A stretch of DNA of 64,000 bases from a virus: the IMG/VR virus record IMGVR_UViG_3300046170_000494, positions 96,001 through 160,000 of that record. The stretch is one strand, 5' to 3'. The translations under genes and the position numbers were made by a program. The notes beneath the pieces are model-generated. The model had not been told where the DNA came from. It worked only from the letters and a program-made list of their open reading frames with translations, and did not search any database. Each line of letters starts with the position of its first letter. The stretch's first letter is position 1. Below, piece after piece: positions 1 to 64,000 of this stretch.

Positions 1-133
1 CAATCACAGGTATTTGCGAGCTTATGTATTTAACCCAATCAAAAAGCTTTCTGTGTTTTCCAAATCTATCATTATTGAAAAAACTTAACCATTGATTTTT
101 GAGATCTATTAATTCTTGTTGTTTTTTATTCAT
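1..133 (-). CDS. partial hypothetical protein running off the left edge (MNKKQQELIDLKNQWLSFF...)
   Basis: ATG at 133-131 overlaps the TGA of the 130..1635 ORF (ATGA coupling); my translation has no stop to base 1. Not in the ORF track (44 codons visible). Confidence 0.6.
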   Translation of the reverse strand, partial: MNKKQQELIDLKNQWLSFFNNDRFGKHRKLFDWVKYISSQIPVI

Positions 134-1635
134 TTGAATTTCATTTTATTTTTATCTATAGGGTTTCTTACCCCCCAATGTTCAACTCCACTTTCATCGT
201 ACATAGCTTCTTTACCTAAACCATTAGCTATATTGAATGTATTTTTATCGTATTTAAATAGAAAAGTCTCTTCGGGCGGAGTTTCTATGAAAATTTGAAT
301 ATACTTTGATTCATTTATCTTTTCAATTATTTTATCTAAAACTTCTTCGCTTGGATGTCTTTCTAGACTGTGTCCATAAATCATTTTAGTTAAAGCGTGA
401 AAATATGTAATTGGCGCTAATGTTAATATATCTTGCCAACCTGACCTTCTTCTCCTTAACATTAAATCTAATGCTGATTTATGTAGTGGATTATTTGGGG
501 CGCTAATCATAATATCTTGAGAAAAGTCTATGATTTTTCCATGATTGGAGTGCAGGGGTAAAACGCATTTTGCGTTTTTTTGTATAATTGAGTCTAGATC
601 TTTATTTGTATGTCTATCTATATCTGTATATAGGCCACCTTCGTTAACTATTTTTAATAGACGCCATGTGTCAACTTTTGATACTATCGGTGCGTCTTTA
701 ATTAAATTGTAGTCTACGCTTGATAAGTTCTCCTTTAAATAAGTTTCTACTTCGTTATCATCTGAGATGATAAGCTCCCAGTTAGGGTTTAACTTAATTA
801 AATTCTGTATTCCATTTATAGCTAATTGATTTGAACTTTCTAAGATAGATTTATCTTTCCATGAAATATGAATTTTTTTAGGTATAGATGGTAGAGGTTC
901 AAGTAAATCATCTAGATTTTTTGATTGAGAACTTATTCTCATAATAGAAGAATTATTAAAAAAACTAGATTTCTTTTTGGGTAAATTAATCGGATCAGAA
1001 TATACTTTTTTATGATACTTGCTATTATCTAGTTCAAAATTAGTTGCAGCTTCCCTACCTCCGAACTTTAAATCCTGAAGAAAAATAGGTTTCTTAAGAG
1101 CGTATACATTATAATTTGTCTGCATTTCCGCAGCAAAAACATCCCAAATTTTATCTTGATAAAAACCATCGATCATAGCTTTCTGATAAGCCGCTGCGCC
1201 GAGAGCGCTGCAAATCATTATTGAGTGACCGCTTAACATATTAAATATTTGATAAGTATTTTCATCTACCTCTTTTGCAGAGATATCATCAACAGCTTTA
1301 CCGTTATTCATTGCAAGCTGGGACAAACCTAGATAAAACAAATCAGCATCATACGGAATATCTATCTCTTCTGGCATTTCCCTGAAAAAAGAAATATCGT
1401 CCTCTAATATCACAAAGGGTTGAAATGGTTTGTCATTATCTTGATCCCTTAACCCTGCCTCAATCATTCTTGCATGACCTATACTTCCAGATTTTTCTTT
1501 TGATATACCTATTTCAAAAGGTAGTACTTTTTTGCATTGATAATATTTTAATATAGATTCTACATGTTTAGAGTTTTCACTATCTTCTGTTTTTGTTAGA
1601 TAATAAAATTTAATATTATTTGTTTTGAGTATCAT
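130..1635 (-). CDS. bifunctional glycosyltransferase: GT25-like N-domain fused to GT32-like (DXD) C-domain
   Basis: N-half FVILEDDI...ADLFYLGLS; C-half IPKKIHISW...DTWRLLKIVNEGGLYTDID; C-half is an obvious paralog of 18827..19585. Confidence 0.8.
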   Translation of the reverse strand: MILKTNNIKFYYLTKTEDSENSKHVESILKYYQCKKVLPFEIGISKEKSGSIGHARMIEAGLRDQDNDKPFQPFVILEDDISFFREMPEEIDIPYDADLFYLGLSQLAMNNGKAVDDISAKEVDENTYQIFNMLSGHSIMICSALGAAAYQKAMIDGFYQDKIWDVFAAEMQTNYNVYALKKPIFLQDLKFGGREAATNFELDNSKYHKKVYSDPINLPKKKSSFFNNSSIMRISSQSKNLDDLLEPLPSIPKKIHISWKDKSILESSNQLAINGIQNLIKLNPNWELIISDDNEVETYLKENLSSVDYNLIKDAPIVSKVDTWRLLKIVNEGGLYTDIDRHTNKDLDSIIQKNAKCVLPLHSNHGKIIDFSQDIMISAPNNPLHKSALDLMLRRRRSGWQDILTLAPITYFHALTKMIYGHSLERHPSEEVLDKIIEKINESKYIQIFIETPPEETFLFKYDKNTFNIANGLGKEAMYDESGVEHWGVRNPIDKNKMKFK

Positions 1636-2716
1636 CTATTATTTTCTTATATACATTAATGTTGTTTGTATTATATGGACTATATTTATTTAGGAAATTT
1701 CTATTATCTTCCCTGCTTTGATCTAGTGTTTTTGAATGATTAAGTATAGCGTTCTTTAATTGGTTTGCGCCAAAATCTACATCGCAGTCTGGATAATAAT
1801 AACCTACATCTTGTAAAGTTGGCGAATTATGTATTAAGGGCAGGTTTAAAAATAAAGCCTCGAGATAACTGTAGTTTAGTTCATTTTTTATTTGATGGCT
1901 AACTATAGTGCTTCCAAATTTACTTAAAGCGTTGAGAGAACCCCATCTTTTATTAAAGTAGCAAAAGTCTTTCTTTTTAACTACACTTAGTCTATTCATT
2001 AGTTTTTCAAAAAATGGATTAAACTTAATTCGTTGACAACAGAATAAATTTACAGATTTCATTATTTCCGAATCCTTGTGATAGAGGTTTTCGCATATAT
2101 TAATTGGCACTATACAATTTTTAATATATGAAATATTAGGTTCAAAGATACATATTTTATGGCTTCTGGCTTGTGTATAATTAGGATCCAAGCCTTTGTA
2201 TTTTAATTCTTGTATCTTATCTTCTACGAAAAATGAATCCCATATAAATGGTATGACTATAACTTTTTCAAAATTATAATATGTCTTAATATAGTTTTTT
2301 GAAAATTCATGTTGCGGGGATATCCAGATTTGATCTAGATATTTTGGCTTTTCTAATGGAAGCTTTGCGCTTTTATCTAATAAGGAGTGATGTATGTCGT
2401 CCATTAATTTATTGCCAAAATGAATCAAAATTGTATTGAAATTTTTATTTCTAGATTTAAATTTATCGTACATCTCTGGCAGTAAATCAAATCCAGCTAC
2501 TATTATTAGATCTAAGCTTTCGTTGTCATCAGATAATAAGTCATCTAATAGCATGCCTTTGTGATCTTTTTTTAATTTATGTAATGGCTCTTTATATGTA
2601 ATGTAGAAACATTCGTGGCCGCATCTTTGTATCATTTCGTACAAGAAGACTATATTTTGTTGCATCCCGTTCGCCCAGAAGGCGACCGACATATCGAGGG
2701 TTATTCCTATTTTCAT
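1616..2716 (-). CDS. DUF2827-like putative GT-B glycosyltransferase, copy 1
   Basis: MKIGIT...NGMQQNIVFL, ICIFEPNISYIKNCIVP, NELNYSYLEAL...PLIHNS...GYYYPD match the DUF2827 pattern as I recall it. Confidence 0.75.
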   Translation of the reverse strand: MKIGITLDMSVAFWANGMQQNIVFLYEMIQRCGHECFYITYKEPLHKLKKDHKGMLLDDLLSDDNESLDLIIVAGFDLLPEMYDKFKSRNKNFNTILIHFGNKLMDDIHHSLLDKSAKLPLEKPKYLDQIWISPQHEFSKNYIKTYYNFEKVIVIPFIWDSFFVEDKIQELKYKGLDPNYTQARSHKICIFEPNISYIKNCIVPINICENLYHKDSEIMKSVNLFCCQRIKFNPFFEKLMNRLSVVKKKDFCYFNKRWGSLNALSKFGSTIVSHQIKNELNYSYLEALFLNLPLIHNSPTLQDVGYYYPDCDVDFGANQLKNAILNHSKTLDQSREDNRNFLNKYSPYNTNNINVYKKIIDDTQNK

Positions 2717-3792
2717 GACAATAATTTTTTATATTTTTCTATAACAAGTGGATTTTTGGGTGAATATTTGTAAATTGTTTTTCTAGAGTTTTCTTTGTAA
2801 GATTCCAGGTTTTGATCGTGGTAGTTTAGGGCTAGTTCTAAAGCTCTACTTCCAAGTTTAGTGTCGTAATCAGGGTAATAATATCCTGCTGATTTAATAA
2901 TATTGGAATTATGAACTAATGGAAAATTGAAATGTAACGCTTCGAGATAAGTATAATTCAGGGCATTTAGTAGTTGGTTGGAGATAAATATATTGGATAA
3001 GCCTGTGAATATTTTGGTCACTTTTATTCTCGGCTTGAATTCAATTTTATTTTCTTTTGTAATGTTGAGTTTCCACATTAAAGATTTGAAGTATTTTTTA
3101 TCTAAAAACTTTGATGCGCAATAAACAGATATTTTGTTGAAATCTTCTTTACTTATATTTGAAAAATATTCCTCCGCTATCATAATTGAAGGGAGGCAGT
3201 GCTTAGTTATGTTTAAATTAGGTTCGAGTATACCAATATTTTTCTCTTCTCCTGCCTTATAGTAGCATGTTTTGTTTATTTTATTCCAGATTTTTTCATG
3301 AATATCTACATATTTAGGGCTCCAGATATAAGGTAATTCGAATATTTTTTCCGTATGATAATACGTTTTATAGTAATTGTAGGAAAATTTATAATGGGGA
3401 GATATCCAAACTTCGTCAGCGGTTTCATTATCTATTGCTAAGTGATCCTGCCAACTACATCTTTCTATATCGGCTAGCATTCCGTTGCCATAAACTATAT
3501 GAATATTTTTAAAACTTTTATTTTTTTGCCTTATTAATGAAATCGTGGAAGATTCTATTAGCCAGGCAGTGTTTAGTACAAAAGCTAAATCATCACAATA
3601 ATCTAAGATTTCATTTTTTTCAATAATTATAATATCACATGGAGGATCAACACATTTATCTATGTCATGATTTACTGCAATAATAGGATTGAATCCTAAA
3701 TTAATTAATAATTCAGATAAAAATACAATATTTTGCTGCAAACCATTACTAAAAAGCCCGTTTTCAAAATTAGCTGTCAATAAAACTTTCAT
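2713..3792 (-). CDS. DUF2827-like putative GT-B glycosyltransferase, copy 2
   Basis: NGLQQNIVFL, VWISPHY, IGILEPNLNITKHCLP, NALNYTYLEAL...PLVHNS...GYYYPD; tandem paralog of 1616..2716 with ATGA overlap. Confidence 0.75.
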   Translation of the reverse strand: MKVLLTANFENGLFSNGLQQNIVFLSELLINLGFNPIIAVNHDIDKCVDPPCDIIIIEKNEILDYCDDLAFVLNTAWLIESSTISLIRQKNKSFKNIHIVYGNGMLADIERCSWQDHLAIDNETADEVWISPHYKFSYNYYKTYYHTEKIFELPYIWSPKYVDIHEKIWNKINKTCYYKAGEEKNIGILEPNLNITKHCLPSIMIAEEYFSNISKEDFNKISVYCASKFLDKKYFKSLMWKLNITKENKIEFKPRIKVTKIFTGLSNIFISNQLLNALNYTYLEALHFNFPLVHNSNIIKSAGYYYPDYDTKLGSRALELALNYHDQNLESYKENSRKTIYKYSPKNPLVIEKYKKLLS

Positions 3793-3807
3793 TGACTTAA
3801 TTTACAC
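3793..3807 (-). promoter_or_regulatory. putative late promoter GTGTAA, 9 nt before ATG (leaderless)
   Basis: minus strand GTGTAA-ATTAAGTCA-ATG; same motif precedes about ten structural transcription units. Confidence 0.6.
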
Positions 3808-3809
3808 AA

Positions 3810-6770
3810 TTAATTTTCCGAAATTACAAAACTTGCTGGATTAGATGTTGAGGTATTTGCTGATCTGTTTAGTTTGTCTAAATTAAAAACAAAGCTCCCA
3901 TCTGAATCTGTGAGTCCGCTTGAGTTACATATTGTAAATTTATTATTTACATCGTAAGAATTGTCCAGCTGTATGCCATCAGAGTAAGATTGATAGGTAT
4001 ATATTGTTCCTCCGTTTGGAGCCGTACCTCCTTCAGAGACATTTTCAAAAGTTACGCTGCTAGTATTTGAGACAGTGGTTCCTATGTCAGCTAAACCTGC
4101 CCCTAAGCTATTTGGGGAGGCATTAATTGTTCTAGAGGAAAATCCTGCAAGCGTATAATTTGGGTTAGTTGAAATTGAATTTGTTGTAATTCCTGCTAAA
4201 TTAGTTGCGGTAATACTCCATGAGAAAGTTCCTTTTGTATTAGAATCTGAAACTGTAATTGTATAAGAATTACTCGTCTCTCCTGTTCCCGAACTATTGA
4301 TGACAAGAACAGGCTGATTGCTTTGAGATGAATCAAGACTTAGAGTTGGGCTATTCAGCATTAGCTGCGAACTTTGAAGATAAAATTGATCTGATATTCC
4401 TGATGGTGAGCTTGATAATTTTGAAGCTAAATTATTTATTGATAAAGTCAGTGGTGTGTTTGCTATATTTACTATATCTTGACGTTCGATAGTTATACCG
4501 TTTGATGTTTTCGTTCCTGATAAGATGAAATTATTAACAGATATATTATATGAACCGCCTAATCTAAAAACCTCTTTTTTAACTAAAGCGTATCCGTTTG
4601 AACTAAGCTGGGGTGTAGTATTAATGCTTACGGTTTGCGTACTACCCGAAGTAGGTTGTAACCCGCTATGATTTAAGTTTACGCCAGATGAAGCCACTGC
4701 AGATAAGTTTGGCTGACTGTTAATAAAATTTATAATTGGCCCATTATAAGGCCATCCATTTTGGCGCTTTGGATAATTAACTATAAGTGTAGTACCAGAG
4801 GTAGAAATAGATGCAGTACCTCCGTAATTTATGATGTTCAACCTAAGATGTGTATAAGCTCCTGCATAAGGCCCAGTCATAGTAACCCTTACATATCCTC
4901 CAGGTTGATTTAATAACTGCCTAACTACCCAATTTCCATAATATTCTAATTCATTATCAAATTGACTATTGGTAGAGAAGTTTAATTCACCAGATCCACC
5001 TAAATTGTTATCATCTATATAAAGAGTGTCTACGTTATTTTTTTCGAAATTGATAGTGGCAGATTCAGAATTTTTTAATGCACTTTGATTAATCGGGTAA
5101 TCTATTCCTAACAAGTTTAAATACGGTACTGATCCGTTATTTAATGTGGCAGTATCTGATGTTGTGAACTTATCGCTCAGTGTTCCAAAATTATTTCTTG
5201 CAATAAATGCTGCAGGTTGACTTCCGTCTCTGGTCGAAGATCCTATTGAACCGTATACATTAATAGGAACTGTAAATTTATAGCTTCCGTCTGAAAGAGT
5301 TGTCTTCGAGTAGCTTGAGGAGTAAGAAGTTTGTGATCCGTTAGATACACCTTCACTTCTAACTGAAAGAGAAATATTGTTTATCGATGTACCTTTACCA
5401 TCTATAAAGATTTCGGATTGCACAGTGTCTCCAGCTTTAATTTCAGAAGTACCAATTGAATGCGGAGAAGTAGCTGAGGAAGCTATTGACTGTAAGGAGG
5501 CTCCAGTTATTTGCGGCCCGTTTGCAATTTTAACTTTTATACTATCTGTGTCTGTTGCTCCGTTTGAAGTTTTAGAAGCAGAAATTGTTATATTGTTTGA
5601 ATTATTGTATATTCCTTGTACGTAATCTACTGTTTTTACCGATTGAAAAACTGCAGGATCGGTGATTGAAATATCATTACTTGTTGTATATGAAACTAAA
5701 TCAGATGAACTATTCCAATTAGATATACTATTATTAAAAGTTGTGGATTCTCCTTCTCTTAAACCATCTGTTCTACCATTATATGAAGTTGGATTACTTG
5801 CAGATATTGATGGATAAATTTGATCTACATCTCTAGTTCCACTACCGTGAACAAAAACTTCAGATGATATTGCATCTCCAGTTGAGCCAAAGGCGTTTAC
5901 CGCTTGTACTGCTACTCCGTGTGAACCATTGGATACATTTGAAACTGTTATTGGTATTGTGGCCGTAAATATGCCGTTTGATTCTACTAAACTGTAATTA
6001 GCGAAATTTATTTGTTGAGCTAAACCTGAGCCTAAAACTTTAATAGAACTAACATCATTTGTGTCAAAGTCTACGTATACATTTAAGGAATCTCCTTGTT
6101 TTAAATGAGTTGACCCTATGTTTTCTCCTGGTTTAGGCGTTGCGGCAGTTATTGGGTCAATTCTTATATCTACAGCTTCTGGACCTCCTCCTGCTTCGGA
6201 TAGGGGTATTATGATTGTTCTACCATTAGCTTCTCCGCTTAATTCAGTCTTGCCTTCTATATTTAAGTTATCTATAAATCCAATAAATCTTCTTGTATTA
6301 TCTCCTAGCTGCTGTATGTTTCCAAAAGGTATTTGTTGTCCTTCAATGTAAGCGGAACCCATATAGTCATCATTGGGTCCGTCCCATTGCATTTCAACCC
6401 TTAAATCTTCTGCAGTAGTAACTTCTACAGAAGATAAATACAAATTTGGGTCTGGTGTGTTATAATAAGTTTTATTTGTAACGCCTATATTATCAAGTAC
6501 ATCTGAAAAGAAAACAAATTCCGCTGCTCCAGATTGTACTTGAGAGACAGATGTTCCTAAGCTAGCCACATCTACTCCATCTAGGGTTAAACCGCTGATA
6601 AAATTACCACTTAAAAATTCTACTGAATCTTGCGTGGTTAAATTTTGATCCATTGAGAACTCTAAATCCCCAATAAAAAGATTGTCGAAATATCCTGTAG
6701 CCCAAGGCTTACCTAATCGACCTACTCCACCTTCTCCGCTATTTCTTGGAACTAAATTTCTTGTAGCCAT
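3810..6770 (-). CDS. Ser/Thr/Asn-rich virion structural protein with repeated Ig-like beta domains
   Basis: N-terminus MATRNLVPRNSGEGGVGRLGKPW typical of phage fibre/decoration proteins; internal duplication (KQGDSLNV/KAGDTVQS; SASKTSNG...KIAN/SGTKTSNG...NIAN). Confidence 0.6.
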   Translation of the reverse strand: MATRNLVPRNSGEGGVGRLGKPWATGYFDNLFIGDLEFSMDQNLTTQDSVEFLSGNFISGLTLDGVDVASLGTSVSQVQSGAAEFVFFSDVLDNIGVTNKTYYNTPDPNLYLSSVEVTTAEDLRVEMQWDGPNDDYMGSAYIEGQQIPFGNIQQLGDNTRRFIGFIDNLNIEGKTELSGEANGRTIIIPLSEAGGGPEAVDIRIDPITAATPKPGENIGSTHLKQGDSLNVYVDFDTNDVSSIKVLGSGLAQQINFANYSLVESNGIFTATIPITVSNVSNGSHGVAVQAVNAFGSTGDAISSEVFVHGSGTRDVDQIYPSISASNPTSYNGRTDGLREGESTTFNNSISNWNSSSDLVSYTTSNDISITDPAVFQSVKTVDYVQGIYNNSNNITISASKTSNGATDTDSIKVKIANGPQITGASLQSIASSATSPHSIGTSEIKAGDTVQSEIFIDGKGTSINNISLSVRSEGVSNGSQTSYSSSYSKTTLSDGSYKFTVPINVYGSIGSSTRDGSQPAAFIARNNFGTLSDKFTTSDTATLNNGSVPYLNLLGIDYPINQSALKNSESATINFEKNNVDTLYIDDNNLGGSGELNFSTNSQFDNELEYYGNWVVRQLLNQPGGYVRVTMTGPYAGAYTHLRLNIINYGGTASISTSGTTLIVNYPKRQNGWPYNGPIINFINSQPNLSAVASSGVNLNHSGLQPTSGSTQTVSINTTPQLSSNGYALVKKEVFRLGGSYNISVNNFILSGTKTSNGITIERQDIVNIANTPLTLSINNLASKLSSSPSGISDQFYLQSSQLMLNSPTLSLDSSQSNQPVLVINSSGTGETSNSYTITVSDSNTKGTFSWSITATNLAGITTNSISTNPNYTLAGFSSRTINASPNSLGAGLADIGTTVSNTSSVTFENVSEGGTAPNGGTIYTYQSYSDGIQLDNSYDVNNKFTICNSSGLTDSDGSFVFNLDKLNRSANTSTSNPASFVISEN

Positions 6771-6784
6771 TACTTATATTACAC
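6771..6784 (-). promoter_or_regulatory. putative late promoter GTGTAA, 8 nt before ATG
   Basis: minus strand GTGTAA-TATAAGTA-ATG. Confidence 0.6.
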
Positions 6785-6792
6785 AAATTATA

Positions 6793-9700
6793 CTAAAATG
6801 ATATATCATCTGTAAATGCTTCCGGTCCGGTATTATATCTCCAGATATTAGCTCTTAATTCTATATCAGTTTCATTCTTTAATATCCACATCGTATCAGA
6901 TATTTCTTTTTCGTTACTTGGTATAATATCTCCATTTTCATCTATTTCAAAAGCTTCTTTTAAGTCGTATCTATCTACTGATCCAGTTATGGAGCCGGAT
7001 ATATCACTAGCTTTTATTTCGTCGGTTAAAATTAAAGATTTTTCGTCGTCGGAAACTTTTAAAAATTTACCACTACCACTAATGAATGAAGTGGGGGTGT
7101 CAAGTAAATCTAAAAAGTTTGAAGCTCCGGCAGTATTAACTTTCCTTTCTAAATTTAAGTATGTATCATTTGGATTAGATGATATAGAGAATTGTCCTGT
7201 ATCTGTAGAAAAATGTTCTATTTCTGCCACGATGTAATCGTCGTGAGTTAAAAAAACGTTTTTGATATTAACTTGAGGTTTTAGTATTGATGAATATGCT
7301 GAATTATACTCTTCGACTAATTCACTATCTTGTTTAAATCTTATATCCGAACCTAGATAAGTTGTTTGATTTGTAGATATATTTTTCTTATATATATTAG
7401 CGGTAGATTTAAGTATTGATCCTAAGTTTTGGTCTTCTTTATAAGTCCATTCAAAATCTATATCATAGAATGCTGAATCGCTAGCTCTTAGAGTATTATA
7501 CTGTCCTTCGTATAGCCAATTTTTTGAGCCCGAAGATAATTGTCCATTAAAATTTAATATTGTGCCTGATTGATTATTAATGAATTGACCGTCTAATATT
7601 GATGCTTTTGAAAATATACTTCCCGAAGCTTCTACTACTTCGGAGTATTCTATTGAAGTGCCTTCTTTGGATACCCTAAGATATTTTCCTGCGCCATCTT
7701 CTATTCTTTCTGGAGTGTCAAGTAACTGCTCAAAAGTAAAAACTCCGCTTGCTGGAGAATTCTTTTTTTCTATATTTATGTATGTGTCAAATTCCTCTGT
7801 AGATATTTTGTATAATTTTCCTGTATTAGCTGAATAATGACTGGCTACTGCGTATATTTCTTCTTCAGGGGTAAGGAATACATTTTTAATGTTAATTACT
7901 GGATTTAATGCTGAAGAATATGCTCCGCTATACTCTTCGATAAATGCCGCATCTGTTTTGAATTTAACATCGGTTCCTAATATTTCTTGAAAATTTGTTA
8001 ATTTGTTAACTTTGTATACGAGGCTATTAGAGCTTAAAATATCTCCTACATATTCCCCAGAGTTATATTTCCAACTAAAATCAATATCATAATAGCCTTG
8101 TTCTTCTACGTTAAATGTGTTTCTGGAGTTATCTTCACTTAAAGATCTCCAGTCATAAGATCCTTCAGATAATTGCCCTGTAAAATTAATATTAAGTTGA
8201 TTCGCATTACTTAAATATTGCTCTCCAGACGCAAAAGCTTTGCAAAATATAGCAGCTTCGTTTGACGCTGTAACGTGTCCAGATATAACTATACCAGAAC
8301 TAAAGTCTATGCTTGATAATGAACCTTCTAATTCATCTAACCTTTCTTCTACATCAAAGCCGTTTAAATTTAAATTATCAAATATTCCTGCACTGGATAC
8401 AAAGTTTACTCCAGATAGTTCAGAGAATAATCCTGTAGATAGCTCTAGATTCTGAATCAATCCTGATTCAGTAATAAAGTTTACTCCAGATAGTTCAGAG
8501 AATAATCCTGTAGATAGCTCTAGATTCTGAATCAATCCTGATTCAGTAATAAAGTTTACTCCAGATAGTTCAGAGAATAATCCTGTAGATAGCTCTAGAT
8601 TCTGAATCAATCCTGATTCAGTAATAAAGTTTACTCCAGATAGTTCAGAGAATAATCCTGTAGATAGCTCTAGATTCTGAATCAATCCTGATTCAGTAAT
8701 AAAGTTTACCCCAGATAGTTCAGAGAATAATCCTGTAGATAGCTCTAGATTCTGAATCAATCCTGATTCAGTAATAAAGTTTACTCCAGATAGTTCAGAG
8801 AATAATCCTGTAGATAGCTCTAGATTCTGAATCAATCCTGATTCAGTAATAAAGTTTACTCCAGATAGTTCAGAGAATAATCCTGTAGATAGCTCTAGAT
8901 TCTGAATCAATCCTGATTCAGTAATAAAGTTTACTCCAGATAGTTCAGAGAATAATCCTGTAGATAGCTCTAGATTCTGAATCAATCCTGATTCAGTAAT
9001 AAAGTTTACCCCAGATAGTTCAGAGAATAATCCTGTAGATAGCTCTAGATTCTGAATCAATCCTGATTCAGTAATAAAGTTTACTCCAGATAGTTCAGAG
9101 AATAATCCTGTAGATAGCTCTAGATTCTGAATCAATCCTGATTCAGTAATAAAGTTTACTCCAGATAGTTCAGAGAATAATCCTGTAGATAGCTCTAGAT
9201 TCTGAATCAATCCTGATTCAGTAATAAAGTTTACTCCAGATAGTTCAGAGAATAATCCTGTAGATAGCTCTAGATTCTGAATCAATCCTGATTCAGTAAT
9301 AAAGTTTACCCCAGATAGTTCAGAGAATAATCCTGTAGATAGCTCTAGATTCTGAATCAATCCTGATTCAGTAATAAAGTTTACTCCAGATAGTTCAGAG
9401 AATAATCCTGTAGATAGCTCTAGATTCTGAATCAATCCTGATTCAGTAATAAAGTTTACTCCAGATAGTTCAGAGAATAATCCTGTAGATAGCTCTAGAT
9501 TCTGAATCAATCCTGATTCAGTAATAAAGTTTACTCCAGATAGTTCAGAGAATAATCCTGTAGATAGCTCTAGATTCTGAATTAATCCTGATTCAGTAAT
9601 GAAGTTTAATCCAGATAGTTCAGAGAATAATCCTGTAGATAGCTCTAGATTCTGAATCAATCCTGATTCGCCAATTAAGCTTACTCCAGATAGTTCAGAG

Positions 9701-9858
9701 AATAATCCTAGATTTACATTTAATTTTTTTACTGTAATTTCATCTACAGCAATACGATGTCCATCTATTTCTACTAGCGGATCATTAGTGTTTGGTCCTA
9801 TTACATATTGATCTAAACCAATTTTCCTTACCGGCTTTTTTATTTCAAAAAAATCCAT
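6793..9858 (-). CDS. tail fibre-like protein with a 25-aa tandem-repeat shaft and two C1q/TNF-like beta domains
   Basis: (LELSTGLFSELSGVNFITESGLIQN)n shaft; two FxxLLDTP...GxGKxLxV motifs common in phage fibres; two related domains (NFTGQLSEGS..W...YYDIDFSW / NFNGQLSSGS..W...FYDIDFEW). Confidence 0.7.
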   Translation of the reverse strand: MDFFEIKKPVRKIGLDQYVIGPNTNDPLVEIDGHRIAVDEITVKKLNVNLGLFSELSGVSLIGESGLIQNLELSTGLFSELSGLNFITESGLIQNLELSTGLFSELSGVNFITESGLIQNLELSTGLFSELSGVNFITESGLIQNLELSTGLFSELSGVNFITESGLIQNLELSTGLFSELSGVNFITESGLIQNLELSTGLFSELSGVNFITESGLIQNLELSTGLFSELSGVNFITESGLIQNLELSTGLFSELSGVNFITESGLIQNLELSTGLFSELSGVNFITESGLIQNLELSTGLFSELSGVNFITESGLIQNLELSTGLFSELSGVNFITESGLIQNLELSTGLFSELSGVNFITESGLIQNLELSTGLFSELSGVNFITESGLIQNLELSTGLFSELSGVNFITESGLIQNLELSTGLFSELSGVNFITESGLIQNLELSTGLFSELSGVNFITESGLIQNLELSTGLFSELSGVNFVSSAGIFDNLNLNGFDVEERLDELEGSLSSIDFSSGIVISGHVTASNEAAIFCKAFASGEQYLSNANQLNINFTGQLSEGSYDWRSLSEDNSRNTFNVEEQGYYDIDFSWKYNSGEYVGDILSSNSLVYKVNKLTNFQEILGTDVKFKTDAAFIEEYSGAYSSALNPVINIKNVFLTPEEEIYAVASHYSANTGKLYKISTEEFDTYINIEKKNSPASGVFTFEQLLDTPERIEDGAGKYLRVSKEGTSIEYSEVVEASGSIFSKASILDGQFINNQSGTILNFNGQLSSGSKNWLYEGQYNTLRASDSAFYDIDFEWTYKEDQNLGSILKSTANIYKKNISTNQTTYLGSDIRFKQDSELVEEYNSAYSSILKPQVNIKNVFLTHDDYIVAEIEHFSTDTGQFSISSNPNDTYLNLERKVNTAGASNFLDLLDTPTSFISGSGKFLKVSDDEKSLILTDEIKASDISGSITGSVDRYDLKEAFEIDENGDIIPSNEKEISDTMWILKNETDIELRANIWRYNTGPEAFTDDISF
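8401..9709. repeat. intragenic tandem array, 75-bp unit, 17 full copies plus partial, with 300-bp higher-order period
   Basis: units start at 8411+75k (8411...9686); a T-to-C variant occurs only at 8710, 9010 and 9310. Confidence 0.97.
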
Positions 9859-9860
9859 TA

Positions 9861-11693
9861 TTACTTAAAATTATCGTAAAACCCTGTTTCTTTATAAACT
9901 ATTGAATATTTTACTGTATAACCTGATATAGTATGAGGTCTTTTCACAAAAACTCTTCCAGCTTCATCACTGTCAATTTTGACCGCCATGTCTGTGTCTA
10001 GATATATTAGATCATCCGTTTTCGGTGAGACTGGTTCTGTGTTATTTTTTCTTCTTTCTGCAGTATGGAACTGTATAGGATAAGGGGATTCATTATATAT
10101 AACTACATGGTCTACTAAGCCTCTTTCATATAAATCATTAAAGTCGTCTAATTCATAAGAATTAATTAAACTTGCAGATTTATTTTCTTGACGAAGACTA
10201 AATAAAGTGTCACTATGGAAAGTTGCATAGGATTCGCTGCATCTATCTGGATCTGTATATTCTGAATGAATAAAATAATTAGGATGACCTGTTTCGAGCA
10301 TACTCTTGTTCAATCTTCCATTTGAAAAATAATTTCCAAAAACGTCATCCATTAAATTTTTATCTTGACCGAAGCACTCTCCTGAAACTATACCATATCT
10401 TAAATCATCTGGAATGTTTTCCATTAGAATAAAATCTTCTTCTATTTTTTGGGAGACAGTTTTAGTTCTTAGTTTCCATGGTTGGTATAATTCTCTTTTC
10501 TGAGCTTGATCTAATTTAGATAATTTACCAGATATTCCTGAAAGCAATCTATGAGTTTCTTCATCTTCTATATCTATGTTTGAAAATTCTCCAGATATTC
10601 CTGAAAGCAATCTATGGGTTTCTTCATCTTCTATATCTATGTTTGAAAATTCTCCAGATATTCCTGAAAGTATTCTGTTTGTTTCTTTATTATCCAGGTT
10701 TACATCTAGATCAGAAAGTTCCCCTGAGATACCAGAGAGTAATCTATTTGTTTCTTCACTATCTAGGCTTACCTCTAGATCAGAAAGTTCTCCTGAGATC
10801 CCAGAGAGTAATCTATTTGTTTCTTCACTATCTAGGCTTACCTCTAGATCAGAAAGTTCTCCTGAGATACCAGAAAGCAATCTATTTGTTTCTTCACTAT
10901 CTAAGCTTACCTCTAGATCAGAAAGTTCTCCTGAGATACCAGAAAGTAATCTATTTGTTTCTTCACTATCTAGGCTTACCTCTAGATCAGAAAGTTCTCC
11001 TGAGATACCAGAAAGCAATCTATTTGTTTCTTCAGTATCGATATTTATATCTAGCGAAGATAATTCTCCTGAAATACCAGAGAGTAACCTGTGAGCTTCT
11101 AAATCTTCGGTATCTAAACTAGATAATTCCCCTGAAATACCAGAGAGTAACCTGTGAGTTTCTAAATCTTCGGTATCTAAACTAGATAATTCCCCTGAAA
11201 TACCAGAGAGTAACCTGTGAGTTTCTAAATCTTCGGTATCTAAACTAGATAATTCCCCTGAAATGCCAGAGAGTAACCTGTGGGTATCTATGTCGCTATC
11301 TATAGATACATCAACTTGGATTCCAGATAAATTTTTATTAATTAATTCTAGTAAATTATTTACATCTTTACTATTATCTATTTGAGCTTCATGTATGTTA
11401 GATAGTCCTGAAGTTATTCCTGATAATATATAATTTGTATCTAAAGAAATTAAATTATGAATACCTTCAGTTTTAGATGATATACTATTTAATATATCAT
11501 TTGTTGGGCCTAAATCTATGTTTAAGTCGCCAGATATATCAATATTAACTTCATCGATATTGACTGGACCTGCTGGCTCCCATCTTCCACTCTCGGAATT
11601 CCAATTGTATGAAAATGTAGGGGTAGGTGAGAGGGAGTCAAGGTTCGTTATATCTGTGTATAACGGATTGTTTTTATAATCTTCGTTAGGCAT
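9861..11693 (-). CDS. acidic repeat-containing virion-associated protein (helical 21/23-aa repeats)
   Basis: 12 units of xRLLSGISGELS...; unique N- and C-terminal domains; in the same minus-strand cluster as the fibre genes. Confidence 0.6.
   Translation of the reverse strand: MPNEDYKNNPLYTDITNLDSLSPTPTFSYNWNSESGRWEPAGPVNIDEVNIDISGDLNIDLGPTNDILNSISSKTEGIHNLISLDTNYILSGITSGLSNIHEAQIDNSKDVNNLLELINKNLSGIQVDVSIDSDIDTHRLLSGISGELSSLDTEDLETHRLLSGISGELSSLDTEDLETHRLLSGISGELSSLDTEDLEAHRLLSGISGELSSLDINIDTEETNRLLSGISGELSDLEVSLDSEETNRLLSGISGELSDLEVSLDSEETNRLLSGISGELSDLEVSLDSEETNRLLSGISGELSDLEVSLDSEETNRLLSGISGELSDLDVNLDNKETNRILSGISGEFSNIDIEDEETHRLLSGISGEFSNIDIEDEETHRLLSGISGKLSKLDQAQKRELYQPWKLRTKTVSQKIEEDFILMENIPDDLRYGIVSGECFGQDKNLMDDVFGNYFSNGRLNKSMLETGHPNYFIHSEYTDPDRCSESYATFHSDTLFSLRQENKSASLINSYELDDFNDLYERGLVDHVVIYNESPYPIQFHTAERRKNNTEPVSPKTDDLIYLDTDMAVKIDSDEAGRVFVKRPHTISGYTVKYSIVYKETGFYDNFK
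10510..11290. repeat. intragenic mosaic tandem array of 63-bp and 69-bp units (about 12 copies)
   Basis: 63-bp offset between lines 11101/11161 (21 aa); 69-bp offset around 10801/10870 (23 aa); three sub-families of unit. Confidence 0.93.
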
Positions 11694-11708
11694 ACGAAGA
11701 TATTACAC
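11694..11708 (-). promoter_or_regulatory. putative late promoter GTGTAA, 9 nt before ATG
   Basis: minus strand GTGTAA-TATCTTCGT-ATG. Confidence 0.6.
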
Positions 11709-11714
11709 TTTTTT

Positions 11715-12059
11715 TTAATCCCTATCTAAGTGATGCTTTATGCCGTTTCTTTTTTTACTATATTCCTTGAAATATTTTTGCCTAACAGGGTCGTATCCGA
11801 GTTTATCTTTTCTTTTTTGACTAAGCTCTCTACTTTGATCTATTAAGTCTCCGTAGGAACCTTTTTGGTTTGAAGTTTTTTCTATAAAAGCTTTATTATC
11901 AAAAGGATCTGTACTGGAATCGATTTTTGCTTGAGGGATATTCCACACTCTTTTCCATTTTACGCTTTTTTCATCTACAAAAACATGATCTTCATTCATT
12001 CCTTGTATTAAGTCTATCGTCTCCCCTGTTTCTGGGTGTTCGTATGTATATAGTGGCAT
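11715..12059 (-). CDS. FmdB-like small protein, cysteine-less variant
   Basis: MPLYTYEHPETGETIDLIQGMNE follows the MPxYxYxCxxCG FmdB pattern with CxxC replaced. Confidence 0.6.
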   Translation of the reverse strand: MPLYTYEHPETGETIDLIQGMNEDHVFVDEKSVKWKRVWNIPQAKIDSSTDPFDNKAFIEKTSNQKGSYGDLIDQSRELSQKRKDKLGYDPVRQKYFKEYSKKRNGIKHHLDRD

Positions 12060-13114
12060 TATTCTAATATCCTATCTAAAGTATTTTTATATGTAAATTT
12101 ATCTTTTAGTTTTTCTCCCTCTGTATTTAATGATTTACATTTTGATTCAGCTAGATTCATTGCTTCTATAAACTCTTCTTCATTGAATGTATATATGTGC
12201 CCTTGATTAAAATCAGAACCTTTTTTGAAAAATATATTATCATATACTTCTTCTTTGCCGTCAGGCTCTATTAAAATAGAGTTGTCTTTGTTTGCCCAAT
12301 CTTTATGGCTGGTTGAGTTTAACACTATACTCCATTTGCCTAAGCATGTTGCATTGAAGGAAGGTAGATTCCAGCCTTCAGCACCACTCATTCCCCCCAA
12401 GTCAATATCTATTGAATTAAGAAAATCATTTACTTGCGAGTTTTTAGGTAAAAACGGTAGGAAGTTAATGTTTCCGTAGCTTTTGCCTTCAAGAATATTC
12501 CTGATGGAGGCCTCCATTTGATCTTTCTTGAAAAAGGGGTTTGTGATGCAACATGTTAACTGGTAATTATAGTTGTTGCCATATTTCTTTATCCATGCTC
12601 TAATTATTTTTTGAGTATGTTTCCTTTTCTCTAATTTGCCCATCAAACCAAAATGGATTTTATTATTTAAATATTCTTTTCCTGTTTTATGAAATGAAGT
12701 ATCGAATCCTAAGGGGGCGAAATGACTTTCATTAAAATGCGATTTAGCAAAAGAACTGCTAAATACTAATTTATCTTGAAGTTCTGCTATTCTGCTCTCG
12801 GCTTCTGTCGGTGAATCTAATTCGTAAAAAGTATAAAGTATTTGCCTTTTTGTTATTCTATTCTCTGCCCCATTTAGGTGCCACATTTGTAATGTAGTTG
12901 AATTTTTATCTAGTTTACTATATCTTGAGTTAACTCCATCCTCAATCCACTTCTTGAAGCTTTGGTCTTGAACCTGAAAAGAGCTTACATCTATATTTCC
13001 TGTGGGGAAGATGGACACATCATAATTTTCATTATACAATTCTTTTAGTAGATTAAATGATACATTACCGAAAGATAATGAATTTAGTGGGCCTTTGAAT
13101 ATAATTTTTTTCAT
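12059..13114 (-). CDS. GT4-family (GT-B) glycosyltransferase
   Basis: APLGFDTSF, FGLMGKLEKRKHTQKII, SGAEGWNLPSFNATCLGK. Confidence 0.8.
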   Translation of the reverse strand: MKKIIFKGPLNSLSFGNVSFNLLKELYNENYDVSIFPTGNIDVSSFQVQDQSFKKWIEDGVNSRYSKLDKNSTTLQMWHLNGAENRITKRQILYTFYELDSPTEAESRIAELQDKLVFSSSFAKSHFNESHFAPLGFDTSFHKTGKEYLNNKIHFGLMGKLEKRKHTQKIIRAWIKKYGNNYNYQLTCCITNPFFKKDQMEASIRNILEGKSYGNINFLPFLPKNSQVNDFLNSIDIDLGGMSGAEGWNLPSFNATCLGKWSIVLNSTSHKDWANKDNSILIEPDGKEEVYDNIFFKKGSDFNQGHIYTFNEEEFIEAMNLAESKCKSLNTEGEKLKDKFTYKNTLDRILE

Positions 13115-13497
13115 TAAAAAGGGATATCTGAGAATTCGTCTTCTTCTTCTTGTGTGTCGTTTTCTTTTTCTGAAGGATTATCGTTAGAACTCTCATTATT
13201 TCCACTTAAAAAAGTAACTATATCTGCAATGCAGAAAATTTTGTTTCTAGTTTGCCCTTCTGAGTTTTTCCATGAATTTAAGTGAAGCCTTCCGTCTACC
13301 ATTACTTTCCTGCCTTTACTAAGAAATTTTGCGCAATTATCCGCAGTTTTATTCCATGCCTCTACGTCCATATATAGAACATTATCTGATGGTCTGTTAT
13401 TTATGGCTATAGTGAATACGCAAACCTTCTTTCCGGTTTTAGTTTCTTTTACCTCTGGATCTTTTGTTAAGTTACCTAATCCTATAAATCTATTCAA
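13114..13497 (-). CDS. ssb: single-stranded DNA-binding protein (OB fold)
   Basis: MNRFIGLGNLTKDPE...DVEAWNKTADNCAKFLSKGRKVMVDGRL and acidic tail ending DIPF. Confidence 0.95.
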   Translation of the reverse strand: MNRFIGLGNLTKDPEVKETKTGKKVCVFTIAINNRPSDNVLYMDVEAWNKTADNCAKFLSKGRKVMVDGRLHLNSWKNSEGQTRNKIFCIADIVTFLSGNNESSNDNPSEKENDTQEEEDEFSDIPF

Positions 13498-14101
13498 AAT
13501 TAAATTCTCCTTTCAGTTCGTTTTGTATGTCTTTTATTGCTGAGTTATGTATATTAATGCATCCTTGGATACTCAGATTTAATGAATCTCCTATATTTTT
13601 CCAAGGCATTACTTTGTTTTTATTTCCTTCTATGTATCTCATGTTAAATATTTTTTCGACTCTTTTATCTGGGTGGGAACCTATGAGGTTAAGAACTTTA
13701 TTGAAAATATCTTTTTTAATTGAATTGGCGATATCGTTAGATTCCTTAGATTCTTGATCTGACATGTTCTCTATATACTCTGATTGAAATACTGGGCGCC
13801 TCTTGTTTCTGTTGTAAGTATTTAAGCAATTCCATTTAGTTTCGTTTCCTAGATACGTACTAAATTTCGCACCTTTGCTTTCATCATACTTTAGTGCTGC
13901 GGAGAAAATTTTATACTCCTTATCGTTGATTAAGTCTTCTTTGTCTATAAATGGATTATCCTTCGTTGAGTAAGCATTAACCATATCAATATATATTCCG
14001 CTATGTCTTTCTACTAATTCATTTAAACTAGCCTCAATATCAGTCCTATTTTTGATATTATTAATAAGCTCTAGGTCTGTGTGATTATTAAAAAAGTTCA
14101 T
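13490..14101 (-). CDS. sigma-70-family RNA polymerase sigma factor (regions 2 and 4)
   Basis: DLIN...IFSAALKYDESKGAKFSTYLGNETKW (region 2); FNMRY...WKNIGDSLNLSIQGCINIHNSAI (region 4 HTH). Confidence 0.85.
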   Translation of the reverse strand: MNFFNNHTDLELINNIKNRTDIEASLNELVERHSGIYIDMVNAYSTKDNPFIDKEDLINDKEYKIFSAALKYDESKGAKFSTYLGNETKWNCLNTYNRNKRRPVFQSEYIENMSDQESKESNDIANSIKKDIFNKVLNLIGSHPDKRVEKIFNMRYIEGNKNKVMPWKNIGDSLNLSIQGCINIHNSAIKDIQNELKGEFNFE

Positions 14102-14633
14102 TATATATTTGGTTAACTTTGTTTTGTATATATAGATTATCTACTTCTTCGAAATTTTTCCACTCATATTTATATTGAGAAGCTTTAATTAGTTTGGGAT
14201 TGTTATTCAACTCCTCTTCGTTTGGAGCTATATTTCCTTCTCTTGATATATGAATGGTTTTACCTTGTTTTGATTTAACCCAATTTATTTCGTTTTCGTA
14301 TCTTACGTCAGTAATGAATACGTAATTTACTTTATTTATCTGTTTGAGTCTGTCGGAAACTTTTTCTATCCAACAGTTTTCATTAAGTCTTCTCCTTACC
14401 TTTGATCCATAACAAACCAAAAAAGGCCTAATGATTTCCTTTTCGGAATTTTTTTCCGTGAATGCTGATATTCCTACGTTCTTTAATAAGAAATCATTAC
14501 ATTCTTCTTTTAATTCATCTGCGAATGCTATTCTAGTTGATAATAACCCTTTGTCTTTCAATTTTTCTGCCAACAAAGAATATAAAGTATCTTTTCCTGA
14601 TCTCGCTAATCCTGATATTCCTATAATATTCAT
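14088..14633 (-). CDS. deoxynucleoside monophosphate kinase
   Basis: IIGISGLARSGKDT P-loop, IAFADELKE, VFITDVRYENE. Confidence 0.85.
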   Translation of the reverse strand: MNIIGISGLARSGKDTLYSLLAEKLKDKGLLSTRIAFADELKEECNDFLLKNVGISAFTEKNSEKEIIRPFLVCYGSKVRRRLNENCWIEKVSDRLKQINKVNYVFITDVRYENEINWVKSKQGKTIHISREGNIAPNEEELNNNPKLIKASQYKYEWKNFEEVDNLYIQNKVNQIYNELF

Positions 14634-14941
14634 GCTCCAAAAATATTCTTAACTTTAACCGATAAATCATGGAAACCTGCATTAGCTAACATTCTCGAAA
14701 CCGAATGATAGCTAGTTATTTCATTCAAATCATCATCCACTTCGTTTGGTATGAAGTCTTTGGTTATTTTAGATGAAACCATAACTGATGATAACTTTAA
14801 ATTCTTACCTCTTTCAGCTAGCATATTAATTAATGCTTTAGTACATGCCTCTGTTTCTGATTCCGCAGATAGAACTATATTCCAATCTGAGCATTTAACT
14901 ATGAAACACTTTTCTTTAGCTAGGTCTATAATATTTTCCAT
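14630..14941 (-). CDS. hypothetical protein, first gene of the leftward operon
   Basis: 103-aa ORF coupled to the kinase (ATGA) and preceded by a sigma70-like promoter. Confidence 0.7.
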   Translation of the reverse strand: MENIIDLAKEKCFIVKCSDWNIVLSAESETEACTKALINMLAERGKNLKLSSVMVSSKITKDFIPNEVDDDLNEITSYHSVSRMLANAGFHDLSVKVKNIFGA

Positions 14942-14976
14942 AGAACAAGTATAGATGATAATTCAGTAAAAGTCAA
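14942..14976 (-). promoter_or_regulatory. sigma70-type promoter TTGACT-17bp-TATACT, leaderless
   Basis: -35 at 14976-14971, -10 at 14953-14948, ATG at 14941 after 6 nt. Confidence 0.8.
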
Positions 14977-15078
14977 TTCTTATTTTATATATTTATTAAA
15001 TTAAGATATATAGTATATCCTATTGAATAACAATATACAATTTTTCGTATGTCGCTAGTTTAATTTTTTAAATGTAGC

Positions 15079-15114
15079 TTGACAAAAGTCGTTAATTAGT
15101 TTAAGATCTACCGA
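15079..15114 (+). promoter_or_regulatory. sigma70-type promoter TTGACA-17bp-TAAGAT, leaderless
   Basis: -35 at 15079-15084, -10 at 15102-15107, ATG at 15115 after 7 nt; no Shine-Dalgarno. Confidence 0.8.
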
Positions 15115-15438
15115 ATGAAAAAATTCATCCAAATACCATTAGCTATTCAAGAAGATATTATTTCGGGAAATTTAATTGGCAACGATCTAGTTGTTTATTC
15201 CTACCTTGTTGATAAGGCAGGGCATGGTAAGCCCATATATTTTTCCAACAACAAGATAGCTGGTGAATTAGGTGGGATGTCTTATGGTAAAATATCGGCA
15301 AGCCTAAATAGGCTTCATAAGGCTAAACATATTTTAAGAAAAAAAACAGCAGGGAACACAATGACGCAACTAAAGACTGTTGTAATAAATTCTAAAAACA
15401 TTTTAATCAAAGGGAGACAGCATGAAGATATCTGTTAG
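15115..15438 (+). CDS. winged helix-turn-helix DNA-binding protein
   Basis: DLVVYSYL...YFSNNKIAGELGGMSYGKISASLNRLHKAKHI, as in phage HTH/replication-initiator N-domains. Confidence 0.75.
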   Translation: MKKFIQIPLAIQEDIISGNLIGNDLVVYSYLVDKAGHGKPIYFSNNKIAGELGGMSYGKISASLNRLHKAKHILRKKTAGNTMTQLKTVVINSKNILIKGRQHEDIC

Positions 15439-16375
15439 AATGGAAGGGGGTCTAGGTGATCATTTCGCCGCTAATAGATTTATACCTGCGATTAAAGAAT
15501 ATCACCCTGGATGTAAAATAGACTTATGGTCAGACACAGAAGGTAACTCAATACAGTCAGACATACTTAGAGAAATATGGCCAGACCATTTTAATGATGT
15601 TTTTGTTTTAGAAAAAAAGAAATATAAAAATTTTCGAATAAAATCATCAAATTTCCCAGAAGAAGATTATAGGGGGTCAATTAAAAATGTGCGATCCAAT
15701 GATATAAAATTAATGAAAGGAGCTTATGATAAGTTCTACGATTTACATATCGATTCTCTAGATTGGTTAAATCACGATTATGATTGGTTTAAATATTTTA
15801 ATGTATTCCCAAGACCTACCACCAGCTTAACTCAAAACATAGAGTTGCCTTTTGAAAAATTTATTTTAGCGCACCTTTATGCAAGAGATGATGCAGACTC
15901 AAATATGGAGGATTGGTATATCAAGAGGTTAATTAATGACGTAACAAAAGATTTTAATTTAATAATTCTTTATGATAACGATTCAAAGCATAAATACGAA
16001 GATTTCTTTGGATCAAAAAATCCTAAATTACATTTAATTCACGCAGATCTAAGGCAAATATTTTATTTAGCAAGTAAATGCACAGCTATGTTTGGTATTG
16101 ATTCGGGAATACGATACATTCCGTATCATTTTGGCAAACCTACATTTACTTTCTCAAAATATTGTCAAAAATATGGAACCGTTCAATATTCTTATTTAAT
16201 CAGATGGTTATTTAATGAAAGATATGTTTTCCCTTTACATTATGACGTTAGTAGCGCAAGTCAGATAATTAAAAATATGCTCGTAAACCCAGCTTATAAA
16301 CTTTACCCATTCTTACTTGATGACATTGAGAGTTTAGTTGCTCAGAGAGACATAACGGAATATATAACAGAATGA
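15422..16375 (+). CDS. GT9-family (heptosyltransferase-like) glycosyltransferase
   Basis: EGGLGDHF...IKEYHPGCKIDLW; MFGIDSGIRYIPYHFGKPTFTF. Confidence 0.75.
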   Translation: MKISVRMEGGLGDHFAANRFIPAIKEYHPGCKIDLWSDTEGNSIQSDILREIWPDHFNDVFVLEKKKYKNFRIKSSNFPEEDYRGSIKNVRSNDIKLMKGAYDKFYDLHIDSLDWLNHDYDWFKYFNVFPRPTTSLTQNIELPFEKFILAHLYARDDADSNMEDWYIKRLINDVTKDFNLIILYDNDSKHKYEDFFGSKNPKLHLIHADLRQIFYLASKCTAMFGIDSGIRYIPYHFGKPTFTFSKYCQKYGTVQYSYLIRWLFNERYVFPLHYDVSSASQIIKNMLVNPAYKLYPFLLDDIESLVAQRDITEYITE

Positions 16376-17142
16376 AAACAGCATTACTTTTTAGTGGAAA
16401 ATTAGGAGACTGGACAGAATGTTCTGAGTCTATCACTGAAAATATTATAAAACCCCTAAAGCCTGACATCTTTTTTGCTACATGGAGCACAGAGAATTAC
16501 CCGGATTTCTATAATTACTACAAACCTAAAAAGTTTACAATTTCAGGAAATGAAGATCTAAAGCTATTTGATTTACACAAACACCCAGTAAAGCCAAGCA
16601 AAGGTTTACTACCAATGCTCTTTAATATGAAAGCTGTTTATAATTTATTTTGTAATCAAAAAACTAAATACGATCTAGTAATCAGGTTAAGACCAGATAT
16701 TCAAATATTAGAGGAAATTAAAAAACATGAAATAAAAGATTGTATTAAAAATAAATTCATAAGATTACCTTTATTTGAAAGTGATAATATTTACAACCAT
16801 GAAGAAGAAATAAAAAAAGAGTTCAGTTTTAGTTTTATATACGACAAAGCCTCACTACCAAATCAAATCAATGACCAATTTGCGATAGGATCTCCTGATG
16901 AAATTAAAAAATATATGAATTGTTTAGATTATTACGTTAATGCAATTAACATTCTTTGGAATGAAGGGTATCCAGAATACATGATCAAGGTCCCTGAATC
17001 AGTAATAACTATATGTTTAAATATGCAGAACTGCAAATACAAACAGTTAACAGGAACAAATTCTTTTGGAAACATAAACACAATCCTGTGCAAAGATGGT
17101 AAAAAATGGAGAAATCAAGGCCATAACTCAGTATCAGTTTAA
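16372..17142 (+). CDS. putative glycan-biosynthesis protein (glycosyltransferase-like)
   Basis: MKTALLFSG...DIFFATW...YDLVIRLRPDI...NDQFAIGS pattern seen in glycan loci; mid-operon position. Confidence 0.55.
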   Translation: MKTALLFSGKLGDWTECSESITENIIKPLKPDIFFATWSTENYPDFYNYYKPKKFTISGNEDLKLFDLHKHPVKPSKGLLPMLFNMKAVYNLFCNQKTKYDLVIRLRPDIQILEEIKKHEIKDCIKNKFIRLPLFESDNIYNHEEEIKKEFSFSFIYDKASLPNQINDQFAIGSPDEIKKYMNCLDYYVNAINILWNEGYPEYMIKVPESVITICLNMQNCKYKQLTGTNSFGNINTILCKDGKKWRNQGHNSVSV

Positions 17143-18098
17143 TGAAAATATTTTTTCCAGACATCCATATAACCCTAACAAAAAATTTAAGCAAATCCCT
17201 GCAGCAATTAGGGCATCAAATTGTATTGCCCTCAAAAGACTATAAAATAACAGAGATGCCCCCTCAAAATTGGGCTTGGAACACATCTCATACAAAAGAA
17301 TCTATTAAAAAATTTGATCTAGCATCTAATTCTATTTTTGTAAATAAAGAAGAGCTTTTTGATATAAAACCTGATGTTATATTTGTTAGCGCATTCGAGA
17401 ATCAACTTGAGGTTTTAAATGTTATTTGGCCAGAGGCAAAAAAATGGGGAGCTAAATTAGCTTTTTATAGCGGGAATGATTACTGGGATACCGCGTATCC
17501 CTGGGACATAATAGAAAACTATATGCCTGCAGATCAGTTAGCTGCAAATTTATGCCAAAAATACCAAAAACATTACTTTCATTATAGGCCGTGGATAGAT
17601 TACGAAATGTTTTCTTTCAAGGGTGTCTCAAGCGGAAATAAGATAGGTTCCTATATCTGTGACTACAAGAAAAACTTTCCTCAAGATTATGATTGTTACA
17701 AACAAATATTAAATGCACATTCAGCAGAATATATATTATGTGAAGATAAAACAAAGCAACAAACAGCAGATATTATGCATGACACAATTTCTACATTACA
17801 TATAAAAAGATTAGAAGGTTATGGTTTCGCAATCATTGAAAGTATGGCCAGAGGTAGGCCTGTATTTTTCTGGGAACCGCTAACTCAAGGAAAAAGTTAT
17901 CTACAGTGGTTAGAACTAGGTGTCACTGGTTTTACATTTAGAGATATTGGGGATTACGTATCCCAACAAAACTTTTTAATATCTAATAATGACTTCAGGC
18001 ATCAAGTACAAACAGAATGCGCTAAAAGAATAAGAGACATTATAAATAATGAAGAACAAAATTTAAAATTAAAGTTTTTCCTAGACAATCTTGTATGA
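17142..18098 (+). CDS. GT4-like (GT-B) glycosyltransferase
   Basis: HIKRLEGYGFAIIESMARGRPV donor-binding motif. Confidence 0.75.
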   Translation: MKIFFPDIHITLTKNLSKSLQQLGHQIVLPSKDYKITEMPPQNWAWNTSHTKESIKKFDLASNSIFVNKEELFDIKPDVIFVSAFENQLEVLNVIWPEAKKWGAKLAFYSGNDYWDTAYPWDIIENYMPADQLAANLCQKYQKHYFHYRPWIDYEMFSFKGVSSGNKIGSYICDYKKNFPQDYDCYKQILNAHSAEYILCEDKTKQQTADIMHDTISTLHIKRLEGYGFAIIESMARGRPVFFWEPLTQGKSYLQWLELGVTGFTFRDIGDYVSQQNFLISNNDFRHQVQTECAKRIRDIINNEEQNLKLKFFLDNLV

Positions 18099-18799
18099 AA
18101 TTAAATGATTTATTTGATTGCGTTTATTATATCAATTTAAATAAACGGGTTGATAGAAAAAATAAATTCTGGCAACTAAATAAAAATATTCTAGACGTAG
18201 AGCGGACAATAAGAATTACCGCATTTGACGCATCAAATCAAAAAAATAATACTGATTTTACGTCAATCATAAACGCCAGAACAGCAATTTCACTAAGTTA
18301 TACGCAACCATTCTTACATGCAGTAAAAAATAATTTTAATCAGATATTAATTTTCGAAGACGATGCAGAACCCTTTTTTACAGACGCATCCTTAATAAAT
18401 AAGTATCTAACTGATGCGAACGAATTAAATTATGAAATCATGTTTTTAGGCGGCACAGTACAATCTCCACTTGACAAAGCTTCCGCGAATCTATTTAATT
18501 TAAAAGGCAACATTTTAGCTACCCAAGCGGTATGTTTTAATAATAGAAATAGTATTTTTAATCAATTCAACCAATTCCCGTCAAGTTTCGAGAATATGAG
18601 AAATTTCTTACTTTTAAACAACGGATGTTGCATGGACACGATTATAGGTAAAAAAATGACACAACAAAGAACATCTTTCGTTACAGATAAATTATTATTC
18701 GGTCAGTACGAAAGCTTTTCGGATATTGAAGCAGAAACGACATCTTACAATAAAGATATGATAAATAGATTCCTTAAATTCGCAAATAATCAAATTTAA
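18095..18799 (+). CDS. GT25-family glycosyltransferase
   Basis: FDCVYYINLNKRVDRK, ILIFEDDA, IMFLGG. Confidence 0.8.
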   Translation: MKLNDLFDCVYYINLNKRVDRKNKFWQLNKNILDVERTIRITAFDASNQKNNTDFTSIINARTAISLSYTQPFLHAVKNNFNQILIFEDDAEPFFTDASLINKYLTDANELNYEIMFLGGTVQSPLDKASANLFNLKGNILATQAVCFNNRNSIFNQFNQFPSSFENMRNFLLLNNGCCMDTIIGKKMTQQRTSFVTDKLLFGQYESFSDIEAETTSYNKDMINRFLKFANNQI

Positions 18800-18826
18800 T
18801 AAAATATCAGAAAATAATACCAAAGC

Positions 18827-19585
18827 ATGAATAAAGATCAACTATTTCACGATTTACCAGAAATACCCAAGAAAATTCACGTAACATGGAGAAACAAGAA
18901 TATACTTGATTTAAATTTTTCGATTATCAGGCATGGAATCAGAAATTTAAGAGACTTAAACCTAGATTACAAGTTCGAGATCAGTGATAACACTGATGTT
19001 AATGATTATATAAAAAAAAATATTAGCGCTAAAGATTTTGATCTAATAAAACATAAGAAAATGGTCGAAAAATCAGATCTTTGGCGTTTACTAAAAATAT
19101 ATAACGAAGGAGGAGTTTATACAGACATAGATAGATTCTGTAATCAATCATTATGTAAAATTATTAAACCAGAAGTAAAATGCGTCTTACCTATGTATCA
19201 AAATATAGACTTCTCTCAAGATATCATGATAAGTTCGCCAGGAAACCCAATACATAAAAGAGCTATTGATCTCAATTTAGAAAGAAGGAGGCATGGTTGT
19301 GTAGATATTTTATCTCTAGCACCAATAACATACTTCCATGCAGCAACCGAAGTTTTATTAGGAGAGCAATTAGCTAGATGGCCGAGCAAAGAAAATATAA
19401 ATAAGTTAAACTCAATCATCAATAGATCTAAATATCTACAGTCCTGCACAGAAAACCCTCCGTTTAATACGTTCACCTATCAAGGTCCCCCCATATTCAA
19501 TGATAAAATGTCTTTCTATCACTCGCAAGAGGTTAATCACTGGACATTTAATTATAACGATAATACAGAAATTAAATACGAATGA
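18827..19585 (+). CDS. GT32-family (DXD) glycosyltransferase
   Basis: IPKKIHVTW, SDLWRLLKIYNEGGVYTDID. Confidence 0.85.
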   Translation: MNKDQLFHDLPEIPKKIHVTWRNKNILDLNFSIIRHGIRNLRDLNLDYKFEISDNTDVNDYIKKNISAKDFDLIKHKKMVEKSDLWRLLKIYNEGGVYTDIDRFCNQSLCKIIKPEVKCVLPMYQNIDFSQDIMISSPGNPIHKRAIDLNLERRRHGCVDILSLAPITYFHAATEVLLGEQLARWPSKENINKLNSIINRSKYLQSCTENPPFNTFTYQGPPIFNDKMSFYHSQEVNHWTFNYNDNTEIKYE

Positions 19586-20958
19586 TTAAATTAATTATAT
19601 TTGATTTAGACGGAGTATTAGTTGAGTCGCGCGAATTACATTACATTGCTCTTAACAAAGCTCTCGCTGAAATAGGTGATCAATATACAATTAGCAAAGA
19701 AGAGCATCTTTGTAAGTATGACGCATTAACAACAACTCAAAAATTAAAAAAGTTAACCGCCGAAAAAAATCTTCCAGAAAAATACCACAACAGGGTATGG
19801 GAGCTAAAACAACAAAAAACTCTACAAGAAATAGATCAATATAAACCCGACTACAGAATAATAGATATTCTTAAAAAATTAAAATCACAAAACTACAAAA
19901 TTGCATGCGCAACAAATTCAATAAGAGAGACTTCAAAATTAATGTTAATAAGAAAAGGTTTTTTTGATTACATAGATTTTCTATATTCTAATGAAGATGT
20001 AAATAACCCAAAACCTAATGCCGAGATTTACATGAGATGCATGTTGAAGTGCGGAGTTAATCCAGATGAAACAGTAATAATTGAAGATTCTCATATAGGC
20101 AGGAAAGGCGCAATAAGGAGCGGAGGTTATTTGTGCGCTGTTAAAAACTCTAAAGACTTGACATTTACCAAACTAAATCATACTATAGTTAGCGCAGAAC
20201 AGCGATCTAAAATTTCACCAAAATGGCAAGGAGATAAAATGAACGTACTAATACCAATGGCGGGAGCTGGCTCAAGATTTGAGCAGGCCGGATACACTTT
20301 TCCCAAACCTCTTATTGATGTTAATGGAAAACCTATGATTCAAAGAGTTGTTGAAAACTTAAATATAGATGCAAGGCATATATTCATTGTACAAAAATCT
20401 CATTACGAAAAATATTCATTACAACACACTTTAAATTTAATATCCCCAAATTGCGAAATAGTACAAGTGGAGGGTATGACAGAAGGCGCTGCATGCACAA
20501 CTCTACTAGCTAAAGAATTTATAGATAATGACGAACCACTTATTCTTGCAAATTCAGATCAATATGTAAAATGGGATAGCAATCAATTTATGTACTCATC
20601 TATGGCTGATGATATAGATGGATCTATACTAACATTTCATTCCACTCACCCAAAATGGAGTTATGCAAAATTAAATGAAGATGGATTTGTCACAGAGGTT
20701 GCAGAAAAGAAACCTATTAGCGAACACGCAACAGTAGGAATTTATTTTTTTAAAAAGGGTTCAGATTACATTAGATGCGCAGAAAGCATGATTAAGAAAA
20801 ATATTAGAGTCAATAATGAATTTTATGTATGCCCCGTTTACAACGAAGCCTTACTTGAAGGTGCTAGAGTAAAAACATTTCATATTGATAAAATGTGGGG
20901 ATTAGGCACTCCAGAAGATTTAGATACATTTTTAAAACATGATATTAGTATCTCATAG
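19582..20958 (+). CDS. HAD phosphatase fused to BcbE-like sugar-phosphate nucleotidyltransferase
   Basis: IIFDLDGVL...KP.AEIY...IIEDS (HAD motifs); NVLIPMAGAGSRFEQAGYTFPKPLIDVNGKPMI...WGLGTPEDL (nucleotidyltransferase). Confidence 0.88.
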   Translation: MIKLIIFDLDGVLVESRELHYIALNKALAEIGDQYTISKEEHLCKYDALTTTQKLKKLTAEKNLPEKYHNRVWELKQQKTLQEIDQYKPDYRIIDILKKLKSQNYKIACATNSIRETSKLMLIRKGFFDYIDFLYSNEDVNNPKPNAEIYMRCMLKCGVNPDETVIIEDSHIGRKGAIRSGGYLCAVKNSKDLTFTKLNHTIVSAEQRSKISPKWQGDKMNVLIPMAGAGSRFEQAGYTFPKPLIDVNGKPMIQRVVENLNIDARHIFIVQKSHYEKYSLQHTLNLISPNCEIVQVEGMTEGAACTTLLAKEFIDNDEPLILANSDQYVKWDSNQFMYSSMADDIDGSILTFHSTHPKWSYAKLNEDGFVTEVAEKKPISEHATVGIYFFKKGSDYIRCAESMIKKNIRVNNEFYVCPVYNEALLEGARVKTFHIDKMWGLGTPEDLDTFLKHDISIS

Positions 20959-21361
20959 AGGAAATATTTCTGGGCCAATCCCAGAAAGAGAGAATCATCC
21001 GGACTATATAAAAGAAGCTCTTTCTAAAGGTTACGATGTAGAGGTAGATATATGGGGAGATAAAGAATTATGGCTTGGTCATGACAAGCCTCAATATAAA
21101 TGCTCTGTTAGTTTCCTTATTAATAATTATCAAAAATTATGGATTCATTGTAAAAACTTAATGGCTATAGATATATTATCTGAGTTTAAAGTTTTGAATT
21201 ATTTTTGGCATCAAAACGACGACCACACACTAACTTCTAAAAATTTCATATGGACTTACCCCGGAAAACATGTCTGTAATAAAAGTATTTTAGTAGTAGA
21301 TGACGCTAGAGAATATGCAGGTCCGATTTGTTTTGGTTTGTGTTCTGATTATTTAAAGTGA
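20939..21361 (+). CDS. GDPD/PI-PLC-like phosphodiesterase-fold protein
   Basis: SHRGN...ENHPDYIKEAL..GYDVEVDIW...LWLGHD...WIHCKN. Confidence 0.75.
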   Translation: MILVSHRGNISGPIPERENHPDYIKEALSKGYDVEVDIWGDKELWLGHDKPQYKCSVSFLINNYQKLWIHCKNLMAIDILSEFKVLNYFWHQNDDHTLTSKNFIWTYPGKHVCNKSILVVDDAREYAGPICFGLCSDYLK

Positions 21362-22239
21362 AATTATCTGATGACCATTTTTTAAATTACTTAAGCCATA
21401 ACGAACATTTATCGTTAGAGCAAAGAATACGTTATAAATTTTTAAAAAACTACCTTCGGTCAATGGAGGAGTTTACAGACACCTTTTCTATTATAATACA
21501 AGGGCCTTTAAATGAACGATCAATTAATACTATTCCAGAATATTTAAACTATGGCGAAGTCATAGTTAGCTGCTGGGAAACGGATGATTTTTCCAAACTT
21601 GAAAAATACAAAGATAAAATAAAACTAGTAATAAATAAATATTCCAATATAAATATAAAAAAAAGAAAAACAGGTAGTCAGGCTCCTTGGATTTATCAAA
21701 ATTATACTACATTAAATGGAATAAAAGCTGCGTCTAAATACTTTTGTATTAAAGTTCGCTCGGACGAAAGCTATCCAGTCTTAGATCCATTTTTAAATAA
21801 GCTAAGAGATAATAGAGATACTAAAAATAGCGAAACAGGCTTATATAATCACTACAAAATAGTTACATCTAATATTTATTTTAGATATGATTGGCAAAAT
21901 AAATTTCATCCATCAGACCATATTATAGGAGGAACAAAATCCAGGATGCTTGAATCTTTCAAACTTTCCACAGCGTATTGCCAACAAGAATTAACTAGAT
22001 TCCCTGAGCAACTTATTTGCAAAGCGATTATTAATAGTTATTGGGATCCTTATCTAAAAAAACAAGAATCAGCAACGGATAATGAATCTATAGAGTTAAT
22101 GAAAAAACACTTCGATATAGTTAGAATAAAAAATTTACCTAAACATATATGGACCTCTAGTTATAGGAAATATGATGAGTTATACAGCGAAGAAGATTGG
22201 TGTCATGATATAAATTCTATAGACATAAATACTAGGTGA
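21358..22239 (+). CDS. WavE-like lipopolysaccharide synthesis protein
   Basis: SIIIQGP, VIVSCWE, QNYTTLNGIKAA, IKVRSDE, FHPSDHIIGG; GTG start. Confidence 0.7.
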   Translation: MKLSDDHFLNYLSHNEHLSLEQRIRYKFLKNYLRSMEEFTDTFSIIIQGPLNERSINTIPEYLNYGEVIVSCWETDDFSKLEKYKDKIKLVINKYSNINIKKRKTGSQAPWIYQNYTTLNGIKAASKYFCIKVRSDESYPVLDPFLNKLRDNRDTKNSETGLYNHYKIVTSNIYFRYDWQNKFHPSDHIIGGTKSRMLESFKLSTAYCQQELTRFPEQLICKAIINSYWDPYLKKQESATDNESIELMKKHFDIVRIKNLPKHIWTSSYRKYDELYSEEDWCHDINSIDINTR

Positions 22240-22248
22240 AATAAATAC

Positions 22249-22284
22249 TAGACAAAAATAAATCATGATATATAATCTTTTATC
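22249..22284 (+). promoter_or_regulatory. sigma70-type promoter TAGACA-16bp-TATAAT, near-leaderless
   Basis: -35 at 22249-22254, -10 at 22271-22276, ATG at 22285. Confidence 0.7.
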
Positions 22285-22854
22285 ATGAGCATTTCACTTT
22301 ATAAACCAAACAGTAAAAACACAGGATGCGCCTTTAATTTCAAAATTGGCGTAAACAAAGTAAAAGAGCCGGTAATTTACGCTAGCGCAATTCAACAATA
22401 TAGCTGGGACGATAGAAAAAAAACCGGCAACTTCTCTGGAAACGGTAGTGATCCAGATAAAAGAATTAACCTTAAATTTACAGAATTTGAAATCGGCGGA
22501 ATAATTAGTTCTTTTAAGAATAGAAATGAGTTTTCTACATTTCACGCGTTTGAAGAAAACAAAACATCAATTAAATGTACTCCCTGGGATAAAAAAACTA
22601 AAGTCAAACAAGGAGATAAAGAGGAGTGGATAGTAATCCCGGCATTTGGAATTAATGTTACCAGAAACGGGAATCAGACTTTCAGGATACCATTAGAGCC
22701 TGGAGAAGTGGAAAACCTTCTTGAATTTTTCTCTTTTTACCTTTCTGAACTATATAAACACAGAAGAAGAGAAGAGATTAAAAGACTAAAAGAATCCAAG
22801 GGCGGAGGTAATCAAAATCAATCATCAGAAGATAGCGAACAAGCGCCTTTTTAA
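22285..22854 (+). CDS. putative Whirly/PC4-fold ssDNA-binding protein with SSB-like acidic tail
   Basis: collinear motifs SLYK, QQYSW, FEIGGII, TFH, IPLEPGEV...FSFYL resemble plant Whirly; C-terminus SEDSEQAPF. Confidence 0.6.
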   Translation: MSISLYKPNSKNTGCAFNFKIGVNKVKEPVIYASAIQQYSWDDRKKTGNFSGNGSDPDKRINLKFTEFEIGGIISSFKNRNEFSTFHAFEENKTSIKCTPWDKKTKVKQGDKEEWIVIPAFGINVTRNGNQTFRIPLEPGEVENLLEFFSFYLSELYKHRRREEIKRLKESKGGGNQNQSSEDSEQAPF

Positions 22855-24761
22855 TGAAGAGGAAAAAGGTATTAATTCACAGTAATCACTGTAAAGCTTA
22901 TACAGGCTTTGGAAAAAATACTAAAAATATATTACTACATTTACATAAAACAGGTAAGTATGATTTAGTTGAATTCTCTAATGGAATGAGATGGGGAGAT
23001 CCTTCTTTAAAACTATTACCATGGAAAACCGAAGGTTCTCTACCGAGTGACACAGTCACTTTACAGAAAATGAATCAAGATCAAGCTCTAGCTAGAAATG
23101 CTGGTTATGGAGGTCAAACTATTGATAAAATCATAGAAAGGGAAAAGCCTGATGCTTACATAGGTATTGAAGACATATGGGCTTTCTCTGGATATACCGA
23201 TAAAAAATGGTGGAATAATATAAACTGTATGATATGGACTACTTTAGACAGTTTACCCATATTACCCGAAGCGGTCAAGAATGCTAACAAAATAAAAAAC
23301 TATTACACCTGGTCATCTTTTGCATCTAAAGAATTAAATAGATTAGGACACAAACACGTAGACACATTACATGGAGCTATAGACACCACTAATTTTTTCA
23401 AATTTAAAAGCGATGAAAAAATTAAATTAAGATCAAGACTTAAAATAGATAAAGATGATTTCATTATTGGATTTGTTTTCAGAAATCAGTTAAGGAAAAG
23501 CGTTCCAAACTTATTAGAGGGTTACAAAATATTTTGCGAAAAAAATCCAGAATGTTCGGCTAAATTATTATTACATACTCATTGGAAGGAAGGTTGGGAT
23601 ATACCTAGATTGATAAACGAAAAGGGTATAAACCCTAAAAACGTTTTAACAACATATGTTTGTGCGCATTGTAAAAATTTTGAAATCAAACCTTACGAAG
23701 AAGAAAAGAAAGATTGCGGTTTATGTGGTGCAGAGAAAACCCAAGTAACCCCAAACACTAGGCTAGGAGTTACTGAAGAACAGCTCAATGAGATTTACAA
23801 CCTGATGAATGTTTATTGCCATCCTTTTACCAGCGGAGGTCAAGAAATACCCATACAGGAGGCGAAACTTGTAGAACTTGTAACTTTAGTAACTAATTAT
23901 AGTTGCGGTGAAGATTGCTGCACAGAGGATAGTGCTGGACTACCTCTCAGTTGGTCAGAATATAGAGAGCCAGGCACTCAGTTTATCAAGGCTAGTACAA
24001 ATCCAGAAAGTATCGCAAGTCAGTTAAAAAAAGTTTACAGCATGAAAGACTCTAAACTCAAACTCCTAGGTAAACAAGCTCGCGACTTTGTGATAAAAAA
24101 CTATGGTATAGAGGCTATAGGTAAAAAATTAGAATCTATCATAGATAACATGCCTGAAGTAAATTGGGATTATGATTTTAAACCTATTGAAAAAAACCCA
24201 AACTATATTCCACCTGAAATAAAAAACGACGACGATTTTATAAAAGATATATATAAAAATATATTACAATTAGACGTAAACGAATCAGATGAAGGATTTA
24301 AACACTGGAAGAATAGACTATCCACCGATATGGATAGACATGGAGTATTGAAACATTTTCAACAAGTAGCTAAAAAAGAAAATAAAAAGCAGGAAAAAAT
24401 AGATTTTACTGATATTTTAGATAAAGAAGACGAAGGGAATAGAATTTTATTTTCAATGCCTCAAAGTATAGGTGATATCTACATGTCTACATCTTTATTA
24501 AAAAATATAAAAGAACTATACCCAAACTATAATATTTATTATGCAACAAAGCCTGAATACTTTGAAATATTAGAGGGAAACCCTTATATTCATAAAGTAA
24601 TTCCTTACAGTAAATCTTTAGATAGCTTACCAGCTATGGAAGGACAAGGCAACCATAAAGGTTTTTTTGAGATAGCTTTTCTTCCTTTTATCGGAACTCA
24701 AAAAATGTTAAATTACATTCACAATGGAAAAGATAAAATACAATTCGAATTATGCACTTAA
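22854..24761 (+). CDS. multidomain glycosyltransferase: GT4 with Zn-ribbon insert, DUF4214-like helical domain, GT9 N-terminal domain
   Basis: FRNQLRKSVPNLLEG and LNEIYN...PFTSGGQEIPIQEA (GT4); CAHC...CGLC; FIKDIYKNIL...EGFKHW; PQSIGDIYMST..LKNIKELYP...EILEGNPYI (GT9 N). Confidence 0.8.
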   Translation: MKRKKVLIHSNHCKAYTGFGKNTKNILLHLHKTGKYDLVEFSNGMRWGDPSLKLLPWKTEGSLPSDTVTLQKMNQDQALARNAGYGGQTIDKIIEREKPDAYIGIEDIWAFSGYTDKKWWNNINCMIWTTLDSLPILPEAVKNANKIKNYYTWSSFASKELNRLGHKHVDTLHGAIDTTNFFKFKSDEKIKLRSRLKIDKDDFIIGFVFRNQLRKSVPNLLEGYKIFCEKNPECSAKLLLHTHWKEGWDIPRLINEKGINPKNVLTTYVCAHCKNFEIKPYEEEKKDCGLCGAEKTQVTPNTRLGVTEEQLNEIYNLMNVYCHPFTSGGQEIPIQEAKLVELVTLVTNYSCGEDCCTEDSAGLPLSWSEYREPGTQFIKASTNPESIASQLKKVYSMKDSKLKLLGKQARDFVIKNYGIEAIGKKLESIIDNMPEVNWDYDFKPIEKNPNYIPPEIKNDDDFIKDIYKNILQLDVNESDEGFKHWKNRLSTDMDRHGVLKHFQQVAKKENKKQEKIDFTDILDKEDEGNRILFSMPQSIGDIYMSTSLLKNIKELYPNYNIYYATKPEYFEILEGNPYIHKVIPYSKSLDSLPAMEGQGNHKGFFEIAFLPFIGTQKMLNYIHNGKDKIQFELCT

Positions 24762-25906
24762 TAGAACAATATGCACTTTCATGTGGGGTTAAAATAGATA
24801 AACCCTTTATCGAGACTTCTTTTTTTCCTTCTCCATTTAATAAATATATTACAATTCATGCTAGTAGCGGAATGGATTCGAAAAATTACGACTACTATAA
24901 TGATGTGATAGAAATGATATTGCCCTTTTTAAAAAAAGAAGATATACATTTGGTGCAGATAGGCGGAAAAGACGACATAAAATTGAATCACTGCGAGCAT
25001 TTAAATGGAGCGACAACAATAAGACAAACAGCTTACATAATAGAAAAAAGCTTATTACATTTTGGCAACGATTCATTTTCTACTCACGTAGCGTCTGGTT
25101 TTAATAAAAAAATAGTTTCGCTATACAGCATATTATATAAAGAATGTTGTGGGCCTTATTGGGGAGATAAGAAAAATCATATACTACTAGAGTCTCACAG
25201 AAAAGGTTTAAAACCTTCTTTTTCTAATAAAGAATTACCTAAAATGGTAAACTTAATAAAACCAGAAGATATTGCCAGAGGAGTATTGGATTTATTAGAT
25301 ATACCTCATAATTTAAATAATATAGAAACAATTCATATAGGCTCAGAATACCATCTCCCATCTTTATCTGTTATCCCAAACCACGTCATGCCGGCAACAT
25401 TCGCACAAGGTCAACCAATAAACATTTGGGGGCACGAATTTTTTGACGAATCAAATATAGTAGAATGGGCATATAATAGAAAATGTAATATTTTTCTTAA
25501 TCAACCAATGTCGGTAAAATATTTAGATGTTATCAGACATAATATAAATCAAATTAATTATTTCGTAAATAAAGACACGGACCCAAAATACTTTAAAACA
25601 CTAGAGCGAGGTGGAGTTAAATTTAAACTATTATGCGAAAATGAAAACGATTTAAATGAACTAAGATTACATTTTTTCGATTGGGAAATACATGCCCACA
25701 AAAAAACAACAAAAAAAGATCTTGACAATATAGATAAAGTCTGCGATAATACTCGTTATAAAAGTCAAATTAAAGTAATATCAAACGCAAAAATATATAA
25801 TAGTAAAGCTGCATGGAAAGAAAATGAACAAAACAGCGACACAATTATCGACACACCAGAATTCTGGGAACAAATTAAATCATTTAAACTTTACAACGAA
25901 AAATAA
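24752..25906 (+). CDS. GT9 C-terminal domain plus unknown C-terminal domain
   Basis: HLIEQYAL...YITIHASSG..SKNYDYY...VQIGG...QTAYIIEKSLLHFGNDSFSTHVASGFNKKIVSLY...GPY. Confidence 0.75.
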   Translation: MHLIEQYALSCGVKIDKPFIETSFFPSPFNKYITIHASSGMDSKNYDYYNDVIEMILPFLKKEDIHLVQIGGKDDIKLNHCEHLNGATTIRQTAYIIEKSLLHFGNDSFSTHVASGFNKKIVSLYSILYKECCGPYWGDKKNHILLESHRKGLKPSFSNKELPKMVNLIKPEDIARGVLDLLDIPHNLNNIETIHIGSEYHLPSLSVIPNHVMPATFAQGQPINIWGHEFFDESNIVEWAYNRKCNIFLNQPMSVKYLDVIRHNINQINYFVNKDTDPKYFKTLERGGVKFKLLCENENDLNELRLHFFDWEIHAHKKTTKKDLDNIDKVCDNTRYKSQIKVISNAKIYNSKAAWKENEQNSDTIIDTPEFWEQIKSFKLYNEK

Positions 25907-25907
25907 T

Positions 25908-26729
25908 ATGTCAACAAAAACAACCGCAGATAATTCAGTTACATACGAATCTCAAGCAACCATAAAATCTTCCAAAAAATCTATCCCCGAAAAATATAAA
26001 AATGGCCCAGGTCGTTTTTGTAGAAATGAATTCGGACTACTAAATGAAGTAGATTATGAATTTGATGAAGATGGTTCGGTAAACTGGAGGTCCATGATTA
26101 AAGATGAACATTTATTTCCTAATAAGTCATGGTTTGATTTACGTAAAAAAGATGTACCGCGAACAATTGATGGGCTAAAAGATCATCAGCTACTCATTAA
26201 GCTTTCAGGAATTAAAGAGCTCGCTAAGCTAAGAGGCTTCTCAGATGTATCTTATGAAGTCGTGAAATGTCAAGCAGACCACGTTGCAGTTATTTGTAGG
26301 GTTACATTTTTACCTAATTATGAAACTGGAGGCAAAGCAGTCACTTTTCAAGACATGGCAAATGCAACGTTAAATAATACAAGTAGTTTTGCAACTAAAT
26401 TTTTAGAGACCATTGCATGTAATCGTGCGTTTGTTCGTTGTGTTAGAAATTTTCTCAATGTCCATATTGTAGGCGATGATGAGATAGATAAATCATCCAA
26501 CAATAATAATGCTCAAGTTAATATATCAGCCACATTAACTCCTTATTCAATGATCGAAAACTTAGCTAAGGATAAATTAAATTGCGGAAATTTCGAAGAG
26601 TTTAAAGTAGTACTTCGTGATTGGTGGGCTTCAGGAAAATATAAAAATGATGAAGTCAAAAACTGGAATGATTATTCAGATATTCCTGCAACGCAAGCAA
26701 GAATACTAATGAAAGTCATGAATGAATAA
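25908..26729 (+). CDS. putative Rad52/Sak-like single-strand annealing protein
   Basis: LIKLSGIKELA..RGF, VAVICRVTF, A.A...N...LETIACNRAFVRCVRNFLNVHIVGDDE resembles the annealase ExAExxAxxRA motif. Start moved from 25824 to the ATG at 25908, one base after the upstream stop. Confidence 0.5.
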   Translation: MSTKTTADNSVTYESQATIKSSKKSIPEKYKNGPGRFCRNEFGLLNEVDYEFDEDGSVNWRSMIKDEHLFPNKSWFDLRKKDVPRTIDGLKDHQLLIKLSGIKELAKLRGFSDVSYEVVKCQADHVAVICRVTFLPNYETGGKAVTFQDMANATLNNTSSFATKFLETIACNRAFVRCVRNFLNVHIVGDDEIDKSSNNNNAQVNISATLTPYSMIENLAKDKLNCGNFEEFKVVLRDWWASGKYKNDEVKNWNDYSDIPATQARILMKVMNE

Positions 26730-26795
26730 AATTTAAAAATCAAACGCAGTTCACCGTATCATTAAGTTTATTCTTAATTCAGCCTATCATTGCGT

Positions 26796-27413
26796 TTAAT
26801 TTTCTAGTTTAGATATTCTTTCCTCTAAAGATTCTATTATTTTTTGTTGTTCTTTTATTGCTCCTACCAATAACGAAGTTACTCGATCGTATTTTACTGC
26901 TTTAAATCCATTTTCTCTAGTAGTTACTATTTCAGGAGCTACCTCTTCAACCTGTTGAGCGATAAGTCCTATATCGTGACCAGAATAAACTTCTTGATTA
27001 TCGTTCCAATTAAATTCTACAGCATCCAAAGATAATACTTTATTTAAAGGATTTTCTATTAATGTGATATCATCTTTTAGTCTTTCGTCGGAAGAAGTAA
27101 ATGCAACAACATCGCCATTTACATGTAAGCCATTAAAACAACCAACATAAAAAGCGTCAGTTAAATCGGCAGTAGTAAAACTTCCTATAATATGAGTATT
27201 AACTTTATCTTCAATTTTATTTCCATATCCTTGTATAATAGAACACCCTCTTGAATTTTTAATAATATTATTTTGTCCGGCTAATATTGCATTAATTCCG
27301 TCATACCCACCTCCAAACAAGCTAGAATCTGACGGAGGCAAAGGGTTATTACTTAAATTTTTCTCAGGACTTCTTAAATCAGGATTGTCAGTGGTTATAT
27401 CAGGAATACTCAT
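26796..27413 (-). CDS. short fibre segment with S74-type intramolecular chaperone domain
   Basis: SSDERLKDDI...GLIAQQVEEVAPEIV...VKYDRVTSLLVGAIKEQQKIIESLEERISKLE; N-part has GxxNxI beta-roll repeats. Confidence 0.9.
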   Translation of the reverse strand: MSIPDITTDNPDLRSPEKNLSNNPLPPSDSSLFGGGYDGINAILAGQNNIIKNSRGCSIIQGYGNKIEDKVNTHIIGSFTTADLTDAFYVGCFNGLHVNGDVVAFTSSDERLKDDITLIENPLNKVLSLDAVEFNWNDNQEVYSGHDIGLIAQQVEEVAPEIVTTRENGFKAVKYDRVTSLLVGAIKEQQKIIESLEERISKLEN

Positions 27414-30400
27414 AATAATATATTATTGTTAGTGTTAGTATCGTTTGAATAATATTTTCCAGCAAAGTCTGGATAGGTAGCTTGATTCCAAATAAACATC
27501 CATGATCTACTTTGGCTCCAAATCCAATGACCTTGACTATTGTAAGAGTTACTAACATAAAAAAATCCGTTATATATGCTATTTGTTAATACTCCAGTGA
27601 CCCAATAATTACTTTCAGCCCCTTCATTAAAAGTAGGTATAACATATAAAGTGACTGGAACATTATTATAAAATGCATATTCAACATTAATGAAAAAACC
27701 TTGCTTCGAAATTTCATCGCCTCTTAATATTTGCTCTTGGATTTGAACTATCGCTCCGAATTTAGAATTATTTATGGTATAATGATAACCACTCGAAGAA
27801 GCTGCACTTGCTATTACAGCGTCAGTACCGTTTCTACCTAAAAGATAGGAGCTTAAAGGAAATCTTTTAGAATCAAGTACAACTTTTCTCTGGCTTGAAT
27901 TATATATATTATCAACATATGAGCCAAAGCTAATAACTGGTGGATCATACTCTATGCTATTATATTTTCCTGCGATTATACTTTGGCTACTACCTCCGTC
28001 AATTGAATTACTAACTCCCGCCCCGATTATATTTCCTCCCGCATTACCACTAACAAACTGAGGCATTTCATTATTATACCCCGCGCCGACAAAAGAAAAG
28101 TTATCTCCAACATTATTATTAAAACCTCCAGCTACTGTAGAGAATCTTCCGGTTATATCATTATATGCTCCACCAATAATCGCAGAAGCTAATCCGTGAT
28201 ATCCGCCATAACCAGTAATAAAATTATCATAACCACCTCCAATGAATGTTGCGTTTTCTCCATCTAAACTATTAAATCCAATACTAGAACCTCCAGCTGC
28301 GGAGTCCAGACCGTTCAATATAAGAGACCCTTTTAATTCTATTCTATTTTCTTGCCCATTAAATCTAATGTAAGAGTCTGAACCACCTATATCAAACTTA
28401 GGATTTGGCAAGCCATTTTCTTTTTCATTACCTATAAAAAATCCCGTAACGCCGTTTCCGTACTCTTTACCAACAGTTTTAATAATTCCGCCATGTCCAA
28501 CATATTGATTATTGGAATTAACATCCCCCTCTCCCATAGTAAGAGTATGAGTGATTGCAGTGTCTTGAGCTAACAATATATCAGTTGCAACCATATCAAA
28601 TTGAGCATCAAACTCTTGCCAATCGTTATTAGAAGAAGAAGGGGTGCTGCTAGTGGTTTCGGCTAAAGCCATCCAATATCCATTGCCATAAAATACTACA
28701 TCCCCTCTTAAAGATTCTTCCGTTGCTCCCTGATAAGTTTTACTTGAATCAAATTCTCCTCTAAAAACTATACCCGCACCCTTATTTCCTTTTCGCCCAT
28801 CAAAACTTAAAGATAGATTTTGTTCAACTGTGAAAGTGCGCACTCCGCCGTCATGATCACGTGTTGTTACATTGTAAGTAACTTTAGCTTTACTATTCGA
28901 TTCGGAGCTCCATCCACTTAATTTTGTTCGAAAGCTCTGATTAACTGGTGGCATAATGGATATAGTACAATTATTAGTTGAGGTTGTTACATAATACTCA
29001 CCATTTTGACTCCCACTTGTTCCTCCATATTCAAGAGAGTCGGTTCCCTCGAATACTGTTAATATATTTTCTGTTGTATTTAAATTCGCAACTGTATTTA
29101 TTTGACTCAATCCACCTTTTTGTCCATTAGCGTCTGTACCTACGGTTATAGTAACAAACTCTTGGCTTTGAAGTATCGTTATGCCATTAGATCCTTCTTT
29201 TAATTTACTAATAGTTATTTTATCTGTGGATTTTTTCACAAACGATGACCCAACATTAAAAGAGTCGTAAGCTTCAACCTCTATGACTGTAGGCAAGTCG
29301 CTGGAAGTGTAAGAGCTTGGAACAGTAAAACCATAAGTGTTATCACGGCTCATATTTTGCACTATAGTGTTATCTCTTTTAAATATAAAATGTGGAGTAT
29401 GATAATAAAAACCTCCAGCTTCAGCACTTACTGTTACCGTGCCGGCATGAGGATTTGAACCTAAAGAATTATATTGAATAGCTTGAGGTTGTGCGGTAAG
29501 ATCAAGAGTTCTTCCAGCAGAACCTTCTTTTATTTTACTAAAAGTATATAATCTCTCAAACTCAATAGGACCAAGATCAGCCCTTGTTGAACCCGCTTTA
29601 TAATGATTATCTTGAAGAGTTATTTTTAAAAAGCCAGTAGTTAAATCATCTGGTAAACTTGTAATTTCTATATTTAATTGATCAGATGAATTTTTAGTAG
29701 CGCTATATGATATACCGCCATCACTTTTCTCTATGCTTTTACAAGAATATGTACCGGTTTGATTAGATCCAGAAAGATATTCATAAGATTGATAACCCTT
29801 CATGAATACAGTATTAGTAGAAAATCCTTGGTAATCAGTACTATGAACTTTATTATTTTCGTCAGAAGGAAATGAAACGTTTTCGTTATCTAAAAATACT
29901 GTATATGAGTCTTTTCCTGGAAGCGATCCATATATAGTTACAAAATCACTAGCAATAACATTAGTATTATATATTCCACTAATTTCAACATGAGCAAGAA
30001 ATGGAGTATCATCATATTCATTAAATTTAAGATCTAAATTATTTATAGTATGACTAGTATTATCTTGTTGATTAGCTATCTCTACTAAATTATCTAAATC
30101 CTTACCAGTAGAAAATATATAATGCAATGAACCATATGTATTATATGGAATAGCTTTTAATGATAGTGTTTTATTATTGTCCTCAAACTCTCTATCGTAA
30201 TTATATTTATAAACTTGTTGAGCAGCATCTAATTCAACATATATAGAAGCTGCGCCGTCTGCAATAAAGTTAACAGAAATTGACCTCTCAGTAGAAGTTT
30301 TTTCTCCAGAAGCAGATATTAAAATTGTATTACATGTATTAGGTAATGTAGAATTAATTATATGATCAAATCCGGTGACACTAAATTCTGCTCTTGCCTG

Positions 30401-33400
30401 CTTAACAAATCCATTTGTAAAATCCGAAGCTGGATCATATGTAAATCCACTAATATCATATTTTCCATTTGAATCGCGATCATCGTAACCAAATATTGGA
30501 ATTATATTTCCACCAACAAATACTTTATCAGCTCTAAATCTAACCTCATCAGATTCAATAGAGCTATTTTGAAATCTAGCAATAATATCACAAATATCAT
30601 TATCATCTTCAGGTATATAGGTTCCATCTGATTGCTCAACATAAAAAAACGAATTAGGTTCAGCGGTCATATCTGGAAACGTATATTCTTTATCGTCTTC
30701 AGTTCTTAATTTTCCGGCAAGAGTTAATACCCCATTATCAAAATATAATCTACCATCGTCTCCTGCGAATACAAAACTTCCATCCCCGCTTATGGCAAAA
30801 CCTTTTTGTTGATCCCCGACAGTTGGAGCTAAACCAGAAAAACCTACACTTCTTATTTGCCCAGTTCCGCCTATTTGGATATCCTGACTTCGTACTTCTG
30901 CAGATCTAATTTTATCTGCAGTTAATGTATGGATTTTAGCGCTCGTTATGGCTGCTTCTCTTATATGAGCGGTTCCTATTGATGCATTTGCAAAAGCGTG
31001 CCACATAGGAGTAGCGGTACCTGCAGCATTACGAGCAATAATAAAATCATGCTCTTCTCCCAATAAAGAGGGTTTTAAGTTATTATTATAAGGGTCTCCA
31101 TTTAATTCTGTAGTGTCTCCCTCTCCTGCAGGATGATATTTCGATGTATTATAATTACCACTGTATACAATATTTCGAAGAGGATTATTTATACTACTAT
31201 TTAAAGGGCCTCCCCCAGCACCAGTTAGTCCTAAATGTCCACTCTGTACACTTGTGAGTGGAGTTACATCATATCCATGAGTAGCTTGTTTACCTGTCGC
31301 GCTCCAATATACATACGGTTCATCAGTATCAGCGAATCCTTCTCCTATTACATAACCAGTTCCATTGTAATAAACAAAATGTCTATCCCAGCTAATTTGG
31401 TTTGCTGATGGATAATTATCAAAGAAAGGGTCGTTAGGGACTAAAGCTAAAACATTAGGGAATGAATCTGTCAAGTTTTGTTCGAAATCGGCGAGGTCAG
31501 TTGTTTTTGCTTGACCCAAGATTAACTCAAGCCCCTTCACGTCATCTGTACTCAAATTAGCAGCTCCAGTAAATGGACCTTTATTTCCAACTTGATCTAC
31601 TGGCCTAACCCAAAAATATCTTTTATCATTTATTCCTCCTTTATGAGTGATTTGAGATAATTGAGAAATTGCCGGACTATTTAATATATTAGTTGCATTT
31701 GTAATTCCACTTCCAGGGTCTTGAAGTTCTGGAGGTATAGGACCAACACTACTTAATTCTTGTCCAATTCTATTAAATCCTGTATTAGACGCCTGAGTTA
31801 AATTAACATTTAATGTACCAAAATGCAAATAATCATCTTCTGATTCCCAAATTTCATAATATTTAACATCGTCAGGAACAATATCTAATCTTCCTACGCT
31901 ATAATTTGGCGCTGCCCAGTTAAGAAAATAGTTTTCAAATGCAGTATCTCCACTGAAATCTATAACAGGCCCAGGAACTAAATTTTTAAGAATATTTTCA
32001 GATATAGGACCAGCAGGAATACTTGGATCTTGACTACTATATCCCTTGGGATATATCTTAATAAGGTCTAAGGCTCCTTGATTATTTTCTAAATTATATA
32101 CATCACCACTACCAAAAGCATCGAAAGGTAATATCTTGTAATAGTAGCCAGTAATTTCATCATTTATAGGAGGAGAATCAACAATAGTAGTTATATTTTC
32201 TCCAAAAGTAGAGTCTCCAGCTCCTAAATTTATTTTAACCAAGGGAGAATCTATTTCTTGCCCACCAACATTTATCTTACCGACTTTATCTATAGCGAAT
32301 CCACGATCATCATATATGCTAAAATTAGGTTGAGTAGATCTATACAAATGAACTTTAGTGGTAGATTCTTGAGCTCCAAAAGCATAATTAAAATTAAATT
32401 TAACTTTAGTTACTTCGCTAAATGGATCTACATTAAAACCGTTAGCTAAAATACTAGGCTCATAATTTTGTCCGATAATCTTTTCTTTTTGAATTATTTC
32501 TCCATAATTATCCAATATCGCGACCTCTAAACCAACCGATCTTTTTCCGCTCTGAGGAATACCTATATGTTTAAATACTATATCATCATATTTAGTATCT
32601 CTTTCCCATATAGGCATCCAGTGAGAATTTATATAATTAATATCATCAACACCCCCAGCATCAGTTGTAGCAAAGATAGGTTGTCCGGTCGGATTATTTT
32701 GTAAAGCTTTATAAACAATATCTTCACTATATACAAGATCATTAGCATTATAATTCGCAAACTCATCATAAAACGAAACTTGTAATTGAAATTTATCGGA
32801 AACTTCTGGAGTCTGCTCTTCCCAATTAGCAGAATCTATAGATGGGTCGATAGTAATAGGTGAAGATATATTTGCTTTTGCTTTGAACACAGAATCCTTA
32901 TAGTCTACCCCTTCAGTGGCGACTCTCCAGAAATCGCTTTCTATACTAGGAGTTATAGCATTACCAATAGATTGAGATCTTAAAGCTATATAAGCTTCTC
33001 CGCTATACAAAACAACAGAATCTTGCTCATATCTTATATTTTCTTCAAAAATTGAGACATTAGATTTGGGTGAAGTAATTATGTCTCCAGAGTTATATGA
33101 ATCATATTCATTAAAAAATCCATTAGTATATTCTGGACCAGAGTTTTGAGTTGATTTATAAACATTACCCCCATAACTTACTGCATCCGAGTGAGGAGTA
33201 GAACTTCTATAAATATAATTCTTAGCAGAATCCCACTCAGAGTAAGAAGGTCTAATAAAAGGAGTTGATATACTATTTTGCGATTTTATTTCAAATAAAC
33301 CTAAGTTAGTAGTTGCATTTTTAGGTCCAGAATCAGGAGAGTAAACAGTCGAAGAGCTAAAATCATAAGCGTCAGAAGGAAATCCTCCGGCTTTATAAAT

Positions 33401-35002
33401 TGCGTTATTTATTTCTCTGGTATATTCATAATTGTTAAATACTTTAGCGTTATGCAGACCTTCTACTTTTTCTTTTTCGCCTTGAGCATTTAATGCGGCG
33501 GATGAAGCTTCATCTCCAACGGTTATTCCAGATAAAAACAATTCGGTATCTGCATCAAATAAAGAGCCGCTAATACCTAATAAAGATGGAACATCTGATT
33601 CAGTAAATATAAATTTTCTTTCAGATAAATCAACGGAATTCCCGTCATTATCAACTAAGTCCCAATCAAATATTAAATCACTATCTCTTTCTCTAAATCT
33701 TAAATTATCTATTCTAATCAAAGAAGTAAAATCCCGCAAAGGGCCTTCTTCATGTAATCCAGTTATTGTTAGATTATAATTTTTCCCAGGGCCAAAACTA
33801 TCATTAGCTTCAAATCCATAATAATAAGAATAACCAAATACCTGCATCTGCTCGTGATTGTTTTCAGTAGCAGTTTCCTCTATGTATTTAAAGTCAAAAG
33901 GTTCTTCTAATTGATTCCAATAATTAGAGTTTGCAGGGCTTTTAGATAAACTTGCTGTATGAGTAACTTTAGCTTCATAAACTAGTCCGTCAGAATGAAG
34001 AACAGTTTGATTCCTTTCATATACTTTATTAGGAATATTCCTCCATGGGCTCGCATTTCTTAGATTAGTATAATAGTAAAAATTATCATGAATACTATCA
34101 CTAGAAAATAGATTTTTTTCTGATGGTATAGCAATCCCGCTTATTTTCACAAAGGAAAAATCGTTATCTACAGAAGACCAAGAAAAAGAAGTGCTAGAGC
34201 CCCTCATTGAATGAGAAAATGAATTTATAGTTGGCTCGTAATTTATTCCCGTAAGTATACCCGTGCAAGTCCTCCCAAAAGAATCGTAAGCTACAATTTC
34301 AAACGAATTAACTCTCTCCAAATCTAAATCGATAAAAGAAGCTGGATCTATATCTAATTCAAAATTTCTGTAAAAACTTAAAGCTTGCGCAGGCTCAGAT
34401 GAATTAAGTTTTACCTGAAGAGCCTCAGAATCATTTAATATTGAATTACTAACAACTAAACCATTCACTCCCCTTTTAATTGTAACTTCAAAATGGTCAA
34501 AAAAATCATCATTAAGCAATTCTGAACTTAAAGATGAACCTTCTTGAGCATGACCTACAGGAGGAATTAATTCCCACTGAATTTTACTTTTTTTTCCAAG
34601 AAATTCCGATTGACTTGCTAATAGATCCCCTTCTTCTTGTGGGATTATTTGATCAACAATATTATTCTGACTAGCAGGGGGAAGATCTGCGATACGTAAG
34701 TTATTAAAAGTAAATGTTCCATCGAAATTTGGCGGACTAATAGTAATCCTTTCTTGTATAAATTCAGAACGAATACCTATATTACTTATAGCATAAACCC
34801 TAACATCAAATACTCCATAATTACCTTTTAAAGGTATAGTTTTTCTAACAGTATTATTTGAAGATCCTCGATCATTATTTATTAAAGAACTTCCAACCCC
34901 AAGATTATATTGAAAAGAATAATTATCAGAAGTACCAACAACCTCATATGCTGCATCCAAATCTTCAATGTCGAACTTTATTCCTAGAGTTGTTGTGGCC
35001 AT
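27410..35002 (-). CDS. giant central tail fibre/spike (gpJ C-terminal equivalent) with FN3, CBM5/12-like and beta-roll repeats
   Basis: FN3-like FDVRVYAISNIGIRSEF; repeated YxxGDxVxYxGxxYxA...P...W modules; J-like ASIGTAHIREAAITSAKI; GGxxNxIxG repeats near the C-terminus. Confidence 0.8.
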   Translation of the reverse strand: MATTTLGIKFDIEDLDAAYEVVGTSDNYSFQYNLGVGSSLINNDRGSSNNTVRKTIPLKGNYGVFDVRVYAISNIGIRSEFIQERITISPPNFDGTFTFNNLRIADLPPASQNNIVDQIIPQEEGDLLASQSEFLGKKSKIQWELIPPVGHAQEGSSLSSELLNDDFFDHFEVTIKRGVNGLVVSNSILNDSEALQVKLNSSEPAQALSFYRNFELDIDPASFIDLDLERVNSFEIVAYDSFGRTCTGILTGINYEPTINSFSHSMRGSSTSFSWSSVDNDFSFVKISGIAIPSEKNLFSSDSIHDNFYYYTNLRNASPWRNIPNKVYERNQTVLHSDGLVYEAKVTHTASLSKSPANSNYWNQLEEPFDFKYIEETATENNHEQMQVFGYSYYYGFEANDSFGPGKNYNLTITGLHEEGPLRDFTSLIRIDNLRFRERDSDLIFDWDLVDNDGNSVDLSERKFIFTESDVPSLLGISGSLFDADTELFLSGITVGDEASSAALNAQGEKEKVEGLHNAKVFNNYEYTREINNAIYKAGGFPSDAYDFSSSTVYSPDSGPKNATTNLGLFEIKSQNSISTPFIRPSYSEWDSAKNYIYRSSTPHSDAVSYGGNVYKSTQNSGPEYTNGFFNEYDSYNSGDIITSPKSNVSIFEENIRYEQDSVVLYSGEAYIALRSQSIGNAITPSIESDFWRVATEGVDYKDSVFKAKANISSPITIDPSIDSANWEEQTPEVSDKFQLQVSFYDEFANYNANDLVYSEDIVYKALQNNPTGQPIFATTDAGGVDDINYINSHWMPIWERDTKYDDIVFKHIGIPQSGKRSVGLEVAILDNYGEIIQKEKIIGQNYEPSILANGFNVDPFSEVTKVKFNFNYAFGAQESTTKVHLYRSTQPNFSIYDDRGFAIDKVGKINVGGQEIDSPLVKINLGAGDSTFGENITTIVDSPPINDEITGYYYKILPFDAFGSGDVYNLENNQGALDLIKIYPKGYSSQDPSIPAGPISENILKNLVPGPVIDFSGDTAFENYFLNWAAPNYSVGRLDIVPDDVKYYEIWESEDDYLHFGTLNVNLTQASNTGFNRIGQELSSVGPIPPELQDPGSGITNATNILNSPAISQLSQITHKGGINDKRYFWVRPVDQVGNKGPFTGAANLSTDDVKGLELILGQAKTTDLADFEQNLTDSFPNVLALVPNDPFFDNYPSANQISWDRHFVYYNGTGYVIGEGFADTDEPYVYWSATGKQATHGYDVTPLTSVQSGHLGLTGAGGGPLNSSINNPLRNIVYSGNYNTSKYHPAGEGDTTELNGDPYNNNLKPSLLGEEHDFIIARNAAGTATPMWHAFANASIGTAHIREAAITSAKIHTLTADKIRSAEVRSQDIQIGGTGQIRSVGFSGLAPTVGDQQKGFAISGDGSFVFAGDDGRLYFDNGVLTLAGKLRTEDDKEYTFPDMTAEPNSFFYVEQSDGTYIPEDDNDICDIIARFQNSSIESDEVRFRADKVFVGGNIIPIFGYDDRDSNGKYDISGFTYDPASDFTNGFVKQARAEFSVTGFDHIINSTLPNTCNTILISASGEKTSTERSISVNFIADGAASIYVELDAAQQVYKYNYDREFEDNNKTLSLKAIPYNTYGSLHYIFSTGKDLDNLVEIANQQDNTSHTINNLDLKFNEYDDTPFLAHVEISGIYNTNVIASDFVTIYGSLPGKDSYTVFLDNENVSFPSDENNKVHSTDYQGFSTNTVFMKGYQSYEYLSGSNQTGTYSCKSIEKSDGGISYSATKNSSDQLNIEITSLPDDLTTGFLKITLQDNHYKAGSTRADLGPIEFERLYTFSKIKEGSAGRTLDLTAQPQAIQYNSLGSNPHAGTVTVSAEAGGFYYHTPHFIFKRDNTIVQNMSRDNTYGFTVPSSYTSSDLPTVIEVEAYDSFNVGSSFVKKSTDKITISKLKEGSNGITILQSQEFVTITVGTDANGQKGGLSQINTVANLNTTENILTVFEGTDSLEYGGTSGSQNGEYYVTTSTNNCTISIMPPVNQSFRTKLSGWSSESNSKAKVTYNVTTRDHDGGVRTFTVEQNLSLSFDGRKGNKGAGIVFRGEFDSSKTYQGATEESLRGDVVFYGNGYWMALAETTSSTPSSSNNDWQEFDAQFDMVATDILLAQDTAITHTLTMGEGDVNSNNQYVGHGGIIKTVGKEYGNGVTGFFIGNEKENGLPNPKFDIGGSDSYIRFNGQENRIELKGSLILNGLDSAAGGSSIGFNSLDGENATFIGGGYDNFITGYGGYHGLASAIIGGAYNDITGRFSTVAGGFNNNVGDNFSFVGAGYNNEMPQFVSGNAGGNIIGAGVSNSIDGGSSQSIIAGKYNSIEYDPPVISFGSYVDNIYNSSQRKVVLDSKRFPLSSYLLGRNGTDAVIASAASSSGYHYTINNSKFGAIVQIQEQILRGDEISKQGFFINVEYAFYNNVPVTLYVIPTFNEGAESNYWVTGVLTNSIYNGFFYVSNSYNSQGHWIWSQSRSWMFIWNQATYPDFAGKYYSNDTNTNNNILL

Positions 35003-35006
35003 TATA

Positions 35007-38000
35007 TTAAATAGTTAAATCAGTTAACACTAAATTTTCCGGAGGTTCCGGTAAAGACATATCCGCTTGAGGCGGAATAGGTAGGGCAGGCATTTTAATT
35101 GATAAATTTTTATCCACAGAATCAAATTTTGAGTCATTATACTCCATACCATTCACTTCGAATTTTCTATCCTCAACTTCTTTCACAGAAAGAACTCTAA
35201 ATAATTGAGACTCAAAAGATCTAAATAATCTATTTTGAATAGATTCTATATATTCTACACTCCCTTTATCGTTAATTGTCACATCAAAAATTAAATATGC
35301 ATTATGAGAATCAATTAGTTCGATTTCATCATTGCTAATAAAAATAATATTCCAAGTTTTATTAATTACATTATCATCTAAATTAGAAGAGCTTGAGTCA
35401 AAATCTCTTATAGTAATTTTATTGTTTTTAAAAAAATCTAAACCGTGCCCTGATTCAAATTTTATTCTTAAAGCGTCCATGTTAGTAACATCATTATTTA
35501 ACGATGAAACTTTTTCCCAATCACTTATAACTGCTGAATGATAAGCGGGATTTCTCTGTACATCTTGCAAAGTTAATTCTGCTTCCACCTCTGAGGGGGT
35601 TACTCCTAAAAATTGTTGAATCTGAGAACTACCCATATTTGCTTTAGATGTAATCCAAAAACCGGAAGAAGCAGCAGCGTGCAAAATTGAAAAATCTCCT
35701 CCATCAGGAATGCTATAAATATCATTTTTTGAATAGTTATGGTTCTCTTGAAATACAAAAAACATTAACGGAGAAAAATTAGAACCTGTTTGTAAAAACT
35801 TTACATATATCCATTTTTGATCATTACTAGACCACCAGTATTGATTATATAAATTATTAGTGGTAGACACCCACCCAAATTCCGCAGACCAAAACCAAAA
35901 AAATTCATTATCATCATTTCTTGAATAATTCATTGATCCAACATAAATCCATCCTAACGAAGCAGAAAATATAAAACCATTATCGCTTGGTATATTAACA
36001 GTTCCAAACATTAAAGATTCATACCAATTAGTTTCAATTTCTGAAGTGAAGATAAAATAGTTTTCTAAATCGTTTGGGTTATGAGTCGCTTGCTCTGTAA
36101 TTTCTGATCCAAAAATTCCTTGTAAAGAGTATGATGCTCCAATTTCTATTTGATCAATATATCTTTGCGTAAAACTTTGGCTTTCTACAGCAAAGTAATG
36201 AAGTCCACCTGTATTAGAAAACTGGTCTCGTCCACGGTCTGAGATATTTATATGATCACCATTTAATGTCAAAGCTACTTGAAATGTATGTAATCCAGCA
36301 TTAACAACAAAATAAGAAGAAGATCCAACTCTAAGTTTATCTAGACCAGCGGGTAATAATCCAGAGGAAATGAATCTAACTCGATCTCCGTTTTCTAAAT
36401 TATGATTGTATGCCTTAATAACATTTTTATTTAAATCAACAGAAAAAGGAACTTTAACCATTAGATTAGATAAAATTGTTTTTTGTCCTTGAGGTCCAAA
36501 TTTATTAATATTTTCATTAACTCCTATACTAGCCTGAAACTTAATAAATTGAGGTGTATTATAACTTTCAATTTCAGCATCTTGATCTTCGGAAGATTTA
36601 TGTGAAGAAGCTCTTCCGTCTATGATTTTATCAGTCAGAAAAGGAAGTCCTACATTTACTGAAAACTCAACTTTATTTATGGAAACAAAGTCTTTTGCAG
36701 ATTTATCTATCAAAATATATGGAGACTCACCTTCAAACGAAGATATATCCAAAACCCTACCACTCATATTCTTACCAGCTCTATTTTCATCAGACACTTC
36801 GAAGATTGCGCCAGGATACAAATAAGAACCTTCTTCAGAGGTAGTAAAGCTTATTTTTTCATTTTCTAATTGAGACGAGTACAAAACCCATCTAGCTAAT
36901 CTTCTAGCTTGAGTTTCAGAGGTTATTCCTAAACCCATAACCTCATTTTCTTGATATCCATAAACCCTCATAGCTGCAGAATCTTCTTCATATACTAAAT
37001 CTGGCTTATAGTTTTTATTTTTATTATTAAACCGAACTAAACAAGATGTAAATTTTTTATTTTTATCCATACCAGAATACATAAATCCAGTCTCTCGATC
37101 TATATTTGAATTATTAAATAAAATAATTGGATCTTTTTGGCTGTCCTGTATAGTTAAAATTTTACCAAAATCATACCCAATAATTCCTCTGAATACAGAA
37201 GCTAAATTGTTCATAACCGTCAAAGCCTCGCCTCTTTCGTGGAGATATGTGCTGCATGTAAACCGTGGTTCTATAACAGGATAGTTTTTTTGTAGGCAGG
37301 CAGCGCCTAACGTTCTTCTTTTTCCATTTATTGAAAAAGTCGAAGGTATTTCTTCTAGCGATGGGCCAAATACAGTAATACTTTTTTTTGCTGGATTAGA
37401 CTCTTTTAAAACTCTTTCTTCGATAACTATTTCTCCTCTACGAACACATGAATTCTTTCTTACTAACTGCCTGGCATTAGTTTGTTGCATAGTTGATTCT
37501 GAAAAATTATGTTGATACATAAAAATAGCTACTTTAAGACCTTGAAATTCAACACCTTCACCAAAATCTTTCCTAAATTCGCCTTCAGAATAAGAGGTGT
37601 ATTCAACATCACTACCATTAGAGTTATAAAAACCGTTTTGATGAAAGCTAATTTCAAAACTTCCCTCTTCTCCATCTCCTTCTTGATTAGATATATTGTT
37701 ATTTGTAACACACGACCGAGGGGAAAAAGTTAATGTTTCGGGAGGGTGTCTAGTTTCAACCAGTTCGTCACAATATTTTGCGGCTTTATATAATTGCCAT
37801 TTATCTATATTATATTCCTCTAAACCATATTTCCCCAATCCATATCTAGGATTTTGTACTAAATCATAAAATATCCAAGCAGGGTTGTCTGTCCAATATC
37901 TAAATTCGTCAGAAATATCATTAACAGAACTTCCATCAATAGTTTGACCTTTAAAAAATCCATTCCAAGGACCCTTATATTTCCTAGATATAGGATCGTA

Positions 38001-40193
38001 ATTTGAAGGGATTAATACTTTCTTTAATTTTAAATGATACGCCCTAGAAGGTAGTTGACTAAAATTTTTACTATCAAATTTTATTTTACATAAAGCGCTA
38101 TGAGGGTAGCTTAATTTAATTGAGGATCTTTCTTGTACATCAGAAACTTGCAAAAGCCTTTGTTTTCCTATTCCTCCTACAGAATCCAATCGACTTTTAT
38201 TGTCTTCATCGTCAGTAGAATCATATTGCCCCCCACCTGTTTTAAGCGCAGGGTCATATTCTGAGCTTAATTTCACAACAGTTATAATTGTAGACCCCTG
38301 CATCGCATTATAATTTTCTTCTGGATCAAATTCTATTTCAATATCAAATTTATAAGGAGATGAAGCAATACCCTCTATTATAAAGAAATTATCTCTCGAG
38401 ATACTTAATCCTACATTAGAAGAGTCGCCATTTCCTTGGTCTGGCAATGATTTCACCCATGGATTAAAAACGCTACCAAGACTTAGAAGGTCATCTCTAG
38501 AAAGATCATCCGCAAGCTTAGCAAACGGGCCTCTCGAACTTAATGAGGATTCTTTTTTCATATCGACCAAGCCATCAACCTCTTCGGTATTTTTCCATTT
38601 TAAATAAATGTCCAATTCTTCATTAGTTATCGGACTGCCGTTTACATAAGCAAGGCCTGCTCTAATTCGACCTTCAGGTGTGTTGAGTCGATTTGATTTA
38701 GAGAAACCTTTTCCTAAAGAAATTTTCGACGATTTAGCTGAAGAATTTATATAATTAGCGACTTTCACATAAGTATTTTTTTCCTCTGCAAATTCCGCAG
38801 CCCTTTGCGATTCTTCTATTCGTTCAATTTCTTGTTGTTTTCTCATCTCAGCATAATTTAATTCAACAATATCTCCCTCCTTGTCATAAAATTTTAGACT
38901 TATAACTCCCGATGAAAGATCTAATATATTAACAGGGCTTCCTTTTTTAGATATATAAACAGAGAATCTGCAAGAATTTCTTAAAGTATTACCTTGATCG
39001 TCGCTTTGAGAAAGCTGCACGGCCATAGTGATAATGCATTTATTTATAAATTGATTTCTTATTGCGTGAGTAAATTTTTTAGCTCCATTATTTACAGCGT
39101 CTTGAGCGAAAGTGTATTCTGATTTTTTCTCACCATTATCATATGGACTTGCACCATAAAGAAGAGTGTCATATTCGATTACATATGACACCTCATCAGT
39201 CATTATTTTATACTCATAATCATTGCCGTAAGATATTTCTGGCATTTCTTCCTCTTCATTAAGAACGAAATTAAAGCTGCCTTCCTCAAGGGAGCTTGTA
39301 GCAATTGTTTTTCTTCCAAATCCCTTCCTTTTTTTTCTTGTAGATGTAGTAAAAGTTGATGGATTTTTTACAGGCACTCCATTAAGAAAAATTCCTTCGC
39401 GAATATCATTCCCACTTATAGCTCCTCCAGCTTGACTCACAAACCCTTCAATAGGGCCTTCGGATAATAAATCTATATATTCTACATTAGTATAAGACTC
39501 CAAAGACAGATCGCTTTTGCTATTCGATTTAAGAATATGCGTACTTTTTTTTGCATCTATAGTAGTAGACCCAACTTGTAGCCTCCCATAACCTAAAGGA
39601 ACAGGAATACCTTGAGCCGTTTTATTCTGAGAGGATGAAAGCAAATATGATTTTGTTGAAATTTGCTTTCCTGGTTTAGGTGGCTCAGGGGGCTTAAATA
39701 GAGCTTGCATCACAAAACTGATTGCAACACTTACTGCGATAGCTTTTATAAATCCTGCCGCAGTAAAACCTCCTGCTGCTCCTGCTCCTGCACCAAGACC
39801 CATCGCAGAACCTAAAGTGCCAAGACCAGTCATTAATGCGGAGCCGATTCCAACTGCAGCAGTAGCAACGGCTGATGCAAATCCTACAATAGCGCTTACT
39901 ACAAATCCTCCTTGAATTGCGCAAACTAAATGAATCTCTTTATTTTTGTATTTCATTTCAAAATCTTTGGGCAAAACAACATCTTCAGGGGATATACTTT
40001 CCTTATTTTTAGGCTCGTACTTTGAGAGCATAATATACTCAGTTCCTTCCGACTTTAATTTATACATATGCTCAAAAAACCCGTCCAGATTACATTCTAG
40101 AGCCCACATAAGCTCAGGGATAGTTTTTGCGTCAACCTCTAATTTATGCACAAACTTCTTACCTAAATCTCCATGTAAATAAACCGTCTTCAT
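35007..40193 (-). CDS. tail tip protein: gpI-like domain fused to gpJ-like host-specificity core
   Basis: MKTVYLHGDLGKKF...EIHLV (gpI); VPLGYGRLQVGS, DLLSEGPIEG, WTDNPAWIFYDL..NPRYGLG, IDKWQLYKAAKYCDELV, EPRFTC, SETQARRLARW, FRVLSVKE...EYNDSKF (gpJ). Confidence 0.92.
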   Translation of the reverse strand: MKTVYLHGDLGKKFVHKLEVDAKTIPELMWALECNLDGFFEHMYKLKSEGTEYIMLSKYEPKNKESISPEDVVLPKDFEMKYKNKEIHLVCAIQGGFVVSAIVGFASAVATAAVGIGSALMTGLGTLGSAMGLGAGAGAAGGFTAAGFIKAIAVSVAISFVMQALFKPPEPPKPGKQISTKSYLLSSSQNKTAQGIPVPLGYGRLQVGSTTIDAKKSTHILKSNSKSDLSLESYTNVEYIDLLSEGPIEGFVSQAGGAISGNDIREGIFLNGVPVKNPSTFTTSTRKKRKGFGRKTIATSSLEEGSFNFVLNEEEEMPEISYGNDYEYKIMTDEVSYVIEYDTLLYGASPYDNGEKKSEYTFAQDAVNNGAKKFTHAIRNQFINKCIITMAVQLSQSDDQGNTLRNSCRFSVYISKKGSPVNILDLSSGVISLKFYDKEGDIVELNYAEMRKQQEIERIEESQRAAEFAEEKNTYVKVANYINSSAKSSKISLGKGFSKSNRLNTPEGRIRAGLAYVNGSPITNEELDIYLKWKNTEEVDGLVDMKKESSLSSRGPFAKLADDLSRDDLLSLGSVFNPWVKSLPDQGNGDSSNVGLSISRDNFFIIEGIASSPYKFDIEIEFDPEENYNAMQGSTIITVVKLSSEYDPALKTGGGQYDSTDDEDNKSRLDSVGGIGKQRLLQVSDVQERSSIKLSYPHSALCKIKFDSKNFSQLPSRAYHLKLKKVLIPSNYDPISRKYKGPWNGFFKGQTIDGSSVNDISDEFRYWTDNPAWIFYDLVQNPRYGLGKYGLEEYNIDKWQLYKAAKYCDELVETRHPPETLTFSPRSCVTNNNISNQEGDGEEGSFEISFHQNGFYNSNGSDVEYTSYSEGEFRKDFGEGVEFQGLKVAIFMYQHNFSESTMQQTNARQLVRKNSCVRRGEIVIEERVLKESNPAKKSITVFGPSLEEIPSTFSINGKRRTLGAACLQKNYPVIEPRFTCSTYLHERGEALTVMNNLASVFRGIIGYDFGKILTIQDSQKDPIILFNNSNIDRETGFMYSGMDKNKKFTSCLVRFNNKNKNYKPDLVYEEDSAAMRVYGYQENEVMGLGITSETQARRLARWVLYSSQLENEKISFTTSEEGSYLYPGAIFEVSDENRAGKNMSGRVLDISSFEGESPYILIDKSAKDFVSINKVEFSVNVGLPFLTDKIIDGRASSHKSSEDQDAEIESYNTPQFIKFQASIGVNENINKFGPQGQKTILSNLMVKVPFSVDLNKNVIKAYNHNLENGDRVRFISSGLLPAGLDKLRVGSSSYFVVNAGLHTFQVALTLNGDHINISDRGRDQFSNTGGLHYFAVESQSFTQRYIDQIEIGASYSLQGIFGSEITEQATHNPNDLENYFIFTSEIETNWYESLMFGTVNIPSDNGFIFSASLGWIYVGSMNYSRNDDNEFFWFWSAEFGWVSTTNNLYNQYWWSSNDQKWIYVKFLQTGSNFSPLMFFVFQENHNYSKNDIYSIPDGGDFSILHAAASSGFWITSKANMGSSQIQQFLGVTPSEVEAELTLQDVQRNPAYHSAVISDWEKVSSLNNDVTNMDALRIKFESGHGLDFFKNNKITIRDFDSSSSNLDDNVINKTWNIIFISNDEIELIDSHNAYLIFDVTINDKGSVEYIESIQNRLFRSFESQLFRVLSVKEVEDRKFEVNGMEYNDSKFDSVDKNLSIKMPALPIPPQADMSLPEPPENLVLTDLTI

Positions 40194-40217
40194 CCTTATA
40201 CCTTAAGCTTATTACAC
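40194..40217 (-). promoter_or_regulatory. putative late promoter GTGTAA with 18-nt leader containing AAGG-tat-AAGG
   Basis: minus strand GTGTAA-TAAGCTTAAGGTATAAGG-ATG. Confidence 0.55.
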
Positions 40218-40525
40218 TAATTATTTAAAAAATAAAAACTATCATCAATAACTCCATAAATTAAAAAAGGGATGTCAATTTGCTTCTGGAAGATGATATC
40301 AGTTCTTGATGGTTTACACGTTCCTATCACATGAGAATGATAAATACATGAAACATCTTTTTCAATTAATAATATTGGATTTATAAAAAAATGATATTTC
40401 GGTTTTTTACTTAAATTTTTACAATAATAAACTTCCCCATTCTCAATAAAGCCGCATACTTCTTCATTCAAATTTTGTAAAGCGTATTCTTTAATTTTTT
40501 CCTTAATCTCTTTTGAAATTATCAT
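40217..40525 (-). CDS. gpK-like tail assembly protein, JAB/MPN domain only
   Basis: EEVCGFI...KN...HFFINP...YHSHVIGTCKPSRTD is a complete E..HSH-x7-S-x2-D motif; lies between L and I. Confidence 0.88.
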   Translation of the reverse strand: MIISKEIKEKIKEYALQNLNEEVCGFIENGEVYYCKNLSKKPKYHFFINPILLIEKDVSCIYHSHVIGTCKPSRTDIIFQKQIDIPFLIYGVIDDSFYFLNN

Positions 40526-41598
40526 CCCTCAATTGGAAATCTTTCTGTGCCAGGAAAACCTCCAAACGGAAGAGAATTATTTTTTGATTTATTGTATTCT
40601 TGTAATTCTTTGCCAAACCTTAGTTGACAAGCATCTAAAGTCTTACGGCATTCGTCTTTTATCCAGTAATCGTTATCAATAAAAGGGTGATGCTCTTTAG
40701 CGATTTCGTGTGCTTGAACACATACAAAAACATTAGGGGTTGTCCTGTAAGGGTTATTAGAGCCTTTTCCTATAATTTTTACTATATCTCCCAAGGAATA
40801 GCCATTTATATTTTGTGGGTTACCATTTTTGCCATATCGATTCCACTCGGGAATATCATTAAAACTCAAACTACTATCAATACTTCCTCCCGCTCCTGCT
40901 TTATTTTTGTTTTTAGCAAAACCAGCTATTAAGCTAGTTTCGTCCGAAGCCTCTATAGGAAGTCCTTTGTACCCACAACCTATACTGCACCTATATTTCC
41001 AAGTACAATAAGCAGACAAAACAGTTCTTGCAGGAACAAATGCGTTTTCGAGTTCTAAAGCAGAAACTAATTCAAGTTCAATTAAGTTTTTAGCATCTAA
41101 TATTTTTTTATTCACAAAAAATATATCATCAGGAAAATGAGCGTCAGCATCAGGAGAGCCAAAATGATTATCTCCGGCATCATTGGTGTTTCTGTTGAGA
41201 TAATTTTCTGCATCCAAAAATCTAGCATAAGTTCTTTTTCTTGAAATTTTACAATTAGCAAAATCCTTATTAGTTTTTAGTATCAAAGAGAAAATGCCAT
41301 CTGGATTAGCGATTTTAAGTCGAGGTCTAGGAAGCTTCCCGTCTCCGGTTTTTTCAAAACCATCTGTTTCTATAGGTAAAGGTTGATACGCTTTACCTTG
41401 CCAATAAATTGGATTAGCGCCATTAATCATACCGCAAAATCTATATATGGAACTGTCCCCAAAATTAATATCAGCAATATCATTAAAATAAGCAACATTT
41501 TCTTGCATAATACTAAAATCTATCTCATATAGCTCTATAAGAGCATCAGGAGCTATAGAAAGCATTTGCTTTGATAGATTTGATGTTGATTTACTCAT
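40522..41598 (-). CDS. gpL-like minor tail protein with four conserved Cys (Fe-S ligands in lambda gpL)
   Basis: LIELYEIDF, WQGKAYQPLPIETDGFE..GDGKLPRPRLKIAN, RKRTYARFLD, YCTWKYR...CGYKG...DECRKTLDACQLRFG...LPFGGFPG. Confidence 0.92.
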   Translation of the reverse strand: MSKSTSNLSKQMLSIAPDALIELYEIDFSIMQENVAYFNDIADINFGDSSIYRFCGMINGANPIYWQGKAYQPLPIETDGFEKTGDGKLPRPRLKIANPDGIFSLILKTNKDFANCKISRKRTYARFLDAENYLNRNTNDAGDNHFGSPDADAHFPDDIFFVNKKILDAKNLIELELVSALELENAFVPARTVLSAYCTWKYRCSIGCGYKGLPIEASDETSLIAGFAKNKNKAGAGGSIDSSLSFNDIPEWNRYGKNGNPQNINGYSLGDIVKIIGKGSNNPYRTTPNVFVCVQAHEIAKEHHPFIDNDYWIKDECRKTLDACQLRFGKELQEYNKSKNNSLPFGGFPGTERFPIEG

Positions 41599-44500
41599 TT
41601 ACTTCTATATATATTTGAATTTGACCTTCTTGTGGACTTAGAAATGTATCACTGTTTATTATAACATTTTGAGAAAAATATCTATTTTGTTTAGATAAAA
41701 CAACCTTATCCGTTTCATAATCACTAGCCGAATGAACTTGATGATAATAATAATTAAATAAGTCAGCGTGGTATTTCACATAAGCTTCGTAATCATTTGA
41801 TCCATTTACTGTAGGCATAAATCTACCTTCGCCATTTCCATTGTTTTGCCAATGATTTTCTCCCCATGAAGCCATGGAAGTTGCGCTTGATTTCAAAGTT
41901 CTTACTAAAATTTCATCATTATTTTGATCCACAAGGAAATCTTCTATATCTAAACTTGAAGGAAGGTAAACTACATAAAGATAACCTCTTTGACCAGGCT
42001 TTAACTTATTTGTTTTTCTAATAGAAGTAAATATAGAAGATATAAAGTAACTAGATTCAGAATAGTTTGTGGATTGCCCAGCAGTAATTCTCTTTATATC
42101 TCCATTATTTCTTTGAAAATATTCATTCAATTCAACTCCATTTGCATCAACTTCTGTAAAATATTCGCCACCCTCAATCCCATTATCATAACCCTCTAAC
42201 CTTATTGTTTTACCGTTAAGGCCAAAAGGTAGGTTATGTGGAAAGGAAGCGTCGTATGAAGGAATTGGATATGTGTAATCTTCTTTAGATAATTCTTCTT
42301 CAACTATAATAGCCGGATTATTTGGCGCATTTCCTAAAATAGAAAAATTAACATCATTTGAATTTGTATCTAGCGATATTGAACTTATATTTACGGTTTC
42401 TCCTCCAACATTCTCTAAAAACATTTTTTTCCTTAAAACTTTATTTGGGTTTATATTATCGTCGCCTAATTTAGATGCAAAAATCAAAGGGTTAGTAAAG
42501 TGTAATTCACCCGGCCCAACAATTGGCTGTGTTGAAAAATTAGTTAATGTTTGCGCTTCAAAATTAAATGGATATTGCTCGAAAACTGCGGTTATATCAT
42601 GATTATTTTTATATTTATAAGTATGATCCCAGGATTGGCATACAAAATTTTGCGGAGCTTCATATGGAGCTGGGGGAGAAAATAAAAATGGAATATAACC
42701 TAAATGACTTTCTAAAAAATGAAGTATAGCATAAGCCTCTTCGTCGCTTCTATTATTAAATTTTAAATTTAATTTCAGTAAACTTTCATTAATTCCATCG
42801 TTATAGATCTGAGTATACTTAGAACTTAAAGAAACTGTATTCAACCTAGGTTTTTGATTAACATTTAAACCTATAGAAGGTAGCCAAAAAAATTCTCTAG
42901 TCCAATACTCTTTATTAATATCAGCATATTCACCGCTAGCCCTAGTCCATTCAGAATTTTTTATTACTGGATCCTTGCCGGCGACACCTGTTTGATTATA
43001 CCAATAATAATATTGATTATTTATTTCTGAATATGCAATATCATTTTTTTGATAAGTTTCACTACTATCATAGCTAGGAGCTCTTTTAGTGAACAATGAT
43101 TCTCCTTTGTTTAGAATAGAAGTATTTAAATTAGTTAAGCTAAGACTTATATTATTACTATCTTCAAAATTCAATGAATGATTAAAATTTCCGCAATAAA
43201 ATGTTTTAGATTGATTACTTAAAGAATCATAAGGATGAAACGTTGAATTTCCATCCCACCTAAATCCAGAAATTCCTTGAGAATATTTTAAATAACTTAT
43301 ATTTTTATCTTTTTCTAATTGACCAAGATGATTTTCTACAAAATGAATAATTGCATTAGCCTCTTTATTAGTTCTATTTGCAAATTTTAAATTAGCTTGA
43401 AATTTCAAAGAGTTAGTTGAAACCGGAAACAATTTATAATAACCATTTCCATAATCCATTCTTCTATTTTTTGCTTGAAACTGAACATTAGATCCGTAAT
43501 CCGCATCGAAGAAAAACCTATCGGTAACCCAACTATCACTACCATTAGGGTCTTCATTTATTGCGGTTAAAATAATTTCATGAGAGCCAGCTTCTTCAAA
43601 AGAATTAATAGTTATTTGATCAGTTAGACCTTGAACCTGAATTCTATCATATTTACCATCCCCTGCGCGGACAGTTTCATCAAGATTAGGAAGGCTTTTT
43701 GGAGACTGATTTTGAGTAGAGTCTGCGCGTATTTGATAATTCTTATCTATAATATAATATTTTTGATCATTATAATTATAAAACGCTCCATGCACTGTTT
43801 TAACTTGTGGTAGTTTATAACAATATATCCAACTATCACTACCCAAAACGTCAAAGACCTCATCTTGTTCAAAATCGTCTTGCCCTAATATATAAAAAAA
43901 GCTACTTCCTCTCCTTCTATATTGGCCATTTTCAGGAATTGTATTATATTCATCCCTTGAAATCCTTAAGTTTTCCCACGAGTCAAGGAAATTATCTTGA
44001 TCATCTCTCATATTCTCCCCGTTTTTGTCTTGAAACAATACTTCGGTTAAACCTGTAAGATCATGTAAATCACTCGCGCTTGAAACAGCATAAAAATAAG
44101 AACTGTCAATTTTTAAAAAACCATTAGATGCAGAGTTTTCGTTACCTATTGAACCTTTATCAGCAAGAATCCAAACTCCGTTACCTTTTCCTATACTAGA
44201 ATCGCTTCTACTATTATCCTGATTCTTCCAAAACCAAAATTTCTGTAGATAAACCCCATTTTCTTTAACAGGTATAATATATATCCACCCCCAAAAATAA
44301 TGACGAATCCACCCATTATTACTTTTAGACATAAAAAATTTACGATTATCAATCTCAGTACTTTCGTCTTTATTTGCAAGCATAAACCAAGACGATCTAT
44401 AACGACCTCTCCCAAGAGCATTAGCATCTAAAGTATCTCTAATTGTGCCATCTGAATTTATATCTAAATCGGTCGCAAAATTTTTATCAATATTTATAAC

Positions 44501-44872
44501 ATTATATAAACCTGAAGCGTCTTGAATCGATCCTTCTAGATTTATAGTTTGTCCTACTTTGATAGAATTGCCTAAAGCATCTGTCTTATTATGATCATCA
44601 AGTATATAATGCGAGGTTCGCCCATTTACAGTTGGCCCATCAGGGTCTAAAGAAAATCTATGAGAGCCAGATAAAATAGCTCCACCACCATAGGACATAT
44701 CTTCGGTAGCGTAATAAAATAACCCATCACCAGTATTATATACAAAATCAAATTTTTCATAAGAAGCTCCGGCTTGAAATATTCCCGAATAATTAGAAGT
44801 ATGAGTTATTCTTTCATGAGAATACTTCGCAGTTGAACTTTGATTATATGATTCGGGAAAAGGTAGTGTCAT
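41591..44872 (-). CDS. distal tail protein with two tandem gpM-like domains plus accessory domains
   Basis: domain 1 FFFDADYG...DYGNGYY...NSL...LKFANRTNKEANAIIHFVENHLG; domain 2 FFWLPSIG...DGINESL...FNNRSDEEAYAILHFLESHLGYIPFLFSPP...FVCQSW...ITAVFEQ. Confidence 0.85.
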   Translation of the reverse strand: MTLPFPESYNQSSTAKYSHERITHTSNYSGIFQAGASYEKFDFVYNTGDGLFYYATEDMSYGGGAILSGSHRFSLDPDGPTVNGRTSHYILDDHNKTDALGNSIKVGQTINLEGSIQDASGLYNVINIDKNFATDLDINSDGTIRDTLDANALGRGRYRSSWFMLANKDESTEIDNRKFFMSKSNNGWIRHYFWGWIYIIPVKENGVYLQKFWFWKNQDNSRSDSSIGKGNGVWILADKGSIGNENSASNGFLKIDSSYFYAVSSASDLHDLTGLTEVLFQDKNGENMRDDQDNFLDSWENLRISRDEYNTIPENGQYRRRGSSFFYILGQDDFEQDEVFDVLGSDSWIYCYKLPQVKTVHGAFYNYNDQKYYIIDKNYQIRADSTQNQSPKSLPNLDETVRAGDGKYDRIQVQGLTDQITINSFEEAGSHEIILTAINEDPNGSDSWVTDRFFFDADYGSNVQFQAKNRRMDYGNGYYKLFPVSTNSLKFQANLKFANRTNKEANAIIHFVENHLGQLEKDKNISYLKYSQGISGFRWDGNSTFHPYDSLSNQSKTFYCGNFNHSLNFEDSNNISLSLTNLNTSILNKGESLFTKRAPSYDSSETYQKNDIAYSEINNQYYYWYNQTGVAGKDPVIKNSEWTRASGEYADINKEYWTREFFWLPSIGLNVNQKPRLNTVSLSSKYTQIYNDGINESLLKLNLKFNNRSDEEAYAILHFLESHLGYIPFLFSPPAPYEAPQNFVCQSWDHTYKYKNNHDITAVFEQYPFNFEAQTLTNFSTQPIVGPGELHFTNPLIFASKLGDDNINPNKVLRKKMFLENVGGETVNISSISLDTNSNDVNFSILGNAPNNPAIIVEEELSKEDYTYPIPSYDASFPHNLPFGLNGKTIRLEGYDNGIEGGEYFTEVDANGVELNEYFQRNNGDIKRITAGQSTNYSESSYFISSIFTSIRKTNKLKPGQRGYLYVVYLPSSLDIEDFLVDQNNDEILVRTLKSSATSMASWGENHWQNNGNGEGRFMPTVNGSNDYEAYVKYHADLFNYYYHQVHSASDYETDKVVLSKQNRYFSQNVIINSDTFLSPQEGQIQIYIEVNE

Positions 44873-45792
44873 TTAATTACCTCCTTGATAGTCATAGATC
44901 CTTTTGCATAACTACCTTCTGAAACTTGTAGCGATTGAGTATGTATCTTACCAGATGTCGAAAATTTTGCAACTTGCTCTCCAGTTAGTCCATATAAATA
45001 AGCAGTGATTGTCGAATTATTCAACCCAAAAGGGGTTGAACCATTTTGTTGATCGCCATAAGGATTAAGGTTAGGAATAAGTTCGTTAGATTCAATATTC
45101 ATTTCGCTAGTGATATTTTCTGCGGTAATTCTATATGGAGTTGCTCCCTCTGATCTCGTGTTTACAGAAGTATGTTCGTTATCTCGAATATGGCTATGAA
45201 CTTTTCTTGTCACATTTATATTATATTTTAGATTACTAATCTCAAATTGCCTTCCTATTGCGCTTGCTGCGCTAGCCCCACTTATTTTAACATTACCAAA
45301 TGATTGTAATCCGTGAGCAAAATCTACAACAGGTTGAGAAAATCTATCTATAGCTTCTTCATATCTTTTAATTGTTCCATATATATCATAAACTGCAGTA
45401 GCTATTAAATTTTTAAATGGAGCCAAAGTAAAACTAAAGCTTTTTAAAAACATGCCATCAAATTTATACCTTCCAACAATATTATCATCAATAGGATTGT
45501 CTGACATACCAGCTTTAATTTCGAACATTTTTTCTATTGAATTAGGATTCTTATTAATTAAGAAAGTTTCAGCAGATATATAAAAATTTATTTCTAATTG
45601 CCCTTGAAGCATTCCAACCGGATAAAATTCAACAAATTGAGTTGGCGCACCGCATATACTAAGATCTGTTCTGCCGTAAACTTTTTCTTCAGTAAGTTTT
45701 GGAGAAATAGATAAATTTGCACTATTAGCCATAATATTCTTGCCGCCTATTTGAATACGGCTATTTTCAAATCTTAAAAATGGATCACTCAT
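44869..45792 (-). CDS. tail-tube-fold paralog (baseplate-proximal ring candidate)
   Basis: two-halved beta pattern alignable by eye with 58017..59309 (SANLSISP...FLKSFSFTLAP; ISNLKYNINVTR...TQSLQVSEG). Confidence 0.5.
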   Translation of the reverse strand: MSDPFLRFENSRIQIGGKNIMANSANLSISPKLTEEKVYGRTDLSICGAPTQFVEFYPVGMLQGQLEINFYISAETFLINKNPNSIEKMFEIKAGMSDNPIDDNIVGRYKFDGMFLKSFSFTLAPFKNLIATAVYDIYGTIKRYEEAIDRFSQPVVDFAHGLQSFGNVKISGASAASAIGRQFEISNLKYNINVTRKVHSHIRDNEHTSVNTRSEGATPYRITAENITSEMNIESNELIPNLNPYGDQQNGSTPFGLNNSTITAYLYGLTGEQVAKFSTSGKIHTQSLQVSEGSYAKGSMTIKEVIK

Positions 45793-46918
45793 CTCCGTCT
45801 ATAGAATTATGTAAAGTATCATAACCTTTATAAGTTAAAGAAATAGACATTTCTCCTTCGATAGAAGAGTTAATTGATTCTCCTATTAATCGAACATTAT
45901 GACCCGTATACGCATTAATCATTTCCTTAGTTTGTCCATCTCGAATTTCTATTGAAACTGTACTTTTCGGCGCAGATTGAATTCTATCTTTTATTTCTCT
46001 AATTTCATATTCATTAGCGATCATAGTAAAATTTATATCTGTTTCAATTGGGTATTGAGTGTCAACCTGAACAGGCTGAAGGTTAGGTACTGAAGGTTTT
46101 GATCCGGCAACCCAATCCTCTTCCGTTCCTCTAGGTAGTCCATATACTGGGGTTAAATTCAGTGTTCTTGTGAAAGAAAAATCACTAATAGCATCAATAC
46201 TGAAATCGCTAACCGTAACCCTCATGCTTGCTTGATCAGTAAATTGAGTTGGTGGGTGATTATACTGAACTATATCATCATATGAACGTTCAATCTTAAA
46301 CGCTTCCTGACCTAATCGAAGTATTATGCCTCCATCTATTATATCAGTAGGGTGTAGACTATTATATTCTTCTTCGGTTAATTCAATCGATTGATTATTA
46401 TAGGCATAACTAATATTTTCACCAACTGTATTTCCATCTGAATCGGTTAGAAATACTGAAGATGCATTCCAAGGATAATTTGTATGATTTTGATCTACAA
46501 GAGCGGTAAAGCTTTTTAACACATCTTTGCCAAGTTCGCCGTATACTGTAAAATCAGTTTGTATTTCAGGTAATTGTCCAACCGTACAAGATACTGAATA
46601 TCTATTTAATCTTGCCTGAGTAAAGCCGAAACCTTTAGTTTTGTTACTGTATAAAATTACCCCACTAATTTCGTCTTCATCAAATTTATACTTTCCTATA
46701 GAGTCGGTTTCTAGCATTGGATCTGCGCTGACCATTGTTCTATTTATAGAAAAGTTTCCTTGTAAAGGAGAATCAATTAAAGCATCAATAAAACCAACAC
46801 CAGCTACTCTAACAGGTTTCTCTGCTATACCGTAACTACCATCAACAGACTGAACGCCAGATAATGCGTATCCATTAAGAACAATAGTTTGTTCATAATT
46901 GGAATAACTACTACTCAT
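45785..46918 (-). CDS. tail-tube-fold paralog (baseplate-proximal ring candidate)
   Basis: LSGVQSVDGSY, RLNRYSVSCTVGQLPEI, YPIETDINF, VRLIGESINSSIEG parallel to motifs in 58017..59309 and 59362..60495. Confidence 0.6.
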   Translation of the reverse strand: MSSSYSNYEQTIVLNGYALSGVQSVDGSYGIAEKPVRVAGVGFIDALIDSPLQGNFSINRTMVSADPMLETDSIGKYKFDEDEISGVILYSNKTKGFGFTQARLNRYSVSCTVGQLPEIQTDFTVYGELGKDVLKSFTALVDQNHTNYPWNASSVFLTDSDGNTVGENISYAYNNQSIELTEEEYNSLHPTDIIDGGIILRLGQEAFKIERSYDDIVQYNHPPTQFTDQASMRVTVSDFSIDAISDFSFTRTLNLTPVYGLPRGTEEDWVAGSKPSVPNLQPVQVDTQYPIETDINFTMIANEYEIREIKDRIQSAPKSTVSIEIRDGQTKEMINAYTGHNVRLIGESINSSIEGEMSISLTYKGYDTLHNSIDGDE

Positions 46919-49900
46919 TAACTTAATAGACCCCCAGGCCTTTGTTCTTCGACTATAATACTTAAAACTTGCTGCTTCACTCTTTCTGACAACAACTTCA
47001 TTTTATCCCCTCCTTCTTGAGCGGGAGCTCCTCCATCTTGCTTTTTTTCTTCAGACCCTTTAGCTGTATTTATGGAAATATTAATATTGTTAGTGTTGCC
47101 CCCAGCAGAAGTTCCTTTGCTTTCTGACATTGGAGAAGTTTCTCCACCATCATAAAATTTTCCTGCGTTTATTTTATCCAACATCGGCTTGCCTAGCTGG
47201 CGAGCACTACTTGCTTTAATAACGTATTCTCCTTCACTGAGCATTGCAGGAATTTGGTCGATACCAGATTTGCCAGAGATGTGTCCTCCGCTGGCGTATT
47301 TATTTATTTTTCCCCCAAAATATGGCATTTTTACCATTAAAGCTTCTTTAAGAGATAAATTTTGACTAACAAAAGGGTTTGCTAGATCTGCATCAGTTAT
47401 ATCTAGAGAGCTCATTTGAGTACCTGAACCTCCCTCGGTCACAGGAACTATATTTGCTCCTCCTCCTTGATCTCCAGATAAAGGAGTTGAATCTGCTCCT
47501 CCCCCTCCAAAATTTATATTTTTTAATCCATAAGTTAGCCCCGCACTTATTACGGTTGATAAAAGAGCTTGTCTTCTAGCTTTCTTTTTCGCTTTTTTTG
47601 CGGCGGCTTCCTGAGCTCGCCTTCTGTCTTCTGCTAAAAGACCTTGCATTTCATCGACATCAGCTTTAAGCCCAACGCTTTTGGCTTGCCCGCTATAGAA
47701 AAAGCCCGACATTTTTCTGTATTGATGAGCTCGACTACTTAATCTTTCTCTAGCTCCTGCAGCTCGAGCAGAGCCAGGAACTCCTCCTCCTTCAGCAAAC
47801 TTAAGTACGCTACCTCCATTGTATTTTCCTTGTGTTCCACCAAATCCACTAAAAATAGAGCCGAGCATTTTAAATGGAGCAGATATAACACTAAATAATC
47901 CACCAAATAAATTATCAAAAAATCCCGGTTGTGCTGCGCTTTTATTTATATCTTTTCCAGATTTAAGGGCAGCTAATACATCTCCATGAGGAGCTTTTCC
48001 TGCAAAATTCCCTCCAGGACTTTTAATTCCAGGGATTTTTTTCATATCTTTTTTAAAGCTAGCCATTTTTTTGACGTCCACACTTGGCTGAGACGGAGCC
48101 TTTGGGCCAGAACCAAAAAACGAAGCTAAATCTTGTTTTTTAGTTATTGCAGAAGATGCGCGGGCTTTTTCATATTCTTGCTGATACAATCGCATATTCT
48201 TTTCGTTATTAAAGAATTTGCGCATTCTTTGTCTCATTGATGGTCTTGAAATTTTACTATATTCTGGTTGTGGAGCAAAAGCGTCAGCAAGACCCATAGT
48301 TCCACCTGCTGGTTGTCCGAAAGCTTCGGCGAGACCCATGGTTCCTCCTCCGCTAGAAAATTTTGGAGTTTTGCCTCTAGCATTTAAACTATGCATAAAG
48401 TTTGAGCCGTATTTATTTACAGCTCTTCTACTCATTACATATTCTCCATTAGTGACCATTGCAGGAACGCCACCGCCTTTAGAGTATTTTCTCACATTAC
48501 CCCCTTGCGATAAACCCATTGCTCCGACGACTTGATTTGCGGCACTTTGAAGAAAAGCATTTCTTAAAGCCGATAAAAATCCCATAGCCACTCCTTGAAG
48601 TGCATCTCCTAAATCTTTACTTTTATCTAAAGCTGCATCCATGGCGGTCACAAGTCCATCACGAAAATGGGTTGCGGTTATTGTTCCTAATTGGTAATCT
48701 ATGGTTTCTGCGTCTTCAAGCATTTTTTTTCCTGCATCCTTAAATGCATTACCGAAAGCTCCTGGTCCAGTCTTATGAGCCCTTGCGGCAGCAACTCGCT
48801 CTTTTTCTATTTCCAGAAGAGTCTTAGATGAAGAGATTTCTTTTTCTGTTTCTTCTTTTAGTATTTTTTTCTTTTGAGCTATCTCTTCTAACTTCTTGAT
48901 TCTTTCATCTTTGTCTTTCAGTAAAGCTTGGTAGTCTTCTATTTCTGACTTAGTCATATCTAACTTAGAACCATAGACTCCCCCTCCCTGATAAGTTTTT
49001 TCGTGAGCTGCTATTTTTTTCTTGTATTCTAAAAACTTTTTTTGCTCAAAAGCTTCCGGACTAGTATTTAGCTTTGCCATTTCATTTTCTTCGTTTTCTT
49101 TAAGTCGTTTTATTTTTTCTTCTAAAGCAAATTCTTTTTCTCTTATAGCAAAAACTTCTCGCTCCTTTTGAGTTTTATATCCCGGACCGGCGGCTAGAGC
49201 TCTTTGAGCTGCGTCAACCTTATTATCAAATCCCCGTATTTTTTGGGTTGATTGCAGAGATCTAGAGTTCATTTCATTAATTCTCTGCATGTCAGTAAGT
49301 GTTTGCTTTCTATTTGAAAGTATTAAATTAACGTTTTTCTCTGCGTCCGCTAAATCTTTGGCGGTATCTCGAGTTTTTTGAGCCACTTCTAAATTGTTAA
49401 TTCTTTTTTGTAGTTCTGTTTCAAGAATTTTTACGACAATTGCCTCCGTGCCCCCCTTCTGAAGTCTTTTCATTTTATCTAAGATCTCTTGAAGGCTCAT
49501 CGCGCTTACTCTATCAGTTAGATCTTGATCTTCCATCTCTTCATTTCCTAAAGAAATTTTAAAAGCTGAAGATAGAGATGGGCTATCTTTTATTTTTTGA
49601 AGTAATCCTGTTTTTGTTTGGGCGTCGATTTGTGCTGTAGCTTTTTTGTAAGCCTCAGTAGCTTTATTGATCGCTTCGGTATGCTTATACATAGTTTTTT
49701 GTCTTTCTGTAATAGAGCTACCTATTATTTTTTGCTCAAGCTTTAAAGCTTGGTTTTGCTTTGCATAACTTGCTTGTATTTCTAACTGTTCGATTGTAGC
49801 AGCTTGCTGAGCAGCAAGCATAGCTTTCTGAAAGTTCAGGGCAAGGATGACACCATCTTTAAGTTTATTATTTGCATCATTTATTTTTTCTTGTTCAAGA

Positions 49901-52900
49901 TTATAAGATTCCATACCATTTAGCATTTCTACTCTTAACGATTCTAGGGCAATTTGTTGGTTTTCTGTTTTTGGATCTAATATGCCTTGCTCTCGAAGCA
50001 TTTTCTCATATTGAGCGCCAGTCATGGCCTTTTTTTCTTTCGAGAATTTTATTCCATCTTCGCCGACATTTTCAATTTGCGTAAACAACTGTTTACCTTC
50101 AAGCCGTTTTAAGTATTTACTAATTATGTCCCCTTGACTTTGAGATTTTTCTGTAAACTCCCGTCTCATGTAAGTTGTTCGTTGTTTAGAGCTATCTCCA
50201 TAAATATAACTTTCAAGAGGTCTACCATTAGGTCCGTACTCAAATTTTGGTAGCTTTTTACGCATACTTTCCATTTCAGATGATGACATTTGAGACATCG
50301 TCTCTCCTATAAATTCTGGGGGTAAAGCTTGAGCTATTTGTTTGCCGACTTCGGACGCACGTTGTTTCTCTGCATCCCTAGCTTCGTTAATAGAGGACAC
50401 TAAGCCAGAAAAAGCTCCAACTGTTGCTCCTACTGCTGTCCCTAAAGCTCCAAACATCATGCCCATAGAGGCGCCCATACCTGCCCCAGATAATGTTCCT
50501 CCTATCGCTTTACCTGTAGTTCCACCAATAGAGTCTTCTAAAAACCCTGCGGCCATAGGAAGCCCCATCATTAAACCCATCTGTCCACCCGTGCTGCCAA
50601 GAGCTCGACCCATGGTTGTATTAGAAAATCTTTCGTTTGCGTTTCTTAATCCTAGAGATCTAGTAGTCCTACCTCTTGCGTTATTGAGTCTATCAATAGT
50701 GGAAATACTTTTTCTTAATCTTTGATTAACTTCTTGTTGAGCACTGCTTCCGAGGTGATAATTACTAGCTATTTTTTGCGCAGATCTATTTAATTGATCT
50801 AGAGTTCTATTGCCTTGTTTATAAGAATCAATTCTTTTCTTGAGGTGAGCGTTCGCCTGTTTGGCTAAATCATTTGCTTTCTCTTGCTCTATAGATCCAA
50901 AATCTCCAGGCTTAAATATTGCGTAATTTGGAACATACCCTTTTGCTCCAAATACATCTTTTAATCCGTTTGGTTCGTCACGAGTATTAGTTACTCCAAG
51001 ACCAATTGGATTGCCTTTATTCATTAGAGCTGGATGCGTTCCTACCCTGATTTGAGAAACAGGAACTCCTGCATCTCGTTCTCTTCCTATTGCATCAGAT
51101 AATGGGTTTGCGAAATTAGGAATAAAACCATCAGCGCGACCTGATATATAATTTAATATTTTTTTAGGAATACCTCCAGACTTAGCGGATGCGAGAGTGT
51201 ATTTTAGTTCTAAAGCGCGCTTCGTAGGGTTATTTTTATCATTCAAGAATTTTGATAACTCCGATGCGTCAGCTCCTCTAAAATCAAAAGAAGCTTGTTT
51301 ATTATCTTCAATCCTATCTCCAATTGCAGTTCTTAGTGAAGTTTCATATAAGTTCCCTAAAGTTCCGGGATCGATATGTTTAACAATATTTTCGCTAGTA
51401 AAATCTGGTTTTTGACCTTTACTTGAACCTTTAAATATATTTTTATGCAATCTTTCTGCGAACCCCCTCAGAGGGTCTTTAACCAAATCTCCTATTGTTT
51501 TTCGAGCCACACTATCAGACTGACCCTTCCGGATTAAGTTTAAATCTTGCTCTGAAACAGGTGAGATAGCTTTAGTTGGCAATGTGCCTAATAATGTTTT
51601 CCCTTTTAAATCTTTTACGTTAACTCCAATTTGTTGAGCCAAAGTTTTTTTGGAGTCAGGATTTACTTCTGAAATCGGCGTACTATATCGAATGTCTATA
51701 GGACTTTCTGTTTCTGCGCCAACGCCCAGAATAACTCCTAATTGACTAATTGCTCCAGGATATATTTGATTTAAATCTATTACTGGATTCTTAAACCCCT
51801 TTTCTTTCTTGAAAGCTTTTCCACCAAGTTTCCCTCCAGCCGCTTTATTAAAAGCGCTCATATTTACTTTGTTTCTTGCTAAGCTTTTATACTTTCCCTC
51901 CATTTCCTTCTCAGAAAAGCCTATTGAATTAAAATTAGGTATATATCCCCCTGCGGCATAAGGATCAAACCCATGCACAGAACCAAACGCTTGCTGATAA
52001 TTTTTGCCTGCCTTACTAGATAAAGGAGGCATTATTGCTGGTTGACTTAATCCTGAGAATGTTTTAACTTTTTCTGCGCTATTATAAATAACAGATCCTT
52101 CGCCAGGCATATTCATTGATCGAATACTTCCTGCGGCATATCCACCACGAGCAGCCTGTTCTCTTTCTGGGTTCGCAAAATTTGGTATATGACCGTAAGC
52201 ACGGCCTCTGCGAGGTGTTAGGTTTGCTCCAAAGCCTTTTGAGTATAATGTAGCTGCACTGCTTTTAGCGACAGAGTCGAGCATTTTTGCTTCAGCTACT
52301 TGAGCTCTTAAAAGTCCAAGAATTATTTTTTCTTTTTCTGTTCGAGAAATGTCCGTGCGCAACATTTCTTTGCTTAATTCAGAACTTCTTCCAAACAGTC
52401 CTACAAGAGATGTTTGAATTACTTTTTGTTTCTGAGCTTCGCTAGTTACTCCAATTAATGAAGTTAAACTTTCTTTAGCGAAGCTTGCCGCTTTTAAGAA
52501 TAACTTTCCAAATACAGCAGTGATAACAACTAAACCCGGACCGCTAATTACATTGCCTAAGCCCCTTAGGAATCCATTTGCAAATTTACTTCCAGTTCCC
52601 TCTCCATCCCCTAAAAGTCCAGACAAACCTTCTGCTCCACTTTTAACTATATTTAAAACTTTTTCAATTCCGGGAGCAAGCATTATCTCTCCGATTTGAG
52701 CAGATACCTGTTTAATTGCCAACCCAGTTTCGGTTGCCATTGCGGCCATGGTATTCCTTAATTGTTCATTTTTCTCTATAGCTTCGTTTGTTGCTCCTGC
52801 AGAAATTTGAGTAGCGTTTGCAAGAATACCATTTTGTTTAGCGGCATCACCAAGAACAGCTTTTAAAACGTTGATTTGAAAAACGCCACCGACTGTCTGA

Positions 52901-53817
52901 GCTATTTGCGCTTTTTGGGCTTCGGATAATGAATCAAAAGTGTTTGCGAGATCAGTTAATATTTTCTTTGCTCCAAGAGTCTTACCTTCGATATCTCTAA
53001 CAGCAATTCCTAAATTCTCTAGTTGATTTAAAGTATCAGTTCTTCCGATACGAGTAAAAATAGTTTTAAAGGAGTTACCAATAACCTTACCGCCTCGAGC
53101 TGTTTGTTGCTGAGCGGCAGTGACTAAGCCAATTAACTCATCAATATTGACTCCAGCTCCTTTAGCTGCTGCACCAGTTCTAGATATAGCGTCAGCAAAA
53201 TCTTCTGCGCTAACCGCAAACTTAACATCAACTGCGGCGAATTTACTTACTAATTGAGTAGTATCCTTGATTTGATTACCATAGGTATTCATTGCGGCAG
53301 TTAATGACTTTACTGCCTCCGCAGAATCCATACCTGTTAATCGAGTAAGAATAAGAGCGTCTTTTGTTCTTTTTAAAGATTCTTCTACATTAAGGCCTTG
53401 ACGAGCATACTCTGTCGCAGCGTCAGCTGCAACCTTAAATGCTGCACCAGTTTCTTTAGCTACTTTAAATAAACCATCACTAAACGCTTCAAGCTTTTGA
53501 GTGCTCAGGCCCATAACAACATTAATATCCGCCAAAGATTTTTCAACTTCAACCATATTGCGAACCATTCCTTTAAATGCGTCCGCCATACCGTTGATTA
53601 TTGCCATCGAAGCGCCGAAAGCTATAATACGAGCATTCGCGGCTTCCATAGACTTACTGAATTCATCAGCAGCCCGCTTCATATTACCTAAAGGTTGGGT
53701 CGCGCCCTTATCGTCAACACTTATTCTAATAGGTTGACGCCGAATTCTGTTTACAGCAGACTGAACCGCTGCCTCAAGAGGTTGTGTATTACCGTGTACG
53801 TCAAGATTTATAGCCAT
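46918..53817 (-). CDS. tape measure protein (TP901-like core) with inserted cargo domains
   Basis: EYARQG...TKDALILTRLTGMDSAEA...FAVSAEDFADAISRTG...GKVIGNSFKTIFTR; long coiled coils; C-terminal AxGG...PAMLSEGEYVI motifs; position upstream of M-L-K-I-J. Confidence 0.93.
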   Translation of the reverse strand: MAINLDVHGNTQPLEAAVQSAVNRIRRQPIRISVDDKGATQPLGNMKRAADEFSKSMEAANARIIAFGASMAIINGMADAFKGMVRNMVEVEKSLADINVVMGLSTQKLEAFSDGLFKVAKETGAAFKVAADAATEYARQGLNVEESLKRTKDALILTRLTGMDSAEAVKSLTAAMNTYGNQIKDTTQLVSKFAAVDVKFAVSAEDFADAISRTGAAAKGAGVNIDELIGLVTAAQQQTARGGKVIGNSFKTIFTRIGRTDTLNQLENLGIAVRDIEGKTLGAKKILTDLANTFDSLSEAQKAQIAQTVGGVFQINVLKAVLGDAAKQNGILANATQISAGATNEAIEKNEQLRNTMAAMATETGLAIKQVSAQIGEIMLAPGIEKVLNIVKSGAEGLSGLLGDGEGTGSKFANGFLRGLGNVISGPGLVVITAVFGKLFLKAASFAKESLTSLIGVTSEAQKQKVIQTSLVGLFGRSSELSKEMLRTDISRTEKEKIILGLLRAQVAEAKMLDSVAKSSAATLYSKGFGANLTPRRGRAYGHIPNFANPEREQAARGGYAAGSIRSMNMPGEGSVIYNSAEKVKTFSGLSQPAIMPPLSSKAGKNYQQAFGSVHGFDPYAAGGYIPNFNSIGFSEKEMEGKYKSLARNKVNMSAFNKAAGGKLGGKAFKKEKGFKNPVIDLNQIYPGAISQLGVILGVGAETESPIDIRYSTPISEVNPDSKKTLAQQIGVNVKDLKGKTLLGTLPTKAISPVSEQDLNLIRKGQSDSVARKTIGDLVKDPLRGFAERLHKNIFKGSSKGQKPDFTSENIVKHIDPGTLGNLYETSLRTAIGDRIEDNKQASFDFRGADASELSKFLNDKNNPTKRALELKYTLASAKSGGIPKKILNYISGRADGFIPNFANPLSDAIGRERDAGVPVSQIRVGTHPALMNKGNPIGLGVTNTRDEPNGLKDVFGAKGYVPNYAIFKPGDFGSIEQEKANDLAKQANAHLKKRIDSYKQGNRTLDQLNRSAQKIASNYHLGSSAQQEVNQRLRKSISTIDRLNNARGRTTRSLGLRNANERFSNTTMGRALGSTGGQMGLMMGLPMAAGFLEDSIGGTTGKAIGGTLSGAGMGASMGMMFGALGTAVGATVGAFSGLVSSINEARDAEKQRASEVGKQIAQALPPEFIGETMSQMSSSEMESMRKKLPKFEYGPNGRPLESYIYGDSSKQRTTYMRREFTEKSQSQGDIISKYLKRLEGKQLFTQIENVGEDGIKFSKEKKAMTGAQYEKMLREQGILDPKTENQQIALESLRVEMLNGMESYNLEQEKINDANNKLKDGVILALNFQKAMLAAQQAATIEQLEIQASYAKQNQALKLEQKIIGSSITERQKTMYKHTEAINKATEAYKKATAQIDAQTKTGLLQKIKDSPSLSSAFKISLGNEEMEDQDLTDRVSAMSLQEILDKMKRLQKGGTEAIVVKILETELQKRINNLEVAQKTRDTAKDLADAEKNVNLILSNRKQTLTDMQRINEMNSRSLQSTQKIRGFDNKVDAAQRALAAGPGYKTQKEREVFAIREKEFALEEKIKRLKENEENEMAKLNTSPEAFEQKKFLEYKKKIAAHEKTYQGGGVYGSKLDMTKSEIEDYQALLKDKDERIKKLEEIAQKKKILKEETEKEISSSKTLLEIEKERVAAARAHKTGPGAFGNAFKDAGKKMLEDAETIDYQLGTITATHFRDGLVTAMDAALDKSKDLGDALQGVAMGFLSALRNAFLQSAANQVVGAMGLSQGGNVRKYSKGGGVPAMVTNGEYVMSRRAVNKYGSNFMHSLNARGKTPKFSSGGGTMGLAEAFGQPAGGTMGLADAFAPQPEYSKISRPSMRQRMRKFFNNEKNMRLYQQEYEKARASSAITKKQDLASFFGSGPKAPSQPSVDVKKMASFKKDMKKIPGIKSPGGNFAGKAPHGDVLAALKSGKDINKSAAQPGFFDNLFGGLFSVISAPFKMLGSIFSGFGGTQGKYNGGSVLKFAEGGGVPGSARAAGARERLSSRAHQYRKMSGFFYSGQAKSVGLKADVDEMQGLLAEDRRRAQEAAAKKAKKKARRQALLSTVISAGLTYGLKNINFGGGGADSTPLSGDQGGGANIVPVTEGGSGTQMSSLDITDADLANPFVSQNLSLKEALMVKMPYFGGKINKYASGGHISGKSGIDQIPAMLSEGEYVIKASSARQLGKPMLDKINAGKFYDGGETSPMSESKGTSAGGNTNNINISINTAKGSEEKKQDGGAPAQEGGDKMKLLSERVKQQVLSIIVEEQRPGGLLS
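48264..48350. repeat. short intragenic duplication in the tape measure (GGTMGLAEAFGQP / GGTMGLADAFAPQP, about 42 bp)
   Basis: two adjacent near-identical units in protein and DNA. Confidence 0.75.
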
Positions 53818-53851
53818 ATTACCTTATTCCTTAGTTCAGGTAATTATACAC
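53818..53851 (-). promoter_or_regulatory. putative late promoter GTGTATAAT with leader containing AAGG-aat-AAGG
   Basis: minus strand GTGTATAAT-TACCTGAACTAAGGAATAAGGTAAT-ATG. Confidence 0.6.
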
Positions 53852-53857
53852 TAAATA

Positions 53858-54844
53858 TTATTCTACTCCATGCAATTTCATTAAATCTTGCATATTTAAA
53901 GTTCCGCCTTTTTTCTTCGCTTCGTCATGCAGACTAACTCCGCCTTTAGGTTTTTCAATACCAAGATACTCATAATCTTCATCTTTAGCTCCAACAAGCG
54001 TTCCTGCGGCGCCTTGAGAGAGTTTATCTTTTGCCTTATCTCTTTCTTCTTTTGAACTACTGCCAAACTCTAACAATTTAGCAGGATCTTTTCTTATGCT
54101 TTCTGGTATATTTTCATTACTATCAAATATATTTTTAAATACTCTAGTATAAACAATTAATCTTATTTGATTATATGTTAATGCACAAAATGGTTTTCCA
54201 TAAAACTGCATACTATCTTCTGCAAAACTTAAATATGGATTATAAAATTCTTCTAATATAGTATATTGTATATTTTCTTCAGTAAAGCCCTCAAATATTT
54301 GATTATAATTAAATATATATTTTTTAATATCATGATCTTCTAATTCATCATAAACTTTTTCACTAAATAATACTTCATTTAAATCCTTGTCTTTGTAAAA
54401 ACTTTTAATCATATAAAAATCATTCATACGATCTTTTGCATATTTTTCACAAGTATTACCAATAAGAGATATTTTATGATTTTGTTTTTCTAATAAAATT
54501 TTCTGCTCTTGATCTATAAGCTCAGACTGTTTATCAATAGCGCTTTTAAGTACCATTTTATTTCGCGCTTTCTTTAAGCTATCAATAAAAATAGTTTTTT
54601 CTTCAATAAATTTATCTTCCGCTTCACTCCATTCTCCTTCTTTCATTAAGAAGTCAAGCATATCTTTTTCTGTTGGAACTCCGCGTTTTTGCGCTATTTT
54701 GAAATACTTATCTTCTACCTCTTCAAGTTCTACTTGATCGTGAGGTGTTAGGTGCTTAATATATACAAATTCTTCTTCGATTATAGCCGTAGAGTATCCA
54801 CGAACTATATCTCTAAATATTTTTCTGCGCGCTACAGTTTCCAC
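53858..54844 (-). CDS. putative tail assembly chaperone (GT-like)
   Basis: directly upstream of the tape measure; helical; N-half alignable with 54850..55671; GTG start. Confidence 0.55.
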   Translation of the reverse strand: METVARRKIFRDIVRGYSTAIIEEEFVYIKHLTPHDQVELEEVEDKYFKIAQKRGVPTEKDMLDFLMKEGEWSEAEDKFIEEKTIFIDSLKKARNKMVLKSAIDKQSELIDQEQKILLEKQNHKISLIGNTCEKYAKDRMNDFYMIKSFYKDKDLNEVLFSEKVYDELEDHDIKKYIFNYNQIFEGFTEENIQYTILEEFYNPYLSFAEDSMQFYGKPFCALTYNQIRLIVYTRVFKNIFDSNENIPESIRKDPAKLLEFGSSSKEERDKAKDKLSQGAAGTLVGAKDEDYEYLGIEKPKGGVSLHDEAKKKGGTLNMQDLMKLHGVE

Positions 54845-54849
54845 GCATA

Positions 54850-55671
54850 TTAAACTCTACCTTCTTCGATGTCTTCGTCTAGTTTAGCGAAATCAGCTGT
54901 CGATACTGCGCCAGAGCTATAATACCAGAAGCTAAATAATGCAGCAACTTTGCCTCCGACGATGTCATAAAGTTCATCACCTTCTTCTTCAAGTTCATAA
55001 TATCTTTCTAGTTTTTGATCGAAGTCATTTCCTTCAAATAATGGAATAAGATCATCACTATCTTCTTTTTGAGTATAAGTCAGATGAAGAATATACCACT
55101 GAATAACTTTATTTTCCGCGCGAACATCTGCAGTGTGATTAAATAAATTAGAATATGAAGTTTCTACATCAACAATATTTTTTCTAAGTTCAGTAATCTC
55201 AGCGGAAATGTCATCCAACTTCTTTTGGTCTTCGTTAGAGATATTGCTTTTAATTCTGATCCTTTCGCTTTCTTGAGATAATTCGCCGTAACGGATGTAC
55301 ATTTTTGTTAGAGCTTTTGCATCTTCTTCAGGAAGCAGTCCTCCTGTATCGCTATACTTTTTCGCTAACATGGCTTTAGTAAGAATTCCTTTTTTAACAC
55401 ACTTACTCATCTCAACACTAAATTCTAATTCCGCATCTTCGATTTGCCTACGAGTTGGTTGTTTCATAACAAGCCTATAAGGCACAGCTTCTTCAACCTC
55501 TTTTGTCATGGAGACTTCTTCTTCTTCTCCAGTCTCTTCATTTTTAATTTTTTTCTTTTGAGTTTGCTTAACCTTTTCTTTCTTCTCAAAAGTAAAACTA
55601 TAAATTTCACGTAATTTTTTACGAGTATCGTTCATAGTTGGTGTCTTTTCTAGTGTTTCCGTAGTTGCCAT
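54850..55671 (-). CDS. putative tail assembly chaperone (G-like)
   Basis: acidic helical protein two genes upstream of the tape measure. Confidence 0.55.
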   Translation of the reverse strand: MATTETLEKTPTMNDTRKKLREIYSFTFEKKEKVKQTQKKKIKNEETGEEEEVSMTKEVEEAVPYRLVMKQPTRRQIEDAELEFSVEMSKCVKKGILTKAMLAKKYSDTGGLLPEEDAKALTKMYIRYGELSQESERIRIKSNISNEDQKKLDDISAEITELRKNIVDVETSYSNLFNHTADVRAENKVIQWYILHLTYTQKEDSDDLIPLFEGNDFDQKLERYYELEEEGDELYDIVGGKVAALFSFWYYSSGAVSTADFAKLDEDIEEGRV

Positions 55672-55678
55672 AATATTT

Positions 55679-55966
55679 TTATTTAAATGTAAATCCTATA
55701 GTATAATTATCTAATTCTGTTTCGATATTTCTAATAGTTTCGTTACCAATATCTAAAGTTCTTTTTCTTAAGTATTGCAACTTTTCTTCATCGAAGTAAT
55801 TAGCTTGATCGATAATAGGGCTACAGCCTTCAGGTAGATTCTTTTTTAATTTGTCGAAATGAATCTGATGCTCATTATGTAAATCCTCAAGCATAACGAG
55901 GAAACCCTTAAAAAGGGAAACCGTATTCCTTTGATAGGACTTTCTGAAAATACCTTCTGCGTCCAT
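55679..55966 (-). CDS. hypothetical protein (MDAEGIFRKSYQ...)
   Basis: the ORF-track start at 55996 is a TTG overlapping the promoter motif; the ATG at 55966 is preceded by AGG-tac-AAGG and is more plausible. Confidence 0.65.
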   Translation of the reverse strand: MDAEGIFRKSYQRNTVSLFKGFLVMLEDLHNEHQIHFDKLKKNLPEGCSPIIDQANYFDEEKLQYLRKRTLDIGNETIRNIETELDNYTIGFTFK

Positions 55967-55988
55967 AAACCTTGTACCTACAAAGGTA

Positions 55989-56015
55989 ATACACAAAAAA
56001 TATAGTTTAGTGTAA
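55989..56015. promoter_or_regulatory. back-to-back divergent late promoters (ATACAC-N15-GTGTAA)
   Basis: GTGTAT on minus at 55994-55989; GTGTAA on plus at 56010-56015, 8 nt before ATG 56024. Confidence 0.6.
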
Positions 56016-56023
56016 AGTTAGTT

Positions 56024-56491
56024 ATGGCAGAATTTTTATCATCGTCCGACAGAGCTACAATTGCGGCTCACTTATTAGATCTTCATGATACATTTGGAAG
56101 AGATATAATTGTATATAAAGAAGCTCAAAAGGTAATTATTAGCACAGACCCAAACTACAACTATTTATATAATACTGCAGGAGCGACGAATCAAAGCGTA
56201 GAAAATGTTCCAGTTAAAAAAGTATTTAAAGCAAGAATAAGATATGACACAGATCGCAGTTTAGAAAATTTTGGAGAAGCAGATGCGCAAATAAAAGTTG
56301 ATAGACCAGACGCAAATAGTTTAGTTAGAATTAAATTAAAAATCGAAGACTATCAATATATAAAAGAAGCTAAAAGAATTGAATTTGATGGTAGAATGTT
56401 TAGAGTAGAATCTGACCCTAGAGCTCACGGACTTTTTGATGTAGTTCAATTTTATACTTTGTACCTCAGACCAATTGAATCAAGTGGCTAG
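56024..56491 (+). CDS. putative head-tail joining (stopper) protein
   Basis: beta-rich, RIEFDGRMFRVESDP...FYTLYLRP like SPP1 gp16/lambda FII-type proteins; first of four genes ending in the tail tube. Confidence 0.55.
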   Translation: MAEFLSSSDRATIAAHLLDLHDTFGRDIIVYKEAQKVIISTDPNYNYLYNTAGATNQSVENVPVKKVFKARIRYDTDRSLENFGEADAQIKVDRPDANSLVRIKLKIEDYQYIKEAKRIEFDGRMFRVESDPRAHGLFDVVQFYTLYLRPIESSG

Positions 56492-57107
56492 AATAAAAGA
56501 TAGATCTGTTAGAGACAGCGTTCAAAAACAACTTAGATCAGATAAAGATTTAAACTTACAAGTTCGTGTTTTAATAGATAAGCAATTTAAAACAGCTCAT
56601 CAAAAACTTCTTTCAGACTTCAGATCTCATCCTATTACCAGAGAATTAAAAGTTGCAGAAGGAGCGTCTAATTACAGCGGAGGTTTGGCAGAAGGCAATC
56701 TTTTTGGATTCATAGGTTTCGAATCAGGTTATGATGCTATTGAGCCTATTGAAAAACTATTAGTAAGAGCAGATATTTTAATAAAACAAAGAAGAGTTAT
56801 GAGATCAGGATTTATTTGGGCTTATGCAGTAAATATGCCATCAATAAATGATCTTTATAAAGTGACCCCAATGCCATGGTCTCAAGGAGCTAGTTGGCTA
56901 AGAGAGCTTGAAGGTAGGGGCATACCAAACTTAGGTCAATATATGTATGTTGATGCCAAAACTAGCCGCTCCTCCGAAGGTATACAAGGAGGTAATAGGT
57001 CAGGAGGTAGGCTTAGAATGACATATATAAAGCCTATGCTAGAAGAATTTGAAAAGAATTTAAATAATATTAGTGGCGCACAAAGAATATCTGCGCGCAA
57101 TTTTTAA
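56475..57107 (+). CDS. putative neck/tail-completion protein
   Basis: position between stopper and terminator candidates; basic; the in-frame GTG at 56484 may be the true start. Confidence 0.45.
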   Translation: MNQVARIKDRSVRDSVQKQLRSDKDLNLQVRVLIDKQFKTAHQKLLSDFRSHPITRELKVAEGASNYSGGLAEGNLFGFIGFESGYDAIEPIEKLLVRADILIKQRRVMRSGFIWAYAVNMPSINDLYKVTPMPWSQGASWLRELEGRGIPNLGQYMYVDAKTSRSSEGIQGGNRSGGRLRMTYIKPMLEEFEKNLNNISGAQRISARNF

Positions 57108-57109
57108 AT

Positions 57110-57958
57110 ATGAAACCGCAATTCCAACACGAAGTAACAACAAGTTTTATGTTATGGGCAGATAATTTTCTATTAAGAAAAGGTGAAGCTTATACAAATT
57201 ATGTATCAACTTTCTATCCAAATACAAGTGATGATAGATTAGGTCCAGGATTAGTTAGCTACAGTAGCCCTCACAAACAGTGGGTTTTTGACAGTAGTAT
57301 AGAAGGCGCAAATATTCCTAGTGGAGTATATGACAACGGCACCTTTATTCCAAGAGATACAAATGGATTAAAATTAGACTTCGATAATGGTCGAGCAATA
57401 CTTGATTCTTCATTCGGAGACTCTAAAACAACAGTTAGCGGAGAATATTCAGTAAAAGATTTCAATTTTTACATTACAAACCAAACAGAAGAGCAATTAA
57501 TAATAGATAGTAAATTCGATACAAATAATAGATTTAAACAAGATGTATCAGGAATCGCGCCTTACAAACAAGTTATACCAGCAATTTTTGTTAATTCAGA
57601 AGTTTCTGAAAACGAACCTTACGCTTTTGGAGGAGAAGATAAAACATCAACAAATATAAGATGTGTTGTTTTCGCGGAAAATACATATCAACTTGACGGC
57701 GCACTATCTATTTTTAATGATGCAAAAAATGAAGTATATGCAAAATTAAGTTTTGAAGATTATCCATTAAATGAATATGGAGATGTTATAGACTTTAATT
57801 ATAGAGAACTTTCAGACAACACAAAACAACAATATTTTCACATAGAAGAAGCAAGAGTTTCTAAATTAAGTGATAGAATAAATAAAAATATAGACCCAAC
57901 TTTATTTGTAGGATTTATTGATTTTGAAATTACAAATTTAAGATTTCCACGATCATAA
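57110..57958 (+). CDS. putative tail terminator protein
   Basis: immediately upstream of the tube gene; IPAIFV...IRCVVFAENTYQLDGALSIF alpha/beta pattern. Confidence 0.45.
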   Translation: MKPQFQHEVTTSFMLWADNFLLRKGEAYTNYVSTFYPNTSDDRLGPGLVSYSSPHKQWVFDSSIEGANIPSGVYDNGTFIPRDTNGLKLDFDNGRAILDSSFGDSKTTVSGEYSVKDFNFYITNQTEEQLIIDSKFDTNNRFKQDVSGIAPYKQVIPAIFVNSEVSENEPYAFGGEDKTSTNIRCVVFAENTYQLDGALSIFNDAKNEVYAKLSFEDYPLNEYGDVIDFNYRELSDNTKQQYFHIEEARVSKLSDRINKNIDPTLFVGFIDFEITNLRFPRS

Positions 57959-58016
57959 TTCCCTTTTTAAAATAAAAAATGTAATTAGTGAAAGAAATTT
58001 AACCTTTTAAAATATT

Positions 58017-59309
58017 ATGGCAGACAAACATAGAGCACGAGTAATTTATCAAAGTGAGGCATTATATGCAGGCACAGTTGATGCAACAGGTAATCACTTC
58101 AGCACTTCAACGGACTGGAGCACTAGAGCAGGATACAAAACGCACGCAACTTACGCATCTGCAGTTGCAGAGGGAGCAGATATTCGCACAGGTATCCAAC
58201 AACTAAGGAGAGTACAGAGCGCAAACTATAGCTTTTCTATCAACAGGCAAGATGTAAATCAGTTCGGACAATTAGGAAGAATTGACTCAGTTGCAATTGA
58301 CCCTCCCACCGTAACGCTGGATTTCTCTTATTACATCACAAATGGAGTGAATGAAAGAATTTTAGGTATGAATGTATTAGGTCAGCAAAGTGCTCTTGCT
58401 GATGAAATCGTAGATGGCTTAGTTTGTGGGGATCCAGTTGGCCACGATGGGCAAAACTTTTTCATACTCACAACATGCGAAGGTCATGATGCAGTTAATA
58501 ATGAGGATATCGACAACATGAAAAGTGTTATTGCGCTTGGAAACGGTTATATCTCTAATTATTCTATAGAAGCTGCAGTAGGAGGTATGCCTACAGCAAA
58601 TGTTACTGTAGACGGTTTAAATTTAAAAAGTTATGTAGGAACTACTGGGCTAAGTTCTCCAGCTATTAATGTGAACTATGGCATCCCAGTTGACGGGGTA
58701 GAGTTTAGCATTCCCCCAGCAATTAGTGGAGTTTTAAATGATAGTGCGGCAGACCCTAACGCAGAAACAGAAGGATGGTCTTGCTTGCGTCCAGGAGACA
58801 TTACAATGGCACTAGGTACAGACGGAAAAGCTGGAGAATTCGAGAATTTACCTTATGAAGATGCCCCGCATGACTTTACCGCAGGAGCAGCTCACATTCA
58901 AAGTTTTTCTATTGACGTACCGCTTTCTAGATCTGTTCTAAATAGATTAGGAAGTCCTTATGGATACGCTAGGGTTGTAGACTACCCAGTCAATGTCAGC
59001 GTTAGCGTTAGCGCTATAATGTCTGATTTAAAAGAGGGTAATGTAGCAGATCTAATCTGGGATACAGAAGAGCACGACTTAGTGTTTACTCTTCGCGAAC
59101 CAGAACCTTATGGTACAGGAAAGAAAGCTATCGAATACAGAGTGAAAGGAGCTCTTCTTGAGGGAGAATCATTCAGCTCCTCTATTGGAGACAATAAGAG
59201 TGTGGACTTGACATTTACCGCTCAGATTGGTGGCCCAGAAGACCTTGCAAGAGGATTGATGATCTCTGGATCAAGAAACGCTCTAACAATTACTGGCGAA
59301 TTCGCTTAG
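58017..59309 (+). CDS. major tail tube protein candidate with internally duplicated tube domain
   Basis: RVQSANYSFSINRQDVNQFG...NYSIEAAVGGMPTANV and HIQSFSIDVPLSRSVLNRLG...LEGESFSSSIGDNKSVDLTF halves; follows neck genes and has its own terminator. Confidence 0.75.
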   Translation: MADKHRARVIYQSEALYAGTVDATGNHFSTSTDWSTRAGYKTHATYASAVAEGADIRTGIQQLRRVQSANYSFSINRQDVNQFGQLGRIDSVAIDPPTVTLDFSYYITNGVNERILGMNVLGQQSALADEIVDGLVCGDPVGHDGQNFFILTTCEGHDAVNNEDIDNMKSVIALGNGYISNYSIEAAVGGMPTANVTVDGLNLKSYVGTTGLSSPAINVNYGIPVDGVEFSIPPAISGVLNDSAADPNAETEGWSCLRPGDITMALGTDGKAGEFENLPYEDAPHDFTAGAAHIQSFSIDVPLSRSVLNRLGSPYGYARVVDYPVNVSVSVSAIMSDLKEGNVADLIWDTEEHDLVFTLREPEPYGTGKKAIEYRVKGALLEGESFSSSIGDNKSVDLTFTAQIGGPEDLARGLMISGSRNALTITGEFA

Positions 59310-59331
59310 TAATATAATTACATAAAACTTT

Positions 59332-59360
59332 AAAGCCCGTCATTTATGGCGGGCTTTTTT
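59332..59360 (+). terminator. intrinsic terminator between convergent tube genes
   Basis: AAAGCCCGTCAT-TT-ATGGCGGGCTTT hairpin followed by a T-run; A-run on the left suggests possible bidirectional use. Confidence 0.88.
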
Positions 59361-59361
59361 G

Positions 59362-60495
59362 TTAAACCTGATATATCCTCAACCCTTTTGCAGAACTAAT
59401 CCCAAAATTAAAATTAGTGGATACGGTAGATTGTCCACCTATTTGATTTGAAAAAGATTGAGATCTAAGTTGAGCATTATCTATAGCTACATTATTAATT
59501 ACTGAAGCTAATTCTAGTTTTCCGCTGTGATGATATCTATCAGTATGCTTGATTAGGATGTCATACTTAGAACCTTCTTCAAAGAAAGACTCTATTTGAC
59601 CTGTCGCATACTCTCTTACAATCATATTTATACTTGCGGAAGCTATAATTGGAAGTTTTAGTTTTCTACCAAATACATAATTACTACCAAACCCATAAAT
59701 ATCTTGCCTTGGAATAGGCATGTTAATAGAAACACTTTGTATGGCAGCATCAACAGATTCAACTGGAGCTCCACCATATTCTCCTGCGGTTTTAGTTATT
59801 TTTATAATCATATCACCAGGCATTATAGCATTTGCTCCATCAACCACTTCTGGATTAAAAGAGTCGGAATTTAGGTATATTTTTTCTTCAGAAAAAATAT
59901 TATCAACACCAAGTTTAATTGATGGAAGAGTTGGGGCATCATTTGGGTCATACAAATCAAACTTTAAATTGCTTGCTGCGTATGACACGGAGGCAGTAGG
60001 TAAAGATCCTACTTGGGCATTATAGGAGTATTGAGTTAAAAAACAATTTCCAACACCAATAACATTATATCCAGAAAAATCTTCAGTATCTACGAAATTC
60101 AAATCAGTAATATTTCCTTCATTTGCAGAAACCCCTATAATACTTATATCATCAGAAGTTTCAGCTTCAAAATAATTCTTAAAAACACTACCATCAGAGT
60201 AAGTATAAAAACCTATAGCTCTTTCATTTTCTCCGCTAGAAAATAAATACTCTATTTCGCAACTAACCTCGGGTTGCCGTATGATTGGGGACTCTCCATC
60301 TTTTTGTGTAACGTTTTGAACTAACTCATCCGAACCGATTTCTTTAACATCTATAGCTGGATGCTGAAAACCAAAATTCATATTCTGAACTCTAATTAAT
60401 TGCCCTGACGTTGTGCCTCCTTCTTTATATGCAGGAAAATCAGTAACTAAGACACCTAATTTTTCATAAGTGATTCGTGAAGCTGTACATGCCAT
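59362..60495 (-). CDS. tail-tube-fold paralog with duplicated domain
   Basis: LIRVQNMNFGF, GNCFLTQYSYNAQVGSLPTASV, AIQSVSINMPIPRQDIYGFG, AQLRSQSFSNQIG align with 58017..59309. Confidence 0.72.
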   Translation of the reverse strand: MACTASRITYEKLGVLVTDFPAYKEGGTTSGQLIRVQNMNFGFQHPAIDVKEIGSDELVQNVTQKDGESPIIRQPEVSCEIEYLFSSGENERAIGFYTYSDGSVFKNYFEAETSDDISIIGVSANEGNITDLNFVDTEDFSGYNVIGVGNCFLTQYSYNAQVGSLPTASVSYAASNLKFDLYDPNDAPTLPSIKLGVDNIFSEEKIYLNSDSFNPEVVDGANAIMPGDMIIKITKTAGEYGGAPVESVDAAIQSVSINMPIPRQDIYGFGSNYVFGRKLKLPIIASASINMIVREYATGQIESFFEEGSKYDILIKHTDRYHHSGKLELASVINNVAIDNAQLRSQSFSNQIGGQSTVSTNFNFGISSAKGLRIYQV

Positions 60496-60503
60496 TAATC
60501 TGT

Positions 60504-60533
60504 TTACACCTTTTGATCTATTAAGTGTATAAT
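60504..60533. promoter_or_regulatory. back-to-back divergent late promoters (TTACAC-N15-GTGTATAAT)
   Basis: GTGTAA on minus at 60509-60504, 8 nt before ATG 60495; GTGTATAAT on plus at 60525-60533, ahead of ATG 60547. Confidence 0.62.
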
Positions 60534-60546
60534 AAAAAGACTCCTT

Positions 60547-61968
60547 ATGCCTAATAAAAGAATTTCAGATTTCCAAGAAAGAAAAGTTTTGTATTCAGAT
60601 TCTGCTACAGAACCCTTTCCTCATGCGCCAAGATTAAACGATCAGTCTTTAGATGACAATGAAACTTTATTTTTGTTAGCGAGACCTAAAGTTCAAAACG
60701 AAACAATTACATACCCAGATCTAAAAAGTAATATTTTAGATAATTCAATATATTTAACGGGCTCGCAATTAGTTAGTGGGCAAAAAATTTTTACAGATAA
60801 ATGCACTTTTTTAAGTAGAACGAACATAAACGAAGTAATAGATTCTACATTTAGTGGGGATATATCAGGCAATATATTTGTAGGAGAAAGTGGGTTATTG
60901 CAGAGCTTAAAAATAGGAACTGATTTTTTCGAAAGAAAGAGCGACTTTTCTTCTTATACAGCTCATATTTCTGGAGATTCTTGTTTTTTGGGAGACATTA
61001 CGCTGACAGGAGATAATTTTCAAGAAGGTGATTCCTCAAGGATAGGGGACTCCAATCAAATTGGATTTGCTCATATTTCAGGTAATAAAACAATTACAGA
61101 AAATTTATATGCACAACAAAACATTTTTTGTCTTTATGATGACGACACATTTATAAAATTAAAAAATCAACAGATTGATATTGAAGCTGGAGTAAATACA
61201 CGACTACATCTTATAGATGATGAAGATGACCGAATAGTTTTCTACACAAACAATGAAGAGCAGATGAGGTTGTATAAAAACCCTTATTTAGCAATCAATA
61301 ATACAGACCCCATGGGAGAACTGTCGGTTACTGGAAAAGCTTTCATACAAGATATTTTCACTTACGACCATTTTAGTAAAAAATTTAATAGAGTATATGG
61401 TGGAGACGATGAAAATGTATATTTCAAAACAAAATTAAGAAAAGGTAAGAGTCAGTATAAAATTAATTTACCAAAAACATTCAAACTAAAACCGGTCATG
61501 TCAGTTATGCTGGAAAATACGAACGGAGGAGTCATAATTCCACTAATTATCTCCAATATAACTAGACATGATTTTTTAATTGACTTCGCAAAAGAGCTTG
61601 AAGACGATAATTATATCCTGCACACTATGGCGTTGAGTACATCTATCGAACCCGAAGTAGATAAAACTCATTATGACCATTATCCACATGTAGTTTGTTC
61701 TGATAATTCTGCAGGTAGACAGCATAGTCAAAGATTCTATACGCCTATTCAAGAAGTTTCCGACACTGTCGAAATTACTTTTCCATTTAATTACTACAAG
61801 GACACTCCATCTGTATCAGTCACAATCGAAGGGCCAAACAATATTGTTCCACATGCAATATCTAGTGTAAATAATAGATCTTATAAAATAATTTTCGGAA
61901 CTCAAGTGGACAGCAGATATACAATACATACATTTTCAAGCATTGAAGAAACAAAAAGGTTAGGATGA
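60547..61968 (+). CDS. tail fibre-like protein with two C-terminal H-type-lectin-like domains
   Basis: GD/GN beta-repeat shaft; YKINLPKTF...PVMSVML and VEITFP..Y..TPSVSVTIE domains; paralog of 61965..63899. Confidence 0.65.
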   Translation: MPNKRISDFQERKVLYSDSATEPFPHAPRLNDQSLDDNETLFLLARPKVQNETITYPDLKSNILDNSIYLTGSQLVSGQKIFTDKCTFLSRTNINEVIDSTFSGDISGNIFVGESGLLQSLKIGTDFFERKSDFSSYTAHISGDSCFLGDITLTGDNFQEGDSSRIGDSNQIGFAHISGNKTITENLYAQQNIFCLYDDDTFIKLKNQQIDIEAGVNTRLHLIDDEDDRIVFYTNNEEQMRLYKNPYLAINNTDPMGELSVTGKAFIQDIFTYDHFSKKFNRVYGGDDENVYFKTKLRKGKSQYKINLPKTFKLKPVMSVMLENTNGGVIIPLIISNITRHDFLIDFAKELEDDNYILHTMALSTSIEPEVDKTHYDHYPHVVCSDNSAGRQHSQRFYTPIQEVSDTVEITFPFNYYKDTPSVSVTIEGPNNIVPHAISSVNNRSYKIIFGTQVDSRYTIHTFSSIEETKRLG

Positions 61969-63899
61969 ACACTCCAGACAACAGATTATCAAACTTTAAA
62001 CATATGCGTACATTGTTGTCCGACGGACTATCTCCGTTTCCACACCATACAATTATTCGAGAATCGGGAAATAAAGATGATGATGTGTTATTTTTAATAG
62101 CTGAATCAGGCTCGCACAATGAAAAAATCACTTATAAAAATTTAAAAAAATCAATTTTAGATAACAGCGTCTTATTGACGGGTAATCAATTAATAAGTGG
62201 AGAAAAAACTTTCGCAGATGTATGTACATTCGAAAGTACAATTTACATAAATGAGGTTATAGATATAACTCAAACTGGAGATATAAGCGGAAATATTTTT
62301 GTGGGTGAAAGCGGTTTATTTGAAAACGTGGGAGTAGGATTACATTATACAGACAGAAGAATTATTAAAGACGTTTTTAGCGATTTCCCCAGAGACGACT
62401 CAGAATATTTAGAGTATGATTTTGGCGGAGGGATAAAGTCAGGGATCCTTGATTTTGATGAAAATGATAATCCAGATTTATCGACATCAATTAAATCTTA
62501 CGAAATATATGAGCCTTCGGGATATTATAACTCAAATATACCAGAGTCGCAGCAAAACTACACTGGAGATTTATCTTTAGACGGCCATTCATTTATTCCT
62601 GATGAAATTCACAGAGAAATGGGAGGAGCTTGGTTAGGAATTGATTTCGCTTCGCCATTTAATTATAAAGGTTTTGCTGTATACAGAAAAGCGATAGAAA
62701 ATTCTGCAGATCAATTTAAAGTAGTTGCATCAAATAATGGAAAAGACTGGTATACAATACATAGAGTTAGTGGTTTAACTGAATCAGATTATAAAAATCA
62801 AGACCAAAGAACCTCTTTTGAATTACAAGATTACTATCCAGAAAAGTATTCTAAGTATCGTCTGGTTGCGCAAAAAATAATTTCAGGAAACTATTGGGAA
62901 CTTGGTCATTTTAACTTTTCTGGGGTAGAATTTCATGAGCACGTGCATACCGTTGACCCAAATTACACATTGCATGTTTCTGGAGATTCTTGTTTCTTGG
63001 GAGATATGACGCAAACAGGGAATACAAGACAATCTGGAGATTTATATAGATTAGGTAATTTTACGCAAACCGGAGATACCCGTATAGATGGTAACGAAAT
63101 AGTTACTGGTGATATACATTTAGGTAAAACACTGTATCATTTAAACGATGAAGATACTTATATTGCTTATACAGATGATAAAGTAGATATTAGCGCAGGA
63201 GATGGAGTTAAAGTTATTTTAAATGAAATAGAAGATAATAAAATTCAATTTTTTACCAATGGTGTTGAGCAAATGCGCCTAGATGAGAGCGGTTTTCTTG
63301 GTATTAACACAACTACGCCTTTTGCAGAACTATCTGTAACAGGGGATTCGTATCTCGAATGTTTATTTACAACAGGAGAAGATGGGCAATGGGAAAGAGT
63401 CTATGGTGGATCAGATGAGGTTGTTACTTTTGTCACTGAATTAGATGGCGGAGAAGATGTTTATAAAATAGATTTCCCAAAAACTTTTGGAGAAAAACCT
63501 TCAGTAACACTTTCTTTAGAGAATGACCAAGGAGGACCTATTGTTCCGTATATAATTTCTGGAATCAACGGTCACGAATATTATGTTAATTTTGGTTCAG
63601 AACTTTCAAATCATGGATATAAAATTCATACTTCAGCAAGAGCAACAGGTCAATCTTCGGTAAATAAAACGACAACACAATCTTTTATAACAGAAATAAC
63701 TCCTCAAACAAATAAAGATATATATGAAATATTTTACCCCAATCAATTTCATGCAAATCCAGTTGTCTCTGCGACATTAGAGCATGAGAGTGCGATTCTA
63801 CCTTATGTTATATCAGGAATAACATCCACTTCATACAAGATTGTTTTTGGAAGGGAATTGCATGATACTTGCAAAATTCACACTCATGCAGTCAGATAG
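61965..63899 (+). CDS. tail fibre-like protein with discoidin (F5/8 type C)-like insert and two H-type-lectin-like domains
   Basis: WLGIDFASP...FKVVASNNGKDWYTI...YSKYRLV...WELGHFNF insert; YKIDFPKTFGEKPSVTLSLE and YEIFYPNQFHANPVVSATLE domains. Confidence 0.7.
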   Translation: MNTPDNRLSNFKHMRTLLSDGLSPFPHHTIIRESGNKDDDVLFLIAESGSHNEKITYKNLKKSILDNSVLLTGNQLISGEKTFADVCTFESTIYINEVIDITQTGDISGNIFVGESGLFENVGVGLHYTDRRIIKDVFSDFPRDDSEYLEYDFGGGIKSGILDFDENDNPDLSTSIKSYEIYEPSGYYNSNIPESQQNYTGDLSLDGHSFIPDEIHREMGGAWLGIDFASPFNYKGFAVYRKAIENSADQFKVVASNNGKDWYTIHRVSGLTESDYKNQDQRTSFELQDYYPEKYSKYRLVAQKIISGNYWELGHFNFSGVEFHEHVHTVDPNYTLHVSGDSCFLGDMTQTGNTRQSGDLYRLGNFTQTGDTRIDGNEIVTGDIHLGKTLYHLNDEDTYIAYTDDKVDISAGDGVKVILNEIEDNKIQFFTNGVEQMRLDESGFLGINTTTPFAELSVTGDSYLECLFTTGEDGQWERVYGGSDEVVTFVTELDGGEDVYKIDFPKTFGEKPSVTLSLENDQGGPIVPYIISGINGHEYYVNFGSELSNHGYKIHTSARATGQSSVNKTTTQSFITEITPQTNKDIYEIFYPNQFHANPVVSATLEHESAILPYVISGITSTSYKIVFGRELHDTCKIHTHAVR

Positions 63900-63909
63900 C
63901 CGAAAACTG

Positions 63910-63924
63910 GTGTAATACAATACG
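63910..63924 (+). promoter_or_regulatory. putative late promoter GTGTAA, 9 nt before ATG
   Basis: GTGTAA-TACAATACG-ATG. Confidence 0.55.
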
Positions 63925-64000
63925 ATGATCTCAAAACATATATTTACTTCGGATGTTGTTAGCGGAAAAGCTTTTTGGTTAAATAATTTACAATCTACTG
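63925..64000 (+). CDS. partial hypothetical protein running off the right edge (MISKHIFTSDVVSGKAFWLNNLQST...)
   Basis: frame open to the window end; located using the promoter-motif spacing rule; not in the ORF track. Confidence 0.55.
   Translation, partial: MISKHIFTSDVVSGKAFWLNNLQST

What the first reader, a model, noticed from the sequence alone, without database searches (positions are those of the whole stretch)
130..11693. Candidate late-expressed virion glycosylation module: DUF2827 pair plus GT25-GT32 fusion directly behind Ser/Thr-rich fibre genes
Seen: three Ser/Thr/Gly-rich structural genes, two built from repeats with several Ser/Thr per unit (LSTGLFSELSG; LLSGISGELSS), are followed on the same strand by two DUF2827-like paralogs and a GT25-GT32 fusion. 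The first DUF2827 gene carries the same GTGTAA element (3802-3807) as the tail genes, unlike the sigma70-driven glycan operon at 15-22 kb. Established: some mycobacteriophages (e.g. Che8, Myrna) glycosylate virion proteins with phage-encoded glycosyltransferases. My recollection, to be verified, is that DUF2827 genes cluster near adhesin-glycosylation loci in Burkholderia. Inference: DUF2827 enzymes initiate protein O-glycosylation on the repeat shafts and GT25/GT32 extend the chain. This would assign a function to DUF2827, and repeat copy number would set glycan density.
Basis: partly seen in the sequence, partly recalled or inferred. Interest (0 to 1): 0.8.

Follow-up and report, generated by a model that had tools for sequence, protein, structure and literature searches.

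The report
Phage fibre sugar-coating enzymes (DUF2827 pair)
An uncultured marine phage places two enzymes of the untested DUF2827 family, plus further sugar-transferases, under a structural-gene type promoter between its most serine-rich fibre genes, as Burkholderia does beside its adhesins, so the enzymes probably sugar-coat the fibres, though nothing has been tested at the bench.

Summary
On the minus strand lie three Ser/Thr-rich fibre-like genes, two of them built from near-perfect repeat arrays. They are followed by two true DUF2827 genes (Pfam 196 and 242 bits) and a 501-aa protein with a GT32 domain.

DUF2827b models confidently (pLDDT 91) as a GT-B, GT4-like glycosyltransferase (Z 23.5 to BshA). 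Relatives always keep the a-then-b pair, adjacent or split by one GT34-like gene. It is always followed by variable glycan enzymes, and nearly always preceded by a conserved GTGTA[AT] element that also heads the tape-measure, gpJ and fibre genes.

In a complete relative, the two most Ser/Thr-rich large proteins are exactly the two genes flanking this operon. Burkholderia plasmids show the same layout: Ser/Thr-rich adhesin, then DUF2827, then DUF2827. A 2026 preprint reports that association.

Fibre O-glycosylation is therefore the best reading (about 0.55) but is untested. Three points were not supported. The GT25 label of the N-terminal domain is weak. The repeat arrays are lineage-specific, not the conserved partner. 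Initiator versus extender roles cannot be told.

This scan has already noted DUF2827-plus-fibre pairs in many other viral genomes.

The parts
12059..13114 (-). 351-aa glycosyltransferase-like gene (context). It is the last gene of the early/middle block and lies two genes upstream of the fibre trio.
   Evidence: phrog_2170 'glycosyltransferase', E 5.7e-17. No Pfam hit. Conserved in this position in relatives.
11703..11708 (-). GTGTAA promoter-like element, 9 nt before the start of the 610-aa gene.
   Evidence: Conserved at the same place in relatives.
9861..11693 (-). 610-aa fibre-like protein with 21/23-aa Ser-rich repeats (..HRLLSGISGELSSLD..) and a non-repetitive C-terminal domain.
   Evidence: Translation. 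63/69-bp arrays at 10528-11290. S+T 0.19. Homologues of 342-541 aa in relatives.
6793..9858 (-). 1021-aa fibre-like protein with about 18 copies of a 25-aa repeat (LSTGLFSELSGVNFITESGLIQNLE), then two related C-terminal domains.
   Evidence: Translation. S+T 0.20. Copy number varies even among near-identical relatives: 801 aa in L001. The array is absent from 134-418-aa homologues.
8401..9709 (.). 75-bp x 17.5 near-perfect tandem array that encodes the 25-aa repeat.
   Evidence: Tandem Repeats Finder, 98% matches, score 2541.
6779..6784 (-). GTGTAA promoter-like element, 8 nt before the start of the 986-aa gene.
   Evidence: Conserved in relatives.
3810..6770 (-). 986-aa Ser/Thr/Gly/Asn-rich protein, not repetitive. 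It is the conserved upstream neighbour of the DUF2827 pair in the closer relatives.
   Evidence: S+T 0.24, the highest in the window. The C-terminus matches phrog_15433 (tail category), E 2e-34, and jumbo Pseudomonas phage tail-annotated proteins at 28-29% identity. Its homologue is the second most S+T-rich of 94 large ORFs in the complete relative G002.
3802..3807 (-). GTGTAA promoter-like element in the 17-nt gap before DUF2827a.
   Evidence: A GTGTA[AT] lies in the 45 nt upstream of the DUF2827a start (usually within about 15 nt) in nearly all of the 26 related loci, whatever gene lies upstream.
2713..3792 (-). DUF2827a, 359 aa, predicted cytoplasmic GT-B glycosyltransferase.
   Evidence: PF10933 E 1.1e-57, 196 bits. 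It keeps the family-invariant residues shared with b. It forms its own clade (support 100) in the family tree. The one hydrophobic stretch (residues 22-40) is read as Rossmann core, not a membrane segment.
1616..2716 (-). DUF2827b, 366 aa, paralogue (29% identical to a). Its start overlaps the stop of a by 4 nt (ATGA).
   Evidence: PF10933 E 1e-71, 242 bits. AF2 model pLDDT 91.3. GT-B/GT4-like: Foldseek E 3e-10, VIA Z 23.5 to BshA and 19.6 to SdgB.
130..1635 (-). 501-aa two-domain protein. The N-terminal domain (about 1-240) is unassigned and possibly a distant GT25-like GT-A. The C-terminal domain is GT32 with a DXD motif.
   Evidence: PF04488 E 2e-9 at residues 273-354. D338-I-D340 is invariant. 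N-terminus: phrog_24091 only, no Pfam hit, hhalign to GT25 probability 38-41%. The AF2 model failed, pLDDT 36.

Best explanation
The block 130-3807 is the head of a separately promoted glycosyltransferase operon. It belongs to an uncultured low-GC marine siphovirus with a lambda-type tail tip; a complete relative has a genome of about 184 kb.

The operon starts with two paralogous, soluble DUF2827 enzymes. These have a GT-B fold of the GT4-like class, whose solved members are retaining enzymes. It continues with GT-A type enzymes: the 501-aa GT32 fusion and, just left of the window, a 532-aa gene and a GT34. It ends with a Ser-rich coiled-coil 'MAK' fibre gene.

The most likely function is this. 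Late in infection, in the host cytoplasm, the two DUF2827 enzymes O-glycosylate Ser/Thr in the exposed positions of fibrous virion proteins, either one after the other or on different acceptors. The candidate acceptors are the 986-aa protein, the two repeat fibres upstream and the MAK fibre downstream. The GT-A enzymes then extend or decorate the glycan. This is how SdgB and SdgA treat the Ser-Asp repeat adhesins of Staphylococcus.

Shown here: family membership, fold, gene order, the conserved promoter-like element and the parallel with Burkholderia adhesin loci. Inferred: that the acceptor is protein, which proteins, which sugar, the order of action and the late timing.
For: 1. Both genes are full-length DUF2827. 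DUF2827b folds at pLDDT 91.3 into two Rossmann domains. These match GT4-type retaining glycosyltransferases over the whole length, including the protein Ser-O-GlcNAc transferases SdgB (Z 19.6) and GtfA.

2. Both paralogues keep the same invariant polar residues: N16, G17, Q20, E192, N194, K199, N281, E286, H296, N297 and the G305/Y306/Y308 motif. Both therefore look catalytic.

3. Synteny. In 25 IMG/VR loci and one MAG contig the a-then-b pair is always present and always followed by glycan enzymes. Four near-complete relatives have exactly two copies each.

4. Searching from the other side, with the MAK fibre as query, gave 35 loci. In 24 of the 28 with enough flank, the pair lies within 10 kb upstream and a GT34 gene abuts the fibre gene.

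5. A much more distant phage (L044/L045) has the same plan: DUF2827, DUF2827, a sulfotransferase-GT34 fusion, then a Ser-rich 11-aa-repeat 'MAK' fibre.

6. In the complete relative G002, the two most S+T-rich of 94 ORFs of 200 aa or more are exactly the two genes flanking the operon.

7. A GTGTA[AT] element lies shortly upstream of DUF2827a in nearly all relatives, although the upstream gene differs. In the window the same element heads the tape-measure gene, the gpI-gpJ gene and two of the fibre genes. The SSB/sigma/kinase block and the 15-26 kb glycan cluster instead have TTGAC-type promoters.

8. Independent parallel in bacteria. On Burkholderia plasmids a YadA-like or ESPR adhesin is followed on the same strand by two or three DUF2827 genes. 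One of these adhesins has S+T 0.46 and 'SNVASLSSGLSTT' repeats; the DUF2827 genes overlap the adhesin gene or each other by 4 nt. A preprint reports 327 such cases.

9. The tandem copies arose separately in Burkholderia and in the phage lineage (tree), so a pair has been selected twice.

10. The phage MAK fibre repeats (..SDVSSLAGDIS..) align with the Burkholderia adhesin repeats (blastp E 4e-11). The motif [DSTN][LIV][ASG]SL[SAQ] occurs 3-15 times in MAK fibres and 85 times in that adhesin.

11. SdgA and SdgB give a worked precedent: two GT-B enzymes encoded beside repeat-adhesin genes and acting in sequence on Ser (PMC3794999).
Against: - No glycoprotein has been observed. Everything here is guilt by association plus fold.
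- GT4-like folds also act on lipids, small molecules, teichoic acid and DNA, so the fold does not name the acceptor.
- All the phage loci belong to one broad lineage, so conserved linkage may partly be inheritance.
- In some relatives the MAK fibre lies about 18 kb from the pair (L082 and L017 on one contig). In others the gene just upstream of the pair is a small, non-fibrous protein.
- Relatives add pyruvyl- and sulfotransferases and WbsX-, GT47- and GT77-like enzymes. These are more typical of polysaccharide synthesis than of short O-glycans.
- The repeat likeness to the adhesin is between low-complexity Ser-rich coiled coils and could be convergent.
- In G002, GTGTA[AT] also precedes some genes that do not look structural, so 'late' is not established.
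- That the three upstream genes are virion parts is itself only weakly shown.
Confidence: 0.55

Rival explanations
1. The operon remodels a host envelope glycan (LPS core, capsule or exopolysaccharide) rather than virion proteins. The purpose could be to block superinfection, or to stop progeny from sticking to cell debris. Adjacency to fibre genes would then only reflect a fibre-rich, mosaic genome region.
For: GT25, GT32, GT34, WbsX, pyruvyl-transferase and sulfotransferase genes that follow the pair in relatives are typical of LPS or polysaccharide pathways. The nearest solved folds include the LPS and lipid glycosyltransferases WaaG and PimA. The same phage carries a second large cluster with GT25, GT32 and WavE families and a HAD-nucleotidyltransferase. 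One bacterial DUF2827 lies between type I secretion genes and not beside a recognisable adhesin.
Against: No flippase, polymerase or lipid-carrier initiating transferase was seen in the operon. All its enzymes lack membrane segments. The operon carries the element shared with tail and fibre genes, not the host-type promoter of the other glycan cluster. The Burkholderia and preprint association is with adhesin genes, not LPS loci. The operon is flanked by the two most S+T-rich proteins of a complete relative.
Confidence: 0.2
2. The enzymes glycosylate another virion or phage target, such as the capsid or tail tube as in mycobacteriophages, or they build a free or virion-bound polysaccharide. 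The neighbouring fibres would not be the acceptors.
For: Known phage virion glycosylation targets the capsid and tail-tube C-termini (Freeman et al. 2023, cited as reference 45 in PMC12619734). The upstream neighbour of the pair differs between relatives. The long repeat arrays are not conserved.
Against: The fibre-side search finds the pair upstream of the MAK fibre in most loci with enough flank. S+T enrichment is highest in the flanking genes. Bacterial DUF2827 sits next to fibrous adhesins.
Confidence: 0.12
3. The DUF2827 enzymes glycosylate modified bases in phage DNA, as T4 alpha- and beta-glucosyltransferases do, to evade restriction.
For: T4 alpha-glucosyltransferase and a cyanophage 'DNA alpha-GT' are among the structural matches (Z 19.7; BFVD rank 15). 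Phage glycosyltransferases that hypermodify DNA are diverse (Pyle et al. 2024, cited as reference 46 in PMC12619734).
Against: No thymidylate-synthase-like (dCMP/dUMP hydroxymethylase) gene was found in four relatives that are 79-100% complete. The structural matches are generic GT-B matches and rank below many others. The family's bacterial members sit beside adhesin genes. The operon carries a structural-gene type promoter element.
Confidence: 0.04

Closest known systems
DUF2827 gene arrays beside trimeric autotransporter adhesins of Burkholderia, Veillonellales and Pasteurellales (bioRxiv 10.64898/2026.01.22.700529)
   Same: Same Pfam family (PF10933). Two or three successive copies lie directly downstream of a long, Ser/Thr-rich, repeat-built fibrous surface protein on the same strand, with overlapping or near-abutting reading frames. 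The enzymes are soluble. The proposed but untested role is glycosylation.
   Different: Here the neighbours are phage fibre genes, not secreted autotransporters. The phage a and b copies are only 25-29% identical to the Burkholderia ones. They come from a separate duplication. The phage operon adds GT32, GT34 and other enzymes and has its own phage promoter-like element.
SdgB/SdgA of Staphylococcus aureus (Ser-Asp repeat adhesin O-GlcNAc transferases; PMC3794999, PMC8561734)
   Same: Two paralogous GT-B (GT4-type) cytoplasmic enzymes encoded next to repeat-adhesin genes and acting in sequence on Ser of the repeats. SdgB is a structural match of the DUF2827b model (Z 19.6 over 330 residues).
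   Different: There is no detectable sequence relationship: 11% identity in the structural alignment, and no PDB hit by profile. The acceptor repeats differ. SdgA and SdgB are divergently transcribed. This is an analogy of mechanism, not membership.
GtfA/GtfB of streptococcal serine-rich repeat proteins
   Same: A pair of GT-B paralogues dedicated to Ser-rich repeat fibres, followed by GT-A extenders. GtfA appears among the fold matches.
   Different: From my own knowledge, GtfB is a non-catalytic partner. Here both paralogues keep the same conserved polar residues.
Mycobacteriophage virion glycosylation (Che8, Myrna; Freeman et al. 2023, Cell Host Microbe, cited in PMC12619734)
   Same: Phage-encoded glycosyltransferases that modify the phage's own structural proteins.
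   Different: From my own knowledge, those systems use other glycosyltransferase families and put glycans on capsid and tail-tube C-termini of actinobacteriophages. No DUF2827 relative was found by tblastn in 50,697 cultured phage records.
Giant-virus glycosylation gene blocks
   Same: A Pyramimonas orientalis virus protein is by far the best viral structural match (TM 0.87). DUF2827 occurs fused to GT11, GT31/Fringe, GT77, GT32 and GT2 domains in long multi-enzyme proteins.
   Different: Those are eukaryotic-virus contexts. Their acceptors are equally untested.

Membership tests
Pfam DUF2827 (PF10933) | Whole-protein HMM score above the curated cut-off (25 bits), covering the full model. | tested here: met
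   359-aa protein: 196 bits, model positions 11-362 of 362. 366-aa protein: 242 bits, positions 2-361 of 362.
GT-B fold glycosyltransferases (GT4-like class) | Two Rossmann-like domains with an interdomain cleft, matching solved GT-B enzymes over the whole length. | tested here: met
   AF2 model pLDDT 91.3, pTM 0.88. Foldseek E 3e-10 to BshA, MshA and PimA. VIA Z 23.5, rmsd 4.1 over 327 residues to BshA.
GT-B fold glycosyltransferases (GT4-like class) | Sequence membership of Pfam Glycos_transf_1 / CAZy GT4. | tested here: not met
   No Pfam family other than DUF2827 at E 0.01 or better. The profile search of PDB sequences found nothing meaningful. It works like a GT4 enzyme by fold but is not a sequence member.
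GT-B fold glycosyltransferases (GT4-like class) | Sugar-nucleotide donor binding and transfer activity. | not testable with these tools
   Only conserved polar residues can be shown: E192, N194, K199, E286, H296 and N297 are invariant in both paralogues.
GT32 (Pfam Gly_transf_sug, PF04488) | HMM above the cut-off and a DXD motif. | tested here: met
   38.2 bits against a cut-off of 23, at residues 273-354 of the 501-aa protein. D338-I-D340 is invariant in 7 homologues.
GT25 (Pfam Glyco_transf_25, PF01755), claimed for residues 1-240 of the 501-aa protein | HMM match above the cut-off. | tested here: not met
   No hit even at E 10. None of 42 homologues of this domain carries a precomputed PF01755 hit.
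GT25 (Pfam Glyco_transf_25, PF01755), claimed for residues 1-240 of the 501-aa protein | Remote homology by profile-profile comparison or by fold. | tested here: inconclusive
   hhalign against true GT25 domains of related phages: probability 38-41%, E 3e-4, aligning the SH, ILEDD and LGG motifs. The AF2 model is unusable, pLDDT 36.
Dedicated adhesin/fibre O-glycosylation systems (SdgA/B, GtfA/B type) | Glycosyltransferase genes encoded beside the Ser-rich repeat substrate gene. | tested here: met
   for the phages. for Burkholderia.
Dedicated adhesin/fibre O-glycosylation systems (SdgA/B, GtfA/B type) | Glycan demonstrated on Ser/Thr of the neighbouring protein. | not testable with these tools
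   Needs mass spectrometry or glycan staining.
Phage DNA glucosylation (T4 AGT/BGT type) | A hydroxymethyl-pyrimidine pathway (thymidylate-synthase-like hydroxymethylase) in the same genome. | tested here: not met
   PF00303 is absent from four relatives that are 79-100% complete, while the control genomes gave hits. The window's own genome is not held whole.

The most novel reading that the evidence does not exclude
DUF2827 is a widespread, so far unrecognised family of protein Ser/Thr O-glycosyltransferases specialised for Ser-rich coiled-coil fibre stalks ('..SSL..', 'SLSTGLS' type repeats). Bacterial trimeric adhesins, tailed phages and giant viruses would all use it to put a glycan coat on their attachment fibres. 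In this phage lineage it would be expressed from a dedicated phage promoter (GTGTA[AT]), possibly read by the phage's own sigma factor. The variable downstream enzymes would generate strain-specific fibre glycans.
Probability: 0.4. Interest if true: 0.8.

Novelty: new variant of a known kind. Interest (0 to 1): 0.6.

Why it matters
If true, a family with at least 1,381 representative clusters and no tested function would get a role. Glycosylated attachment fibres would become a shared feature of marine phages, giant viruses and bacterial adhesins.

Fibre glycans could affect host recognition, protease resistance and particle stickiness in sea water. The highly variable enzyme set behind the pair suggests diversifying selection on the glycan.

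The system is directly testable. Two small soluble enzymes and short repeat peptides can be co-expressed in a laboratory host.

Tried and rejected
- AF2 of the 501-aa protein with a shallow 7-row alignment: pLDDT 35.9, unusable. No fold search was made with it.
- Protein Atlas look-up of the 986-aa protein: no usable hit and no model.
- megablast of 1-12000 and tblastn of DUF2827b against 50,697 cultured phage records: no match.
- The nearest held virus record, G001, ends inside the 1021-aa gene homologue and so lacks the pair.
- The genome-contig scan with the DUF2827 alignment found only two loci, because the single pattern used was narrow. One is a phage-like contig binned in a Coraliomargarita MAG; the other is a 3.9-kb contig of a Prochlorococcus single-cell assembly.
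- Profile searches of PDB sequences with DUF2827 and with the N-terminal domain of the 501-aa protein: nothing.
- The paper on 'moraphages' (PMC12619734) describes a different lineage with contractile tails.
- DNA-glucosylation reading: considered and given low weight.
- A membrane-segment reading of the hydrophobic stretch 22-40 of DUF2827a: rejected. It is the first helix and strand of the Rossmann core, which both paralogues keep.
- Whether MAK-fibre phages exist without DUF2827 could not be settled. The three contigs that lack it near the fibre, or anywhere, are only 43-56% complete.

Full report
**What is there**

The window is a low-GC (about 32%) tailed-phage genome segment. It encodes lambda-type tail-tip proteins: gpM-like and gpL-like proteins, a gpI-gpJ fusion of 1728 aa, and a 2299-aa tape-measure protein. 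No cultured phage resembles it at DNA level. Its own assembly is not held.

On the minus strand, 14941 to 130 reads as follows:
- a small ORF, a dNMP kinase, a sigma-like protein, SSB and a 351-aa glycosyltransferase-like protein;
- a 114-aa ORF;
- three Ser/Thr-rich fibre-like genes of 610, 1021 and 986 aa;
- two DUF2827 genes, a (359 aa) and b (366 aa);
- a 501-aa protein with a GT32 domain.

There are about 18 copies of a 25-aa unit and a series of 21/23-aa units. They are encoded by a 75-bp x 17.5 array and by 63/69-bp arrays. S+T is 0.19-0.24 in the three proteins, against 0.11 in 22 non-structural proteins of the window.

**The enzymes**

Both DUF2827 assignments are unambiguous (196 and 242 bits against a cut-off of 25). 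The two are 29% identical. The stop of a overlaps the start of b by 4 nt.

With a 25-row alignment, DUF2827b gives a confident model (pLDDT 91.3). It has two Rossmann domains and matches GT4-type retaining glycosyltransferases over its whole length:
- BshA (Z 23.5), TarM, MshA and PimA;
- the Ser-O-GlcNAc transferase SdgB (Z 19.6);
- T4 alpha-glucosyltransferase (Z 19.7).

There is no sequence-level link to any solved structure. Both paralogues keep the same invariant polar residues, so neither looks like a dead partner. None of the operon's enzymes has a membrane segment.

The C-terminal half of the 501-aa protein is a GT32 domain with an invariant DXD motif. Its N-terminal half is not GT25 by Pfam. 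No homologue of that domain carries a GT25 hit. Profile-profile comparison with true GT25 domains of related phages gives only 38-41% probability, although it aligns the expected motifs. The fold attempt failed. I therefore call it an unassigned, possibly GT25-like domain.

**Relatives**

DUF2827b finds 25 IMG/VR contigs (47-94% identity), mostly from marine samples, plus a phage-like contig binned in a MAG.

In every one, a is followed by b. In five loci a GT34-like gene sits between them. Four near-complete relatives have exactly two copies each.

What follows the pair is always a set of glycan enzymes, but a different set each time:
- the 501-aa fusion plus GT34;
- true GT25-GT32 fusions of up to 1216 aa;
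- GT2, GT47/RXYLT1-like, GT77 and WbsX enzymes;
- pyruvyl-transferases and sulfotransferases.

What precedes the pair differs too:
- the 986-aa protein in the closer relatives;
- a 660-aa plus a 159-aa gene in a second group;
- gpJ plus a 750-aa S+T-rich protein plus a 125-aa gene in a third group.

The long repeat arrays are not conserved. The homologue of the 1021-aa gene is only 134-418 aa in relatives that keep the pair. Its copy number differs even between near-identical genomes: 801 aa in L001.

**The better-conserved partner**

The operon usually ends with a gene starting MAKIFRTE... It is 208-602 aa long and has S+T of 0.25-0.34. It has Ser-rich repeats (..SDVSSLAGDIS..) and a small C-terminal globular domain, and a terminator follows it. 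In this genome that gene lies just left of the window; L001 is the closest relative seen, with 90-99% identical proteins in this block.

I then searched from that fibre instead and found 35 loci. In 24 of the 28 with enough flank, the DUF2827 pair lies within 10 kb upstream and a GT34 gene abuts the fibre. Two loci have the operon inverted beside the fibre. Three have it further away or off the fragment.

A much deeper-branching phage has the same plan with a different 11-aa Ser-rich repeat.

In the complete 184-kb relative G002, only 8.6% of the genome encodes large S+T-rich ORFs. The two richest of its 94 ORFs of 200 aa or more are exactly the two genes that flank the operon.

**Regulation**

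GTGTAA lies 9 nt before the DUF2827a start, at 3802-3807. The hexamer is under-represented overall: 30 GTGTAW against 44 expected. Even so, 8 copies sit within 35 nt upstream of start codons in the sense orientation. They precede the 610-aa and 986-aa genes, DUF2827a, gpI-gpJ, the tape-measure gene and three unassigned genes at 56-61 kb.

In relatives a GTGTA[AT] precedes DUF2827a in nearly every locus, despite unrelated flanking sequence and different upstream genes.

The SSB/sigma/kinase block and the plus-strand glycan cluster start instead from a divergent pair of TTGAC-17-TA...T promoters at 14.95-15.1 kb.

So the pair heads its own transcription unit of the class used by tail and fibre genes. 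That this class is 'late' is an inference. In G002 the element also precedes a few genes that do not look structural.

**The bacterial parallel**

I checked this on two plasmids:
- Burkholderia glumae: a YadA-like gene, then DUF2827, DUF2827, a hypothetical gene and a third DUF2827.
- Burkholderia thailandensis: a 2337-aa ESPR adhesin, then two DUF2827 genes. The first one overlaps the adhesin gene by 4 nt.

That adhesin is 46% Ser+Thr and is built from 'SNVASLSSGLSTT'-type heptad-like repeats. These align with the phage MAK-fibre repeats (E 4e-11) and share the ..[LIV][ASG]SL.. motif. This likeness is between low-complexity coiled coils and may be convergent.

A tree of 62 family members puts phage a, phage b and the Burkholderia copies in three separate, well-supported clades. 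The tandem pair therefore arose at least twice.

The family is large: 1,381 representative clusters. It occurs fused to many other glycosyltransferase domains, to a PLOD-type GT domain, and once to SET plus FkbM methyltransferase domains. Its best viral structural match is a giant algal virus protein.

**Reading**

The best-supported mechanism is dedicated O-glycosylation of fibrous virion proteins in the cytoplasm. It would work like SdgB/SdgA on staphylococcal Ser-Asp repeat adhesins, where two GT-B enzymes encoded beside the substrate genes act in sequence and the glycan protects against proteolysis. I put this at about 0.55.

The rivals are:
- host envelope glycan remodelling (0.2);
- another virion target or a polysaccharide (0.12);
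- DNA glycosylation (0.04). This is weakened by the absence of any thymidylate-synthase-like hydroxymethylase in four near-complete relatives.

Three points do not hold: the GT25 label, the central role given to the long repeat arrays, and the assignment of initiator and extender roles.

The DUF2827-adhesin idea is already published as a preprint hypothesis. Earlier notes of this scan report DUF2827 beside Ser/Thr-repeat fibres in many other viral genomes. Those are unchecked notes, which I did not use as evidence.

What this case adds:
- a lambda-like marine siphovirus lineage;
- a conserved promoter-like element that ties the operon to structural genes;
- the MAK fibre as the most constant partner;
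- the S+T ranking in a complete genome;
- evidence that the tandem pair evolved independently in phages and in Burkholderia.

Noticed in passing
window 3802-3807, 6779-6784, 11703-11708, 40212-40217, 53846-53851, 56010-56015, 60504-60509, 60525-60530: A GTGTA[AT] element 8-30 nt upstream of start codons marks a phage-specific promoter class. It precedes the tail, fibre and DUF2827 genes. In relatives it is often placed right after a terminator hairpin. The 203-aa sigma-like gene at 13490-14101 is an obvious candidate reader. The short distance to the ATG suggests leaderless or near-leaderless mRNAs.
   Followed up: partly
window 15079-26729 (+): A second, larger glycan gene cluster behind a TTGACA-17-TAAGAT promoter. 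It holds GT25, GT32, a HAD-nucleotidyltransferase fusion, a WavE-like gene and several genes without Pfam hits. With the minus-strand genes, this phage has well over ten glycan-related genes.
   Followed up: partly
window 8401-9709; L001:367-2772: The copy number of the 75-bp array differs between near-identical genomes. The protein is 1021 aa here and 801 aa in L001, with 99% identity in the non-repeat part. The array is therefore expanding or contracting quickly.
   Followed up: partly
L043 (P0130) and L028: In contigs with about 26% GC, one of them from a Prochlorococcus single-cell assembly, a single DUF2827 gene lies between a type I secretion membrane-fusion protein and a TolC-like outer-membrane protein. 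This hints at glycosylation of a type I secreted giant adhesin.
   Followed up: no
P0259, P0270, P0158, P0151: DUF2827 occurs fused to SET plus FkbM methyltransferase domains, to a PLOD-type GT domain, and in 1,486-2,194-aa proteins with GT11, GT31/Fringe, GT77, GT2 and GT32 domains. These look like giant-virus or algal assembly-line enzymes.
   Followed up: no
L014:12217-12807, L044:9540-11822, L021:11100-13004, L019:11802-14630: Relatives place sulfotransferases and polysaccharide pyruvyl-transferases behind the DUF2827 pair. The glycans made are therefore probably acidic and differ between strains.
   Followed up: no
L027 (contig of a Coraliomargarita MAG, 32.5% GC): A phage contig of this lineage is binned in a Verrucomicrobiota MAG. 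Together these are a weak host clue, but mis-binning is equally likely.
   Followed up: no
G002 (L046-L055), both ends: The 184,324-bp relative carries the same gene (MEFFQIK...) at both contig ends. This fits a complete, circularly permuted or terminally redundant genome.
   Followed up: no
window 35007-40193 (-): The 1728-aa protein joins a gpI-like tail assembly domain (phrog_32, residues 1-217) to a gpJ central-fibre body (phrog_31). It is a gpI-gpJ fusion.
   Followed up: no

Follow-up and report, generated by a model that had tools for sequence, protein, structure and literature searches.

The question raised by this locus is whether a phage can encode a true relative of the supposedly plant-specific Whirly proteins and, if so, what such a protein would do with the C-terminal tip of an SSB in a genome that also encodes a conventional SSB. 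The window, i.e. the whole stretch of 64,000 nucleotides of viral DNA that was analyzed (GC content 33.3%), contains at positions 22285-22854 on the plus strand an open reading frame which, upon a check of the ORFs of the window, begins with an ATG and codes for 189 amino acids followed by a stop. An earlier note, made from the letters of the DNA, had read its product as a phage Whirly-type protein with an SSB-type tail, encoded alongside a canonical OB-fold SSB and transcribed from its own early promoter. The ORF is a real, conserved gene of a large uncultured marine phage, and its product is a true relative of the ssDNA-binding Whirly proteins of plants. The overall reading of the note is supported.

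The gene belongs to a large family. A word-index search recovered 225 homologs at 90% clustering, extending down to about 44% identity; none of the matches listed has been given a Pfam label and most lack a name, and a second search of this kind with a divergent set of the family returned unannotated relatives only. An exhaustive profile search covering 1.84 billion cluster representatives delineated, at 50% identity and E <= 1e-3, a total of 627 clusters, of which 410 reach E <= 1e-10. A scan of IMG/VR showed the protein to be encoded by 378 viral contigs or loci, some of them as long as 211 kb, and a tblastn search found no homolog in 50,697 deposited, mostly cultured, phage genomes. The scan of cellular genomes, for which the divergent profile of the family proved too divergent, picked up six MAG contigs (L092-L097) belonging to unrelated phyla, with assignments to Coraliomargarita, Woesebacteria, Thermodesulfobacteriota, Promethearchaeota, Flavobacteriales and Rickettsiales. 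A bacterial Whirly protein or a clue to the host was considered for these six contigs and rejected, since their scatter over unrelated phyla points to phage contigs that were almost certainly mis-binned into MAGs. Since phage DNA binned in error is the best explanation of the only cellular contigs, the family seems to be essentially viral.

At the level of the single sequence the relationship to Whirly is hardly visible. The 189-residue protein has no Pfam match even at E <= 10 and none in PHROGs or among the PDB sequences, it reaches an E-value of 2.8 against an HMM of plant WHY2, and a profile restricted to close homologs also finds nothing in the PDB. Scattered weak Pfam matches, such as that of five close homologs to PF18352 (E 0.0067), were judged to be due to chance. 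The Whirly signal was found because the diversity of the family, represented by 79 divergent members, was used instead of a single sequence. Twelve of these 79 members match the Whirly family PF08536 in Pfam (best E 5.9e-6), and no other Pfam family is matched by more than one of them. A profile of the 79 members searched against the whole PDB returned six matches, every one of which is a plant Whirly protein (E 3.7e-5 to 1e-2); these include StWhy2 (3n1h, E 3.7e-5), AtWHY2 (4kop, E 5.8e-5), p24/PBF-2 (1l3a, E 7e-4) and the AtWHY1/AtWHY3 chains 4koo and 4koq. Plant sequences were collected by a search seeded with 70 residues of StWhy2, and 20 of them, all angiosperm WHY2, were aligned. The comparison of the phage and plant WHY2 profiles with hhalign gave a probability of 92.7% and an E-value of 4.4e-7 over 96 columns, with residues 111-218 of StWhy2 opposite residues 56-166 of the phage protein. 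In the reverse test, which gives a weaker result, the plant-only HMM, at E <= 10, matched 131 of the 313 family members as against 7 of 273 background phage ORFs; its best 25 matches all belong to the phage family, although only three are individually significant. By these comparisons the phage-plant homology is remote but specific, standing above chance at the family level only, and it is at this level that profile searches bear out the Whirly affinity claimed in the earlier note.

Conservation within the phage family is highest at E69, G71, H87 and E141, and these residues align with the TE(V/I)G, FFH and AEF positions of the plant proteins, which argues for common descent over convergence of folds. 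In the first Whirly repeat (residues 1-79, positions 22285-22521, plus strand), delimited by the structural model, its superposition on plant Whirly proteins and the invariant columns, the near-invariant positions are YKPNSKN...G14, Q38, W41, and E69 and G71 of a TE(I/V)G-like motif. The second repeat (residues 80-173, positions 22522-22803, plus strand), delimited by the model, the superposition and the HMMER and hhalign alignments, holds H87 of the plant FFH motif and E141 of the plant AEF motif. The note had listed seven motif pairings with the Whirly consensus, and five of these are reproduced by HMMER and hhalign, namely those of LKFTEFEIGGII with FALSATEVGSLI, FSTFH with EFFH, SIKCTPW with SIKP/VLKVEPL, FGINVTRN with FISLSV/FFNLSVQN, and FRIPLEPGEVENLLEFFSFYL with a plant segment of 21 residues. 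The pairing of QQYSWD with RQYDWS was not recovered, HMMER setting the plant YDWEK against the phage DPDK (residues 56-59), and that of SLYK with S(I/V)(Y/F)K falls at strand 1, where the sequence alignment of repeat 1 is unreliable. To this region belongs the KGKAAL motif, which in the Whirly proteins of higher plants is needed for ssDNA binding and also for assembly into 24-mers. The motif is absent from the phage protein, in which strand 1 reads SLYKPNSKNTGCAF with YKPNSKNTG, in a region whose alignment is unreliable; just the Lys (K7, at least 90% conserved) and the invariant G14 are kept. Permissive and global hhalign runs yielded no trustworthy alignment of repeat 1 or of the KGKAAL region. 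KGKAAL is missing from the Whirly-like proteins of algae and liverworts too (PMC9070903).

The AlphaFold model computed from the 79-sequence alignment (mean pLDDT 95.1, pTM 0.85) displays tandem beta4-alpha repeats with two antiparallel sheets, the organization of a type I PC4-like domain. Repeat 1, with a pLDDT of about 98, comprises strands at residues 2-7, 15-23, 29-37 and 60-65, an insert at 40-59 and a helix at 67-79, and repeat 2 comprises strands at 83-89, 92-109, 112-127 and 131-137 followed by a long helix at 139-173. In the last 19 residues, taken as the last two 10-residue blocks, the pLDDT drops to 77 and then to 63, which is the signature expected of a flexible tail. The superposition on plant Whirly structures starts at residue 1. 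Foldseek ranks the PDB matches of the model in the order StWhy2, AtWHY1/2/3 and p24, then MRP1/2 and then PUR-alpha, and both this ranking and the superposition agree with the two-repeat Whirly fold. The Whirly fold is known in plants, in trypanosomes (MRP1/2) and in PUR-alpha. By Pfam, which gives no match to PF00436, and by structure comparison, the core of the phage protein has the Whirly fold and not the OB fold.

The structural scores bear on a different reading of the protein, namely that it is an RNA-binding member of the Whirly fold which handles phage transcripts, as do ChmC or MRP1/MRP2. MRP1/2 reach Z-scores of 13.5-14.1, which are statistically tied with those of the plant Whirly proteins (the Z-scores of PUR-alpha and SsgB are 7.9 and 7.2). 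Nevertheless, when the structures are aligned, the phage protein shows 17-20% identity with plant Whirly as against 10% with MRP1/2, and the sequence profiles, in searches of both Pfam and the PDB, match the plant ssDNA-binding Whirly proteins only and never MRP. The tail of the phage protein, moreover, copies the tip of SSB in a form common only to SSB, and the gene is syntenic with those for SSB and a dNMP kinase (see below). A function in RNA binding hence appears unlikely.

Beyond the long helix of repeat 2 the pLDDT profile and the conservation pattern delimit a Gly/Gln/Ser linker (residues 174-181) and an acidic tip, EDSEQAPF (residues 182-189), which are encoded by positions 22804-22851 on the plus strand. 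The tail reads ...KGGGNQNQSSEDSEQAPF, and the C-terminal end of the protein ...SSEDSEQAPF. Among 36 close homologs the stretch of approximately 25 residues ahead of the C-terminal end is hypervariable in both sequence and length, in contrast to P188 and F189, which are conserved to at least 90%. The PF ending recurs in 152 of 257 full-length family members (APF in 114, VPF in 21, PPF in 7 and IPF in 6). An acidic stretch with an aromatic end is present in 62 of the 96 full-length representatives of the 50% clusters (65%) and, under the same definition, in 11 of the 230 ORFs (5%) in the complete genome of one related phage. Across lineages the tip takes the forms ...PF, ...NPFG, ...DIF/DDIF, ...EDW/EDIW and ...GDNW. 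SSBs characteristically have at their C-terminus a low-complexity linker that is disordered and then an acidic stretch with a hydrophobic-Pro-Phe end, and the Whirly protein is organized in the same way.

A canonical OB-fold SSB of 127 amino acids, ending in EEEDEFSDIPF, is encoded at positions 13114-13497 on the minus strand; it is recognized by phrog_44 (E 2.3e-32) and PF00436 (E 2.7e-24) and is syntenic with the Whirly gene. This SSB and the Whirly protein are exactly the two proteins with a PF ending among the 44 ORFs of the window, and the same two are the only ones among the 230 ORFs of a complete relative of 184 kb (G002). Both the SSB-type tail and the presence of an ordinary SSB beside it, as the note had them, are in this way confirmed. 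In the same complete relative an ORF of 109 amino acids (G002:66174-66503, plus strand) has an acidic stretch and ends in ...DIPEELF, and might represent a third SSB-like tip. Across 81 related loci every Whirly protein with an (A/V/P)PF end occurs together with an SSB ending in D(I/V)PF. In one clade (L051-54, 56, 57, 59) the tip of the SSB has become ...EFEF and that of the Whirly protein has been lost altogether (e.g. L052:7852-11339); three loci are exceptions (L067, L070 and L071), in which a Whirly protein without a tip occurs with an SSB ending in ...EVPF. The co-variation of the two tips is only suggestive because it amounts to a single event.

The differences of the tip between lineages (...PF, ...NPFG, ...DIF, ...EDW) are also what would be expected if it tracked the partner pockets of the respective hosts, as in a scenario in which the SSB-mimicking tail is a decoy that hijacks or titrates host SSB-interacting enzymes, or in which the non-OB fold evades a defense system that senses SSB. 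Several defense systems, among them Retron-Eco8 and DARNA, are reported to be activated by phage SSB, and the lack of a phage-encoded chi subunit (see below) makes host SSB-binding proteins plausible targets. However, the canonical SSB that the phage retains, with its textbook tip, would remain open to sensing, and we accordingly regard a decoy function as a slim prospect.

The immediate neighbors of the Whirly gene in the window encode GT25, GT32-like, HAD-nucleotidyltransferase fusion, WavE-like, GT4-DUF4214 and GT9 proteins, which constitute a glycosyltransferase/LPS-type cassette occupying positions 15115-22239 and 22854-25906. By comparison of the sequences of the 81 loci, this glycan cassette is an insertion, which a compact clade (L051-L059) lacks. 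Membership of the Whirly gene in the glycan-synthesis cassette was considered and rejected, given that the compact clade without the cassette keeps the genes for SSB, Whirly and a further conserved protein, g25824, together. The genes of this clade follow one another on a single strand as g14630, dNMP kinase, sigma-like protein, SSB, g11715, Whirly and g25824, with a spacing of about 30 nt between the last two. In the window the sigma-like gene lies at positions 13490-14101, in the conserved SSB/Whirly block, and g11715, identified by synteny, at positions 11715-12059 on the minus strand. The latter codes for a protein of 114 amino acids with no match in Pfam and a weak one in PHROGs; it is the sole gene between those for SSB and Whirly in the compact clade and is duplicated in some loci (L055, L063 and L074). 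Elsewhere in the window, positions 1616-3792 on the minus strand encode two tandem DUF2827 paralogs (E 1e-71 and 1e-57) beside a protein containing a GT32-like domain. Three giant ORFs on the minus strand, at positions 27410-35002, 35007-40193 and 46918-53817 (2530, 1728 and 2299 amino acids), presumably encode fiber or tail proteins and lie downstream of a protein of 204 amino acids with an endosialidase-chaperone (Peptidase_S74) domain.

The conserved partner g25824 is always encoded downstream of the Whirly gene, in the window at positions 25908-26729 on the plus strand, with 273 amino acids from the likely start. With the start annotated at 25824 the ORF would share 82 nt with the gene before it, and this start probably lies too far upstream; a start at 25908 is the more probable because the homologs are 245-280 amino acids long and because this position follows the stop of the preceding gene. 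Conservation of the protein is high, the FLETIACNRAFVRCVRNFL...HIVG.DE core being invariant, and its model (pLDDT 81.5) shows at residues 99-183 one helix, three strands and then a second, long helix, followed by a disordered linker and a four-helix C-terminal bundle. Its best Foldseek matches in the PDB are human RAD52 (E 0.017, probability 0.89) and Mgm101, and among named language-model clusters the closest are Sak (0.89) and Rad52_Rad22 (0.88), both below the reliable level. Searches of Pfam and PHROGs gave nothing or noise, a profile search of the PDB was empty, and five complete relatives yielded no match to PF06378 or PF04098 even at E <= 10. From the modeled structure g25824 is a weak candidate, at about even odds, for a single-strand annealing protein of the Rad52 superfamily (Rad52/Sak/Red-beta-like). 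If this were the case, its core and helical bundle would resemble the layout of RecT/Red-beta, which couple to the SSB tip through their C-terminal parts (PMC13490951), and the pairing of Whirly with g25824 would echo the plant mitochondria, in which WHY2 is found together with the RAD52-like ODB1 (PMC9070903). The tip itself is not essential for the link between the two genes, since the loci without a PF tip (L051-L059, L067, L070 and L071) keep g25824 adjacent.

The replisome was surveyed in five relatives rated complete by CheckV (G002-G006, 184-211 kb). All five encode a DnaE-type Pol III alpha (about 870 amino acids) and a DnaB-type helicase (about 510 amino acids), and DNA polymerases of family A and of family B are absent from all five, so that these phages run a bacterial-type replisome. 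Such a replisome is the setting in which SSB tips serve as docking sites, the partners of the tip being polymerase subunits, helicases and recombination proteins. A RecA-like protein, whose gene adjoins that of the helicase, is present in four of the five and missing in G005, which belongs to the tip-less clade. The chi subunit (PF04364), a possible phage-encoded receptor of the tip, is absent from all five.

Upstream of the Whirly gene, at positions 22249-22276 on the plus strand, there is a sigma70-type promoter-like element, TAGACA-16-TATAAT, which with 11 of 12 matching positions is the best match in a scan of 13 kb. Taken singly this match proves little, because the total of such sites equals that in shuffled sequence. 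It is the recurrence in relatives that lends weight to the element: a TTGnnn-N16/17-TATAAT sequence lies within 70 nt upstream of the Whirly gene in 28 of 66 distinct relatives (42%), with differing spacers and flanks, as compared to 29 of 463 instances (6%) upstream of other conserved genes of the same loci. Promoters of the same type, with a -10 element ending 6-8 nt before the start, occur at positions 14948-14976 (minus strand), 15079-15107 (plus strand) and 22249-22276 (plus strand), of which the first heads the divergent SSB-containing operon and the second the glycan operon. At the Whirly gene the -10 element ends 8 nt before the ATG, implying that the mRNA, like the transcripts from the other two promoters, would be nearly leaderless. 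The structural and fiber genes starting at 3792, 6770, 11693, 56024 and 60495 are preceded by a GTGTA motif at -14/-15, and this motif of the structural-gene class is absent upstream of the Whirly gene. In the compact clade the Whirly gene abuts g11715 without a gap and is presumably co-transcribed with it. Of the promoter claimed in the earlier note, therefore, the conserved sigma70-type element stands, and the "early" timing is an attribute that we infer from the class of promoter. As for a role in transcription itself, a PBF-2/p24- or PC4-type regulator acting on melted promoter DNA together with the phage sigma-like factor would have precedents in the discovery of Whirly as the transcription factor PBF-2 (PMC9070903) and in the PC4-like coactivators (PMC7549692), and the sigma-like gene lies in the same conserved block, but this is improbable given that an acidic PF tip of the SSB type has no known role in transcription factors, that the family co-varies with the presence of SSB and not with any visible promoter motif, and that no sequence-specific DNA element was identified.

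The interpretation that we favor, with a probability of roughly 0.7, is that the protein is a remote Whirly homolog which, with its SSB-like tip, constitutes a second, non-OB ssDNA hub in phage replication or recombination; such a hub is probable because the acidic ...PF docking tail is the same as that of the phage's ordinary SSB. Building on the observed homology, fold, conservation and proteome-specificity of the tip, promoter and synteny, we infer ssDNA binding, tetramerization and docking of the tail. The protein is predicted to coat the ssDNA arising from phage replication or recombination and, by analogy with other Whirly proteins, is probably a tetramer, which would present up to four tips. 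Whirly proteins bind ssDNA irrespective of its sequence, and their homotetramers ("whirligigs") are held together by the C-terminal helices. These could dock on the same pocket or pockets as the tip of SSB, thereby creating the second hub, and would recruit replication and recombination proteins to ssDNA covered by Whirly rather than by SSB. The most likely clients would be Pol III alpha, the DnaB-type helicase, the RecA-like protein and the neighboring, perhaps Rad52-like, g25824. As is the case for plant Whirly, the protein may also protect ssDNA and channel it toward accurate recombination and away from error-prone annealing. Several points speak against a hub: the single sequence is unrecognized by the Pfam Whirly profile and has no KGKAAL, the RNA-binding MRP1/2 are tied with plant Whirly in Z-score, the immediate neighbors in the window are glycosyltransferases and not replication genes, loci without a PF tip still keep g25824 adjacent, and the assignment of g25824 as an annealing protein is weak.

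Papers on the plant proteins treat Whirly as plant-specific (PMC9070903, PMC11359715). A viral Whirly label does pre-exist, UniProt having automatically named at least one phage protein "Whirly transcription factor", and in the literature we found no published report of viral members of PF08536 (including that protein, A0A6J5NR37) or of a Whirly domain combined with an SSB tip. What is described here is a large and diverse viral family with both sequence and structural homology to Whirly, a context of DNA metabolism and a tip of the SSB-hub type. A bolder proposal, which we put forward as a doubtful one, is that the organellar Whirly proteins, perhaps along with their RAD52-like partner, descend from a phage module of Whirly and annealing protein, and that in phages the Whirly domain can fully take the place of the OB fold at the center of an SSB hub with a partner-docking tip. 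If this were true, Whirly would not be a plant invention, having been acquired like other phage-derived organellar replication proteins. Should the biochemistry hold, the family would provide a third kind of structure, in addition to the OB fold and the PC4-like dimers, on which a phage SSB with a tip can be built, a natural test of the SSB tip as a portable module on an unrelated ssDNA-binding core, and a concrete outgroup for the origin of organellar Whirly and of its link to RAD52-like proteins. The matched tips of SSB and Whirly, together with a possible annealing protein, could also matter for recombineering toolkits, which depend on SSB-tip compatibility (PMC13490951).

Among the closest known counterparts are the plant proteins WHY1/2/3, StWhy2 and p24/PBF-2 (PF08536), from which the phage protein differs in having neither a transit peptide nor KGKAAL, in the insert in repeat 1 (about residues 43-58), the extended hairpin at 92-127 and the much longer C-terminal helix, and in its SSB-type acidic PF tip, where the aligned plant WHY2 sequences end in ...EWDK/R; the phage family is viral, whereas the plant proteins are eukaryotic. 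With the OB-fold SSBs (PF00436; e.g. E. coli, ...DDDIPF) it shares the layout of an ssDNA-binding core (a predicted one in the phage Whirly protein), a flexible linker and an acidic hydrophobic-Pro-Phe tip, but the core is that of Whirly, and the tip, in which Ala or Val replaces the Ile of SSB, is less acidic, with three acidic residues in the last eight. The PC4-like proteins, comprising that of phage T5 (4bg7), YdbC and SP_0782, belong to the same superfamily; such ssDNA binders of phage T5 and bacteria have been implicated in recombination-dependent replication and ssDNA binding (PMC7549692). They are single-repeat proteins that form the domain by dimerizing (type II), in contrast to the tandem-repeat (type I) phage Whirly protein, and none of their chains is among the structural matches listed for its model. 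The Whirly fold has also been described in the sensor domains of Shedu (bioRxiv 10.1101/2023.08.10.552793). Among viral proteins the best structural match in BFVD is A0A6J5NR37, "Whirly transcription factor [uncultured Caudovirales phage]" (E 2.7e-5, TM 0.67 by target), which has only 141 amino acids and 17% identity to the phage Whirly protein. ChmC of the chimalliviruses, a homotetramer binding both ssRNA and ssDNA (PMC11077065), is likewise phage-encoded, with a Whirly-like fold and a disordered C-terminal region. However, ChmC is built of beta3-alpha repeats, has no detectable sequence similarity to known proteins, prefers RNA and has a role in mRNA export, and its tail, which is N/G-rich and then S/D/E-rich, lacks a PF tip, whereas the present family combines sequence homology to PF08536 with a tip of the SSB type.
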